64,000 nucleotides of DNA from Amoebophrya sp. A120. Taxonomy: Eukaryota; Protista; Dinoflagellata. The notes under the pieces were generated by a model, which saw nothing but the letters and a program-made list of their open reading frames with translations, ran no database searches and was not told the DNA's origin. The position numbers and the translations under genes are program-made. Below, piece after piece: positions 1 through 64,000 of the stretch. The stretch is from positions 2,776,485 to 2,840,484 of the forward strand of contig CAJINV010000011.1 of the NCBI GenBank assembly GCA_905178155.1, given 5' to 3'. Positions within the stretch are counted from its first letter, which is position 1; each line of letters opens with the position of its first letter.

Positions 1-680
1 CCTTGAAGTGCTGTCGCCGCTGTTTTCGTTTTCGGTCATCAAATAATCGAAGCATTGCATGTAAGTATAGCAAACTAGAAAACAAGCGATCCGACAGATC
101 TTCTTTGCGCAGCATAGGTCTTCTCCTTCAGATCCATTCTTGTCGATGAACAAGATCTAGCTGCAGCTCATGCTATCGTGATCTCTTTCGCAAGGACGAT
201 TTGACTTTGTGATCTCTTCTTGTGTCTGTGCCTTCAAGTAGGACGTGTCAAGACCCGAAGGACGCGGGGGCCCTTCTACGTAGACTGTTATTTTACTTTT
301 ACGAGGATCTACTACTTCACGTTCACACGCTTTCTCTTTCAGTTTCAGCTTCGGTTGCTTTACTAAATTGCGCCGCGAACAAGGCAACCTTTCTCTTTTT
401 TTCTCATCCAAGAGTTTCACAACTTATTGTAACTTTCTTTTCTGCAAGGTTAAATGACAAAGTATTCGCTTCGAAAGTTGAGTTTCTTTCTTTTCTCGTA
501 CCGCTTTGCGCGGCGGAAAAATAATTTTTATCTGCGGAAAATAAAACCAACATATTTGTTTCTGCACACCAGTTTCTATTTTTTGTTGCCCACAAGTGCA
601 AGCATCCCTGTCCCTCTTTGTGAGTAAGACAATAGCATCATTCTTCTCCAGGGCGCCGTGGTTGCAATCAAAATTAATAT

Positions 681-1161
681 TGTCTTTTAGGTGATCGTAG
701 TTCCCTCGGAACTAACTCTGTGTCGAAGATCGTCGAAGATAAGATCGAGACTCAGCTCGTGGAACAGATTCCCCGCGGCGATTTGTATTCTGTCTTCACA
801 GAATGGACATTCGTTTTATTTTGTTGGACTTGTTCAACTTACAGTTAACAACATTTAGTGGCTTGAGCCACGAATACACACATCACACACACGCGAGGTT
901 TGGGAGAAGCAAGGGCTCATTGTTCGTGTTTTGTGAAAGATGAAAGCGAAACAATCAAAACGAAAGTCAAGTTTGTCATGTGAGCGCTCACAAAGATGAA
1001 GATTGTAAAACGTAAACAAAGGCTCCGAGTTTGTGCATTTGCAATCACCAAACAAACATTTGTCCGAGTTTCCCAACTCATTTTGCTCGTGCTCTCAGAA
1101 TCTCTCACTTACTTTCAATTCTCTCCGACACAGAGATAAACCTCTAGAGAGGATATTCACA
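681..1161 (-). repeat. 3' LTR
   Basis: TGTCTTTTAGG...GATATTCACA; matches 26120-26600 except for 3 substitutions seen by eye. Confidence 0.95.
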
Positions 1162-1950
1162 GTGCCGGGGGGGGAGAAAAGAAAGAAAGTGATGCGAGAG
1201 ATTCTGCTCCGCCGCGGTTGGTTGTGCGCATGATCCGTACTCGCGGTTTTCGGCTCAACTAACACCAGCTGTGGAACTCGCTGTACAAATAGATCCGTAA
1301 GTCCCCCGCTCCGGAGACGAATCCGTATCCACCAAAAAGAAACCGTCAATCGCAACTGAACGTAGATGGAACTGGTTTTGCGCTAGAGGTGACCTCCGCC
1401 TAACTCCCTTCGCGAAGCATACTAGACGAAGTCGTTCTTTCTAACACCAGGTTCCCCAGACAAAATCAAAAGACTGCACAGAAGTTTGTTCTTTCAAAGC
1501 ACTCAACTTGCCCGCTTGAGAAAGAGCAGAAGCAAGAGGAAACAAAAAGAGTTCGCAAAACAGAAACGTGTCGTGACGGCATGATCAGCTTCCTGGTCCC
1601 CAAAATCATGTAGAAACTGTTGCTGATAGGACAGGAATAACTTGGTTGCTGATGTTCATCGTCCATGCTTGTCGTAGTGCTGAAACAGGTCGCGGAGTTC
1701 GTTTGTCGTTCTTGTTGAAGAAGAAAAAGTCGACCTGGTTCTGGACAAGGATACATTTACTGTTGGTGGATAGAATCTGCGCCGATTTCATCGCGTCCGC
1801 AGAAGCAGAATGTCGTACTGGTGGAGTTCACACTAAAAAAATAATTTTTGTCGAAAAACCCATCCGGTAGAAGAAAGTTGCTCAGCAGGTTGTGCAAAGA
1901 ACGCCGGGTAGGTGACCATAGGCCCGCTTTCTTCTCCAGATCTGATTCTT

Positions 1951-4900
1951 CTAGATTTTTGTTTCGGTTTGACGCAGTGGCTTCTCCCACGTGTGCTTCC
2001 GTTCAAAAACGAAAAGCTGGCCGAACGGGATGTTGAATTCCCCGGAGAGAAGCTTAAGAAACTCTTGCATTTTATATCCAGTAGCGGTTTTGGTGAAGAC
2101 GTCGCTGGGGTTCGCCCTGTCCGTGATCGATCCCATCTGCCACTCAGATCGAAAGAAAGCGTCTTTGATCTTGGCAAGGGGTTTAAACACGTCGGCGTCG
2201 GCGGTCGCAATCACCGACTTCGACAAGATGCGTGTGACCGCACTCTTGGAATCGGAGATGATGTACGACTTGGCGCTGATCCTCCAGGCGAAGTACTTGC
2301 GGAGTACCATTCCCAGGATCGGAAAAGCCTCTGCTATGGCTTCTACCTCTGCCGAGTAGGACGAACCTTTTGCTGTCGCGCAGAAGATAGTATCCGATCC
2401 AAGGTACGAGCAGCGCAGCTTCATCTTCTGCAACTGGTCGTACTCGGCCAACGTCATCACCCGCTTCACTGCCTTTTGTTCTGCAAGATATTTCTCGAAG
2501 TCGTCCGCACTGACGGATAGAAGCAGGTGACCCAGCACGGGACGCATGCGGAGAGCTGCAGCGGTGGTTGCGTCTTTCTCGTTGGTTGGAATTACTACTG
2601 CCGCATACCTTTTTCTCTTTCGTCTTTCCGTTTCGGATTTTTGCATAAGAGAGAAGGCTTCTTCGAGGCTTCCTGCACGAAGAGTTCCGGCGTCCAGTTC
2701 TCGCGCAAACTCCCGTCGCTCTTCCAGCTCCTCGGCATCAAACACCCACTCTGGTCTTGCGTCAAACTCCTCATCCTGTTTCTCTTCGCACTGCTGCGCC
2801 TGTTCTGCTTGCTCTTTTGCAGTGGGATGTTGGAAGGAAGCGTCGGGGAGCATCATCAGCACTTCGCGTTCATAGCTGAGATCAAACACGATGCCGCTGG
2901 TTTCGTGCTTTAGACGCTGAGTGATACCGTTGGTACCAGCCAACCACTCGTTGGTTTTCAGCTCGTCTGCCCCTAACGCCATCGACCTAGTAGGAAACTT
3001 GCACTCGACATGCCGCCTGGCGATGAAGAGTAAGCTACCCCGAGCACCCTTCAGCTTGGTGATCAGCGCCGGTGTCAAGATTTGCGTAGCGTCTCCTTCA
3101 AAGTCAATTCCCAGCAACTCCTTGATCTTGTGCAGCATGTGCGTCCGAACTTTTTGTTCTGCAGGATAGTGTTGCACGTGTATTCCGGTATACACCAGTC
3201 CAGATTCGGCGTCCGTCCACGTTTCTAAAGAGAACCGCTCTTTCAGTTTCTGCGCCAGCCACTTCCATGCTTCTTCTTCGCCACAGAAGAGCAAATCGTC
3301 GACGTGCAGCGCCACCTTGTTTTTGCCTTTTACAAAAACGCAGGGTGAGTCCGGGCTCATCCTGTAGCCGATGGATTCGAGAAACTGCGACAGCGTGCGG
3401 CACCACATCAATGCCGCTTCACGAAGTCCGTACAGACTAATTTTCATTAAGAAAATAGTCTCCTTCCCTATTCCGAATTCAGAACGCAATGTTCTCAGCA
3501 GTTCCTCGTTGTAGAGACCATTCGGAAATGCGAATCGAGGACGGTTTTCCTCTTTGAAACGCAAATTGCGGAGGAAGGCGCGGGGTACATCTCCTGACTT
3601 GGCGACTCGTTTTCCGCGCACGTAGCGGAGGCTGTTGATCATCAAGTTGATGTCGTACTCCCCGATGGTCGGACTCTCGGCGCTGGCGGAAACACTGGAC
3701 ATATGTCCACCGGGGACGAGCCGGATGGCAACTTTAAAGTGCCACGGTGTAATTAACTTGAGATCACACAGTGCGCGACTTGGTAACACCCGCTCGCTGC
3801 TGCACAGCATCCCCGGCCGGTACACAGTGATGAGGTCCTGCTTAAACATCCCGCTCCACTCTTTCACGTGGGCTTTGATGTACAAAGCAGGGATGCCGAG
3901 CCCAGACTCGCTCTCAATGAAGCTGTGATCGCAATCTGGATATTTCAGCGCGGCTTCGATCTTGCGAATCAGCTCGGGGTGGCGCGACGCTCGCTTGTCG
4001 AAGATACTGATCAAACCCAGATCTTCGTAGCTGCTCAGCGGCAGCAGTCGCCACATCACGACCCTCAGCACCTTGCCCTTTCCCTTCTCTTCCCACTCCT
4101 TTCTGGACTTGACAAAAGAAACCCGGTCTTGGTTCCACGCGAGGAGGTGCTCGCTTTGCACTTCGGGGTGGGAAAGTCCTGTGCGATGTTCTTCTTCCAC
4201 AAATCCATCGTACAATTCCAGAGACGCGGGACTCAGGCGGACGTCCTCGTACTTGGCAAATAGGGTGCGTTCCACCATCTGATGCAGAAGCTCGGTGTCC
4301 TTCAAAACCCCGGCAGGTGTACGGCTAATCACCTTTTCCAAGGTGCGCCTATTTTTGCGCGAAGGAAAACGAATGAATTCGCACACTTCCTTGAAGTCTT
4401 TCGGGACTTCCTCCGACTCCTTGTCCTCGGGAAGTTCTGGCTCCTGCTCAAAAGCTGTTGACCACTGCGTGTTCTTGACCATCGGATCTTTTCCTTCATT
4501 TGCGGCATGCACACTTTCCGTTGCGGCGACGTTGAAGAAGCTGTTCCAGAAGCCGTTTTCGCTTGCATCTTCTGGCGCGCTTTCCGCGGTGGGGAAGAGT
4601 TCGTCGCGATTTTCTTGCTCTACGTTGTTGTCATGACGGACATCATCCTCGACGTCCAGGCTGAGGTTGCCATCGTCGTCTTGCAGCTGATCCATCTCGG
4701 CTTGTTCATCATCGTCCTCCAACTGCATGATACTTCCTTTCCGCTCCTTAGCAGAGCGGGCCCCTCCCCGGGGGGAGTTAGAAGCATCCCAAAAAGGCTC
4801 CCCACCATCGTGCGTCGACGCCATGTGCGGCGCTTTTAATTCTGCCTCATATTCCGCCCGTTCACTTTCGTACTTTCGCTGTGATTCGTACAGTTTTCCA

Positions 4901-7900
4901 CCCCGTTTAAAATCATCTGCACTGATCGGCGGCAGCTCGGACAGAATGCGGTCACAGTAGAGGTCCTGGTGCGTGATCGGTGTTATCATGTTCGGGTTGA
5001 CCTTGGAAAACCCCTTCTTTCCTTTTACCGTGTACACCACTCCGAATGCACCCTTGGACACCTCCTTGTCGACAATCGTGACAATGGAATCTTCCTTGAT
5101 TTTTGGCTGGTGCATGTTTGCTCTGTCCCCGATTTGCAGGAGGTTCTCGTTGTCGAGTCGCTGTCGCGCACTGCAACTTGCCAGCACCTTTTCTACCTCG
5201 TTGATGAAGGCACGGTCGGAGAGCAAACCGAGCGCTTCGCTCCAGATTCGCGCTCTCGCCTCGGACAAACGGTTTATGCGGTACGCAGTTTGATCTCCTT
5301 CGAAACCTCGCACAGCAACGTCGTCGGGGTGCACGACGAATTCCGGGTTGTATTCCTCAATCCCCCAGAATTCCATCGCCGAAGTTTTTCCTCCCTTAGC
5401 AATGCTTGGCAGGTTGGCGAGACATTCGTGGATCTCGTTGAGAAGAATCTCCAGCGGGAGGTGCATGAAAGCCGGGATTCTGCGCAGCCGTTTGCACATC
5501 ATCTTGATCGTGAGGAAACGCCTCTCAAGCATGTACACTGGCGTTCCAGTCGGCAGCAGTGACACAACCCGGCCCGACTTCTGCAAGGCGATCCACTCCT
5601 CGAGCGAGAGGTTCTCCAGGCCGGCATCAGCGTAGATGCGTTTGCGTATGAGCTTCTGCTGCAGAAAGTAGTAGACTGCCCGCATAACGTCTTCTTTTGA
5701 AGGCGAGCCTCTTCCTGCCATCAACCGCGCGCCGAGTCCATGATGCAACTGAAGCATGATCCCGTCACAGATCATTTCTTTCTCTTCTTCTGTCACATCC
5801 TGACCCTGCAACATGCGTTGAAGTTTCCATTTCGTCCCGCAGACGAACGACCCGGACCGTTTGTCTGGCACCGACATCACCCCGATGACAGTATAAATAA
5901 CGTCACTTTCGGTAATGAATGTCGTGTCCATCAAACTCAGTCCGCCCTCCTCCATCGCAACACACAGGTCAAAACCGTCCAGGTGTTTGCTGCGCTTTTT
6001 GAGGCCGTAATGGAGGTTCGCTCTGCTGTCGCGCCGCATCAACAACACCAGCTCCCGAAGTTTTTCTTCGGAGATGTTCTTCAGCCGTCCTCGGCACTGC
6101 TGCAAACACGCCTTTTCGTTTGCGATTTTTCCACTGATGCTCAGGATTTCTTGCACCGCGCGAAGTTTTCTTCGCTCCTCTTCGGACAAATCCGCCAGAC
6201 ACGAAGTCGTCGCATCGACCCGGGTCTGCTCTTGCTGACTGTATCGAACAGCCTCGCCGTTGGGAAGAAGCGTGGAACCTTGCACGTAAAGTTCACGCAT
6301 AGCACTGGCATGAAGTGCCTCGTTTCCGTGCCCTGCGACTCGTAGTCTTTCCCCAACAGCGGTAGCAAGTCCAAAACCGGTGCTGTCGATCAACACCAAT
6401 TTCTTCTTGGGCTGGTTCCGCATCATTGTCACCACTGACTTGATGTAGTCGTCGCTGATCGCGTCAATCAGCTCCTGGTGGAAGCCAGTGCGGATCCGTT
6501 TGTCGCCATTGCTGACTCGCAAACCAGGCTGCTCTTGAAGCATTTCTTGGATAGCGGGTTCCTCCTCGACCCGAATCCGCTTTCCCGCGTGCCGCATAGG
6601 AATTGGTAAGTCGTTTACGTGGCGACACGTGTAGACCTTGACCTTGTCCAGCTTTTCTGGAATTTGCAGCTTGCTCTTGATCAGCACCTCTCCAGGCTTG
6701 TTCTTCTGGTGGGCTCCGGATTTCATCACCCCCTTGCCGACCTCGCCGTATTCAATCTTCTCTTGAATCTGACGCACGGTCGGGCGACTTTCGTTGGACA
6801 ACAGCCCTCGCAGCCGGAATGCGTGCGCTTTTTGCGCCACCGTGCGACTACTTGCTGCATCGTCTGCCAGATGAAAATACCAGTCCACGGAAATGTGCCG
6901 GTCTTTTCCACCCGAGATCAGAGGTCTACTGTTCAACAGTTGCTGATTGCTCCAGTCGTTCCGCATATCAGGCGCGGCTCTGGATTGCCGTCGGACATCA
7001 ACCACTCGTCGTAGTCTCACCCGATTTTGCAGGAAATCTGGAGTAGCAGGAACGCGATCCAGACCGTAGTCGATCACGCGGTATACTCCGTATCCCCCGG
7101 AGTCTCCTGTCCTGCGCAACTCCTCTGCAGTTACCGTCCACAGACTATCATCTTCTTCTTGATTTGCGTTGAAAAGCGGGTCGGGATTTCTCAAGGCTCT
7201 AGGCACCGCTCGGCTACTGGAACCTCCTCCATGCTGATCCGGTGCTGCCTGTTCCGGTTCAGCTTCTTGTCCGGGTGCTGCAAGTTCTTCTGCTCCTTCC
7301 CGTCGGCTGCGGTTGATCTCATCAATCAAGACCTGCCCATGACATTCCTTGGGCCAACACCAGCATCCGATAGTTCTCCCGGGAAGAAGTAGTTTTGCTT
7401 CAGCTATTGTCCCCGAGCTGTATAACCATTTCCGGTAGAGTTCGCACACCTCCCGGCGGTTCCCGTGCACGCCCACCAGAAACGGGTTGCCAAAATTCGA
7501 CCCCCTTCCAATGTAGACGTTGTCGGGCGAGCTCGACTCCCACTTCTTGATAGACTGGCGGTCTGTCCACCTGCAGTTGTGCTTGTTCAAATTGACAAGC
7601 GAGATTTCCTGACACACGACCTCCGCGTCCAGAGCTGCGGCCACATGCTCCTCAGTGCACCGCTCTTTTTCTCGCTGAAGCTCCGCCGTGGCATACTGCG
7701 TGTCAAAATCCAACTCGTCCACTTCGCAAACGCGCATCACAAACTCGTCTTCTTCCACGGCGAATTGTGCTGCCTCCCGCGCGACTTCGGTTTTTCGTGC
7801 TAGCTTCTCGTACTGCGAAATGGTAGTCGTGTCGTAATCAAATTCGGTCGTATATTTTCCTTTTGGGTCGGTTTTCACTTTCTTTGCGAAAACCGGGCGG

Positions 7901-10779
7901 CGCCACTGTTCTCGTGGTACTCGCTTTTGTATTTCCCGCAAAATGCGGTAGTCATTTTCGTCGAGTTCAAAAATGTTCTTGTAGATCTGGTTCTTGCCGT
8001 GAAAATCCACAATGATACTCCCGTCGTGCCCCTGGATTGCAGGCGGTGCGTCGGGACGGCAACTCTGGGAGAGAAAGCACTTCTTTTGCAGTTCGAGCCC
8101 CGTCAGATTGGGTCCGAACTCGGTAGCCGTGTTTTGATCGAATCCAATGCAGTATGGTTCTCCATCGACGGTAGTAAATTTGTATGGTAGAATTGATCGT
8201 CGCAGAATCTTCTTGGTGGCTCCGCCAATCCCCTGGGCCTTCTGCTGTTTGCACTCCTCGACTGGCACCTCCAGTCCGTTCTCAAGAGCACGCTCAGTTC
8301 CTTTATCAGCAGTGTCTTCTGTGATGTACCCGTTGCGGTTGTAGCCGTTGTCGATCTGCGACTTGTGAGAATCCGTCGTGAAAAGAACAAGCTCATTTTT
8401 AGTTGAAGATGTAGAGTTCTCGTATGGTTCCGGACTGTTCTGGGAAACTGCAGGCTCGGAACAGGGAAAATTGTGTGCGCGTCGTACTTCTTGATTGTTG
8501 GCACTTGTCAAAATTTCCTCTGCGATCGTCAGTACTTCGAAAGCAGCAGGTTGAGACTCGTCTCGAGCGTACGCGGCACGGTTCAACACCTTGTTTACAA
8601 AGCTGTCTACACAGAAATCGGGTCGGAACTTTTTCGGCGGCTTCTCTTCCGATTTGGTTCCTTTTTCAAAATTTTGATTTACAATTTCCGACGGCGAGTT
8701 TTCTACTGGGGTCCGGGCCCATCCGATTGGAAATCCTCCCGGACCGAAAAAACAGAAAGTCTCTTCCTCGTCGTGCCCCAGTCCGTGCACTTCGCAGTTG
8801 CGCAAGCACGTCTCCTTCTCCCGCTCGTTGTCTGGCTCGTTTAAGATGAACGCCCGTTCCTCATCTTTCTTGTTCACGCAGACCAACAAAACGGTATCCA
8901 GGTCTTCTCCGGCTTTGGCGAGCTGGTCCAAAATCACAGCAATTTTCTCCAGGTGACTCTGGTTCTTGAAATCACTGCCCTCCATGATCTTGGCCAATTC
9001 GTCTTTCTTCGGACCGTCCTTGCAGTCTTTCCTCATGTGCTCCTTAGAGAAACAGATGGAGCAAACGTTGGTGTCAAACTCGCAGTCCTCCGTGCGGTGC
9101 TTGGTTGACAAGCATTTCCGGCAGCGGATTTTCCTCGGAGCTCCTTTCTGCCCTCCGAGCTTGCGATTGTTTGTCATGCGCTGCCCGTTCTTGGTGGTAT
9201 TCATTCTTCCAGAGCCCCAGCTTCCAGTCTTCTTCTGGTTGTACGCCGTCGGCCACCGACCGGTACGCTGCTTCGGGTCGAAGTTGATTCCACTCTTACC
9301 ACCTCCGGCTTTCGCCGCCAGCACTTCCTCATCGTCCGATCCCCCTTCGGGATTTTCGTCCGGATCGTCCTTTGTGACAAACGCAGCATCCCCGAGACCA
9401 ATTTCCTTTTCGACGGCGTCACCCGCGTGGAAGTGCAACACCTCAATTTCTTCCCGCTTCTCGAGGTACTCGAGCAGGCGTTCCAAGTGCGGGACATGCG
9501 GCGTGCGCCATTCGACGTCCAGCATGAAATTGGTGGTGATATGCTTGGGCCAGTGTTTTCCACTGCGCATCTGGAACTGCTGCCAGGTGTGCTTTCGCTC
9601 CGCGTGCGATCCACCGGTCAGCTCCACACCAACGTCTTCCGCCGCCTGGAAGTAGCGTTGCAGGCACTCGCGCGGAGTTTCGTCCTTCTTCATGGAGAAG
9701 TTGTAGAAGCGGCTGTTTTCTTCCTTTCCACGGATGAAGCCCGATTTGTACTTGGAGTACATCACCTGAATCAGGTTCCGGAAAGTCAGCGTCTCCCGCT
9801 TGCTGCGGTTCAGCTTCCACTGCCGCAGCTTCAATTTCATCCCCTCCTTCATGCACCGTGCGAACTTCGACGCCTTCTTTGCGTCCTCGTCCAGTTTGTA
9901 GACCAGCTCTTCCACAAACTGCGACTCGTATTCGAACGGGAACAAACGCCTCACTCCATCCGACTCACGGGTGAGTTTCTTGAGGTAGGACTCCATCGCA
10001 TTGAACCAGGAGAACAGGTTCGAGTGGCTCTCGATGGTCGGCGGGGGAAAATCCGGCATTCGATCTTTCATCGTCAACACGTAGTGCGCCGGTGCGGATT
10101 CTCCTCGTTCCAGCCGAATCCCGTGCTCCAAGCAGTAGTCACTTTCAAACTGCATGCGCGTGAAGCGGAAGAGGTCATTTTCCATGATGCCACGATACTC
10201 GTCACCCCCGTGCGAGGATCCTCCTCCTGACGACGGGTCTCCACCGAAACCACCACCGTCTCCACCGTGGCTGCTCCAGTCACCGCCTCCACCACCGTTC
10301 GGTGATCCACCGGATCCGTTGCTTCCACCGTGGCCGTTTCCACCGGATCCTCCATTGGATCCGCCGTTACCGTTTCCACCGTGGTTTCCACCATTCCCGT
10401 TTCCACCGTGGTTACCACCGTTCCCGTTTCCACCGTTGGATCCGCCGTCCGGATCTCCATTTCCATTTCCACGTCCGTTTCCGTGGTTGTTCGGTTCGTT
10501 CTGGTCGTTCCGCAGGTCGGCAAACGGGTTGTTGGTATTGGACTGACGCGAACCGCCGCTTTCCTCCTGATTGAAGCGGTACAACTCACCAATGGTCAGG
10601 GCCTTGGTGATCGGGATTTTGTTCGCCCCGGTAGCAGCGTTCGCATACCTATTTCCCGAGCCGTGGTCTTGGCGCTCCTTTTTACCTGAGAATTTTTGGT
10701 CAAAAGAGACGGACTTATGGATGTTCCCATTCTCGTCACGTCGGCCATACAACATACCCGCCTTGGACATGTTGGGCAT
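1951..10779 (-). CDS. Gag-Pol polyprotein (Gly-rich N-terminus, 2 CCHC knuckles, putative protease, DUF4326-like insert, integrase, RT, RNase H)
   Basis: Uninterrupted ORF (open to 10869, first ATG 10779). Knuckles CRKCLSTKHRTEDC and CSICFSKEHMRKDC; protease-like IDNG; integrase-like MDTT...YADAG...LERRF; copia RT DVPRAFL, SLYGLREAALMW, LHVDDLL; RNase H DASF...SAEVEAI...ISDSKSAV...NPSDVFTK. Confidence 0.93.
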   Translation of the reverse strand: MPNMSKAGMLYGRRDENGNIHKSVSFDQKFSGKKERQDHGSGNRYANAATGANKIPITKALTIGELYRFNQEESGGSRQSNTNNPFADLRNDQNEPNNHGNGRGNGNGDPDGGSNGGNGNGGNHGGNGNGGNHGGNGNGGSNGGSGGNGHGGSNGSGGSPNGGGGGDWSSHGGDGGGFGGDPSSGGGSSHGGDEYRGIMENDLFRFTRMQFESDYCLEHGIRLERGESAPAHYVLTMKDRMPDFPPPTIESHSNLFSWFNAMESYLKKLTRESDGVRRLFPFEYESQFVEELVYKLDEDAKKASKFARCMKEGMKLKLRQWKLNRSKRETLTFRNLIQVMYSKYKSGFIRGKEENSRFYNFSMKKDETPRECLQRYFQAAEDVGVELTGGSHAERKHTWQQFQMRSGKHWPKHITTNFMLDVEWRTPHVPHLERLLEYLEKREEIEVLHFHAGDAVEKEIGLGDAAFVTKDDPDENPEGGSDDEEVLAAKAGGGKSGINFDPKQRTGRWPTAYNQKKTGSWGSGRMNTTKNGQRMTNNRKLGGQKGAPRKIRCRKCLSTKHRTEDCEFDTNVCSICFSKEHMRKDCKDGPKKDELAKIMEGSDFKNQSHLEKIAVILDQLAKAGEDLDTVLLVCVNKKDEERAFILNEPDNEREKETCLRNCEVHGLGHDEEETFCFFGPGGFPIGWARTPVENSPSEIVNQNFEKGTKSEEKPPKKFRPDFCVDSFVNKVLNRAAYARDESQPAAFEVLTIAEEILTSANNQEVRRAHNFPCSEPAVSQNSPEPYENSTSSTKNELVLFTTDSHKSQIDNGYNRNGYITEDTADKGTERALENGLEVPVEECKQQKAQGIGGATKKILRRSILPYKFTTVDGEPYCIGFDQNTATEFGPNLTGLELQKKCFLSQSCRPDAPPAIQGHDGSIIVDFHGKNQIYKNIFELDENDYRILREIQKRVPREQWRRPVFAKKVKTDPKGKYTTEFDYDTTTISQYEKLARKTEVAREAAQFAVEEDEFVMRVCEVDELDFDTQYATAELQREKERCTEEHVAAALDAEVVCQEISLVNLNKHNCRWTDRQSIKKWESSSPDNVYIGRGSNFGNPFLVGVHGNRREVCELYRKWLYSSGTIAEAKLLLPGRTIGCWCWPKECHGQVLIDEINRSRREGAEELAAPGQEAEPEQAAPDQHGGGSSSRAVPRALRNPDPLFNANQEEDDSLWTVTAEELRRTGDSGGYGVYRVIDYGLDRVPATPDFLQNRVRLRRVVDVRRQSRAAPDMRNDWSNQQLLNSRPLISGGKDRHISVDWYFHLADDAASSRTVAQKAHAFRLRGLLSNESRPTVRQIQEKIEYGEVGKGVMKSGAHQKNKPGEVLIKSKLQIPEKLDKVKVYTCRHVNDLPIPMRHAGKRIRVEEEPAIQEMLQEQPGLRVSNGDKRIRTGFHQELIDAISDDYIKSVVTMMRNQPKKKLVLIDSTGFGLATAVGERLRVAGHGNEALHASAMRELYVQGSTLLPNGEAVRYSQQEQTRVDATTSCLADLSEEERRKLRAVQEILSISGKIANEKACLQQCRGRLKNISEEKLRELVLLMRRDSRANLHYGLKKRSKHLDGFDLCVAMEEGGLSLMDTTFITESDVIYTVIGVMSVPDKRSGSFVCGTKWKLQRMLQGQDVTEEEKEMICDGIMLQLHHGLGARLMAGRGSPSKEDVMRAVYYFLQQKLIRKRIYADAGLENLSLEEWIALQKSGRVVSLLPTGTPVYMLERRFLTIKMMCKRLRRIPAFMHLPLEILLNEIHECLANLPSIAKGGKTSAMEFWGIEEYNPEFVVHPDDVAVRGFEGDQTAYRINRLSEARARIWSEALGLLSDRAFINEVEKVLASCSARQRLDNENLLQIGDRANMHQPKIKEDSIVTIVDKEVSKGAFGVVYTVKGKKGFSKVNPNMITPITHQDLYCDRILSELPPISADDFKRGGKLYESQRKYESERAEYEAELKAPHMASTHDGGEPFWDASNSPRGGARSAKERKGSIMQLEDDDEQAEMDQLQDDDGNLSLDVEDDVRHDNNVEQENRDELFPTAESAPEDASENGFWNSFFNVAATESVHAANEGKDPMVKNTQWSTAFEQEPELPEDKESEEVPKDFKEVCEFIRFPSRKNRRTLEKVISRTPAGVLKDTELLHQMVERTLFAKYEDVRLSPASLELYDGFVEEEHRTGLSHPEVQSEHLLAWNQDRVSFVKSRKEWEEKGKGKVLRVVMWRLLPLSSYEDLGLISIFDKRASRHPELIRKIEAALKYPDCDHSFIESESGLGIPALYIKAHVKEWSGMFKQDLITVYRPGMLCSSERVLPSRALCDLKLITPWHFKVAIRLVPGGHMSSVSASAESPTIGEYDINLMINSLRYVRGKRVAKSGDVPRAFLRNLRFKEENRPRFAFPNGLYNEELLRTLRSEFGIGKETIFLMKISLYGLREAALMWCRTLSQFLESIGYRMSPDSPCVFVKGKNKVALHVDDLLFCGEEEAWKWLAQKLKERFSLETWTDAESGLVYTGIHVQHYPAEQKVRTHMLHKIKELLGIDFEGDATQILTPALITKLKGARGSLLFIARRHVECKFPTRSMALGADELKTNEWLAGTNGITQRLKHETSGIVFDLSYEREVLMMLPDASFQHPTAKEQAEQAQQCEEKQDEEFDARPEWVFDAEELEERREFARELDAGTLRAGSLEEAFSLMQKSETERRKRKRYAAVVIPTNEKDATTAAALRMRPVLGHLLLSVSADDFEKYLAEQKAVKRVMTLAEYDQLQKMKLRCSYLGSDTIFCATAKGSSYSAEVEAIAEAFPILGMVLRKYFAWRISAKSYIISDSKSAVTRILSKSVIATADADVFKPLAKIKDAFFRSEWQMGSITDRANPSDVFTKTATGYKMQEFLKLLSGEFNIPFGQLFVFERKHTWEKPLRQTETKI

Positions 10780-10847
10780 GAGTTTCGCGGAGTCTTTGAG
10801 ACCAACGCGCTCTGATGGCCTCTGTGGGCCGGATTTCTGGGAATTTC

Positions 10848-10864
10848 CTAGGAAAAAAAAAAAA
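10848..10864 (-). promoter_or_regulatory. Putative 3' (trans/cis) splice acceptor for gag-pol
   Basis: Minus strand T12-CCTAG|G, 68 nt upstream of the first gag-pol ATG. Confidence 0.55.
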
Positions 10865-13491
10865 TGCAACTTTTTTAGCCGCCCGAAGCCGCGCGACCAC
10901 GGCCCCCCTGTTCCGTGCCTAATCTAGTCTATCAGCCTGATCACACATGTAGCAAGCCCCGACCTGTGCGTCGCCGCAGAATGTGATACTGCGCACGCAG
11001 TTTGTGCTCGCACATTTTAGTGCGAGCACAGCAATGCATCACTGACAAAAAAGCTGTAAAGTGTGTTCCGCCATCGCATCACGAGATGATTAGATAGATT
11101 TTTTTTTTGAGAGAAGCACAACTAAGGATCTAGCTACATCAGATATTTAGTTTAGGTGTAAGAGTCATCGCGTTTGGTTTCGTGTCGTGGATCCGCAACC
11201 TGTTATGTGTTTTGGTGTATTCCGCGCCGCCGGTCCACGAATCGCTCCCACGTCCCCGCGTTCGCGAGTCCCTTGTGCATGCAGACGCAGCTATCTCACT
11301 GTGTCTGCGAATCGCGTTCCGACACCGCGTCTTCCCGTCGCAGCCATCGTCTGCCAGCCAAAGTCCCGTCGCCCCGTCCGCCAGCTCCACCGCCCCGTCG
11401 TGGCTAGTGCCATCTTTCCGTCAGCCACTGTCCCGTCGCATCCACCATCTGGCAAAGCCGCCAGTTCGCGAAAAACTTGTTGTGCAAAAGCAAGTTCGCC
11501 GTCGCGCGGCCGCAGTACAGCATCCACGTCAGCTGTCTCCGCACCGTGGTAGCTGCGTCTCCTCCACCCCAAAGCTGCATCGCCCCTTGACCCGCGATCG
11601 CCGCGGTAGCTGCGTCTCCTTCGCCCGAAAGCTGCATTTCCGTATCCATCTTGCCACTCCCATCCTACCGCCCGATGCGCGTCCACTCCCAGCTCCCAGT
11701 TCGCAGCTTCCCGTCGTCCTTCGTGGCACCCCGTCTCGCTGCGTATCCGTCAGTCCGCAACTCCAATTAACGCGTTGAGGTGATGGTCTCCTCTGCTAGT
11801 ACTGCGTCGCTGAAGCGCAAAGACGATGAACGGCAAGTAGCACGCAAGTCCTCATGATTGTATTTTGTTGTGCGTGTGAGGATGTAGCGGAAGGTGAGTG
11901 TGCTACTTGCAAATATGAAATAAAATACAACCTACAAGGCGCGATGTGTAAAATAAATGTCGACTATGTGTGTGTTGTGTGTAGTGTAAATATAATGTTC
12001 AAAATGTGCAGTGTCTATGTGTTCTAAGGCATTAGAAATTCCTGAACTTCTACCCCGCCCAGGGAGGCGGCGGCTGTGTGCAGCCATTTTGCATGTTGAA
12101 CCTTAAGTCACACAATAGATCAAAACATCGAGATCATTCCACGACCTAACCACGTGGATAGGCGGACCACCACCACGCTAAAGCACGCTCACTCCACCAA
12201 CAACGTCGTACTCTCACTGCCTGTTTTGCTTCCTTCGCAACCTTTCCGCAGAGGTTCAGAAGCTTCCTATCTCGCTGTGTTCAACCACGCCTCTATCTGT
12301 CAAGCCGCGCGATGCAAAGCGCGGGGGATCCACAAAGCGCGTTTCTATCTTTCCTCTACTCTCCATCGCGCCTTCATTCTTCGTGGCTGTTTCGCTAATT
12401 CTACACAGGGACTTTCGGGCACAAGAGGCTGAAGTGCGGCCGTTCAGATTACAAATGCAGACGCAACGACCGACGCGTGTCTCTTTTCGCGGCCGTCATG
12501 AACTTCTTTATTTGTAGGCGACGACAACCGAATATGCATGTAGGACGTCACGCGACGCCCTGGCACTTACTGCGCCGCATCTATGTATGTCTATTTTCAA
12601 TTTGTATTGAGTCTACCGATCCGGAGAGTCCCGTGGTGGGGTGTAGCTTGCATAAAACCGACGACAAGTCTTCGAAACTGGCATCGCCACAGCCTCATCT
12701 TCTTGCCTTCAACGTGCTACCATACTGGTGCTAAAGCTTCAACCGACTGCGCTGCACTTGTCTTTTATTTCGCAAGCTATCCTACGGGCAGACCGACTGC
12801 GCTTTCTCTGTTTTGTTTCTTCGGCTGCGAGCAATCTTATACCACAAGCCATTTCCGCATCTGTTCTTCATTTTTTTTCATAATCCCGTAGTGCAACCTC
12901 TTGCTTACTTCAAAAAGCTTTTGCAGCTGATCGTCGCGCTTAGAGGTCTTTGCAATGCACTGAAAAAGAACTTTTATTTAATAGTGCCACGTCTCCACAT
13001 TCCCGTTGAAGTAGAAATTTATTCACTATATGCTACTTCTAAAAATAAACTGATGTTCCCCGCACGCTATGTAGAGACTCCGCACCTCCTTGACGCGGAC
13101 ACTATTAACTCAACATGGCTACAGACAGTACTCGGAATCTGCTCACTTCCCATCTGTAGCAGCTCTGCACTACTACCTCCGCCGTAGTACAAAGCAGGTG
13201 TAAAAGACATTTTTTGTCACAAACCTGCATGTGTTTCCAAAGGCAACGCATACAGGCTCGTGACGGAAAATAGATATCAGTGTTTTCTATGTGAAAAAAA
13301 TAGGCGTAAGCCGATAGTTTCCACGTAGATAGAAGTGTGATTGTGGTGGTCTCAAAGGGTGTACAAGCTTTGTATTGCGACTTTGATGAAACATAAAATC
13401 ACAGTATAAGTCTTACAGTTTGATATGCCAGCAAATCAACTAACATCTATTTTCGAAAGCAACTGACAACTCGAATTCCTTCTTCTTTCAT

Positions 13492-16487
13492 CTACTCTTC
13501 GTCACTCTCCTCAACATCATTCTGGACGGGCGCGGCCGCAGCGTTGTTGCCCATGTTCAAGCCGGGGAGCGCAATCCTGCGTCGCTGAGCCGGGGGTCCC
13601 GCATTGTTGTTCGCATTCGCCGGCGCGGCCGGAGCCGGAGCGTTGGCCATGATCTCGCGGCACAGGGACTGCTTGGTCTCGGGCTCCAAAAAATCAAAGT
13701 CCAGTCGCAAGCCATTGCACAGGTTCAAAGCGGCCTGGTGCTGACCTGATTTGAAAAAATAGAAGCGTATATTTTTTCAACATCAATTGTACAAAATTTT
13801 TCCGCTTTGCGTCACAATTGCCACGACGTCTTCTCTTCCTACCTTCATGTACAAAATCAAAGTCCTAAAAAGCACGACATTATTGTACCCGCCGCCAAAG
13901 CCGTCCGGATCCCTTCGCACGACTGCTCCTGCACCATCTCGGTGAACTTCATGTACAGCTTCTGGACATTTTCCTGCAACGACGGAAAGGTCGGAAAGGT
14001 GCGCTCCATCAGCGAGTTCCGCCAGCCCAGCACATCACGCGCGATGTTGGCCTTGTTGCAGGTGTCGAAGTCGACGTACACGGTGATGAACGCAGTCATG
14101 ACCTGGTGCAAGGGCTTGATCAAGTGGCGGTCACCCAAGTCCAAGGCACGCAGTTCCGCAGCGATGTTGTTCAGCTCCGGGGTGCCGACGCGATTCGCGA
14201 ACTGGCCCTTCGCCAAGTCAAAGGTGCTGCACAACGTGTTCATCTTGCGGATCAGGTCCTTCATCTCGTCGCTCATCCGGACTTCGTCGAGGCGCAATAA
14301 CTCGTTCCGCAGGCGGGTGCTCAACTCCGCAGTAAAGGCAGCCGGAACTTTGGTGTGGGGGGCGAAGACCTGGTTGACAGCGCGGTTGCGGAGCAGCTCC
14401 AACGAGATCATCACGGCGTGCGGGGTATCCAGGGCCAAGAACGTCGTGATGTCGGTGCAAGCCTCTGCGAACCACTCCGTGGCCTGTTATTTGATATTTG
14501 GTTTCTTTACCATGAAGTAGTGCAATTTGTCGTGCTAATTTGTTATACAGTATCTTTCTGGTGATTTAAACACACAAAACTTCCACTGTTGTATTTGTTT
14601 CTCCGATTTATATGCATGCTAAGGCACTACTTCATGCGAAACCAAATCACAAATACCAGATGCTTGATGCACAAGATGTTGTGCCCCAGCTCGTTGCGGC
14701 AGGCGGCGCGCCAGACCAACAACTCCGGGATGTCCGAGGTCTCGAAGGCCCGCATCAGTTCGTCCACTTTATGAATGGGAAAGTAAAGCCGCAAGCCAGT
14801 TTTGGATGTGATTGCCGAACTTCATTTTGCATGACAAATATCTGAGGTCATGCGTAATGTACTGGATTAAAACATGCGAACACTTTAAAACATACAAGAA
14901 TAGCAAAGCCCCGATGTCCTGCTGTTCACAAAAGTCGACTCTTTTGGGCGGAGTAAATGATGCATCTTTGGTGATCACAGATGCTGGCTTGCGGCTTAAT
15001 TTTACATCTCATATACGGTCAGCATGTGCAGCTGCGAGTCATTCAGCAGTCCCACAACCTTGGTCTCGATCTTCTTCTGCAGCTCCACAATCGCGGCGCG
15101 ATTCAGGGCCTGGTATAGTTTTGCCATGTTTTGTTCGACATTTGTGTTGTTCGCATCGCAAGATTAATTTGCATTGTCTATCTACTCCATGTGCGGCTAG
15201 AATGGCATGATGCGATTACAGATCTAGCACCGATGTCACGCAAAAACTTCAAATCATTCCACTACAGATGATGAACCAAAATAAAAACAGGTATTACGTC
15301 CGACAACTGGCTCCAGATCAGCTCCTGCGGGGAAGCGTTCTGGCCTCCGGCCGCACCCGGACCCGTCAGAATGTTGGCGGTGATGAATTCCTCCAGGTCG
15401 CAAACGGTCTCATTTTGCAGCGCCAGCTGCACGGAGGTGACGGCTTGGGCGACGTCCGTCAAGGGGGTATTTCCAGTGCAGTACACACGGCCCCGGGAAT
15501 GACGCCTTTGTTTTCACACGTTCATGACCCCGCAAAAACCTTGATTTTTTGCATTACAAGTTCTTGCATGATCGGACGGTGCCAGAAATAGACATTAGCA
15601 TGTGAAACCAGCATGACAAGTCTGTAAGCTCTATACCACAGAGAAAAGTCCTTCAAGGTGCGGGCCGTCACGCCACCCTGGCGACGAAACAGACTTCCGG
15701 CCATCAACGCGTGGATCGCGGCGCGCTCGATCAAAATCTGGGCCTGCACGTCCGTGAAATGGGGGAGGACCTTGCAGCAGACGGCTAAGGCCTTCGTCGA
15801 AGACAACTCGTCCGTCACCGAGCGGAAACGACTCTCGAGATGATTCTGTTATGTTTTACAGGGCAGATGTATGTTTGTCATCTAAAGCCACACACTTTTG
15901 CATCACAAATTCAATTGCGCATGCATAAGTAAACTCCAAATGCACAAAACAAAAATTTTCAGTACTCCAATTCTCATCTGTTTCTCACGGTCTAAACCCT
16001 GAAATTCCGCATCTGTTAATTTCATGCATTCCGTGTGGATTTTGTCGGTGCGGACATACATACACAGGCAGCGGATGGCGGGGGGCAACATCAGCAACGC
16101 GCGGGCCACCGTTCTTTCGTAGGGGCAGGTCAAGACGTTCACTTCGTCCAGCGACAGGCTGGCAAGGTGGTCGGTGCGCGAACAAAGCTTCGTCTTTTGC
16201 TTACCCTCGTTCTTGTAGACCTTACCGAGGGCGTCCAGGAGGTTAGCGTCGGCCTGTGCAAGACGTTCAGTGTTGATGCCATGAAGTTTAAATTCACAAA
16301 ACCAGATCAAATAGGACATAAAGTCCCACTCATCGTCTTGTAAATACACCATCTTGTCCTAAAGTTCGCTGTCTAGAAAAAACAACTTTACCTCTAACCC
16401 AGTCTGCTGCGCAAAGGCCTGCACGACCTCGCTCGTATTCTGACGCTGCACTTGGCGGCGCTTCGGAGCAGCTTTTGCTTCCGCCAT
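13492..16487 (-). CDS. Multi-exon cargo gene, unknown mostly helical protein (~600-700 aa)
   Basis: ATG 16487 (MAEAKAAPKRRQ). GC-rich exon blocks at ~16350-15970, 15850-15620, 15500-15300, 14770-14660, 14485-13890 and 13745-13492 are separated by AT-rich segments carrying GCATGACAA-type motifs. Boundaries approximate. Confidence 0.65.
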
Positions 16488-16784
16488 CTTGAGATCAAAG
16501 ACCAGTAGAAATCTTAAAAGGAATTCGAAGTAGTTGCGGCTGCGGTTTGGTCGTGAAGTGCGTACTTTTTTCGTGAACTTGCAACAAATGGTCTAGCGCT
16601 ACACATAAAGCAAAGAAACCGACGCGCTCAAAGAAAAAAAAACACTCTTCCAGTCCCAAGATCTGAAATGCAGGCAATTTCGTGTCTTATTTGATGTCTT
16701 TTCAACGATGATCGTGTGTGTGCTAGCAGATTGTTGAAGTGCGTGCTTTTCCTTTAGAATTTTCAACAAAATCGCATCCCTTAG

Positions 16785-17458
16785 GTCTGAAACTACACAA
16801 AGATGCTTTTCCTGCGGAGCTGGAACACACTTGAAGATTGCCACGCACAAGGCTGCCGTCGACGCGAAAGCAGCAGTAGCTGCTGGACAAATCAGGTCAG
16901 TTATTATGTTGTTGCTTTTCATGCTACTACTCGACTGTACAAAATTGCAGTGCTTCACTATACAGAGTTTACTACTTGACGCTGCGCCGTTTTATGGTGT
17001 AAAGCATGCACATAAGAGCCAGATAAGCGCCTTGCTTCATCTTTTGCACAAACAGCACGCACTTTTTTGATTCCCTTTGTGTTTGCCTTATGTTCTTTTC
17101 TATGTTGTGACTTCCTTTACTCCCACTATGTATGCTGGTATGAACTGTGTGTTTTTTTTTACAACTATGCTTTACTATAGGTTTCTTACTTGGATATACT
17201 TCTCTATTACTGTAAAAACTATAAAAATCAGCTCATCTCGCAGCAGAAGGCCCAGGCTCCAGTCGAGATTCACCGCGTCGAACATCGAGGTCAATTCCAG
17301 ACGGACCAGGCCCCTGGTATGGTAGCGGTGAAGGCCTCGCTGGTGGTCGTCGTCTATGCCGACGTCACCAAAGGTCACCACAGCACGGCGTCGTTGGTAC
17401 CGGTCACGCTGCACTTCCACCGCGAGACTGAGCTGGCAAAGATTGAAACTATTTGGAG
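16785..17458 (+). CDS. Small spliced cargo gene of unknown function (internal exons only)
   Basis: Exon-like blocks with AG/GT flanks: ~16785-16895 (RCFSCGAGTH...) and ~17232-17458 (LISQQKAQAPVEIHRVEH...IETIWR). Start and stop not resolved. Confidence 0.4.
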
Positions 17459-17996
17459 GTAAAGTACTACTAGTACGCGCTAACTTTGTAGATTTATTCG
17501 TCCGAAACACTATTAAGATCATACAGAACTTGTTCATTTATTTCTTCAATCAAAAGGTCACTTTTTTCTACAAATCTTGAGACTTCGGAGAGACACAAAA
17601 AAGTTATTTTTCGAGCAAAAAAAGTTGTCATTTTGTGAGGAATAATTAAGAAATAGTTAACTTTTGGATTTTGATACAAGAGTTATTTTTCGAGGTCTCA
17701 AAAAAGATACTTATGGAAGAGCTAGATACACTTACAGGAGATTTTCTGGAGGGTCTCAAAAAAGATATTTATGAGGCCTCGAAAAAAGATAATTACTTGG
17801 CCAGTGGACGTCCATGAGGTTGTCCGAGAGGTGTCAGACAAAAGTTATTTATGAGATATTCTGGAGACGAGAAAAGTTGGACAATTCTGATCATTTTCTG
17901 TAGTCAAAAGTTTGCTCTGAATCATACAAGTCGGCTGAGCGAGATTTCTACTTCGAAGATGTAATACAACTACAAAACAGTTCGTCCGCGCATCGA

Positions 17997-20900
17997 TCAC
18001 GACGTGGTGGAGGACGACGCTGCCGCCACAACAGGCTCATCGTGTTCCGCGATCGCTGCGAGCTTCTCCTTCCGCAGTTGCCGTTTGGATTTGCCCACCC
18101 GCTCCACCATCAACTTTGCCAAGTCCTTTACGTCTGCACCAGCCGATTGGAAGTCGAACCATGTGCCGGACCTGTTGCTCGGATTCAAGCACCGCAGCGT
18201 GTTGTCGTCGATTTCCAATTCCCAATCGAGATCGGCTTTTCTCTGCTTGTTGCCGTGGACCCGCCCCTCCGCAAACGCCTTCACCTCAGCCATGTAGGCC
18301 ACGTAGTCCAGTTTCAGCTGCGCCAGTTCATCGTCGCTGCAGAAGTTGTCGTACTGAAAGCCCCGGTGGCCCTTTTCGATGATGAAGCGCGTTCGGACCG
18401 CCCACACACTGAGGCACGCGTCGGTCCAGAGTGGTCCCTCTTGCTCCCCAAATCTCATTCCCCTTCCGGCAATTCCGCCTCTGCTACCGCAGTGAAAATC
18501 GATGTTCGGGTTCTTCAGTTGTTCCTTCATCTTTATCTCCAAGGCCTTGTCCAAGCACTTGATCTCCAGCCTGATGGAATCGCGACCCGTAGTTTTCTTA
18601 TCGCCGATGTTACTTGCTTCTCTGCATTTAAAACCGTCAATGCGCAGCGGCTCTAGTCGGTTTGAGGTGTCCAGACGAGCGCTCTGGTGCAACTTGTATT
18701 CTTTGCCGCTGATTTGTAGAATTTGTGATGCGGATGACACTGATTTCGGCTGCGACTCCATCACGGACTTCTGCGTGCTGCCTTGGGTGAAAGCAGCCTG
18801 GCTGCTTGCTACGTCCAATGCGTCCGAAGCTGCTACTTCCGCGCGGATTGGTAACGCGACGACTTTGTTGTTGTCCAACACGTATATTTTGTCCTGCGGT
18901 CGTGGCGCGCACGACGACATCGCGGTCGGCAGCAAAAACTTGCTAAAATTCTCCGTCATTTCCGCTTTTTCCACATTGGTTGCAGTTGTCCACGCTTCCT
19001 GGATCACGCTCTGCTTTCCGGGTACTGCCTTTACTTTCTTCGCAGCTGCAGACAGCACCTTCACCTCGTCCCCGCAGTACATAAACGGCTCCGCTACTTC
19101 GTCTTGCGCGTTGAGTTTCAGCGCGAAAAACCTACCGAGCTGGTCCAGGTCGTAGTCAGAAGCTGCTTGCGCGTCGCTGTGCAAGCACTTCCCGCCCGCG
19201 ATCTTCATCTTCCTCTCCCACCAGTTCTCTTCTCCGCTTAACATCTGCAGGGGAATTGCTTTGAAAGACGCGGGGCTCAGCACCACATCACAGCAGAGGA
19301 AGGGCTTCCATCCCTTGATTTTTTTGTCGTAGAAAACCGAAATGATGTACGGCGAGAGCAAGGTGCACACGTCTTTCATGCCGGCGACGTGCTCTTTCAG
19401 CGAAACAGCCTCCTCCTCTTCCAGTCCGTCTTCTTCCGGTGCCTCCTCATCTTCTATGCAGTGAAAGCATTTCAAAATGTAAGCGGTGATGCCGTTCTTG
19501 CATGTGTTTGTCATGCTACAGACGCTTCGCAGCGTCGCGTCGAGATTGCGACGCGCAATACAAATTTGACACAGCAAAGCACGAGGCTTTGCGTTTTCTC
19601 GTGCCATAATTCTCTCTGCAGTTTGTATTTGTGGTTGTGCTAACCGCTTGCAAAATTGAAATGTTTTCATTGCATATCCTCCACGTCGTCATCCGCCGGC
19701 GCCAGCTTCAAAATGTCCAGTTCCCCATCTGCGATGTTCAGCGCTTTTTTCTTTTCCCGAAGCTCCTTGACACGCGCGCGACGAGCTCGCAGATAGCGGG
19801 CGATGAGGACCGCAGCAGCGGGTTTATTCTTCGCGGTGACCGTCACAGCCGGCGGATCAGTTGTCTGCACTTCTTGCTGCGCTCTGTTGCATTGTTGTGG
19901 AAGAAGTTTGGTAAAATCCCCCTTCGTGTGCAGGTACGCCTGCAGGCAGTCAGCTTCGACGTCGCGGTAGAATTTATCTTCCACGGAGCAAGCGTTGTAG
20001 TCGCGGATCACCTCCTCCTCGTCGCTACTAGCCTCTACCGCCGGTTCGGCTTCAAGCTCCTTTTTCCGCTTCACCTTGTCCTCCTCCGCGGCTAATAAGA
20101 TGAAGGTATTTCGTTCATCGCGGTTCTTCCATTTGTTGTTGCTGGTGTTCTGCTGCAGCACCTCCTGCTGCGTCGGCGGCTTCGCAGGTTCTACCCAGAC
20201 ATGTCGCCGCTTGCAGTCTATTCCGCGGGTGCAAGCGTAGCGGCTTTTCGTCACTGCCGCATTGTCCTTCGCGTCAGTTTCTGTGCCATCTCCTTCGTGC
20301 AGCTTCAGGTCGTACTCCGCGTTTGCGTGTGCGGCTTGCCAGTCCGCCCTATTTAGGGCGGAGTCTGCACCTGGTATCGACTTCGTTCCTCCTTTTAGTC
20401 TTAATATGCACTGCAAAACGTCCACCCTGCATGACAGATTGATGCGTCGCTATTGTTTTACGATCTAGATGCGCCTCGTCCGGCGGTACAATGCGTTACA
20501 TGTTTTTGCAAATATGCACGGCGAAATACCTGCACTCTGCACCGCAAGTGGGCGCACAGAGCCACGGCGATGTCGTCGTGGCGTTGTGGCGTGCTTTCTC
20601 TTGGGAAATATGCATGACATCGTTGCCACGGCAAGAATTAGAAGACGTGCCGAAAATGCATGAAAAAACTCAATCTGTCATGCAGAAAATCGCTTTGCAC
20701 TTCATATGTCTTGTATGAAACTTGAAGCGGCCACCCCGTCGTTCGCAGTTTTTGGTTGTTCTATTCCGTACGTCGAGAAAGTTGACAAGGTCTTGCATCC
20801 GGGACTGCCGGTCCTCATCTTCCAGTTGGTTGCAGTACCGCTGCACCGAGTGCAGCGATGGCCATCCCGGGTCGTCTTTCATGTACGAACTGAAATTCAT

Positions 20901-22840
20901 CTTCTTCAGGGCTTCGGTGGCTGCAGGAAGATCAGCAAGCGCAGCTGCCAACCAGGTCTCGTGTACGTCGCATTCTCCATCGCGGTATAGCAACATGCAT
21001 TTCGCGGTAGTTAGTGCAACCAAAGCGGAAATTCGTGCGAATTCTATCTGTTTTGTATTTGAATTTTGCATAACAAACTGTGCTGCATGATCACAAAACG
21101 CATGACAAGTTGTTGGAATTTTGGTGCTAGTTGCGAAAGCATTTAAATTATACCAGCTCCTTCTGCTCCGCGGAGAACTCTACTCTCCCCACTGCTATTC
21201 CGCATAGCAGGTACTTGAGATCCGTCTCAACGTCTTCGCGGGATTGCAAATACTGCCTCGCCTTTTTCAGATCTTCTCCCAGTGCCTCCCGCAGTTTCCG
21301 CCTGCTCTTCTCGCCGTTAGTGCCCGCCAGCAGGGAGGCGCTATAATGTTCAATTGGTGCAATTACTACTCCGAGGCGCCAACTCACCAACATGAACATG
21401 AATTCACTACCTGATTTTTTTTGCGTTCCATGCGATTTTGCATTACAAATTGGTAGCTTTTCATGGTGCAGTGCAATTCTATGCATCACAAGTTTGCATT
21501 TTCATAGAAGGATAAAAGTGAACAGGTGCGTCTGCATAAAATGAAAAAAAGAATACCTGTGTTCGACCCCATGTTGATTGCAAACCCATGCTCCAGCACC
21601 TGTTCCGCACCAAACGTTATCCGGCTGCCGAGGCCGACAAAAAGCCGGGCCATGAAGCATCCCAGGCAAATCGATAGTTGTCCAATCGCCGCGAGGACCG
21701 TTAACCAGCGGGTCCAGACGGGAGGTCTAAACCCGCGGCAAAGGGAGTGCAAGCTCCTCATGCACTGTGCCTGGCTCGCTTTCGGCACGACCAACACGGC
21801 CTCGGTGGGGGAACAGCGCCGAAGAAATTTCTTTTTTCCTTCGTCGAGGTGGCAGCGGTCCAAGAAGGCGTTGAATTTCGCATCCACCGGTCGCGGTTGT
21901 TGCCCGTCCCACGGCGCGATAATCGACAACAACTTATCCAGCTCAAAGTGGATTTTTTCTTGCAGCAATTTGATGGAAGTGACCTGCGGATTTGTGATGC
22001 GAAAGGTAAGAAAAATGTCTATGAAAATTGCATCAGAAATTGAATTTGTCATGCCGAAGAAGTCACGCCGGAAAATATGCATTGCAAAGATTACAGTACC
22101 TGTAAAAACAACCGCTTCTGCCACCCTTGCGGGTCTAAACCCATGCAGGCAAGGTAGGTTTCGGCGACGGCTTTGGTCACCAAGGCACACTGGTGGTTTT
22201 TGCACCTATCACTCCAAAAAATGCACTTCGCCAAGGCGGGCGAGGCCATGAACCAGGAGCCCAGGTAGAACAGAGTACTGATCGTCGAACCCCCACTGTC
22301 CGTACTTGGTGTGTAAATTTTCACAGTCTGGTCGGGGTAGTTCTGGAAAAAAATTTCCGGCGGAAACAGCGACCAGATCATGTCCGCGACTTCAAAGCCT
22401 TCACTCCATCCTCTGAATCCACTGCCGACCCGTTTCTTCTGGGAGAAGTCGCTGCTACTGGGAAACATTACTGTGTGGCACGGTAGCAGGGCGTGTCCCA
22501 GCTTGGTCATGTCGGAACCGCAGGAGAATGTCACCATGGCGAAAATCAGCATGATGTGTGCAAATATTTTTATGCGGCCCTTGATGCTGTTCTCATAGAA
22601 CATCGTCTGCGTAGTTGTGCCGTCAACCTCGACGCGGAGCTGCACGACGCTGTACCGCCAGTCGCGAAACGTGTCCTGTGCGCGATTGAAGGCGCACTCC
22701 ACCAGGATAGCACACAGCTTCCATAGTTTCCGCGGGGCCAAATAGGCAGTAGAATTGAAGAAGGTGCTCACCTCCTCTCGCTGTTCTTTCTCCTTCTCCC
22801 GGGCTGCTGCTTCTTTATTCGCCACAATTGCCGCCTTCAT
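17997..22840 (-). CDS. Multi-exon hAT-like DDE transposase with long C-terminal extension (~1200-1300 aa if all exons join)
   Basis: Motifs in hAT order: VEVDGTT (D), STDSGGS (D), RCKNHQCAL (CxxH), PVWTRWLTV (RW), RTTKNCERRGG (E). GT-AG introns at ~21985-22099 and ~21344-21557. Removing introner 19455-19676 joins ORFs 19667-20425 and 17997-19670 in frame (VEDEEAPEE). The 20430-20700 junction is unresolved. Confidence 0.55.
19455..19676. mobile_element. Introner-type intron inside the cargo gene
   Basis: TATGCAGTGAAA...TTTCATTGCATA termini, imperfect 5-bp direct repeat TCTTC/TCCTC; removal restores the frame. Confidence 0.75.
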
Positions 22841-23671
22841 ACTGCTCCTTCCGGTACTACTGGCGATCGCCTACCGACAGCACGCGATCTACTGCTCCGC
22901 CTGCTCCGGACTGGTTTCCGCTGTTCTCAGCCGCTTTGCCCCCAGCTAGAGGCTCGAGACACAGTTCTCGAGATAGTGCAAACACGATGACTCTCTAGCT
23001 TAGTTGTGCTTCTTCGTGATACGATGGCGGACTAGTTATTTTGTAGCTATAGGCGGAGATACTTTTTTATTTCGGGTCCTGGTGTTGCGATAGCATGTAC
23101 TTTTGCATCTGCTACTAGCGATTGTAACGGCAGTAGCTACTCTCATCGCGCATGAGAAAAAAAAACACTTCGAAATGAAATAGCGAAAGAAAAACCACCT
23201 CACACAAGAAAAAAACAACAAAAAAGTCATCGCGTGGTCGTGCTAGATAGCTTTGGAAGATTCTACTTGCAGTGCGTAAAAAAAGGACCGAGCTCATCTA
23301 TCGATCTACGATAGCGGGGAGACATCTCTCGCCCCACCACGTAAGTGCTGGGGGGTTTTCATCATAGAAGGTTCAGGCTTGCTACATGTGATTGCTGTGC
23401 ATCAGGATGCTCTTCCGCGGAGCTTCATGTGCTAGATACAGAAATCAAATCGCTCTAGACGGGCTGGCAGGTCGGTGCTAGATCTAAAAACGCGACTTGA
23501 TTTCTGCAAGGTAGTAGCCACACTCTTGAATTTCTCCCGACCCAGCACCGACCCTACGACCCAGCAGCCACTTCTCGTCTCTTTCCTTTCCCCCACCCCG
23601 TCGTTCGCTTTTCCCCCTTTCTTTGCTACCGCTCTCTTTCACTACCTTCAGCTGCGAGGACATCGGGAAAC

Positions 23672-23775
23672 AAAAAAGTCCGACATCGGGATTCGAACCT
23701 CGAGTCAAAAACTTTTTGACTCGAGGTTCGATGAACAACCCTCCCCTCTTACCAACTCGCCCAAGTGGGCGAGTG
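23672..23775 (-). ncRNA. tRNA-like Pol III unit 1 (A box, B box, T6 terminator)
   Basis: Minus: CACTCGCCCACT-TGGGCGAGTTGG (A-box-like)...GGTTCGAATCC (B box, 23689-23699)...TTTTTT; perfect 18-bp hairpin at 23693-23731. No canonical cloverleaf. Confidence 0.55.
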
Positions 23776-23935
23776 TTAAGAAACTATCATCGATTTCCTA
23801 GCACTTAACATGCTGAAAATGCATGTTGTTGGTAGTGGGGCGTCGAGTTGTCTCCGTGCGCCGATTTCGATCTTGCCTGCTTTAGCACTGCTAGTGCGAA
23901 ATGCAGGGAAGATCGAAGTCGGCGGATCCGGAATC

Positions 23936-24039
23936 AAAAACCACCGACATCGGGATTCGAACCTCGACCCAAAATAATCCCCGCTTTTGCGGGGATGGAC
24001 AACCTCCCCCCCTTCCCAACTCGCCCAGATGGGCGAGTG
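23936..24039 (-). ncRNA. tRNA-like Pol III unit 2
   Basis: Paralogue of unit 1 with the same A box and the same GAGGTTCGAATCCCGATGTCGG, a different central hairpin (ATCCCCGC-AAAA-GCGGGGAT) and a T5 terminator. Confidence 0.55.
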
Positions 24040-24256
24040 GCAGACAAAGCGCATCGACGTCGTAGCCCCTATTGACGCAGTGCGATACGACGTCGATGCG
24101 CCTTGTCCCCTGGTTGCGCCCTGCATTGCGGCCTTTCTTTTCCCCATGCCGTTACGATGTAAACAACACGAGAACCCGGGCGACGGGTCGCGGGACGGAA
24201 CAATTCCGACGAGCAACCCGCCGTCCGTCGGAGCGTCGACTGCCCCGCGAAGGGTG

Positions 24257-24314
24257 AAAAGGGACTGCGAGTAGCAAGTCACGATATGGTACCTTGAGCC
24301 AAAATGGCTACGGT
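24257..24314 (-). ncRNA. Dinoflagellate spliced-leader (SL) RNA gene
   Basis: Minus: ACCGTAGCCATTTTGGCTCAAG (exact 22-nt DinoSL, 24314-24293), then a GT donor, a short stem-loop (GACTTGC-TACTC-GCAGTC) and TTTT; 58 nt total, the size class of dinoflagellate SL RNAs. Confidence 0.9.
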
Positions 24315-24374
24315 ACACGGAGAGTGTGTGGTTGCTCAGGTCGCAGTTGGCTGTGTCCTGCCTCACGAAGGGTG

Positions 24375-24435
24375 AAAAGGGACTGACGGAAACAACTAGG
24401 GGCCTTAACCGCTCGGCCAAATGGCCGAGCGAGTG
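24375..24435 (-). ncRNA. SL/tRNA-hybrid-like small unit 3
   Basis: Hairpin CGCTCGGCCATTTGGCCGAGCG and tRNA D-arm-like TGGCCGAGCGGTTAAGGC; shares the 20-mer CAGTCCCTTTTCACCCTTCG at its 3' end with the SL gene (24366-24385 = 24248-24267). Confidence 0.45.
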
Positions 24436-24780
24436 ATAACGTCCTCCGATCTCGGGGGCCGGAACGTCGAAAGTCGACGACCACCGTTCTCCGACGAGAA
24501 TCGAGCTAGGAACGATCTGAGTACTGATATCCGGAGCTTAGAAAGAGCCTAACAAAACCTCCGACAACCCCAAACACACCGGAAAACTGCCGAAACCTCA
24601 AAAATTTTTTTTCTTAGGAAATCCGGAAGAAAATCGGATGAAATTCCTCATCAGATGCGTCGGCCTCAAGAGTCTCGCCGGACGGATGTTTTCTCAAAAC
24701 CCTCCGGGTTGCGGTTTCCAAAACCCTTTCCGGTTCCGGTCATCTTGTTCTCGATGTTGCGCACCTTGTCGATCATTTCA

Positions 24781-26010
24781 TCAAGGTACGTTTTGCGCAT
24801 CGATCCCTCCTGGAACCAGTCTTCCTCCTCCTGACCGCTGACCAACTTCTGACTGTGGATGGCATTCATGATGAATCATCATCTTGGATTCCAGCAGCTC
24901 TTTCTGCTTCTCGGTCTCCTTTTCCAGTTTGGCGGCCATCTCACGCTCGAGCTGCAGCTTGATCTTTTTCTCGATTTCTTCCACTTGAATGAAAGAAGAT
25001 GCAGAAGAAGAAGAGGAGGAACCATTTGCTGCCCCCAGCTGTTCCTCGATCAAATGCGTCAAGTTGGCGGTGTTGTCCCGTCCCTGGACTTCCTCGATTT
25101 CCTTGAGGATGTGGTCGTGCTTTTCCGCGTCATGCTCGCGCTGCATCCGCTGTTCCTCACGGATGCTGCCAACCGCTGTCGCAAACCGCATCTCCATCGC
25201 TTCAAAATCTTTCTTCACCTCAGCTTTCTGTTCCGCCAGTTGCTGGGTGAACTTTTCCCCGAAAGAATTGAAGTTCTGATCAACGCGCACGAAAGATTCC
25301 TGGATCTTTTCTCCATCCTTCCGCAGTTGTTCCGCAGTGTCCGTCATCTGCTTTTCTTGGCCCTTTTGCAGCTGCAGCAACATGTCCATGACCTGCTTTT
25401 GTTCCTGCGTCTGCTGGTTCAAAACAGTTCCTGCGTTGACAATGCGATTGATCGTTTCTCCTTGCTGATTCTGGCGGTTGTTCAAATCCACTGCTGCACC
25501 TCCGACCTGGTAGAGCTGTTCCTCTTGTCCCAGCGCCTGGTCATTCAAGTAGTGGACCGCTCCGGCCAGAGTGGTTGCGCGATTGCGGAGTTCGCGCCCA
25601 GTTTCGATGATCAGCTCTCGATCAGAGACGTCGCTCTTGCTGCGTCCCCCTTTTCCGTAACTGGGCTTCATGTCGTGCTGTTTTCCTTTTCCGTACGGAG
25701 CCACCTGGTCGTCTCCTACACGGGCACGTTTGTAGTTGCCGTTGTACTGGGAATGATTTCCCTTACCGTTGTTTCCCTTCATCAACGGAGGCAGCACCGG
25801 GGGTTGTCCTGGCGGCGGCGGCGGAATGTTCTGGACCTTCACCATGGTGAAGCCACTTCCAGCAGTAGAAGTTCCGCTGGCAGAATTAATCCCGTCATCG
25901 CCGCTCGGTCCCGGACTGAACACCGGCACGATCTCGCTTTCCGTCGTGGTCAACACGGCGTCTAATCCTGGTGGGGAGCTCCCGCCCATGGATGCGTCGG
26001 AGATCGACAT
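24781..26010 (-). CDS. ORF1: Pro/Gly-rich N-terminus plus long coiled coil; probable frameshifted tail to 24666
   Basis: ~410-aa ORF just downstream of the PBS, rich in Q/E/K heptads; a more protein-like tail continues in another frame (24869-24666). Confidence 0.75.
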   Translation of the reverse strand: MSISDASMGGSSPPGLDAVLTTTESEIVPVFSPGPSGDDGINSASGTSTAGSGFTMVKVQNIPPPPPGQPPVLPPLMKGNNGKGNHSQYNGNYKRARVGDDQVAPYGKGKQHDMKPSYGKGGRSKSDVSDRELIIETGRELRNRATTLAGAVHYLNDQALGQEEQLYQVGGAAVDLNNRQNQQGETINRIVNAGTVLNQQTQEQKQVMDMLLQLQKGQEKQMTDTAEQLRKDGEKIQESFVRVDQNFNSFGEKFTQQLAEQKAEVKKDFEAMEMRFATAVGSIREEQRMQREHDAEKHDHILKEIEEVQGRDNTANLTHLIEEQLGAANGSSSSSSASSFIQVEEIEKKIKLQLEREMAAKLEKETEKQKELLESKMMIHHECHPQSEVGQRSGGGRLVPGGIDAQNVP

Positions 26011-26107
26011 CGTCGATAGATCACCTCGGAGTTGTTCTTTGGGCTCGTAGTACTCGAAGGCGAAGACCGCTCCGAGTGATGTTTGGAGATACAAGTCAAA
26101 CCTGTAT

Positions 26108-26118
26108 CTCCGCTACCA
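26108..26118 (-). promoter_or_regulatory. Primer-binding site (initiator tRNA-Met type)
   Basis: Minus TGGTAGCGGAG 1 nt after the 5' LTR; complementary to a ...CUCCGCUACCA tRNA 3' end. Confidence 0.85.
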
Positions 26119-26119
26119 C

Positions 26120-26600
26120 TGTCTTTTAGGTGATCGTAGTTCCCTCGGAACTAACTCTGTGTCGAAGATCGTCGAAGATAAGATCGAGACTCAGCTCGTG
26201 GAACAGATTCCCCGCGGCGATTTGTATTCTGTCTTCACAGAATGGACATTCGTTTTATTTTGTTGGACTTGTTCAACTTACAGTTAACAACATTTAGTGG
26301 CTTGAGCCACGAATACACACATCACACACACGCGAGGTTTGGGCGAAGCAAGGGCTCATTGTTCGTGTTTTGTGAAAGATGAAAACGAAACAATCAAAAC
26401 GAAAGTCAAGTTTGTCATGTGAGCGCTCACAAAGATGAAGATTGTAAAACGTAAACAAAGGTTCCGAGTTTGTGCATTTGCAATCACCAAACAAACATTT
26501 GTCCGAGTTTCCCAACTCATTTTGCTCGTGCTCTCAGAATCTCTCACTTACTTTCAATTCTCTCCGACACAGAGATAAACCTCTAGAGAGGATATTCACA
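26120..26600 (-). repeat. 5' LTR
   Basis: 481-bp copy of 681-1161, followed on the minus strand by the PBS. Confidence 0.95.
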
Positions 26601-26731
26601 ATATCGCTGCGGAAGTACTGTAAACAATCGGTGCTGTTCAGGTAGAACAAGTGCTTGGTCGTGCACCTGCTCGAAAAACCAAAAAGGACCTGCTCGTGGT
26701 CGAAAAACGAGGCCAGGTTAACAGCCTTGCC

Positions 26732-28693
26732 TCAGGCGAAAACAGCCATGACGAGGAGGAACGCCCCCAGGGCCGCTAATTCCATGCCGCACAGGTACCG
26801 GGCCCAGAACGCGACCTGTTGCTTCCTGCTGCAGAAGTACCACATGGCGTGACCCAGGATTACCGTGGCTGCAAGGACGATCAGCATCAAGCTGAGACTG
26901 CGGTTGTCGGCGAAAGACCGCTTTTTCTCAAAGTAGAACAACCGTGCTGCGAGTTTGTACTCGGAGTGTTGGGCTGCCTGAAACCAGAGGGGGGTTACCG
27001 GGGGTTTATTGGCATTCTTGGATGACGTTGGTGCCTTCATCTCCAACCGGGTCTTGTGCGTAGCTCCCGTGCATTGACGTTCATCACTGACGTCATCTGC
27101 CTCTCGTCCGGCGACCTCTTCTACCTGGTGTCCTCCTAGTTCATCTGCTCGTCCTGGTCCTCTTCTATTACTACTCTTCTTCGTTTCAAACACCACGTGG
27201 TCCAAATACACCCCACACTGCTCCCACCGTCGTTCCGCGACCGCAAGGTCGACTGGGGTGAGACCGGAATAATCGCTCTGCGCCAGTAGTCTCTTCAGTG
27301 CAACGTCGCGGGGGATAAGATTAAAGTGATCTTTCTCGGCAATGTTTTGGTCGTTTTCCTCTTCCTTCACCCGGTGCAGCAAGTAGAGAAAAGAGTCCGC
27401 GTCCTGCAAGTAGTGGAGCCAGGTTCGGCCCGAGAAGTCCGTGGCTTCGAAGAAATAAGACTGCTTCTTCTGCATATGCGCCACCGCTGCCGCGAGCTCT
27501 TCGAATTCGTCGTCGTCATCCTCGTTGTCCAGCGGTTTGCTCGTAGATTTCTTCATCGCGGTAGAATCAAATTGATTCATCTTCATCTTGGATTTCAATT
27601 TGGAATCCGGATTCTGTTGTAGGACCAGCTTCACGGCCTGGAGACGCGTCGCCGCAAAAAAAGCCGGTCGGCCGTCTCGGTCGCGCACCAGGCAAAGCGA
27701 AGCCGCCGTAGGTCGCGTGATACTTGGCGGTTGGTTGTTTACCTCGAAAATTATGAGTGTCATCTATCATGTGCCACTGCGGCGACGGTATGTGAAATTG
27801 CATTCATGCACGATATTTGTTCCAACAGCTTCAGCCTTTCTATGTATCGGGTGGGTTTGTTATTTCTTCTATCTTCTATTTCAAACTTGCGATCTTCAAA
27901 ATCAAAAATGCAACCACGATATCATCAATTCAGCAACAGTTGCAGAAATACCAAGGCGAAAAACCGCTCAGCGAATTTGCTGGTGCTGCTGGTACCGCTC
28001 GCCAAAGACAGCGCACGGTGCAGGATCGTCTCGCCGCAATCTTCGAGCAGCGAGGCCAGATTTTTCTCGGAGCGCTGAAAGTGCTCCAAACTCCGGGCGA
28101 CCAGGAAGTCGATGATTTCGGTCGGCGTCGTCTCGTTGACCAAATCGTAGGCGTAGGTGATGCATCGCGTCGTGGTTAAGATAGAAGAACAATCGCCGCG
28201 ACCACGACCATTCGTAGTTTCCCTGCGTGATGTGCTTCCTCGCGGCGAAATGCGCATGTAGCACCGCGGGATCAGCGGGCTCGAGCCAGAGCGAAGCAGG
28301 AGGTTTACGCAGTCATAGTCGTGTTGCATCATCGCCATCATGAGTAGGGGAGTCCCGTCCTCCGAGTAGTTCGGATTATGGCGCTCTCAACTGTTACATT
28401 CTCAGCTGTTACATGATTTGCCATGCAAATTTACCACCAAGATCGCCACGATTGAGCTGCTTCGCATGACAAATATCCGAAGGGCTGGACAGCATCTAAA
28501 TCTGAGCCAAATCTGTAATGCAAAAGGCGCAATCTTCCCCCTTTCACTTTCGCCGTTCTTGCATTACAAATTGATGTAACAGTTGAGAATGTAACATTTG
28601 AGAACGCCATACGGATCGGCGCCGCTCTGCAGAATTATCGCCAGCTTCTCGGCGAGGGTACTGGACCCTGCGGGAGCGGGAGCGGGTGACATC
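26732..28693 (-). CDS. Ankyrin-repeat protein with C-terminal transmembrane segments (5' end uncertain)
   Basis: Removing introner 28377-28611 gives GADPNYSEDGTPLLMMAMMQHDYDCVNLLLRSG; further ANK-like GETILHRA, GRTWLHY, GLTPVDLA; two hydrophobic stretches at the C-terminus. Confidence 0.7.
28377..28611. mobile_element. Introner-type intron
   Basis: ~38-bp TIR TATGGCGYTCTCAAMTGTTACATTCTCA...; 5-bp direct repeat CGGAT; removal restores an ankyrin motif. Confidence 0.88.
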
Positions 28694-29452
28694 TTGAGAA
28701 AAACAATATGGCGCAAGCTTCTTGAGAAAAACAAAAATAAACCTCGGGCGTATGGTATATCGCAAATACGGCGGTGGAATCACATAAGAGGGAGGGAGAA
28801 AAAACACCTAGAAAAACCTGGTGCGCCTGGATTGTCCGGGACCCTCCCAATAGAGAAGAGCAACACGACGAGGACCCTCCCCAACATACAACTACCTTGG
28901 CCCACAACTACTGGGAGGCGAAGGAGGACAAGAACTCGGGAGTCGCTCGTGCAAGAAAACACATGATCGTGATCTAGATCTATCACAAATAACAATAACA
29001 TAACATCCGCCTGGCGGACAAGAACAAACGACGATGACGCTAGCACAAAAGTGGAGAACAACCCTGAATGCGTTGGCCCACATGACTATGCCTGCGAAAC
29101 TGCTAAGTGCCCCGGACGTTCTTTCTTTGCAGCAAACTATGAGAGAGCGAGCGTCTCACTGCATGATTCTCATAGTGAAAAAAATGCATCTGGAATCATC
29201 CGAAGAACGACCAACCTGGCGCGATAATACCCGCAATGTACTACACTTTGCATATGATGATGGTTCTTCTTGCAACGAGACAAACTCTAACACAAATCGA
29301 CGAAATATGGATTCGGGACCGCACAATGATACAACCACAGTGAGTGTGAGTCTACTTGTTGTTCTTGAAATGATTTAATTCTCACCGTGTCGCTGTTGTC
29401 TTTGCCGGCTACAAACAAGTAGTTAGCAGGAGCTCTACTACTGCGTTTCCTT

Positions 29453-32400
29453 TTACTCACCGACCGGCCTTGGTGGGGCGTTGCTCAGAAACTTCTCCCG
29501 GTTCTCGTTGAGCCACTGAGTTACCGACTTCGCCCATTCGTCGCGGTTCGGGTTCTTATCCGGGTGGTATTTGCGAATCAGGTTCTTCACAAATTTGTCC
29601 CGGTCCTCCTTGTATTTGTACTCCGACTCTTCCTCGTTGTCCGACTCTGCCGCTTATCCATAGGAAATTTTCCGTACATCTACATGTTGTACAAACGCGG
29701 TTTCCGTATGAAAAAATGTTCCTTCATTCCTATTCAGCATGACAGGTGGCATGTTGTAAGTGTAAGTTGGCGAAATTTGAAACATGCATTTTGTAGTAAG
29801 TAGGTGTAACGGTCGCTGTACGGAAAATTCACATTGCATACCGGCTGAAAGATGGTGGTGAACTGTTCCGCCAGGTCCTTCGTCTCCTGGTGCACCGCAT
29901 ACCCAAGATCGGCCCATGCGGTGAAGGTGACAGTCTCGCTTTCGCGGTCCGTTCGCTCCTCGGAAGAGCCTTCTCCAGCGTCATCGGCATCTGCATCGTT
30001 GCTCTGCTCGGCCTCCGGTTCATCTTGCTGGGGAGTTTCGTATCTACTATGGTGAAAGCTTGTTCCGCGGCCAGTACTATCTTGTTCCTCCCGCCCTGTA
30101 CAGGACGCGCTTTTGTTTCCAGCAAACCCATCTCTGTCATCTTGTCCCGCGCCACAGCCTGCAGAGGATTCCGGCGCCGGAGCGCCGGCAGAGCCAGAAG
30201 CTCCGGCTCCTTGCGGAGGGGCCGCTGGTGTAGTACCAGAGCCGGCCGCAAAATTGGCGTTCTTTCCAGCTGTGGTGGAAGAAGAGGATGCGGAGGATGC
30301 AGCGCCACTTGCTGTTGCTGTTGCTCCGCCGCCGAAAAAGTCTTTGCTGTCGTTCTCAGTCTCACCTGATGAAGTGATGAAGTGGAAGTTGGTAGAAGTT
30401 TTCATGCAGTACAGAACGAAATCAAAGCAGATACCAGGAGGACGAGCAAACAGCACCTCCGGCCACAAAGAAGCAGCAATTCTCGGGTTGTGATGAAGAT
30501 CTTCATCTGATGGTCCTTTTGCACAACGTCCTCGACAAGAACCTCAAGTGTAGTTGAAGCGTCTGCATCTGCTGTCACATCTTCATGTAGTCGATCTTGA
30601 TTTAGTTTATTGTCATTACCTGCAGCCGCCCCACCTTCCCCGACGTCATCCTGATTCTGTCCTCTACCCGCCTCCGCAGTCGTGTCGCTGGACGAAAACA
30701 GTTCGGTGTAGTCGCGGGAATACACACCCTCGCCCCACGCAATCCTTTCCGGATTCATGTTTTTCTTGAGACACTGCCCAAACCCGAACGCTTTGTACTG
30801 CACACCCCAGGGGTCCGTGTACTGCAGCAGCCGCCGCAGGTCGTCGTTGCTGACATACCGCTTCTGCTTCGGCGCGTCAATGGTAGTTTTCGCGATCCCG
30901 CGCTTCAGCGTTTGCAGTTTGAAAATGTGCTCCTCAATCGTGCCACGAGTGATCAGGCGGTAGCAGATCACCTGGTGTCGCTGCCCGATGCGGTGCATGC
31001 GGTCGACCGCCTGTTCGTCGACCTGTGTGTAGAAGTACTAGATGAACACGGTTGTCAATTTTAAAAATTCCACTTGCAGCACTAAGTGCTGGTATATTAC
31101 GTCACATACGGGGAATAAAATGCAAGCAGCGACTACTTTCTTTTCATCAGGCGTTGGCGTGAAAAACCCTCGAGCTCATATTACACATGCACACCTCATC
31201 ATATCAAATTAGTCAAACTCCCATACGAAAAATACCGCGGGGTTCCACCACGGGTCACACAGCACCATCCTTGTGGCTTGCGTCAAGGTCAACCCCACGC
31301 CTCCCACCTGCACCGTCATCAGCAACCCGTCGCTGCGGTCGCTGGGGTCCTGAAAGGTATCCAGCGCGACCTCCCGGTCCTTGCCCTTCACGTCGCCGTC
31401 GACGCGGAGGCATTTGAAGTGATTCGGCGTGATGATCGCCCGCTCGACGAGATCCAGAAAGGCTTTCGAGGAGGAAAACACGATGAACTTGCGCCGCTGG
31501 TTCCGCCACCGGGTAAGCAGCTTCAACAAGGCCTGGAGTTTGACGCCGCTGTTGATTAGCCCCTCGGGGGACTGGTTCGGAACTTTCTCCGAGGCGTAGA
31601 CCTGAAAGTTTTGAGAAGAAGTGCATACTTCTTTGCTTTCAGGAAAATAGGGCGACGTCGCAAAGAAAGAACGACCATCGTACTAGTACTTACTTCCTGG
31701 TGCTGGTCCACCTCTCTGTTACTGTTACTGTTTCTCGTATACACATTTCCATCAGTACGGAGATGTGGAACTAGCTAGCCAAGACCGGTGAACACGATCA
31801 TCATCTTGATAATTTTTGCAGTTGTACAACTTGAACTTACTGTTACTTCATCATCGCCGCCTTCGCAGTCCTCACTTCTGTCGGTCCAGTGCCTTTCGTG
31901 GTCTTCCAGGTCCAGGATGGGGTGCTGGCAGATTTTCCGCAGCTGGCTCATGTGCGCAAAAACGTAGCTGATGACCTCCTGTCGCCCGGCGTTCTTCTTT
32001 GTGCCCTGTTTCACGTGCTCGAGCTCCGTGACCTTCGTGTAGGCCTTCTCCTGCCCCGACTCGCTCTGGAACGGTAAAAACACGGCGACCTCCTTCTTCT
32101 TGGGCAACTGCACCACCCCGTCCTTCCCCAAAACTTGCTCCTTCGTCCGCCGGAGAAGATACGGGCGCATCACTTCCCGCAACTCCCGTGCCCTTTTGTT
32201 CTTCTCCTGCACCTGGTCCACATCGGCGTCGATGAAATTCCCGGAGCGCAACACGGCCGTATACTGTTCTTTGAAATTCTTCAAAGTCTCAAATTTCGCA
32301 GTCAGCGTCGCGGACACCAGCGTAAGTAGCGAGTGGAGGTCCTCCGGGCGGTTCTGTATCGGCGTGCCCGTCATTACCACCTTCTGCAGCGTTTTCAGCT

Positions 32401-35400
32401 CCTGGCCCGCGAACACGCGCACCGAGGTGTATCCAAGAAAAAAACGCTGTAGGTCTAGGTGTAACTTTTGTGGAGGAACAGCATTACAAATTTGCCTGGC
32501 ATGACAGCAAAAACCTGTCATGCGCAGATAGCACGTAAAAACGCCCTTTAATGGACCCTACGATGCATGCCAAGCATGACAGACGCAATCATGTTGCATG
32601 CTGCGCATCACAAATTTACTCTAACAACGTGCTTTTCTTGGATAAGGTGCTGTGGGACTTCAGCTTGTGTCCCTCGTCAAAGATGCACACGTCGAAGCAG
32701 CACTTGCTTTCTCGCTGCCACTTCTTCAGAATCCGCTGCGGCGATTCCCGGGCGAGAATCTCGTAGTGGCAAATGAGAATCCCGTTGGAGAAGGTTTGCA
32801 AGTACTGCTCGAGTTTTATCAAATTAGAAAAGTCCTCAGCTGTATTTTTCCTCATGGGGCCAAAAAAAAAAAAAAATTGCGCAGGTTTCTATGTATCAGA
32901 ACCAGGCCCACCCTTCAGGAGGTTCTCCGGGATAGAGTGCAGCCTCCGTCTATCAAGCTGCATTGCGATGGTGTTTGAGATACGAAAAGCAGACCAATTG
33001 AAGCCAATCACGGCGGCAGTGCAAAAATAAAAACAGCACACCGTCGCGCTTGAGCAAAAAAGTGACCCCGTGTGGCCACCGTAGCATCGGGAATTGAATG
33101 CAAAAAAAGCTTCTCCCACTGCTACCGTATTTGTACTCACTCTCCTTCCTGACCCTAGGAAAAGCTATGACTTATAGCATCCAAATGAGCTGCTTTTTGA
33201 GAGGGTTCTGATCCAGAACTCCGTCGTGGAAGTTATTTGTACTCATAGCAAAAAAAAATGAGTACTCATAGCAAGGTTTCGGACGTCAAAATCCCAAGGA
33301 TTTTGATCAAAAAAGCAGCTTTTTTTTGCAAAAAAAGCATCTTTTTTGCCTTCTCCGCCTTACAGCCTCGACGGTACCAATCACAATTTTGGCCAACTGA
33401 GGCACTTCTTGGCCATGCTTTTCAGCGCCATACCGTCGCGATGAGTCCTCTTTTTCAAAGCAATCCCATCACTCACAAATAAACAGCGGGTGCATATTTT
33501 CCGAATTTGCCGCGAATTGCTTTCCGCTTGGGCGATGCTGCACGCCTTGAGTTCTGATCTACAAATATGCTTGAATTTTTTTTTTTTTTGCCCTATGAGG
33601 AAAAATACAGCTGAGGACTTTTCTCATGTGATAAGTTTCTTCACGCCGCCACCCGGAATCTCATTCACCACCACCACCGGGAAGGACGAATCTTTTAGCC
33701 ACTCCTTCGCCGACCTCTTCCAGGAGGACACCAGGGACAGGGGCGCGGCGATCAGCACCCTTTCCAGCTTTTTCGTCCGCAAACCGCTGAGGGCGCCGTT
33801 CTGGCTTCGCTGCCGGTAGAGAAACTTGTCCGAGGAGATCAGGATGTTCAAGTACGCGAGTATCATCACCGTTTTTCCCAACCCCATGTCGTCTGCGAGA
33901 ATGCCGCATCCACTGCAAAAGTAATATCGCTACTCTCGTACAGATTTTTACAGTCTGGGGGCATGACAGATCTTATCTACCCGAACCTGCATGACAAGTT
34001 GAAGTTTCATCGTCTACTTTCTTTCTCGAATATAAACCTGTCCTGCAAAGTAGATTGGTACAACTAGTTTACGATACTTATTTCGCAATGCATACTGCGC
34101 CCTCGCCGTTCTTCATTGCGTTGTAAAGCCAGATCGCCGCTTGCACCTGATAAGGGCATATGCATTGCAAACATCCCCGGTGGCTGGACGTCTGCAAACT
34201 TGTGATGCAAGGAAGGGAATAGTAAGCACACTGCAATGCGCTCCCAAGCATGACCAGGTTTTTCGTGGTTCTGCGTTGCGTATTTGTATTTCGCATGGCA
34301 TGAGAAATAAGAATAACTCCATCTTTGCATGACAGGCAAGAGGAGGTCTTCGCGGCCACGCAATACAGAGCGCAGAGTCGTGATGCCACAGTAGCATGAC
34401 AAATCTTGCATTCTTCCTGACCCAGACACATTTGCGGGGCATAGGGTACAGCTTGTCGAAGAGGTTCCGGGAAAACCGCGGCGGATTATGAACTGCAAAA
34501 GTATCGTACTCGTATAAATGCATTACAAATTTCCTCACCATGAGAAATAAAATTTGTAATGCGGATTTGACTCAACAAAAAGATTTGTAATGGATGATTG
34601 CAAGAATACGAATACGATGCTTTTGCACAGGATACGGATAGGCCTTCAACAACGAGTGTTCCTTGTAGAACTTGTCAAAGTCAAAGGACGGACTCGCGGC
34701 GGACTGCAGATTTTGAGGCTTGTTGCTGCCCGCCGCGGCGGCCCCGAGGAGCAGTGGTCGTCCCGTAGCATCATCTTGCAGCTCTTTAATGTGCACAAAA
34801 TTTGTTGTTATTTTGGAAGACGACGAAGACGAGCCACCGCTCGACGAGGCGGCAGCAGAACTACAACTACCCGCAGCTGGACCGTCCTTTTTACTGCCCG
34901 GCGGTGCAGTCGGAACAAGAGCAAGTTCTTGGTGTTGAGAGTTAAAGTACTGATCCACCTCGTCACAAGAGGTTGAATTGTCCAGCTTTTTCTGTGGCGA
35001 GGCGGGCTTCCGTTCTTGATCAAGAAGTAACTCAGCATCGACATCCTTATCTGCTCGTTCTCGTGGCGTGCAGGACGACGGGGAGGAGCGACTTCTTCTT
35101 CTTCTCCTAGCATCGTGAACTTTGATGTCCACCTCTACATCCTCGTCGTCGTACTGAATCCACGGCTCCTCGGGGTTTTGCAGCTCCACAAAGCCCTGGT
35201 CGTCCGCTTCTTTGGGGACTTGAAACCGCTCCCGAATCGCAGCCTCCTTGGCGCGCTGCCGCTCGAATTCTTGCTCCTGCTGAGCTTTCACCTTGTTCTC
35301 ACGACTGCGCCGCTCGTGGTGATCCACGTCCAATCCTTGCACTGCTCCTCTACTTGATGTTCCAGCAGAGGACGATGATGCCTTATCTTCCGCAAGAACA

Positions 35401-36438
35401 GGAGCTCTACCTCGCAGCTCGTCCCCACCTCCACTGTCGTCCCCAGGCTCTTCCTCCGGCTGGAGGGGTGTCCGGAGCGGGTTGCTATGGAAGCGTCAGG
35501 ATCGAAATCGACAAAATCGAAAAATTTATAATGCATAAAATGTAGGGCACTGAAGGCCTGTATTGGGGAGCAGGCAAATGAGACCGATTGCAAGCCTGTT
35601 TAGGGGTATACAATGTGCTGCCAGAGCAGCATGACAGGAGGAGTCTTCTTTGCCGAAACAACATGACAGGCTGGATTTGAGCTCTCCCAAAATTTGTCAT
35701 GCGCAACTTGGAAACTGAGGCTCCAACTGACATCGACTTTGCGCATCACAAATTTTTCGATTTTGTCAATTTCGATTCTGACACTCCCATAGTTGCTGTC
35801 CTCGAAGTATTCGCCTTCCGCGAACCGGTGAAAAGCCGTCTCTTCGTCCTCCTTGTCCTCATCGAAATCGAAGCTTCCCTCGTTGGCAACAGAATTGCCT
35901 CCGAGAACGGCGTGCTATGCATTGCAAAAGTTGTATCGCACTCGTACTATTAACTGCGGTTATGCTTAGTTAGTTATGCATGGCAAATCTTCTTCTCAAG
36001 GTAAAAGTAAAACAGCATGACATCAAAATCCAGTTGTCATGCCGAGCAAATTTGTATTGCAAAATTAACCTTAAGCGACTAGTACGATATTAGTTTTGCA
36101 ATGCATACGTGATCTTCCGCAGTGGTGCGCCGCCGTTTGCCGCTGTTCGGATCCGCACGGAACGCGGTCGCCGCACCAGTGGTCAAGGGACCCGACCGCC
36201 GGTGCGCGATGCCGTTCTGAAAAATGCTTGTTGATGAACTCGAGCTACTGTTGGACGAGGAAGAAGAAGCATTTGAAGGTATTCTTGGCGCACCTCCTGC
36301 TCCACCTGCAGCAAAAGTTGAATTGCTGGATGAGATAGCGCTACTGCTGCTTCCTTGCTGGGCCGCTGCTCCACCACCATTCGCAGCAGAGCACGAGCTA
36401 CTGCTCGATGCAGAATTACCGAAGAGACTGTTGAACAT
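29453..36438 (-). CDS. SNF2-family helicase/ATPase (ERCC6/ERCC6L-like), many introns, C-terminal HPD motif
   Basis: LYPYQ, [88 protein letters not shown]...YRLITRGTIEE across exons. Confidence 0.88.
32817..33633. mobile_element. Long (817 bp) introner-type intron / MITE
   Basis: ~45-bp TIR TATCAMATKAGAAAAGTCCTCAGCTGTATTTTTCCTCAT followed by poly-A/poly-T; direct repeat AGTTT; removal gives GGVKKLEQYLQ. Confidence 0.88.
34159..34443. mobile_element. Introner-type intron
   Basis: TATGC...GCATA ends, direct repeat GGGCA/GGGTA; removal gives the SNF2 motif DKLYPYQ. Confidence 0.8.
35486..35791. mobile_element. Introner, TATGGAAGCGTCA family
   Basis: TIR TATGGAAGCGTCAGGATCGAAAT.../...TGACACTCCCATA; direct repeat GTTGC. 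Confidence 0.85.
35916..36107. mobile_element. Introner, TATGCATTGCAA family
   Basis: TATGCATTGCAAAA...TTTTGCAATGCATA; direct repeat CGTGC/CGTGA. Confidence 0.8.
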
Positions 36439-37164
36439 TCGGTTTATTTTCCGTTTTTGTTAAGTAAGTAGATTCTGAGTCCTTCTAAAGGTGTCTCCTA
36501 TTCGACATGTTGAACTGCATGGAGGCTCAGCGACAGGATAGTATGCACAAGAAATTTTTTTCAGGTTTAGGTCGTCGACTTGCACTTCGGTACGTTGCAT
36601 AATAACGCTAAGAACGTCGCTGACTGTCTGTCCTCGTCGAGTTGGCATATTGAGGTACGATCAATCGGATCACCAGTGGCAATGCTCCATCACGAGTTGT
36701 GAACAAGAGTGAAGAACAGCGAATGTTATCGACGTCCTAGCGCTCTGAAAATCAAGACTCTTCGTTCCATTCTGGGACGGACAACATGGATCTCGAAACG
36801 CGGCTACACACGGTCCGTCGTGAAGGAACGAAAATAAACACCTCTAGCATGATGCAAAAGAAATCTTAATCTATCATGATCGGACAGGAAGCTTCGCGAG
36901 GTCAAATCAAAATGAACGCCCGCAAACAAACAGAACACGACACTGCTCAACAAATATCACAAGACTTCGGTCTGTAATATGAGCGGTAGCAGGACTAGCT
37001 GACGTCAAATAATCGGGTTTTCTGGAAATATGTTAGCTCGTCTCCATCTAGCTCTAGGTCTCAACAAAGCGATATAGAATTCAAATTCATCAACAGGATC
37101 GATTGAATCCACCATCCGACTTGTTTTATTTCAATTTCCGTCCTCTTTAATATAATTCCGCGTC

Positions 37165-39096
37165 TCAGCACTTTATTTCCTCCTTTCCAAACACCCAAAA
37201 TTTGATTTCTGGCTGGTTGTGAACGATCAATGTCCTCTGTACCAGAACATTCCCTCTGTCTCGCAGCGCGCGCAGAAACCGGTGGTCCAGTTGTCGGCTC
37301 CGCGTTTGGTGCGCGAGCAAAAACAGCTGCACGTTTGAATTTTCGAAGAACCACAGAACCGTGTCCACCAACGGCTCCACTAACTCGTCAACCCAGAGAA
37401 TGTCTGCGCCCAGCAGCAGGTCCCGCGACCCGAAAATCTCCCGCTCTTGTTTTGTCAGGCTGTCTAGTCGGGTCCAGTCCAATTTCTGTGCTTGCACAGA
37501 ATGCAATGCAGGTGGTGCATAAGAATTTGGAGGACCACGATGAACTACTTTTTTATCCTGCTGTGAAGTAGAAGCTTCCAAACCCCCCGTCACGACGACC
37601 CTGTCTGGATTTATTTCATCTTTCTCAGTGTCTACTTCACCACTAGTAACGTGAAGATCTTCATTGTGATTCAGCGCAAAGGCGTCCGCGTTCTGCCTCA
37701 GATTGTGCCGCAGATTGGGTAAGCAGTAATCTAGATCCGTCAACACCACGTTGTGCGGCAACCTTGACACGGCTGCGGTGATGCCAAGCAGCCCGGTACC
37801 CGCCCCCAGCTCCAGCACGCGGCGGCTCTGCAGAAGAGATCGGAGATCGAACGTGGTGCTGCTCCCCTTTATGACGCAGTCCCCGGCGTTTGAGGCTTTA
37901 TTTTGCGCTGTTTCTACTTCCTCTGCGCTTAGACGCGGCAGAAGTCGCACTCTCTCGTTATTTTCCCGTGCGAGTTCTTCCTCCTGTTTGTTTGGAGCGG
38001 CGAATGCCAGGCCTTCGATCCAATTTTCGGAATTGCGTCCTCTCGTCCCGTCGCGCCCGTTTCCACGTCTTTCGCTTTCCTGCTTAATATCTCTACTCGC
38101 GTCGATAGTACTACCGCCCGCAGGGGCCGGAGTAGCACTTCTTCCCTCAACATCCTCGGTCACCGTCTCCACTACACTTCTTAAGATCCGCTGCGCCAGC
38201 ACCGCCGCCGCATCCCACACCACCACTCCCGTATCGCCGGTCTCTTGATCCTTGGCTGCCCGCATGTCCGCCTGCCGCATCACGATTTCCCGCCCGCTTC
38301 TCGGCTCGATCAGCTTTTCGGTGAACAGCCGCCACGGCAGGGCCAGTGGCAACTCGCCAGAAGGTTCTTGTTCTGGCGACGCTGACGGTATTCTTGATGT
38401 TGACTCTCCGCGCATCTCAGAAATCGGATTTTCTTGTTCGGGCGAACAAGGAAAGGAGGCTGATGATGAGGAAGTAGTAGTAGAATTCGAATCTGCGTCT
38501 GCATTTGTTCTACATCTAGTAGTGCTCGTTTCATCAACGATCTGCACCCATCTTTTTTCTTCGTCATCGTATTCGAAAACACGACCCGTGCGCTGGATCA
38601 CCTTCCTCCGCCTTGCCGGTTTTTGCGGAGTAGTAACAAGTCTTGTAGGAGCGGAGATTTGCATTTGTTGAGACGAAGTTCTACTTGTTCCAGCCTCTAC
38701 CATTTCTTCTATTGGTGATGGTGTCGTCCTCCGCGCGGCTACGTGAAGCTCTGCCTTGGTAGTTGCAGCTGTGAGTAGCGCTACCAAAGAGGCCGCGAAG
38801 GTCAAGAAGAGGAACGTCGACCCGAAGAGAAGAGGTGAAGGGGCGAATATGTTGGTGTTTACTCGTGGTCGTGGTGCAGCTCGTAGAAGTTCTCTACTAG
38901 TCAGGCCCACGCCCAGGGCAGCTGCTGTTGACCTCTTAGAACAAAAGAACTGTCTGAACCTCAATAACAACACCGGCAATCTCAATAGGGACCTCCTTCT
39001 TACTGCATCGATGACCTTCAATAATTGCGCTGAAAAGAAGAAAAAAGAAGGAAAGGACCCTCGTAAAAAATTGTTGTTCCACAAGCGAAATACCAT
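37165..39096 (-). CDS. Family-16 (METTL21-like) lysine methyltransferase (start uncertain)
   Basis: TGVVVWDAAAVLA, RVLELGAGTGLLGI, VVLTDL, KLDW, LLLGADILW. Confidence 0.85.
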   Translation of the reverse strand: MVFRLWNNNFLRGSFPSFFFFSAQLLKVIDAVRRRSLLRLPVLLLRFRQFFCSKRSTAAALGVGLTSRELLRAAPRPRVNTNIFAPSPLLFGSTFLFLTFAASLVALLTAATTKAELHVAARRTTPSPIEEMVEAGTSRTSSQQMQISAPTRLVTTPQKPARRRKVIQRTGRVFEYDDEEKRWVQIVDETSTTRCRTNADADSNSTTTSSSSASFPCSPEQENPISEMRGESTSRIPSASPEQEPSGELPLALPWRLFTEKLIEPRSGREIVMRQADMRAAKDQETGDTGVVVWDAAAVLAQRILRSVVETVTEDVEGRSATPAPAGGSTIDASRDIKQESERRGNGRDGTRGRNSENWIEGLAFAAPNKQEEELARENNERVRLLPRLSAEEVETAQNKASNAGDCVIKGSSTTFDLRSLLQSRRVLELGAGTGLLGITAAVSRLPHNVVLTDLDYCLPNLRHNLRQNADAFALNHNEDLHVTSGEVDTEKDEINPDRVVVTGGLEASTSQQDKKVVHRGPPNSYAPPALHSVQAQKLDWTRLDSLTKQEREIFGSRDLLLGADILWVDELVEPLVDTVLWFFENSNVQLFLLAHQTRSRQLDHRFLRALRDRGNVLVQRTLIVHNQPEIKFWVFGKEEIKC

Positions 39097-40383
39097 CTTG
39101 CTTCATCGTTGACCTTGACTCTCTCTTACCTTACGCAATTTACTATGTCAATATCATTTTGAGACGCAGAGCTTTACCAGCCTTGTGATTTCGTTTTTGA
39201 TTTTGGATTTTTTTCGTAACATTCTTCTATGATGAAGCTGGTCATACCGTTCTACTAGCCTGTCCAGCGCTTGACCTGGGCTTTCTCGTCGTCCTCGATC
39301 TTCTTGGTAGTTTTCATCATTTTTTTTTTTACCGCTGCTGCTGCCGCAAAAGAAACTCTGACTTCAATTGAATTTCTTTCAAAAATCAATCGTGTGCTCG
39401 CTCGTTTCTTTCAAAAATCAAAATGATCTAACAGAAAGATGATCCCTTACCCTTTGACGATCATCAGACGAAAAGAGATCGAATATGAGAGACTGAATTC
39501 GTCAACATGATCCAAGGGAGAGTGAAGCAGGAGCCCTCCGGATCTTCACCAGCTATGCCTGTGCCTTCCTGATCTTGCGCTGTGAGCAAATATTGGAGTA
39601 GTTGGTATTGAACGAGATACAGATACACGCAGAAAGACACCCGGTGCCGTACCACCATATCCAAGAAATATTGGTCCAATATCTGCGAGGAACAGCAACA
39701 GCTGAATTCTTCTGTCCTTGCTGCAACCGAAGCGAGGAAACAGAAGCTGCAACCCTACGACCGCAGGGGAGGGGGACCAGAAGGTCTCGAGAGAAGAAAA
39801 CGGAGGAGGAGACGCTATCTAGTTCATTGCCCAACCAATGAGTCACATTTCATCTTTGTTTTTCTTTGGGAATAGAATCGGTTCTTTGATGTTATTTATC
39901 GATGGATGCATAATATTTTTGATGAAGAATAAGCTGTAAAAGAGGTCATCATGTCCTACCCATCGTGACATGCTACAGACTACAAGACGACAATACATTT
40001 TAATATTAATTTTTTATTTTATACAGATGAGGAAAAAATTATCGGCTTCGTTGTGATCACACCAAGAAACATTTAAAGGCTGCTGCGGAAGAAGGAGATG
40101 TAAAAAAAAAAGAGGCGGGTACCTCCTTGCGCTAAGCGAGTGAGTACTAAAATTTTGGTTTGCTTTATATACATTAAAGTGAGTTTAATTGGTTTGTGAG
40201 AAAGTGGAAGTGCCGTGAGTGTGACCTTGACCATATATTTGTGGCCTTCGCAAAAGCCGAATATGGAATATATGCTTATGCATCGTGCGTATGCGTATAA
40301 ATATCAGTTGCTTTTTATGCTGAACTACAGGGCGGGTGCGTTACCTTACCGTCGTTTCCATTCGTGTTTCGTCCTACTAGAAC

Positions 40384-41140
40384 TCACTGCGAAGGCTGAA
40401 CCGCGATGGATGCACGTCCACCGCAGAAGCAACTGCCAGGCAGAGAATGAATAACGCGCGCGCCTCTTCTGCCGGCCGCAAAAACTATATATTTTTCTCT
40501 CTTAATCTTCACAGGCAACTCGTCGTCCACGTACACCTCCATAGAAGTCAGAAACATCTTGGCTTTCCCATTTTTGACACCCGTGCGACTCCAACGAAAA
40601 ACCAACTTCCGCTACGTGCTATCCGCAGCCGACGTCCGGAGGCATTTGCGTTTACCGGAGCAAAAACGTCTCCGCCAACGAGTTGTCATGCATAGATTTG
40701 TTTTTCTGCAAGCGTAATAAAATGTCTCCCATGCAAATCTGCAAGCGTAAAACGTCTCTCGTGTTGCGCAGCCCCATGAGGACCATTTTCTAATGCTACC
40801 TGGGACTTTGTCATGCTAGAATCAGGACGAGGTAGTCAATTTGTCGCGCGCTTACACTAGCTGAACCGGACTACACTTCTACGAGCAGCCCACAACACTT
40901 GTCATGCTTGAAAGCGAAAACTTGCGGATTTGTGTAGCAGATTCCCCATCTTCACCATGTCAATGCGGCGCGGAGGTTTTTACCCTTGATACGTTCATAC
41001 TCTTGCTTTTCTGACCGTGGAATAAGAACGCTTACTACATCAAACGTGGGTCTGTTGTTGTTCCTGACGCCATGTTGATTCACGATTTGGATTGTTTTTT
41101 CCACTCGACACGTCGTTTCTCCCCTGGGAGAACAGCACAC
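40384..41140 (-). CDS. Member/fragment of a tandem lineage-specific family (copy C), probably spliced
   Basis: N-terminus CCSPRGETTCRVEK...FDVVSVLIP..EK..YERI shared with 43803-44915; upstream 41100-41410 duplicates 44880-45185. Confidence 0.45.
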
Positions 41141-41411
41141 TGCAGGATCAAAACTCCGAAAATATCAAGGACAGATGCGCCGTCCACCTAGGGCAATGAC
41201 TTGAGTTGTCAGATAATTCCGTTTTTCTTTTTCTTTCATCAATTTACACGACTTGTTTGGCACTTTCACTTTCTGAAACGGAGACGCGGAGGATGTGCGA
41301 CCAACCTTACAAAGAGGCTATTCCAGGCGGCCCAGCGTGATATAATCATGCTGAAGACTTATACATCGGCGCATCTTGTTCTTCTATCCGTAATCAATCT
41401 GTATCAAATAA

Positions 41412-42639
41412 GAGGCCGTGCGATTAATGGACCCCCTTTTCGATACCGAAAAGGGGGGGGTAGGTGCGGTCGGTCGTCTGGCGGGACGTATCCAGACATG
41501 GCCGGGTCCCTCCGGACCCGACCAATTTTCCTTTTCGGACTTCAAATCTAAATCCGCAATTTCCCCGCCCCGGCAAAAAAAAGCTCTTTCGTTTTTTTAC
41601 TGCGGCTTCCCAGCGCGTCTCTCTTCTGCTGCGGTTTCTGCGGTGTGGCTGGAACAGAATGAAACACAACAACAGAAATTTCTTGGGCGCGCGCGGCGCG
41701 CGCGCGGATCGGCATACGGATACAACAACAGAATACGCTTCAGGCGTGCGATGCGCGCGCGCAAACTGAAAAAAAGCTCGCGGCGCGCGCTGGTGCGTGC
41801 GCGCAGCGGAGAACATGCAGCGGAGAACGTGCCGCCCCAGTGGTCGAAGTGGGCGCCTCAGCTTTTCCAAATGCAGGAAGTGCTGAGATGGTCGCTGCAA
41901 CATCCCGAGGCTGGTTGTGCAATGCTGCGTCGCAAGTAGCTGCCTCCTGGTGGTCTATTGCGTGGCAGCCCTGTTTTTGTGCAATAGAGCTACTTCACAG
42001 GAGAAGAAGCTTCGTCATGACGCATTGCGAACCGCCTCCGTTTTTGAGCAGTCGAGCTGCTCCGCAATGGGTCTACCTCTACAAACTGCGCCCAAGCTAT
42101 TGCGAAGCAACTCTTTTTCTGCGCAGTAGGTCCACGGCCTACGTCTACAACCAACTGGGATCGCTATCGAGTTGGAGATGATTTACTCCGGGGCAGCTGT
42201 GCTGCTGCTGGGCTCTGTGAAAGAAAGCCGCCCCCTTTGTTTTGGGAGATCGGGAGCCGGCTTTATTTTGAGAAGCAGAAAGCGGAAGCGAGTCGCTTTC
42301 GCTTTGCTTTGCTTCCCTTTGGCTTTTTTTTTCGAAAAGAAAAAGAACAAACGAGAACTCGCTCCATAGCGTCGGCGCTGTGTACTTTGCGCACTGTAGC
42401 GTGCCTCGCAATCCAGCGAAGCTGGGCACCGCATGTGGCTGCCGCTGCGCTTTTGCAAAAACAAAGCGGCGAAAGGCGTGATGCGCGCCGTGCCGCCGGG
42501 ATTCAGATTTGCGATAGGCTTCGCGATAAACAGCCCCCGGATTTCGAAAAGGGGGGCGTGGGGGGGTAAGCTCGGTCAGATTCCCGCTTCTACCCCCCTT
42601 TTCGGTATCGAAAAGGGGGTCGATTAATCGTACAGCCTC
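41412..42639. mobile_element. Non-autonomous PIF/Harbinger-like (Tourist-type) element
   Basis: ~47-bp TIR GAGGCYGTRCGATTAATSGACCCCCTTTTCGATACCGAAAAGGGGGG; TAA on both sides; the paralogous site at ~45180-45200 is empty. Confidence 0.8.
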
Positions 42640-43050
42640 TAAAACTAACAAAGGTGGCCGTGGTCATGATTACACAAATAACAAACCTCACACGCACAAC
42701 AAATACAAAAGTCCGTGCCATAGGTGGCCGTAATACTCATTGCGTATCCAGTTTACAAAAACGCTGTCCCCCCGCGTCCGGTGTCCAGTCGGAGGCCGGA
42801 GGTCCGTGTAAGCCTTCCACTTCTCGCGCTCGACTTCTATCGCTCGGTCCCAAGCCTTCTTCGGAAGCTGTGGAATGTTAAAGGCACGGATTTGAAGTCA
42901 CTATTTCATTGCAAGTTTTTTTTTATATGGATGTGTTGGCCGGACCTATCGCGGACTCGAGGAGCTCGACGATACGGATATCTATTATTATTGGGTGGGT
43001 TGGGTGAGCAAACAAAATCACATTACCAATAATAGCCGCGTCCGCGGAGG

Positions 43051-43786
43051 TAGTGAGGCCAAGGCGGTTTCTTTGACTGCCCGCCTCCATTTTCCTTACT
43101 GTTCCCACGCATTTCACCAATGGGCAAAGCAGTCGCGTTTTTTGCCTCGAGTATTCCGTCGCGCATAATGTTACTCCGCATGGTGTCGCGGATGGCAAAA
43201 ATCACAGCCAAAGGCCTCCGCCTTTGTGTCTCCCAAGTCCGGAAGCCTTTCCCGCATGCTATGGCCCCGCCAGGGCCTCGGCCAGGGTCGACCCTATGGG
43301 CGCCCCGAATCGGGCCCATAGCATGCGGATTGGCTCTCAAATTTTTGCGGAGTTTGATTCTTTGAGTTTTTTTTGTTGAAAAGTCGCACTTTTTGCCCTG
43401 CTCCCCGCATTACAAGTGCCCGCTTTTGGGGTCGGCTTTGCGACCTCCAAAAGTTGGCCAAAATGGCGCCCATAGCATGCGGATTCGCTTTCTTTTTCCC
43501 GCCGCCAATTTTTGGGCCTCCCTTTTTGGGCGCCCCAAATCGGCGGAAATAGGTGCGCTGGGCGCCTCAGAAGGGCGCCCCTTTTGGCGGCTCCCTTGCG
43601 TCGTTTTATCAAGCGGGAATCGATAGAATCCGCTCGGGCTTGTTTGATTGACTTCAAAGAGCCGGCCGCTTGATAATTGAAAATTTTTTGTGTCAAAAAA
43701 CACTTCCGCCCGCTTGATAACTGCCGGCCGTTTTGCACACTGCCTGTCAAAAAAACCGCTAGGATAGAACGTTCGTGACCTCACTA
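43051..43786. mobile_element. Possible non-autonomous TIR element (TAGTG...CACTA ends)
   Basis: TAGTGAGG.CA...GCGGTTT.TTTGAC inverted at both ends; absent from the paralogous site at ~45550; no TSD found. Confidence 0.5.
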
Positions 43787-43802
43787 CATACAACTTCAAC
43801 TT

Positions 43803-44915
43803 CTATACCTTTTTGTGGGAGTCGTACACATAATCCTGACCGATACTTTTCCCTAGCATTCGACACCCACGGTCAAGTTGTCCACCTGCGGCAAACGGCC
43901 CACCCACGGTTTTTTGTCCAGGCAAAAGATCTCGGTTTTCAAAATACTCCTTAAACTTTTCGTGAAAGAACCCACCTGAACTGGGAATACAGGAGTGAAC
44001 GTTCAGGGTTTCTTCCAGTTGTTTCAGATCGTCTACTGCACCTTGTACCATACTTGTTTGATCAGCAAGATACATTGCTCTGGTGGACTCTGAGTCAAAA
44101 GGTCTCTTCTCGTACTCTTCCAGCTGTTTCGTTGCCTCGCGCAGCCTAGTCTCTGCCGCGTCCAGCCGCTGTTCTTCCTGTGTTCTTCCTGCTTCTGGTA
44201 CTGCTGCAGCTGCCGCAACTGGTGCTCTTGCTGCTGGTGTCCTCATCGTTGCTTGCTGCTGCTGCCTCCCAGGAGCAGGAGCTCGACTTTGTTGGTGTTG
44301 CGCATTTCTACTTCTACCTGCGCTGCCTCCGTCTCCGCCAGAAGTTGAAGAAAACGCGGGGGTGTCTGCTCGTCGACGCTCTTGTGGAGCAGGGCGTGGA
44401 GGTCCCAGCGCTGACGTCGATAGAACCTGCGCGGGAGCCCGTCCCCGCGAAGGGGATCGCGCAGGAGAGAAGGGCCCCAGCTGCCCCCGAGGACGAATTT
44501 CCGGCGTCGCAGAGGTAGGCGCCGGCGGTCTTCCAGCAGCCGCCGAGGGGGGAGCCGTAGTCAGCGTCTCTCTTAATATTGCGGCATCCGCCGGTGGAGA
44601 AACTTGCAGACCGGGTTCTTGTAGCTGACGAGCACCAGTTCCAGTTGTTCGACCAACTCGTGCCCTTGCGGTGGAGTAAGCTGCCTGGTGGGCTGGCGTA
44701 TCAGAGGACTGCAACTGCCCGGAAGGTCCACTTCCGCACTGCGCCTCGTCCATTTCTTCAGGGAAGATCCGTTCATACTTTTCCTTTTCTGACGGCGGAA
44801 TAAGCACGCTCACCACATCAAATTTGTATCCGTCGCTGCCCGTATTGCCACCAGATCGATTGTAGATTTTCTTTTCCACCCGACACGTCTTTTCTGTCCT
44901 GAGAGAACAGCACAC
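43803..44915 (-). CDS. Pro/Arg/Ala-rich unknown protein (family copy B; 5' exon unresolved)
   Basis: 370-aa ORF; C-terminal ~120 aa homologous to 45564-47522 (LDAAETRLREAT.QLEE...LEETL.V.SC...QLDRGC...GQDYVYD.HKKV). Confidence 0.65.
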   Translation of the reverse strand: MCCSLRTEKTCRVEKKIYNRSGGNTGSDGYKFDVVSVLIPPSEKEKYERIFPEEMDEAQCGSGPSGQLQSSDTPAHQAAYSTARARVGRTTGTGARQLQEPGLQVSPPADAAILRETLTTAPPSAAAGRPPAPTSATPEIRPRGQLGPFSPARSPSRGRAPAQVLSTSALGPPRPAPQERRRADTPAFSSTSGGDGGSAGRSRNAQHQQSRAPAPGRQQQQATMRTPAARAPVAAAAAVPEAGRTQEEQRLDAAETRLREATKQLEEYEKRPFDSESTRAMYLADQTSMVQGAVDDLKQLEETLNVHSCIPSSGGFFHEKFKEYFENRDLLPGQKTVGGPFAAGGQLDRGCRMLGKSIGQDYVYDSHKKV

Positions 44916-45563
44916 TGCAGGAGCAAAACTCCGAAAATATCAAGGACAGATGCACCGTCCACCTAGACCAATGACTTGAGTTCTAGTCAGATTTCGTTTC
45001 CGATTGTCTTCTTACACTTTTACTACTTTCTGAAACGGAGACACGGAGGATGTGCGACCAAGCTTACAAAGTGGCTTCTATTCCAGCCGGCCCAGCGTGA
45101 TACTTACTATGTTGGAGACATATAGAACATCGGCACAGACATCTTGTTCTTTGTCCCGTAAAATCCGTATCTATTAATCTGCATCAAAAACAAAGGTGGC
45201 CGGAATTACACAAATAACAAACCTCACGCGCACAACAAAAGTCCGTGCCATAGGGATAGGTGGCCGTAATACGCATTGCGTATCCACTGTAAAACAACAG
45301 TGTCGCCCGGCGTCAGTTTTCCACTTGGCGGGCGCCCGTAACCACTCCAGTTCGCGCTCTCGAATTCAATCGCTTGGTCCCACGCCTCCTTCGGAAGCTG
45401 TGGAATGTCAATTGTCAACGGGCGGATTTGAAATTTATTGTGATCTTATATCTTTTTTGTATGGGTGTGTTGGCCGGACCCATCGCGGACTCGAGCTTGA
45501 CGACATTTTCGTATTACTATTATTTCTATTGGATGGGTGAGCAAACAAAATCACTTTACAACT

Positions 45564-47522
45564 TCAACTTCTTGCTCTTACCTTTTTGTGCTCGTCGTAC
45601 ACGTAATCCTGACCGCTCAGATTCGCCAGCTTTTGACACCCACGGTCCAGTTGTGCACGCAGTTGTGTACGTGCGCCAACGAAGCCAGCTTGTCCTAGTC
45701 CTCCAAAGTCCCGCGCAAACCCGGCCGGAAAGAACCCACCTGGCCGCCTGGGAGAACAGGATTGAACGCCCAGAGTTTCCTCCAGTCGTTTCAGTTCGTC
45801 TGCTGCCTCGAATACCCAACTAATTAGATAATCCGGATCATGCGCTCCCACTCTTCCAGTCTGCTCCCACTCTTCCAGCTGTGCCGTTGCCTCGCGCAGC
45901 TCAGTCTCTGCGGCCTCCAGCTGCTGTTCCGGTGTTCTTACATTTGCTCCTGAAGATACTTCTGCTGCCGCAGCTGGTGCTCTTGCTGCTGCTGGTCGAC
46001 TTGCAGCCACAGATGCAGATTGGGGCGGAGATCGAGATGACAAGGAGCGCATGCCACCGCCTGCCGGGAGCCACGGCCCGGCTTTAGGTGGTCTTCTTTG
46101 ACTTTCATCAACGCGGCCTCGCTGAGGCTGCTCCGGAACTTGCGCGTAAATATTTCGACGTCCTCCAGGTGGATTGCCCGGAGCCGGAGCGGATAAGGTG
46201 GCCACATCCGTCCTGGTTCTACTACCTTCATCGGCCGCTGCGCCAAACGACCGCTGCAAAGGAGTAGACCACGCTGGCGTTGCTGGTGGAGACCACACAG
46301 TCTGCAAATCACGACGGGCTGGGGCCAGCGAAGAATCCCCCGGTGGAGGGTTGGGGGCGCGAGCCGGCACGGCATCCGGAGGCAAAGGCACGAGACCTTG
46401 TTGTGCAGGCCGCGGTTGTTGTACGTGACCGACACCGACGCGTCGTCGTGGCATAACTTCTGGCGCTGCGGGGGGCTGCAGTGGTTGTCGTTGTTGTTGG
46501 CCAGGCGGTGGCGCCCACATGTTGTCTCGGCCCGGCGGTGCTGCTCCCCTCCCCACCCGACCATCCGGAAGATGAACGCGACTGTTGCCACCAGAGAACC
46601 CAGGCTCCTGCTGGAGTGGCAAATTCTGCCCGAATGGTGGAGGGGGCTCTGCGACTCTTTGAATCGTGATGGTGCTCGTCCTCGTGGTCGCGGGCGGAGG
46701 CTGCAATACAGGGGGAGCTGCCGGGATGTTGGTCTTAATACTGGCCGGCGGCGTGGGTGGACGTGGAGTTGTTTTTTTACTTGATCCTCCGCTGCACCAG
46801 AAACAGCTTCCATCCCGCCGCTGCAGAAAGCCCGGGGAGGCTTGAGTTGTAGACTCCGGAGGAGACGCGACGTCCTCGTCGTGGTCGACCCCCGCGCCTT
46901 GTTCCTCGTCATGCAGGTCTGCTTGAGCAGCTTCTTGTTCTTCCACGGGATGTTCCAACTTGTTGTGGTTAACAACAACAGCATCTTGTTCAACGCCAGC
47001 GCCCAGTTGTTCTTCTTCTTCGCGATGATGTGTTGATCCAAGACGGCGGTCGACCTGGTGGTCAGCAGGAGAATTTTCAGTATCGTCCGAGTGGCCCCCG
47101 CGATCATGCATTTGCAGCTCCTTCTGCAGCAAGGCAGATTGTCCCACCACAAGGTGAACAGCATGGTCCACCACATCGTCAAGAACAACAGCGTCGCCTC
47201 GTCCACCTCGGTCTTCACCTGGTGCACTGCTCGCAAGAACTTCCACGTAGGTTTCCGTGTTGCTCCCGCTCTGCTCGGTTGCACCAGGGTCGACGACCCC
47301 CGAGGTTCCTGTCGCCGGTCGACTGTCGTGGTCTTCGTGGCGAACGGCGTGGACAAGAAGGAACGCACCATGCTGGAAGCCTGGTTCTAGATGCACCAGC
47401 ACACCGACGAACTGTTGGAGATCGAACATCTTCAAGAGGAAGAGCAGTGGTCCTCCCGTGGCCCCTTGCAGGAGACGCCGGGCAGTGGTCGGACGGGCGA
47501 GGAGCGTCGACACGACCTTCAT
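45564..47522 (-). CDS. Possibly secreted Pro-rich unknown protein (family copy A)
   Basis: 652-aa ORF with a hydrophobic N-terminal region, acidic/His then Pro-rich middle, and the shared C-terminal domain. Confidence 0.65.
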   Translation of the reverse strand: MKVVSTLLARPTTARRLLQGATGGPLLFLLKMFDLQQFVGVLVHLEPGFQHGAFLLVHAVRHEDHDSRPATGTSGVVDPGATEQSGSNTETYVEVLASSAPGEDRGGRGDAVVLDDVVDHAVHLVVGQSALLQKELQMHDRGGHSDDTENSPADHQVDRRLGSTHHREEEEQLGAGVEQDAVVVNHNKLEHPVEEQEAAQADLHDEEQGAGVDHDEDVASPPESTTQASPGFLQRRDGSCFWCSGGSSKKTTPRPPTPPASIKTNIPAAPPVLQPPPATTRTSTITIQRVAEPPPPFGQNLPLQQEPGFSGGNSRVHLPDGRVGRGAAPPGRDNMWAPPPGQQQRQPLQPPAAPEVMPRRRVGVGHVQQPRPAQQGLVPLPPDAVPARAPNPPPGDSSLAPARRDLQTVWSPPATPAWSTPLQRSFGAAADEGSRTRTDVATLSAPAPGNPPGGRRNIYAQVPEQPQRGRVDESQRRPPKAGPWLPAGGGMRSLSSRSPPQSASVAASRPAAARAPAAAAEVSSGANVRTPEQQLEAAETELREATAQLEEWEQTGRVGAHDPDYLISWVFEAADELKRLEETLGVQSCSPRRPGGFFPAGFARDFGGLGQAGFVGARTQLRAQLDRGCQKLANLSGQDYVYDEHKKVRARS

Positions 47523-49339
47523 GGTTCTGAAACTTCCGTGCTGTTTCAGTATCGGACTGGAGAGCCAAAGGGAAACTGATGCAGACGCGACGTGATGAAC
47601 TCCAGGAAGTTTTTGTATTTCTTCCTGCTGGTCAGTAGATTCAAGCGCAAACGATCGCCCTCGTCTGGGGATGAACTCGAACTATTTGTTCGGTCGGCGG
47701 CCTAACGAAGTAGAGGAAGGCTCGCAGAATGGAACGTAAGAAAAAGTCGTGCCTTGTTAACACGACCTTGAACTTGATGAGGGTGGCTAGTACTTGTACT
47801 TCGAAACAAATTTTCGCATACAAATTTGATTTTTTAAGCCAGTGCCGAGGAGCACTGTAATAAAGATGCTGGGGGTTCTTGAGTTTTTTGATTTTTCGAC
47901 AAGCGAAGTAGAAATTCGACGTGGGAAGACTCAACAAGATGAAGAACCTGTGGGAATTAGTTGGCATGTGATTTTTTCGCAATTTCTTCTTCTTGCTCAT
48001 ACATAAAAACCGACGACAGATTCTCATCGTCGTCCTTCGAGTTTCTGCACCTGCACCGAAAAGGCTTTCATAACTTCAACCTGTTGGTGTGTACGACAAA
48101 GTCAAAAAATTGCACGACCGAAAGGACGAAAGCGAAAGGAAACCATGAAAGCGGCACGACCGAAGAAAATATATTCCAAGGCAATTGAAAGCTTGTCCTA
48201 TTTATTGCTGAACGAAAATCATAAAACGAACCGAAAATGATGTATGAAACGAACCGATTTTTCCCAATTCAAGTAGTTGCATCCAGAGCACCGAAGTTAA
48301 AGCTGATTAGTTTTCTTTGTTGACGCGGGGCAGGTGTCCCTCGCTACCAAGCAATTTTTTGTTCCCTGTCGGACTTATCTATTCTTAGGAGTACGGCACT
48401 GCACGTAAGTGATAATGGCAGCAATATCCCTGGTGCCAACGACCAGCGGCTGTGCCTCGAAAGTAGAAGCCGGCCGTGTATATAATCGCTTTCGTTGTTT
48501 TATTTTACAACAAGTGCGAAATGCTTCTGCTTTGTCCAATCGAAAGGCGTCAACGGCCATCCGCGGCTCCAAAAAGGATACAGATTTTACGGTTGTACAT
48601 GCAGCAGGTTACTACAGTGATGTTGCGCGCCCTTAGTCTCACCTTCTTTGACACAGTTTGTCGTACGAGTGGTGTCAAAAAAAGTTGCTACACACGGCAC
48701 ACGGCCTGGTGTCCTGTTTCATCTACTTACTTACAACTGACTCCAACGAGCCAAGACTTGTTGTAACTGCAGTTGTCTTCAAGTTTCTACTAGCAGCAAC
48801 GAAAAAGGAGCGCTACCGCTCTACTCGTCGCTGCAGAAGAAACTACCCAACTACCCGGAAAGAAGAAGATGATGAAGTTCGTTGCAAGTTCTTGTTTAGG
48901 TGCTGTAGGAAAACTTCTTATCCTCAACAAAAACAAAACAAAACTGAACCAACAGATGAGGTCGTTCAGTGAATAACGAGACGGTCAAGATTTACACAAC
49001 AACCAAAAAAACAACTACGCCAGAACGCATTCGATGATGCGATATGCGATAATTTCGCTTCGGTTTGCAAAGGTTAAGGTAACAAAAACGGTGAGCTGGA
49101 TTATATTAGCGATTGGTATACGAAACAGCGAGACGGTATCTCGAAGATTGGATTTTAGTGTTCTAGGAAACTACTCAAATAACTAAGTGTACTTGTTATT
49201 TTTACAATGCGAAACGGAAACAGCTACAGCAAACGCAAAGGTCGTCCTCGTTTTACAACTTTCAACTTCAAGTTGTTTAATTGAAAAAATTCTTGCTCGG
49301 CGATGATCATCACTCTCGCGGCGATGATTTCTGGAACTC

Positions 49340-52300
49340 TTACGCGAGCCGAATCTTGACGTCGCGGATCCAGTCGTGCTGCAGGGCCTCCTTGCAGCTC
49401 ATGCGTTTTTTCTGGTCGCACTCGAAGCACCGCTGCACGAAGTCCTTGGCCAGCGGCTCTGCCTGCCACACCTTGTTACCCCAGTCGATCCGGGCGACGC
49501 GCAGCCGCCGGCGGATCTGGTCCATGCGGGCGTGACCGACGTAGTTTTCCCCCGGCTGATCGTCAAACAATGCGGAGTACCAATTGTAAAAATGTCTGGG
49601 TCTGGAAGACTCTGACACTTGTCATGCACGTTTTGCATGAGCCATGATGTCTGTGTTGCATACCCTAGCAATACAGATTTTTTGAGGGCTTCTTAATGCA
49701 TATTCCGCATGACAAATGCCTTCTCAGCGTAGCACAAATTGCACTCCCTGTGGTACTCATGCAATACAGATTTTTTTGGGAATCCAAATGCAGCATCACA
49801 AGTTGCATTCTTACAGACCCAGACATTTTTGCACTTGGTACGGAGTGAAAGGGGAAGGAACCCGTCAGGATCGTGAAGAAGATCACCCCGATCGCCCACA
49901 TGTCACTCGTCGGCGTGGAGTACCCCACATAGTATGCATTGCAACTACAGTAGCGCACTCGTACTTACACGTAGAAATGGAAGTCGCATGACAAGTTTAG
50001 TCAGTATGAAAAATGGGATTTGTAATGCGGGTTTACCCTAAGTAGAAGGAGATTCTGTTGTATTAATGCGTGACCGCTACTGCTGGTACAAGTGCGATGC
50101 TTTTGCAATGCATACATAGGTCTCCGGTGCAATGTACTGATCGGTGCCCAGCACGTGGAAAGACTTCGTGCCCGGCCGGTAGATCTCGACCTAAAAGTGA
50201 CATGTTCAAATTCGTATACAACGAATCTGCGCTGTAAACGAGGCGATGTTCGTCTTTCCAGATGATCTTTGGTAAAAATATGGGAGAATGACAACTACTA
50301 CAACGAGCTATTCATGCAGCTCGAGCTCATCGTCATGCTGTGTTTTACTTTCGCAGCAGCAAAGAGAGTTTTTTTTTTATCGTTTTCGATAAAATTACCG
50401 TGTCGAAGTCCACGACTTTGCAGCAGCAAATCAGCTCCTCGCCATATCGAAGTGAAAAAAGGAGCCCCGACCCCATACAACACAGAAAATTTCTGTTGCT
50501 GGATTTCTGTACACAAATCTATCAGCGCTGGATTGCAGCAATTGCTTGGAGGCATTTTCTAAGCCTTATTCGGGTATACAAAAGGCTAGTAGATAGGCAT
50601 GGCACTAGACAGCTTTGCAGTAGGCAGATAGAAGCGGCGCGTGACAGATCATTGGCTGTGCAATGCTCCGAATGACTCCCAAGACATATCTGATTTGTGG
50701 TCACAAATCAGCATCACAAATGTCCATTTTGAGTATGGGGAGAGGGAACTTTTCCTCACAATACGCCCTGCTGTTTGATCCGGGCCTCATCCAGGACAAT
50801 GTTCTCCAGTTTGATGGTATCCAGGAAAAAACACTCATCCCCATCCTTTTTTTGCATGACAAACACTGCTCTTGATGCATGTTTTGCATGGATAAATTAA
50901 ATGGGAGTGGTTGTTTTTTCCTGAATAGATGTCTTTGTGCACGAGCCCCTGCGAATGCAACTCGTCCATGCCCTGCACAAGCTCCTTTGCGATCTGTCGC
51001 GCGAGCGGAATCTTGTACGCCTTCTCGTAGATTTTGTCTTGGACGAAGTAATCAAACAAATCCCGACCTGTCGTGCATGATCATTTCTGATGCTTGTCGC
51101 TGCTTTTGCTTGTCGGGCTGCTTCTCCAACTACTTGTTTCTCAAAGGTACTGAAGATAGGAAGTTGTACTTCTGCGAGTTGCAAAAAATTTCAAATACAA
51201 ATTTCACCGTGAGTACAGGCGAAAGATCATGATCATAATCACATTATACCCTTGACATGTTCCATGACGACGAAGTAGCTCGTTGCATCCTCGATGATAT
51301 CCAGCACGTTTGCAACGTGGGGTATGGAAGCGTCAAGTTTGAAATCGACAAAGTTGAAATGATTTGCCATGCATAAAATGCAAGGCATGAAGTGCGTGTC
51401 TGCCGGGATGGCAAGTGAGGCCAACTGTCAGCCTGTTTAGCGTTTGAAATATATTTATTAGCTGCTAAAGTAGCATGAGAAAAGCAGTCGTCTGTCTCTG
51501 TGCCCAAACAGCATGACAAATTGGATTCCGGTGCTCGGCAAATTTGTCATGCACCGCTTAGAAATTGGGCTTCCAACTGGTATCGATTGTATGCATTACA
51601 AGCTATTTCAACTTTAACGATTTCAATCCTGACGCTTCCATATGGGGGTGCGCCCTTGACTCTTTCGAGAAATCTTCCAGCATAGCCGGACCGCCGGATT
51701 GCAGAAACAGAAGCTGTAAATGAGTATATGAATGATCAATTTTGCAAGCAGTGCGGATAGACCCACAGACACGTACTTGAACTTGACAAATTGAAATTAC
51801 CGGTCGACAACCGCAAGTAATAAAAACTCAACGGCATCTTATTGGAAGTTGAAGCAGCTGTCCCTGTCGTGCACGTGCTACTTCTAATATACAAGCGGCA
51901 CTAGTAGTGCCTATTGTTATTTTTACCCTCATATTTGCCATCCAGTCCTTGATTTCCTGCTCGTCCTTAAATGATTTGGTCTTGTTGCGCATCTTGATCA
52001 CCACACTTCGTCCGTCTGCTCTCCTTTTTGCGAAAGTAACCGACTTGACCGTGCTGCGGCCGTTTTCTGTCGGGACTACTTCGCTACCAAGGTCGTACGA
52101 ATTCGAGAGGGAGGTCCTGAATAGTTTTTTCTTTGCAATGTTGAGAAAAACCTGCTGCCCAATGAACAAGGGAAGTCCTCTCTTTATTCATAGCATCTTC
52201 AGCGGTACAGCCAATAAATCTGGTGCAGCTCCTGCTCTGGTTCTGTTGTCCTAGACAGCTGCACTCAAACTTCTTTCTAACATGAACACACTGGGAATAG

Positions 52301-52500
52301 AAAGACTGACATCAAGGTAGGAAGACAAGAAAATATCGGGTTGGAGGAACAAAAAGAAAAAGTACTCATATCGAAATTTGATATTCTTGCAGCGCTCCTC
52401 CATTTCGAGCGCGCGCAACAGATTTGATGCTTCCTCCATGTCTCCCTCGGGATTGTGGCTCTTGTTGTGCATCTGGAAGATGCGGTAGAGCTCATCTCCA
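49340..52500 (-). CDS. Ser/Thr protein kinase (CAMK/CDPK-like, DFD variant), many introns; 5' end uncertain
   Basis: VVIKMRNK, HPHVANVLDIIED...VVMEHVKG, LHSQGLVHKDI, LIDFDT, GTDQYIAPETY|VGYSTPTSDMWAIGVI, KRMSCKEALQHDWI. Confidence 0.85.
49578..49840. mobile_element. Introner, TGTCTGGGTCTGG family
   Basis: TACCAA.TG.AAAAATGTCTGGGTCTG TIR; direct repeat CGGAG; related to 60924-61181 and 62810-63170. Confidence 0.85.
49933..50114. mobile_element. Introner, TATGCATTGCAA family
   Basis: Direct repeat CATAG; removal gives APETYVGYSTPTSDMW. Confidence 0.85.
51323..51642. mobile_element. Introner, TATGGAAGCGTCA family
   Basis: TIR plus direct repeat TGGGG; interior strongly similar to 56488-56822. 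Confidence 0.88.
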
Positions 52501-54156
52501 TCGAAACTGCGGTTTCCCAACATCTTTTTGTTTAATATTCGTACTGCTATCACAAAGAAATATTAAAAGAGGAACAACTTCGTAAAGAAACTGGATTGAT
52601 AACGGTAAACAAGTCCACCTCACACATAAATCACATAAAAGTAAAGCTCCTTCTGAGTTAGAATTTTTCGAGAATCCGAAAAAAAAAAACAGAAAAGGCA
52701 CGACCCCCTCCTCGGCCTATGAAATGGACAAGATGAGAAAGATGAAATTGAAATCGAGGAGCGATATTCGATAAAGTTTCAAGAAGCTTCGCCAGCTTTT
52801 CCTCATATGGGCCGCCAACATAATTGCGAAACGATTTGCGGTCAGACGGCTTCACGATGGACGAACGTATTTTGCCTTTACCCCTTACTTCACGATGTGA
52901 ACCTTTATCAACGACGTAGAAGGCACTTGTAACGAAAACATGCATGTGGTGACATTTTTCCCATTTGCATCTGTATGTGATTATGTTGGTTTACTGCCAA
53001 AGATACTTACTTTTACTTTCCTATATCGATAAATTTTTCCGATGTTATTCGCCAATCTTGTCAAGTACCTAGTACCCTCGTGACGAGGTGTTTCTTATTT
53101 CCTGCGAAGATTGGATTTAATTGGAGACAGCACAGATCCACCAGACAAACAAGATGAAACTCGATGGGCATGAGGCTCTCGCTGTCGTTATTCCTTTCAC
53201 TTGTAACGATGATGTCGACGAAGCTTCATAATCGTAAACTTAAACCCTGGTATAGCGACGAAAGAGTGCCTCGACGACTTCCGTGGTACAACTCGACGCG
53301 GGTACGATACAACACGAGATAGAAATTATGCACGACGAAAGTCGTGTTGTGGCCCGTCAATTTTCAATCCTCATTCTCTGCAAAATTTACGGGCGGAGTG
53401 AAAAATCACAAATGCGGCGGAACGCTTGTTGCAGTTAACACTAGCCACCCGTGTATAGCATTTCCATATATCGCGCAAGAAGAACAACGCCGAAGGAGCA
53501 CCTCATGGCACCGACTATTTTGACGGTTTTTTAGGACAATCATCAACAACATGGATCTTTTCCCAAAGGAACGCCGAAGGGCTGGTCAGGTAGGTGTTTC
53601 AAGTTTGTTATTCGTCGCGAGAGTTTTTTGATGATTTTGCACGTTACAACAGTAACACTTCTACCCCATGTGTCAAAGAGTTATGCCATCGTAGTTCTAC
53701 TTCGGTAGTATGATCTATGTAGACGCGATATTTTTCAAGTGGTCTCCTTCACTTTCAATCATGATGCGCATGCGCTGGTACGGTAGAATACTACTAGTGT
53801 AGTCCTAGGTGGACCATCAAATGGGTACAACGAAAACGAGAATTATGCTAGACCGACAATAAGTACACAAAGACAAGCTTGTTCTGGGGGAGAAGAAAGT
53901 AAAGACGAAATAGCGCAGTTTTACATCAGACTACGCAATAAAAGCGAGTCTCAGAAATTATGATATGCGAAGATTGCGTCGGGGATTACCAACACTAATG
54001 TAAATACGGGCTCATGGTTCATATGGGTCTTCTAATATGTATCCTGATATGAAGTACGACTTTAAAAAACATCTACCTCATGCTGGTCTTGAACTTTGTC
54101 AAAAAAAAAAACCGCTCCTGTGTAGTCTATGTCTACCTGACCACGACGAGTCTTTT

Positions 54157-54920
54157 TCATTTGAACGCCACTTTCTGCTGGTTCTGCGGCATCGCCAAGA
54201 TTGCCGCTAAGGTCTGCTGCGTTCTCTTGGACATGGGCTTCTGTCGCATGGCGGTGGCTGGTCTCGGGTGCGGGCCCGGGATTTGCCGCGGCAGCGGTCG
54301 GCCCCGGGCGTCGCGAAGAGTGCCCGGATAGTTGACGAAAGTCGGACCGGCAGCTGGAGTTATTTGAGTTGATGAAAATTCATGTCGCATGTTCATGTTG
54401 CGCATGTTGGCACATTCAAAATCGAACATCATGATCATTTTTAGCAGGAACATAGCTCTTCAAGTTCGAGTTCGTATTGCATGCATACAAAATTCATCGA
54501 AAAAAATCCAAGCAACAGCAACACAATATGAAGCCGACAGCTTATTTTCCAGAACATGAACAACTACACTTTAAGTGGAACAAGATACTAACAAACAACT
54601 ATACTGTAAGGCCTCGGGTTGCAGTCCCGCAGGGTGTCCGTCCAGGCGTTGCGTTGGCGCAGGCCGTAGGAGGCCATGCAGAATTGCCGGCTTTGCGGAC
54701 GCTCGAGAACGGGATTGTCGTCGGCGTGCAGGACCTGGTTCGCCTTCGCGCCCAGCGCCTGCATGGGCTCGCCCAGCAGCGCCCCGACGCCGATCGCTTT
54801 GGGTGCGGCGTCTTCGAACGCGGTGGTCGTGTTGTAGTGGTACCCGTTCATCCGGGACCACTTCTCCGGCACCGTGCGGTGCGCATACGGTCGCGTAAAA
54901 CCCCAGTACGTGTCGGACAT
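54157..54920 (-). CDS. Small two-exon protein of unknown function (~170 aa)
   Basis: GC-rich exons ~54920-54605 and ~54355-54157 separated by an AT-rich intron-like segment. Confidence 0.65.
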
Positions 54921-55597
54921 GGTTTTATTTCTCTACGAAGATGACGTAAGAAAGAACTTTTTTCTCAATTGCTCGCTGGTCGTAAGAACAAATTCTTTTT
55001 CTTCAAGCCCCACGGCAGTCGTGGATACCGATAGTACTAGAAGTAGTAGAAGACTCGGTGTAGGTGGAGAGAGGAAGAAGTGAAAACCTCTTTATCTTCC
55101 GCACCACCAGCAGTGAAATTCACTTTTCTTGGTACTAGCGGGACCTGCACAGAGTGGTCATGTTGCGATCGGAATAAATTTCTTTCGTGAAAACTACGAA
55201 TAGCAGAAGCACGGCAAGAACGACAAACAATTTCCTAGCAAGACCGGACGCAGTGGCGATGAACGAAAGACCGTGGCTGTACGATGTTTTTCAAAATATT
55301 TTTTTGCACGAATGACCGACTTTCCGCGCATGGTCGTGCGTCAACTGGTAGTCGCTGTACCGACACTCTTTGCACGAACCGAATTCACCGGCGAGAAAGG
55401 GAAAACCGAAGCCGTCATGGCTATTTTCTAAATTTTGATTTTCTTTATGCCTTGTCAAGAGTCTGTTGTACGAGTACGACAAATTTGACCGACAATTTTT
55501 CCCTGATGAAACGACCGATCTGCGCGCATTGAGTGTACTAACACCAAGGTGAGCAGATAAGTAGTAAGTACATAAGGAAAAGTGCAGAGGCACACAA

Positions 55598-58500
55598 TTA
55601 TAAACACATGCTTCTCATTAGGGTCTGAGACCTACTACAGGAAAAATCGCATCCTGTTCGCAGATCTCCTCTACTCGTTGATAGTTCTGAATCAGACTCG
55701 GGCGAAGGCGAGTCAGTATTTTCATGATGATGCGCAGAAGAAGTGTAAGCATTTCTAGATACAAGATCGTCCTCCGTGTTGAAGACATGATCAGAAGCAC
55801 GGTCTTCTACTTCCTCTTTCTGATGTACTACATTCTGTTCGCTGTTGATGAGATTATCGGAAGATGAGCTCATCAAACTAGAGCTACTCCTGGACGACAA
55901 GGAAGTGGAACTTGGTTCGACGATGGTTCCGTTCACGCGAAGTTGGATGGCTTTTTGCAACAGGCGATCCAGCAACTTGTTCCGCTTTTTCCCGGTGTTT
56001 TGCCAGTGATTTCGCAGCGCGAACTTGCCCCACTCATGCAGTTTCTGAAGGATTTTCTGCCCCGCCAGGTACACCGCTCGCCGGTTTTTCTGTTCTTCTT
56101 CTTCTTCATGATAAGCAGGCGCTGTCGCGCTAGTGCTGGTGTCCTGTGCCGCTCGTCTCTGTTCTCTTTTCATTTCCCGCGTCTGCAAGCCGGCCTGCGG
56201 TGGTCGTGGTTCTCGGTCAATTCCTCGTAGCTGCATCATACCGCCGGCAAAGAAGATTTGTCGCATTTCTGTCGCGGAAAAGCCGAATGCGCCGATCGGG
56301 TAATACCAGAAGATCCAGAAGGGATCCAGTGTGTACAGTTTGTTCATTGCGTTGTTCATGTCCTCGGGTCGTCGTCGTGCTAACCCTGCATTCATTATTT
56401 TCCCACCCGTTCCAGTTGTAGTTCCACTTGCTCGATTTGATCCTGCGTAGTTCGCTCCCCACCGCCACACTTCGTCACTCACGAAGATATGGAAGCGTCA
56501 GGTTTGAAATCGTCAAAGTTGAAATGATTTGTCATGCTAAACCGACCGAAATGATTTGTCATGCATAAAATGCAAGGCATGAAGTGCCTGCCTTGCCGGG
56601 ATGGCAAGTGAGGCCGCGTGTCAGCCTGTTTGGTGCTTGAAGTAGAGCTGCTGAAGGAGCATGACAAAAGCAGTCGCCTGTGCCCGAACAGCATGACAAA
56701 TTGGATTCCGGTGCTCGGAAAACTTGTCATGCGCCGCTTGAAAATTGGGTTTCCAACTGGTATCCATTTTATGCATTACAAGTTATTTCAACTTTGACGA
56801 TTTCAAACCTGACGCTTCCATAGAAGACCGCGTCACCGTAGTGGAAAAACACCAGCGAGTAGCCGAATGCGCCAAACTGCCGCACCATGGAGCTCAGGGA
56901 ACAGGAGAACAGCGGCACGTTTGCGATGATTCTTTCCTCCTCCAGCCCTCGGGTAATTGTAATCTTGTGCCCGAACGTACTCCGAATGTGGCCCCCTGTC
57001 CGGGGCGCGGCGAGTTCCGTCTTCATCTTGGAAAACAACCGCGGCTCGTAGGGCATGGCGAACTCGAAGGGGGGCGGAACCGCCGCGTTCACCTCCATCA
57101 CCAGGTAGTCCGGGCGCAGGTTTAACTGCAAAAGCTTTTCCGCCAGAACACAATCGAAGCTGTCGATGTCGATTTTGAGAATGGAGAAGCGGGTGCGGGT
57201 TTGTGTTTGATGTTGGGTACTACTATTCAACGATGCGGATGCTGTACTGGTTGATCCGCCCGATAATTTCATCGACTCCGAGTCCGATTCGTTTGGCGCC
57301 GCGGTGCCAGATGTAGTAGTTCTAGCGCTTGTTCTACTTGACGAACTCACGCTCTTCCGCATCTCCTCCCGTAACGACGCCACAATCGTGCTCTCGACCT
57401 TCTCCGGGTCGAAGCTATGCATTGCAAAAAAAGTGTCGCACTTAGTAGAAAAGATAGTTACCATCTTGGAAATTTCATTTGGCAAGAGAAAAAAAACTGG
57501 GATACTTGCAACGATTGAAATGCTGACTCGGCTTGGAGAAGGCATTTGAAGATGTCATGCATCTTCTTTATCACTGCATCTTCAAGTTTATACGAGTGCG
57601 ATACAAGAACTTTTGCAGAGCATACACCCCCTCACACAGCAGCTTTGCCCTGGGGAACCGCTGGCGGTACAGAGCGCACTGCTTCGGGTCTCGTTCCGCG
57701 CCCACCAACGCCTCGGCCCGGTCAGAAAGCTCGGTCAGCGGGTCATCGGAGACACCGTCGGCGGTGCCAATGTTCACGATGGAAACGTTCCAGACGTTGG
57801 CAAATTGTTTTTTCAGAAACTCATCCACTGTTTCGCCCTTCTCCGCAAACTGCGCATGCTGCTGCTGCGACGCGCGGGGTGGGGAGGTCTTGTAGGGTGA
57901 TGTGACCGTACTCGTACTAGGTGGTAAAGCTGATAAAGTAGGCAGCAGCGGTAATATGGAGGACGATGATTTGGAAGAAATCGCACCAGGACGAGGAGCT
58001 TCTGATGGAGTAGGAACGGGCACGGCATTAATATCCTCGGCATTCAATACGACCCCGCTCAACATCTCCGGGCGGTCGTAGTAACTACGTTTCGCGATGT
58101 AGTCGTGCCGCTTGGTTAAATGTGGCAAAAATTCCTTCTGTGCGGCCAAAATATCGAGGGGCAACTCCGAAAGAACGTGCGGCTCCAGTTTGCTCACGCG
58201 TCGGAGATCCAAAGTACCCGGGGTAGGCGCAGGGGAAGTAGATGGGCTGAAATCTTGAACTTCACCACGCAGCTGTTGTTCTGCTCCTGACTTGGGTGCG
58301 GCACCGGGTGCAGGTCTGGTATCGTCCACTAGAACTACAGCAGCTTGCTGCTGGTGTCCTCGTCCCTTTTTAGAAGCATTCTTCGCTTCCTCTTCTTTAA
58401 AGTCCGCACCGTAGAAGACCCCCGCGTAGCGAAGCGGATCCAAATACCCGCGGAACCCCAGCGTGAGCCTCTGTTGCTCGCCGGAGTCGGCATCCACCGC

Positions 58501-58797
58501 GTCCGTCGCAAACCCGCCAGAAAAACAGCACTTCAGCTCGGAGTAGAGCGGAAAACTGCTGTCAAAGCAGCTGTTCGACTTGGACAGGTGTTCGTGCGAC
58601 TTGCCGTCCAAGAGACAGCAGTCCTCGTAGCTAGTCCGGGTAGTGCCTGCGTCCCAACAGTTCGTCGCGCCGTGCTGGTGTAGCTGGTGTTCCGGCGACA
58701 ATGCTTGGCTGCGGATGGCGCCAGCTTCAACCGGCGACGTGGTGGGTAGCGAGACCCAGAACGAAAAGGCAACCACGACACGCAACATTCCTGGCAC
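55598..58797 (-). CDS. Secreted/membrane FkbM-like methyltransferase-domain protein (3 exons)
   Basis: Signal-like N-terminus; IVNIGTADG, ILKIDIDSFDC, LVMEVN, GYSLVF..GDAVF|VSD joined after removing introns ~57414-57583 and 56488-56822. Confidence 0.7.
56488..56822. mobile_element. Introner, TATGGAAGCGTCA family
   Basis: ~38-bp TIR, direct repeat GAAGA; removal gives GDAVFVSDEVW. Confidence 0.9.
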
Positions 58798-59445
58798 AAT
58801 GTCGCCCAGTTTGGTGAAAGCTAGGGGGAGCTTCCTTTTTCCTAACGATCTTTCGGCTCTGGCTCAGTAGGGCGGTTAATACGACATTGTTATCATGCCA
58901 CATACAAACATCTCTAGAATAAAATAATGATATTGATAAATCTTCTCTAGATGAAAATGCCCTCGTCTTTGCTGTATTACTCTCTCAACATCTATGTCAT
59001 CTATCCTCTTTCACACAGGTGAAAATACAACAGCCCTCAACGAAACCTGCTTGATTGATGGCTTGAAGATGAGTCTGTGTGTATTAATCAGAGCCTGAAA
59101 GTAGAGAGACGAACAGGCAGCGTCGGGTAGAGACACATCACATCATCCGCGTTTCGGACGTCAGGAAAATTTTCGACTAACCACATTGACTTTTCACCGC
59201 CCCTTTGCTGCACTGTCGTCATCTTCAACAGCAAGAAGAATAGCTGCTCGATATTAAACAAGCTTTGTTCATCATACGAAAAAAATTTTACAAACTTGTC
59301 AAAATCATGTACACTGTCACTGGAGAGTCAAAGCATAACGAAGCAATGTGAGACTCTCCGCGATACTCTTACCTGGAAGTTGAACAAGTGGCGTCGTTGT
59401 TAAAAATCATACAAATCTTAGTGTATCACGATAAAAACCTTTTCT

Positions 59446-61790
59446 TTATCTCTCCTTGTCGAAAGCCAACACTGCGTCGATTGCTTGAATCTGTTCCACC
59501 AGCTCGGCCCGTTTCGATTGCAACTGCGCCACCGTCGCGGTAATGTCCTCATCGGAGCTGCTCGACGTGGTATTTGCTTTTGGTGCTTGATGTTGCTTGT
59601 TTTCCTGATGTGGTTCTACTTCTCCAGCCGCTTCAGTTTTGTTCCCCACCGTTGTCGTTCCTGTGCTTGTTGCCTCCACACGCCGGGAGAACCCGGGGTC
59701 AAAAATCGTTTCCACGATGGAAAACCGGAACCTGGAACCGAGCATGCGAATTTTGGAAGACAGCAGCGCCTCCTCGAGAATGCAGAGGGAAAGCCGCAAG
59801 GTGTACTCGTAGATCTCGCGCTCAATCGGTTCCGGCAGTTGCAAGAACTGCGTGCGGCGCAGTTTTCGCCGTTCCCGCAGAAACTCCTCGGCAAAAATAC
59901 GAATGGCCTCGTGATTCACCGCGGACATTTGGTTCGAGTTCGTGCTGTGCTGGGGCTCCTGAACGGTTTTGTTCTTGTTGGACGTCGCGGGATGTTTTGG
60001 ACGACCCTCTTCTGTTGCAACATTCAGTTCACTGTGGAGGTTCGTCGAAAAGTGACCTGTTGTGGTTTCATGATCCGCTTCCGCTTCTTGCGCTCCTTGG
60101 TTGCTGCTTGTTCTATCCGGTGACCACATCCTCGCCCTCGGCCCATGGGTAAGAAACGCGCTATTTTTCCCCGTGATAATTTCGTCGATCGACAGTGGGT
60201 TGACGTTCCAGTGAACCCGGTGGCCGAGCACTTTCACCTCGAACCTGGCGCTCGAAGAGAAGAGATCCATCGCGATCCGGAAGCTGGCATTGGCGACCTC
60301 CTGCGCGTACTTCTTTTCAAACTCCGCCCCGAGCAGCCCGGGTTCCCCGTTCTTGCCACGGAAGAGAGAAGTGCCGGAGGAGGAGTTCGAGTTGTTGGAC
60401 GAATGTGAATGTGATAGGTCCTCATCAGCAAGATTTCCGTCTCCGAAAAAAGACCTTCTCATGTTGAAAGCCGGGTGTTGCTCGAGGAGCTGTTCCACGA
60501 CCAGATTCACCCGTTTCCGGTTCTCCGGCGTCCAGGGAACGCGCGACTTCAGCGTAGTGCTGTGTGTGCCAATTGGGTGGTAATCCACGCGGAGATCGTG
60601 CCCCATTAACAAAGGCGGAGAACTACCGGCGGGATCTGCTTGCTCCGTAAAGTTCCCGACCGTATCTAAAGAAACTGCCCATTCCCGGAACAAGCTGAAC
60701 AGCAAAGTCACGATGTCGCGATACAAATTTTTCTCCAGCTCGTGTGCCCACGTGGCCATGATCGGGTTCGCAGAAGGCGCCGCCGGGCCGGTGAGAAAGG
60801 CGGACAGGAAGGAAGTTGTAGAATTCGTACTCGAAGCGGCGAAACTCGAGGCTAGAGCGGCGCCGAGCGTGCTCTCCTCCGCGAGGAGGTTTTTCACGTA
60901 CGCCTTCACGTGCTTGATTTCTTTATGCATTGCAAAAGTGTCTGGGCCTCGGAACTTGTGATGCTGGGTGGCGTATCACGAGGAGGCCACAAGTGCTGGC
61001 TCAGCATGACAAGTTTTTGAGCTTCTAGGTCTTGCCTATTCTGCATGACACGCAGCGTTTCTGCATGACAGAAAAGCAAAAGTGGGGCTCTTGGGTAATG
61101 TGCATGACAAATTTAAGAGTCAGGTGAGACAAGCATGACAGACTTGTAATCTTCCCGACCCAGACATTTTTGCAATCCATATTCTTCCTCGCTCTGCAAT
61201 CTGACGATTCTTTCCACAAACTGCCGCGCCTGCGCGCGGGTTTGCATCGCGCTGGTTCTTTTGCGATTGATGCGCGACTCACCGTGATGCTGATTCGGGC
61301 CGACAGATTTCTGTTCGGATGAAGATGAGCTCCTGCTAGCACTTACCGTACTCGCTCCACTTTCGTAGTCCGTAATCGCCAGCCCCGTGCTGGTTTTCCG
61401 CACCAGCCGCACCGCCGGCCCGACGCCCGGTTGTTGACGCAACTCGATCCCGGTATTCGAGCTGCGAAGCACTTTGTCCAGCGCTTTGATTTTCGAATCT
61501 AATGACTCCAGCGAATTCACATCCTTCGGTCCCATGGTGTGCATCTTCGAGAGCCCCAGAACGTCCTTCGTGACCACGTTCAATCCGTCCGCCACATTCT
61601 GCGTCACCGTCTTCTCCAATCGGTCCAACTGTTCCGGAGCCACCGCCCCGGAGGCGCGCGCAGCCTCGCGTGCAACCGTACGGGCGCTCTGCGCCGTCTG
61701 GGTAAGCAGGGAACGGAACAAGGGCTCCATTTTTGTGAAAGGGGTTTTATGTTGTTGATCGGGTTCAACAACAGCAATGATCGGATTCAA
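59446..61790 (-). CDS. Unknown two-exon protein (~690 aa)
   Basis: ORFs 61113-61790 and 59446-60930 join on removal of introner 60924-61181 (LQSEEEIKHVK). Confidence 0.7.
60924..61181. mobile_element. Introner
   Basis: TATGCATTGCAAAAGTGTCTGGG.../...CCCAGACATTTTTGCAATCCATA; direct repeat TTCTT. Confidence 0.87.
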
Positions 61791-62664
61791 CTACAGCAAT
61801 TAGATTATTCTTACCATCCACGAGGCTAAAAAGCCAATTTTGTCTACGACTTTACCGATGCATCCGTAGACACGAGAAGTGAAATGTTTATTTATGGTGT
61901 AAGTTCTAATCTGCTTTTGGTAAGACACGACGCTATCTGAAAGAGGACCACACAGCCATGCGTTTATTTCATCAACATAACCATAAGGCCTTCCTGTGTG
62001 AAAATGAAATGTAGGCTGGACCTCTCAACGCATGAATTCATGCGGAAGTCGAAAACCCTTGAAATGCTCGCTCAGGAATATTATGTGCACATCGTGTCAC
62101 CACGTACCTCCGTGGCGTTGCCTCTCACAACTGTTCCTCCATCACTCATGATTGAAAAATACTGTCTAGCCATCCTGGATGAGATATCCCCGAACACCAT
62201 ACCACTACACATTCCAAGTCGCAACAGGCCCGTCTTGGCCCTCCAGCAAAGAAACAGCCGCAGCTTTCTTTTTTTTCTTCAGTGAGAAAACCCCATGGAT
62301 AACTTCATTACAACATGACGTCTGATTCAATACGTTCTCCTATTCCTTCCATCAGCAGAATTGATTTTTCACTGTTCGTCCCAAAGGATCCTTGCGTTCT
62401 GCTTGTACCTGTGGGTATTTGGTTTGTGCGATTGAAAGTTAGTTGTTTTCACACCCAGTTTGCAGCTTTGAACCAACGATCACACGTAGCAAACTATAGC
62501 TTTTTTGCATCAAATCAAAAACCGAAGAACCTGTACACAAGCACTTTACCTTCAATGTCTGCTTTCTCCGACGGAAGGCGAGATGAACCTCGTTGAAATC
62601 TCAGTCTGATCTTTACACTGGGTTGTTTACGTAGTTCTCGTAAAAGTGACAAGTGCCGATCGAT

Positions 62665-63363
62665 TTACTTTCCACCACGCGGGGCCTGGACCGGGTCGCG
62701 GGACGGGCGCTTGCGCACGCGGCGGGCGTCGGCGGAGCGGACGCGCACGATACGGGCGTGGATGGCGCAGGACACGCAGTACTGCTGCTTGATGTACAGA
62801 CGCGGCAGCTATCAAATGCAAAAATATCTGGGTCTGGAAGAGTGCAGACTTGTCATGCATATTTTGCAACATAGATACCAAAACGCCACAAAGACCTCAA
62901 GGAACCATCCACAACCAAGAACCTTGGAAAAGTGGAGTCCCCGAAGTCATGCATATTTTGCAAGATGATTGATGCCTGTAATGCATGATCTAGCAACACA
63001 GATTTTATTTAGAGGGCTTTCCAATGCCTACTCTGCATGAGAAATGCCCTCTCCGCATAAAAACACAAACTGGAGTTCTGTTGGTGGTCATGCAATACAG
63101 ATTTGCTTGGAATCTAAAGACAGCATTACAAGTTGCAACTTTCCAGACCCAGACATTTTTGCAATCCATAGCAGCTGGTAGGTGTCGATGGCGGACTGCT
63201 CCTTCAAATCACGCGCGGAGGAGGTATCAACGATGGTACGGACGACGAACTTGCGCACGGCCTTATCCTTGGGGACGGCACGGTAGCAGTTCGAGCAGCG
63301 CATGATGGCGGTGTGGCCACGGCCATGCTTGCTGCGTCCGTTGTTGCGGCGTTTAGACGGCAT
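62665..63363 (-). CDS. RPS26: 40S ribosomal protein S26 (eS26), one introner intron
   Basis: [17 protein letters not shown]...[17 protein letters not shown]...YQL|[24 protein letters not shown]. Confidence 0.96.
62810..63170. mobile_element. Introner in RPS26 (non GT-AG)
   Basis: TAT...TGCAAAAAT.TCTGGGTCTGGAA TIR; direct repeat GCAGC; removing 366 nt restores the conserved YQLPRLY. Confidence 0.92.
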
Positions 63364-64000
63364 CTTGTAATGAAGTGTAGGGTTGGAAGTAGATTATGAT
63401 CTACTTCGGGGTATGTCTCTACCGTGTTCTTTTGTTGTCCCTGTTTTTTGTGTAAAAGGAAGGAAAAGCGATGTGTGAGAAAAATCAAATTTTGTGCTAA
63501 GACGAGTTGTGATAGATACACGACTACCGTTGTAGGCAGTCTAAAATCGAAATCAAATCCGGGGAGAGTGGGGCAAGTTTTTGAGCTTCAGAAACCAACA
63601 ATTTAGATCTTCGCTATCGACTTTTCGAGCAGTATTTCGATCGGATCTCCTACTGCACAGGATCAGGAGCTTTAAATTGAGTGATTCGTATTTCCAAAGA
63701 TCTTTAGAAAATCCAAAATGTACTTGCTTTTTCGGGACAGCATTTTGCGACTCGGGAACTGAAACTGTGTTTGAAAGTAGATTTCATTCCTTCGATCATT
63801 GATTTTGCACCTGTAATTCAAATTACCGATCCGTTTCCTTTTCACTGTCTGGTGTAGTACAACAATCCTACGATCGCAATGCTTTTCTGGGATCATCTAA
63901 GAGAAACACTGCTACCCGAGCCAACTAGTTGCACCTTCTGCGTACAGTGCTGCAGCCCTGCAACTTCTTCGCGTCTATTTTTGTACTTCTGACGTCCGTA

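What the first reader, a model, noticed from the sequence alone, without database searches (positions are those of the whole stretch)
10796..24669. Long-range complementarity that would mask the gag-pol splice acceptor in full-length RNA
Seen: 10843-10860 is complementary (17/18) to 24605-24622, and 10796-10817 to 24649-24669 (two differences are G-U compatible on the sense RNA). The first segment covers the AG and most of the T tract of the T12-CCTAG acceptor. Its partner lies upstream of the SL gene, so LTR-initiated genomic RNA contains it but SL-initiated RNA does not. Inference: a switch that protects genomic RNA from splicing while allowing SL-gag-pol mRNA. Alternatively a ribosome shunt, since the stem places the stop of the frameshifted ORF1 tail (24666-24668) about 17 nt from the gag ATG.
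Basis: partly seen in the sequence, partly recalled or inferred. Interest (0 to 1): 0.75.

Follow-up and report, generated by a model that had tools for sequence, protein, structure and literature searches.

The report
Giant paired insert splits retrotransposon gene
In a jumping gene of what is likely a marine parasitic dinoflagellate, a 13.9-kb insert with a likely spliced-leader gene has ends complementary over about 100 bases and sits between two identical six-base repeats, so it is likely cut out of the RNA like a giant intron, which would rejoin two halves of the gene.

Summary
The complementarity is real and larger than reported. The two matches are the ends of one 65-nt inverted repeat inside a young 25.9-kb Copia-type element of an Amoebophrya-like host. 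Five more nested helices lie inside (10944-11176 with 23390-22979). Over all eight, 99 of 104 positions are Watson-Crick, 4 are sense-strand G-U and 1 is A-C. An exact 6-nt direct repeat abuts both ends, the only such case among 1109 long-range helices. It is in the same codon phase in the ORF1 tail and in gag-pol, and coding signal stops there. Best reading (0.42): a TIR/TSD-bounded 13.9-kb insert split one long ORF and is likely spliced out like a giant introner; the acceptor masking would be a side effect. Rivals: SL-acceptor switch with an inner RNA bridge (0.25), unspliced nested element in a dead copy (0.20), shunt or hop (0.07). No reads, genome or DNA relatives were in hand, so splicing and covariation are untested.

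The parts
26120..26600 (-). 5' LTR, 481 nt, TG...CA
   Evidence: 3 differences from the 3' LTR in 481 nt
26108..26118 (-). primer-binding site starting TGG, one base after the LTR (initiator-Met type, recalled)
   Evidence: sequence
24781..26010 (-). ORF1, 409 aa, Pro-rich then coiled-coil-like; no family hit
24666..24875 (-). ORF1 tail in the +1 frame, coding-like up to the direct repeat; stop lies in the first bases of the stem
   Evidence: codon model 14.0 in this frame vs -21.0 and -37.2; null -10.0 +/- 5.5
24670..24675 (-). left 6-nt direct repeat AGACTC (TSD-like)
24291..24314 (-). 22-nt DinoSL-like exon plus GT donor
   Evidence: full 22-mer recalled, TCAAG end as in PMC7789003; no Rfam hit
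23670..24040 (-). two Pol III-like units (A box, B box, T run; box identities recalled) among strong hairpins
   Evidence: not called by ARAGORN
23375..23390 (-). inner helix H3, left strand
   Evidence: 16 bp, -27.9 kcal/mol
22979..23031 (-). 53-nt continuous left strand pairing with four right-hand segments (H4, H5, H5b, H6)
11291..22840 (-). insert genes of unknown function, predicted multi-exon; no transposase detected
   Evidence: ab initio model allowing only GT-AG, no control
11067..11176 (-). right strands of H4 (11067-11084), H5 (11112-11126), H5b (11130-11133), H6 (11161-11176), with two 27-nt loops
10944..10959 (-). inner helix H3, right strand
10796..10860 (-). right outer arm, 65 nt
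10848..10864 (-). T12-CCTAG acceptor-like site; longest T tract of the 10 such sites found in the scanned 681-64000
10790..10795 (-). right 6-nt direct repeat AGACTC; its AG is the predicted 3' splice site of the giant intron
1951..10779 (-). gag-pol ORF (open from 10923; first ATG 10779), RVT_2 and DUF4326
681..1161 (-). 3' LTR; the element is flanked by a 4-nt TSD ATAT (677-680, 26601-26604)

Best explanation
The two matches are the outer ends of an inverted repeat that, with an exact six-base direct repeat just outside each end, bounds a 13.9-kb insert which likely split one long reading frame of a Copia-type retrotransposon; nested base pairing is predicted to close the insert's ends in the RNA, so that it would be spliced out like a giant version of the host's introners and rejoin ORF1 to gag-pol. 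Shown: the arms, the repeat, the shared codon phase, coding signal ending at the repeat, and the inner complementarity. Inferred: origin by insertion; that the duplex forms across 12-14 kb; that the host's non-canonical splicing removes 13,880 nt (simplest junction 24673 to 10794, AC...AG, ambiguous within the repeat). The T12-CCTAG site 54 nt upstream of that junction would be buried in the stem and so not compete. Whether the 26-kb composite moves as a unit, or the insert arrived after integration, is open.
For: Exact abutting 6-nt repeat in 1 of 1109 long-range helices, this one; 4 others only within -1..+2 nt. The tail is coding-like and 24665-24450 is not. Both arms are 65 nt, spacers 25 and 26 nt. 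Six local TIR elements have perfect 5-nt repeats, and 3 of the 6 offer neither GT nor AG at the junction (6 of 9 candidates). One of them (32817-33633) has the same layout, arms ending inward in A/T runs, and its removal opens 98 and 65 codons. Amoebophrya splices IR+DR introners with non-canonical ends and has annotated introns up to 35 and 90 kb (PMC7789003). Gene models P0001 and P0003 carry 461 aa ahead of the gag core, against about 190 from ATG 10779. Inner chain -90.1, against -40.4 next on the sense strand, -55.8 best on the antisense strand, and -59.3 best of 67 shuffled elements.
Against: No junction read was seen. The repeat is 6 nt and the ends TT..AA, whereas local introners have 5 nt and TA..TA. 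The published intron analysis covered 40-1000 nt. ORF1 reaches the junction only through a +1 frame switch near 24876. ORF1 similarity to the relatives' N-termini is weak: BLASTP E 0.004; 55 and 77 of 1000 local shuffles do as well; top of 207 ORFs only without bias correction; the motif scan gave rank 5 in one of three settings and no top rank in two. The exon structure of those models was not seen. An in-frame TSD follows from history alone and does not show present-day splicing. Five of the six repeat bases form an interrupted palindrome and can arise from stem extension. This reading does not explain the SL gene.
Confidence: 0.42

Rival explanations
1. Two-tier SL switch (first reader, extended). 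After an old insertion split the ORF, gag-pol is expressed from an SL joined at the AG at 10848. The outer arms mask that site in LTR-started genomic RNA. The inner helices, which lie downstream of the SL donor, bridge the 13,445-nt gap for RNAs that lack the outer arm.
For: AG pairing is 0.54 alone, 0.63 with the inner partners only, and 1.0 with the outer arm. The donor is 902 nt from H3 and H3 is 95 nt from the AG; ATG lies 68 nt after the AG. Longest T tract in the scan. The left-hand arms are split on either side of the SL gene. Mismatches are 4 sense G-U to 1. Cer1 full-length RNA skips its SL1 site (PMC3315495 passages).
Against: T runs sit in the same place in a host TIR element. The outer arm must stay free for 13.7 kb of transcription and is 0.46-0.72 paired locally. 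Predicted sense introns in the insert have no such mask. The repeat is intact though it would have no job. The G-U bias is weak: 3 to 1 without H6, which was found by a G-U-aware search.
Confidence: 0.25
2. An independent 13.9-kb TIR element with panhandle ends, its own SL gene and Pol III units jumped into this LTR copy after integration. It is not spliced out, the copy is dead, and the pairing serves the insert's own life cycle.
For: TIR plus 6-nt TSD. Predicted sense-strand introns persist in the insert, which is simplest if it never passed through reverse transcription. The LTRs differ at only 3 of 481 sites.
Against: No transposase or integrase found in the insert. The arms match in near-perfect blocks with very unequal spacers (83 vs 1214, 107 vs 343, 27 vs 0 nt), unlike the evenly similar TIRs nearby. 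No second copy of the ends in the window.
Confidence: 0.2
3. Ribosomes jump the stem on the unspliced RNA, either by shunt and reinitiation at ATG 10779 or by a matched-codon hop from one repeat to the other (T4 gene 60 style, recalled).
For: Stop at the stem base and ATG 17 nt past it. Matched Asp-Ser codons on both sides with a stop next to the take-off codon.
Against: A shunt needs a short uORF ending 7-8 nt before the stem and a UA-rich landing site, and reinitiation fails after about 50 codons (PMC5902531 passages). Here the ORF is long, its stop is inside the stem and the landing site is GC-rich. I recall no eukaryotic hop of this size.
Confidence: 0.07
4. Chance complementarity of low-complexity and palindromic words.
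For: The 18-mer alone has E 2.0 and contains an A/T run and a 12-nt palindrome. With loose chaining (1500-nt gaps) the sense strand is not far ahead of the antisense strand (-183.5 vs -154.5).
Against: 0 of 300 shuffles; 0 of 67 shuffled elements; 4 of the 9 long-range matches among the 25 best blastn rows fall nested in 10843-11126; unique abutting repeat.
Confidence: 0.01

Closest known systems
Amoebophrya introner elements (Farhat et al. 2021, PMC7789003; Gozashti et al. 2025, PMC12130899)
   Same: Inverted repeats at the ends, a direct repeat at the borders, in-frame removal, no transposase, same host lineage.
   Different: 13.9 kb against analysed introns of 40-1000 nt; 6-nt repeat against 3-5 nt; TT..AA ends; extra nested helices up to 1.7 kb inward; carries an SL gene, Pol III-like units and genes; sits inside a retrotransposon ORF. 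Splicing not shown.
TIR DNA transposons with cargo; TIR-flanked elements of unknown mechanism in Amoebophrya (PMC12130899)
   Same: TIR plus TSD around several genes.
   Different: No transposase or LTR-integrase homology detected in the insert; block-wise rather than even TIR similarity.
Long-range pre-mRNA pairings: RNA bridges, loop-outs, splice-site masking (PMC8052449)
   Same: Nested complementary regions near a splice site; predicted obstruction of an acceptor.
   Different: Span 12-14 kb, beyond that catalogue's 10-kb limit; inside a retroelement; conservation untested.
C. elegans Cer1 (PMC3315495)
   Same: An LTR element in a trans-splicing host whose full-length RNA must skip an SL acceptor.
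   Different: Cer1 is Gypsy-type and makes gag-pol from the unspliced RNA; the passages seen give no pairing mechanism and no element-borne SL gene.
Pararetrovirus ribosome shunt (PMC5902531) and long-distance RNA-RNA interactions of plant RNA viruses (PMC5893793)
   Same: A stem brings a stop codon close to a downstream start; pairing over kilobases.
   Different: No short uORF, no UA-rich landing site, far longer loop.

Membership tests
Amoebophrya introner element | inverted repeats of 8-20 nt or more at both ends | tested here: met
   65-nt arms, outer 20 bp paired
Amoebophrya introner element | direct repeat of 3-5 nt at the borders | tested here: inconclusive
   exact repeat but 6 nt; supplement legends count 3-8 nt, figures not seen
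Amoebophrya introner element | spliced out of the RNA | not testable with these tools
   no reads in hand
Amoebophrya introner element | repeated family in the genome | not testable with these tools
   no genome held; no second copy of the ends in the window
Amoebophrya introner element | short, non-coding interior | tested here: not met
   13,874 nt with coding-like ORFs and an SL gene
autonomous TIR DNA transposon | TIR and TSD | tested here: met
   imperfect TIR, 6-nt repeat
autonomous TIR DNA transposon | transposase gene | tested here: not met
   no hit in Pfam, PHROGs, NCBIfam or PDB sequences for the ORFs tried; one fold gave pLDDT 42; a divergent enzyme is not excluded
Ty1/Copia LTR retrotransposon (outer element) | paired LTRs TG..CA, TSD, PBS | tested here: met
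   481-nt LTRs, 4-nt TSD, TGG-type PBS
Ty1/Copia LTR retrotransposon (outer element) | RVT_2-type reverse transcriptase | tested here: met
   E 2e-10, above the curated cut-off
Ty1/Copia LTR retrotransposon (outer element) | integrase upstream of RT | tested here: inconclusive
   no Pfam integrase hit; a conserved block lies upstream of RT; motif read by eye
Ty1/Copia LTR retrotransposon (outer element) | polypurine tract before the 3' LTR | tested here: not met
   a pyrimidine tract at 1162-1201 instead
splice-site-masking long-range RNA pairing | duplex covers the acceptor | tested here: met
   predicted only; AG pairing 0.54 to 1.0
splice-site-masking long-range RNA pairing | acceptor is used; pairs covary | not testable with these tools
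   no related DNA found
pararetrovirus-type ribosome shunt | short uORF ending just before the stem; UA-rich landing site | tested here: not met
   long ORF, stop inside the stem, GC-rich landing

The most novel reading that the evidence does not exclude
The 26-kb composite is a working retroelement that carries its own spliced-leader gene and controls gag-pol with a two-tier, 12-14-kb RNA duplex: inner helices bridge SL donor to acceptor, outer helices hide the acceptor in genomic RNA or present the direct repeats for giant-intron removal. Alternatively the insert is a large, still undescribed mobile partner of Amoebophrya introners with an unrecognised enzyme.
Probability: 0.25. Interest if true: 0.85.

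Novelty: new variant of a known kind. Interest (0 to 1): 0.62.

Why it matters
How Amoebophrya removes IR/DR introns without canonical ends or a detected U1, and what mobilises them, are stated open questions (PMC7789003). A 13.9-kb member with about 100 bp of nested end pairing gives a single, precisely predicted junction at which to test whether end pairing defines the splice sites. A full SL gene inside a mobile element would also bear on where this lineage's leader comes from: that paper reports one complete SL-like coding sequence per genome, outside the spliceosomal cluster. If the switch reading holds, it would show how an LTR element keeps its genome intact in a trans-splicing host.

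Tried and rejected
No whole genome is held and no read data were in hand, so junctions, copy number and empty sites are untested. Related DNA: 0 hits for the arm pattern in viral contigs; 0 of 598, 134, 123 and 29 pattern matches confirmed in metagenome and viral contigs. Covariation therefore could not be run. Word-index protein searches found nothing for ORF1 (longer forms), the gag region or the 536-aa insert ORF. Atlas: no usable hit for ORF1; only weak 0.91 hits at low recognition for the 209-aa insert exon. Rfam and ARAGORN: 0. Pairing of the 3' pyrimidine tract with the purine tract near 23600 was rejected: 4 of 41 shuffles do as well. A PD-(D/E)xK-like motif in the 536-aa ORF (recalled) gave no verdict: pLDDT 42, so no fold search was run. 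A weak helix 11223-11234 with 22873-22884 is counted in the -90.1 chain but is absent from the co-fold. Loose chaining did not discriminate. Similarity of the arms to element 32817-33633 (1, 1, 7 and 1 of 300 shuffles) is largely due to the A run and is not taken as kinship. My notebook's 5-nt TSD for the LTR element was a misreading; it is 4 nt. Earlier-finding look-ups by place, sequence and words gave one loosely related note.

Full report
Setting. The finding lies in an LTR retrotransposon on the minus strand, 681-26600. The LTRs are 481 nt, TG...CA, and differ at 3 of 481 sites; the TSD is 4 nt and a TGG-type primer site follows the 5' LTR. A 2990-codon open frame (1951-10923) hits RVT_2 (E 2e-10) and DUF4326. 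The three good hits of 4 in a search of 1.84 billion representatives are gene models that their sources label Amoebophrya. The window also holds many short TIR elements with direct repeats. I therefore place the host in the Amoebophrya lineage. A 22-nt DinoSL-like exon followed by GT lies at 24314-24293 and is the only full copy in the window (the full leader sequence is recalled, its TCAAG end is in PMC7789003).

Observation. The inner one is 17 of 18. The outer one is 13 bp with 2 G-U, a 1x2 loop, then 7 bp. Alone, the 18-mer is within chance (E 2.0). Together they score 60, against at most 48.5 in 300 dinucleotide shuffles, and rank first of 248 natural windows. They share one register and form a single 65-nt inverted repeat with spacers of 25 and 26 nt.

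The pairing goes further in. A scan of all helices of 12 bp or more found 23390-23375 with 10944-10959, and a continuous 53-nt strand 23031-22979 that pairs with 11067-11084, 11112-11126, 11130-11133 and 11161-11176. The next sense chain scores -40.4, the best antisense chain -55.8, and the best of 67 block-shuffled elements -59.3. With gaps up to 1500 nt the score no longer discriminates. Over eight fixed registers, 99 of 104 positions are Watson-Crick, 4 are G-U on the sense RNA, 1 is A-C and none is a transversion. The bias is weak, and H6 came from a G-U-aware search. The whole co-fold favours the sense strand (-75.0 vs -48.9 kcal/mol gain). The right-hand spacers fold locally (z -3.45, 0 of 200 shuffles). 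Near-perfect blocks, each of different sequence and with very unequal spacers, point to selection on pairing of a single strand rather than neutral decay of a TIR. That step is inference.

The ends carry a TSD-like repeat. AGACTC abuts both ends (24675-24670, 10795-10790) and has the same codon phase in the ORF1 tail and in gag-pol. Of 1109 long-range helices on both strands this is the only one with an exact abutting 6-mer; 4 more have one within -1 to +2 nt. A codon model trained on gag-pol shows the coding signal switching to the +1 frame near 24876, running to the repeat (14.0 vs -21.0 and -37.2; null -10.0 +/- 5.5), and absent after the stop. Removing the insert and one repeat leaves one frame open across the junction. 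Caveat: five of the six bases are an interrupted palindrome, so part of the repeat could come from stem extension.

Relatives. In P0001 and P0003 the gag core starts at residue 462, against about 190 residues after ATG 10779 here. Their N-termini are Pro-rich and Gln-rich like ORF1. The sequence signal is weak: BLASTP E 0.004 with P0003 and none with P0001; 55 and 77 of 1000 local shuffles score as well; a two-sequence profile ranks ORF1 first of 207 window ORFs only without bias correction; an ungapped motif scan placed it fifth in one of three settings. These are gene models whose exons I could not see. They suggest, but do not prove, an ancestral single ORF.

Host precedent. Of 9 TIR candidates viewed, 6 have perfect 5-nt repeats and TA..TA ends; 3 were dropped for lack of a clear repeat. 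Three of the 6 offer neither GT nor AG at the junction; the large insert offers AC..AG. Element 32817-33633 has arms ending inward in A15 and T14 runs, the same layout as here, so the T12 need not be an SL acceptor. PMC7789003 describes introners with 8-20-nt IRs and 3-5-nt DRs, over 60% non-canonical introns, longest introns of 35 and 90 kb, and no detected U1. PMC12130899 reports TIR-flanked introners of unknown mechanism in this lineage.

Inside the insert. Between the outer arm and H3 lie the SL gene, two Pol III-like units and long hairpins. Between 22840 and 11291 an ab initio script restricted to GT-AG drew 4 genes with 14 introns on the sense strand; it has no control, so the count is soft. 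None of the ORFs tried matched a transposase (12, 22, 8 and 5 proteins). Sense introns in an LTR element mean either an unspliced genome or arrival at the DNA level.

Mechanism. The repeat, the phase and the end of coding make an insertion history likely. What expresses gag-pol now is inferred. I favour intron-like removal at the repeat (0.42), because the host has that machinery, it would work from the moment of insertion, and it explains an intact repeat. The AG is 0.54 paired alone, 0.63 with the inner partners and 1.0 with the outer arm, and the inner set would shorten the 13,445-nt donor-acceptor distance to about 1 kb. An unspliced nested element in a dead copy (0.20) fits the retained introns. 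A shunt lacks the short uORF and UA-rich landing site; with a hop it gets 0.07. The first two readings can coexist.

Literature seen. PMC7789003: abstract, sections 5, 11 and 31, passages and supplement legends; its figures S6 and S19-S25 are pictures I could not see and bear on the SL gene context and the repeat lengths. Passages only: PMC3315495, PMC8052449, PMC11282704, PMC5902531, PMC12130899, PMC11453091. Abstract and outline: PMC5893793. Ten searches (listings only for the other papers) showed no report of a dinoflagellate LTR element with an internal SL gene or such long-range pairing. The library lacks most subscription papers. The T4 gene 60 hop, A/B boxes and initiator-tRNA primer type are recalled.

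Verdict. A real feature, larger than reported and best filed as a new variant of a known kind: a giant, cargo-bearing, introner-like insert. It is not filed as a member of the introner family, because size is not met and splicing and copy number are untested. Interest 0.62.

Noticed in passing
window 1162-1201: No purine tract precedes the 3' LTR on the sense strand. There is a pyrimidine tract ending in a C run, the base-by-base complement of a usual PPT. Plus-strand priming is unexplained; its best internal partner is not beyond shuffles (4 of 41).
   Followed up: partly
window 23670-24040 and 24410-24431: Two Pol III-like units (A box inside a hairpin, B box, T run) and a third A-box-like hairpin upstream of the SL exon; a 20-nt direct repeat flanks the SL exon at 115-nt spacing. 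Not called by ARAGORN or Rfam.
   Followed up: partly
window 24291-24314: A complete DinoSL-like exon with GT donor inside a mobile element. PMC7789003 reports a single complete SL-like coding sequence per Amoebophrya genome; whether such genes sit in elements like this was not testable.
   Followed up: partly
window near 24876: The coding signal of ORF1 switches to the +1 frame; mutation, assembly error or recoding is unresolved.
   Followed up: partly
window about 7320-7540; P0001 residues 2891-2961: DUF4326 sits at residues 1130-1200 of the window polyprotein but near the C-terminus of relative P0001, so the domain has moved or been gained twice.
   Followed up: no
window 10844-10855: A perfect 12-nt palindrome spans the acceptor-like AG; it could also pair between two RNAs, like a dimerisation site.
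   Followed up: no
window 16492 and 28697 (minus strand): Predicted gene starts directly preceded by CTCAAG, resembling the leader's 3' end (relic SL or acceptor); seen inside and outside the insert.
   Followed up: no
window 17997-19607: A 536-aa single-exon ORF with several Cys pairs and an EIKC word recalling PD-(D/E)xK nucleases; no database support, fold of low confidence.
   Followed up: partly
window 29400-36500: A host SNF2-family gene (Pfam E 1.3e-24) interrupted by TIR elements with 5-nt repeats at 32817-33633 and 35486-35791.
   Followed up: partly
window 41411-42640: A 1230-nt element with 48-nt, 94% complementary ends of another type and no clear direct repeat.
   Followed up: no
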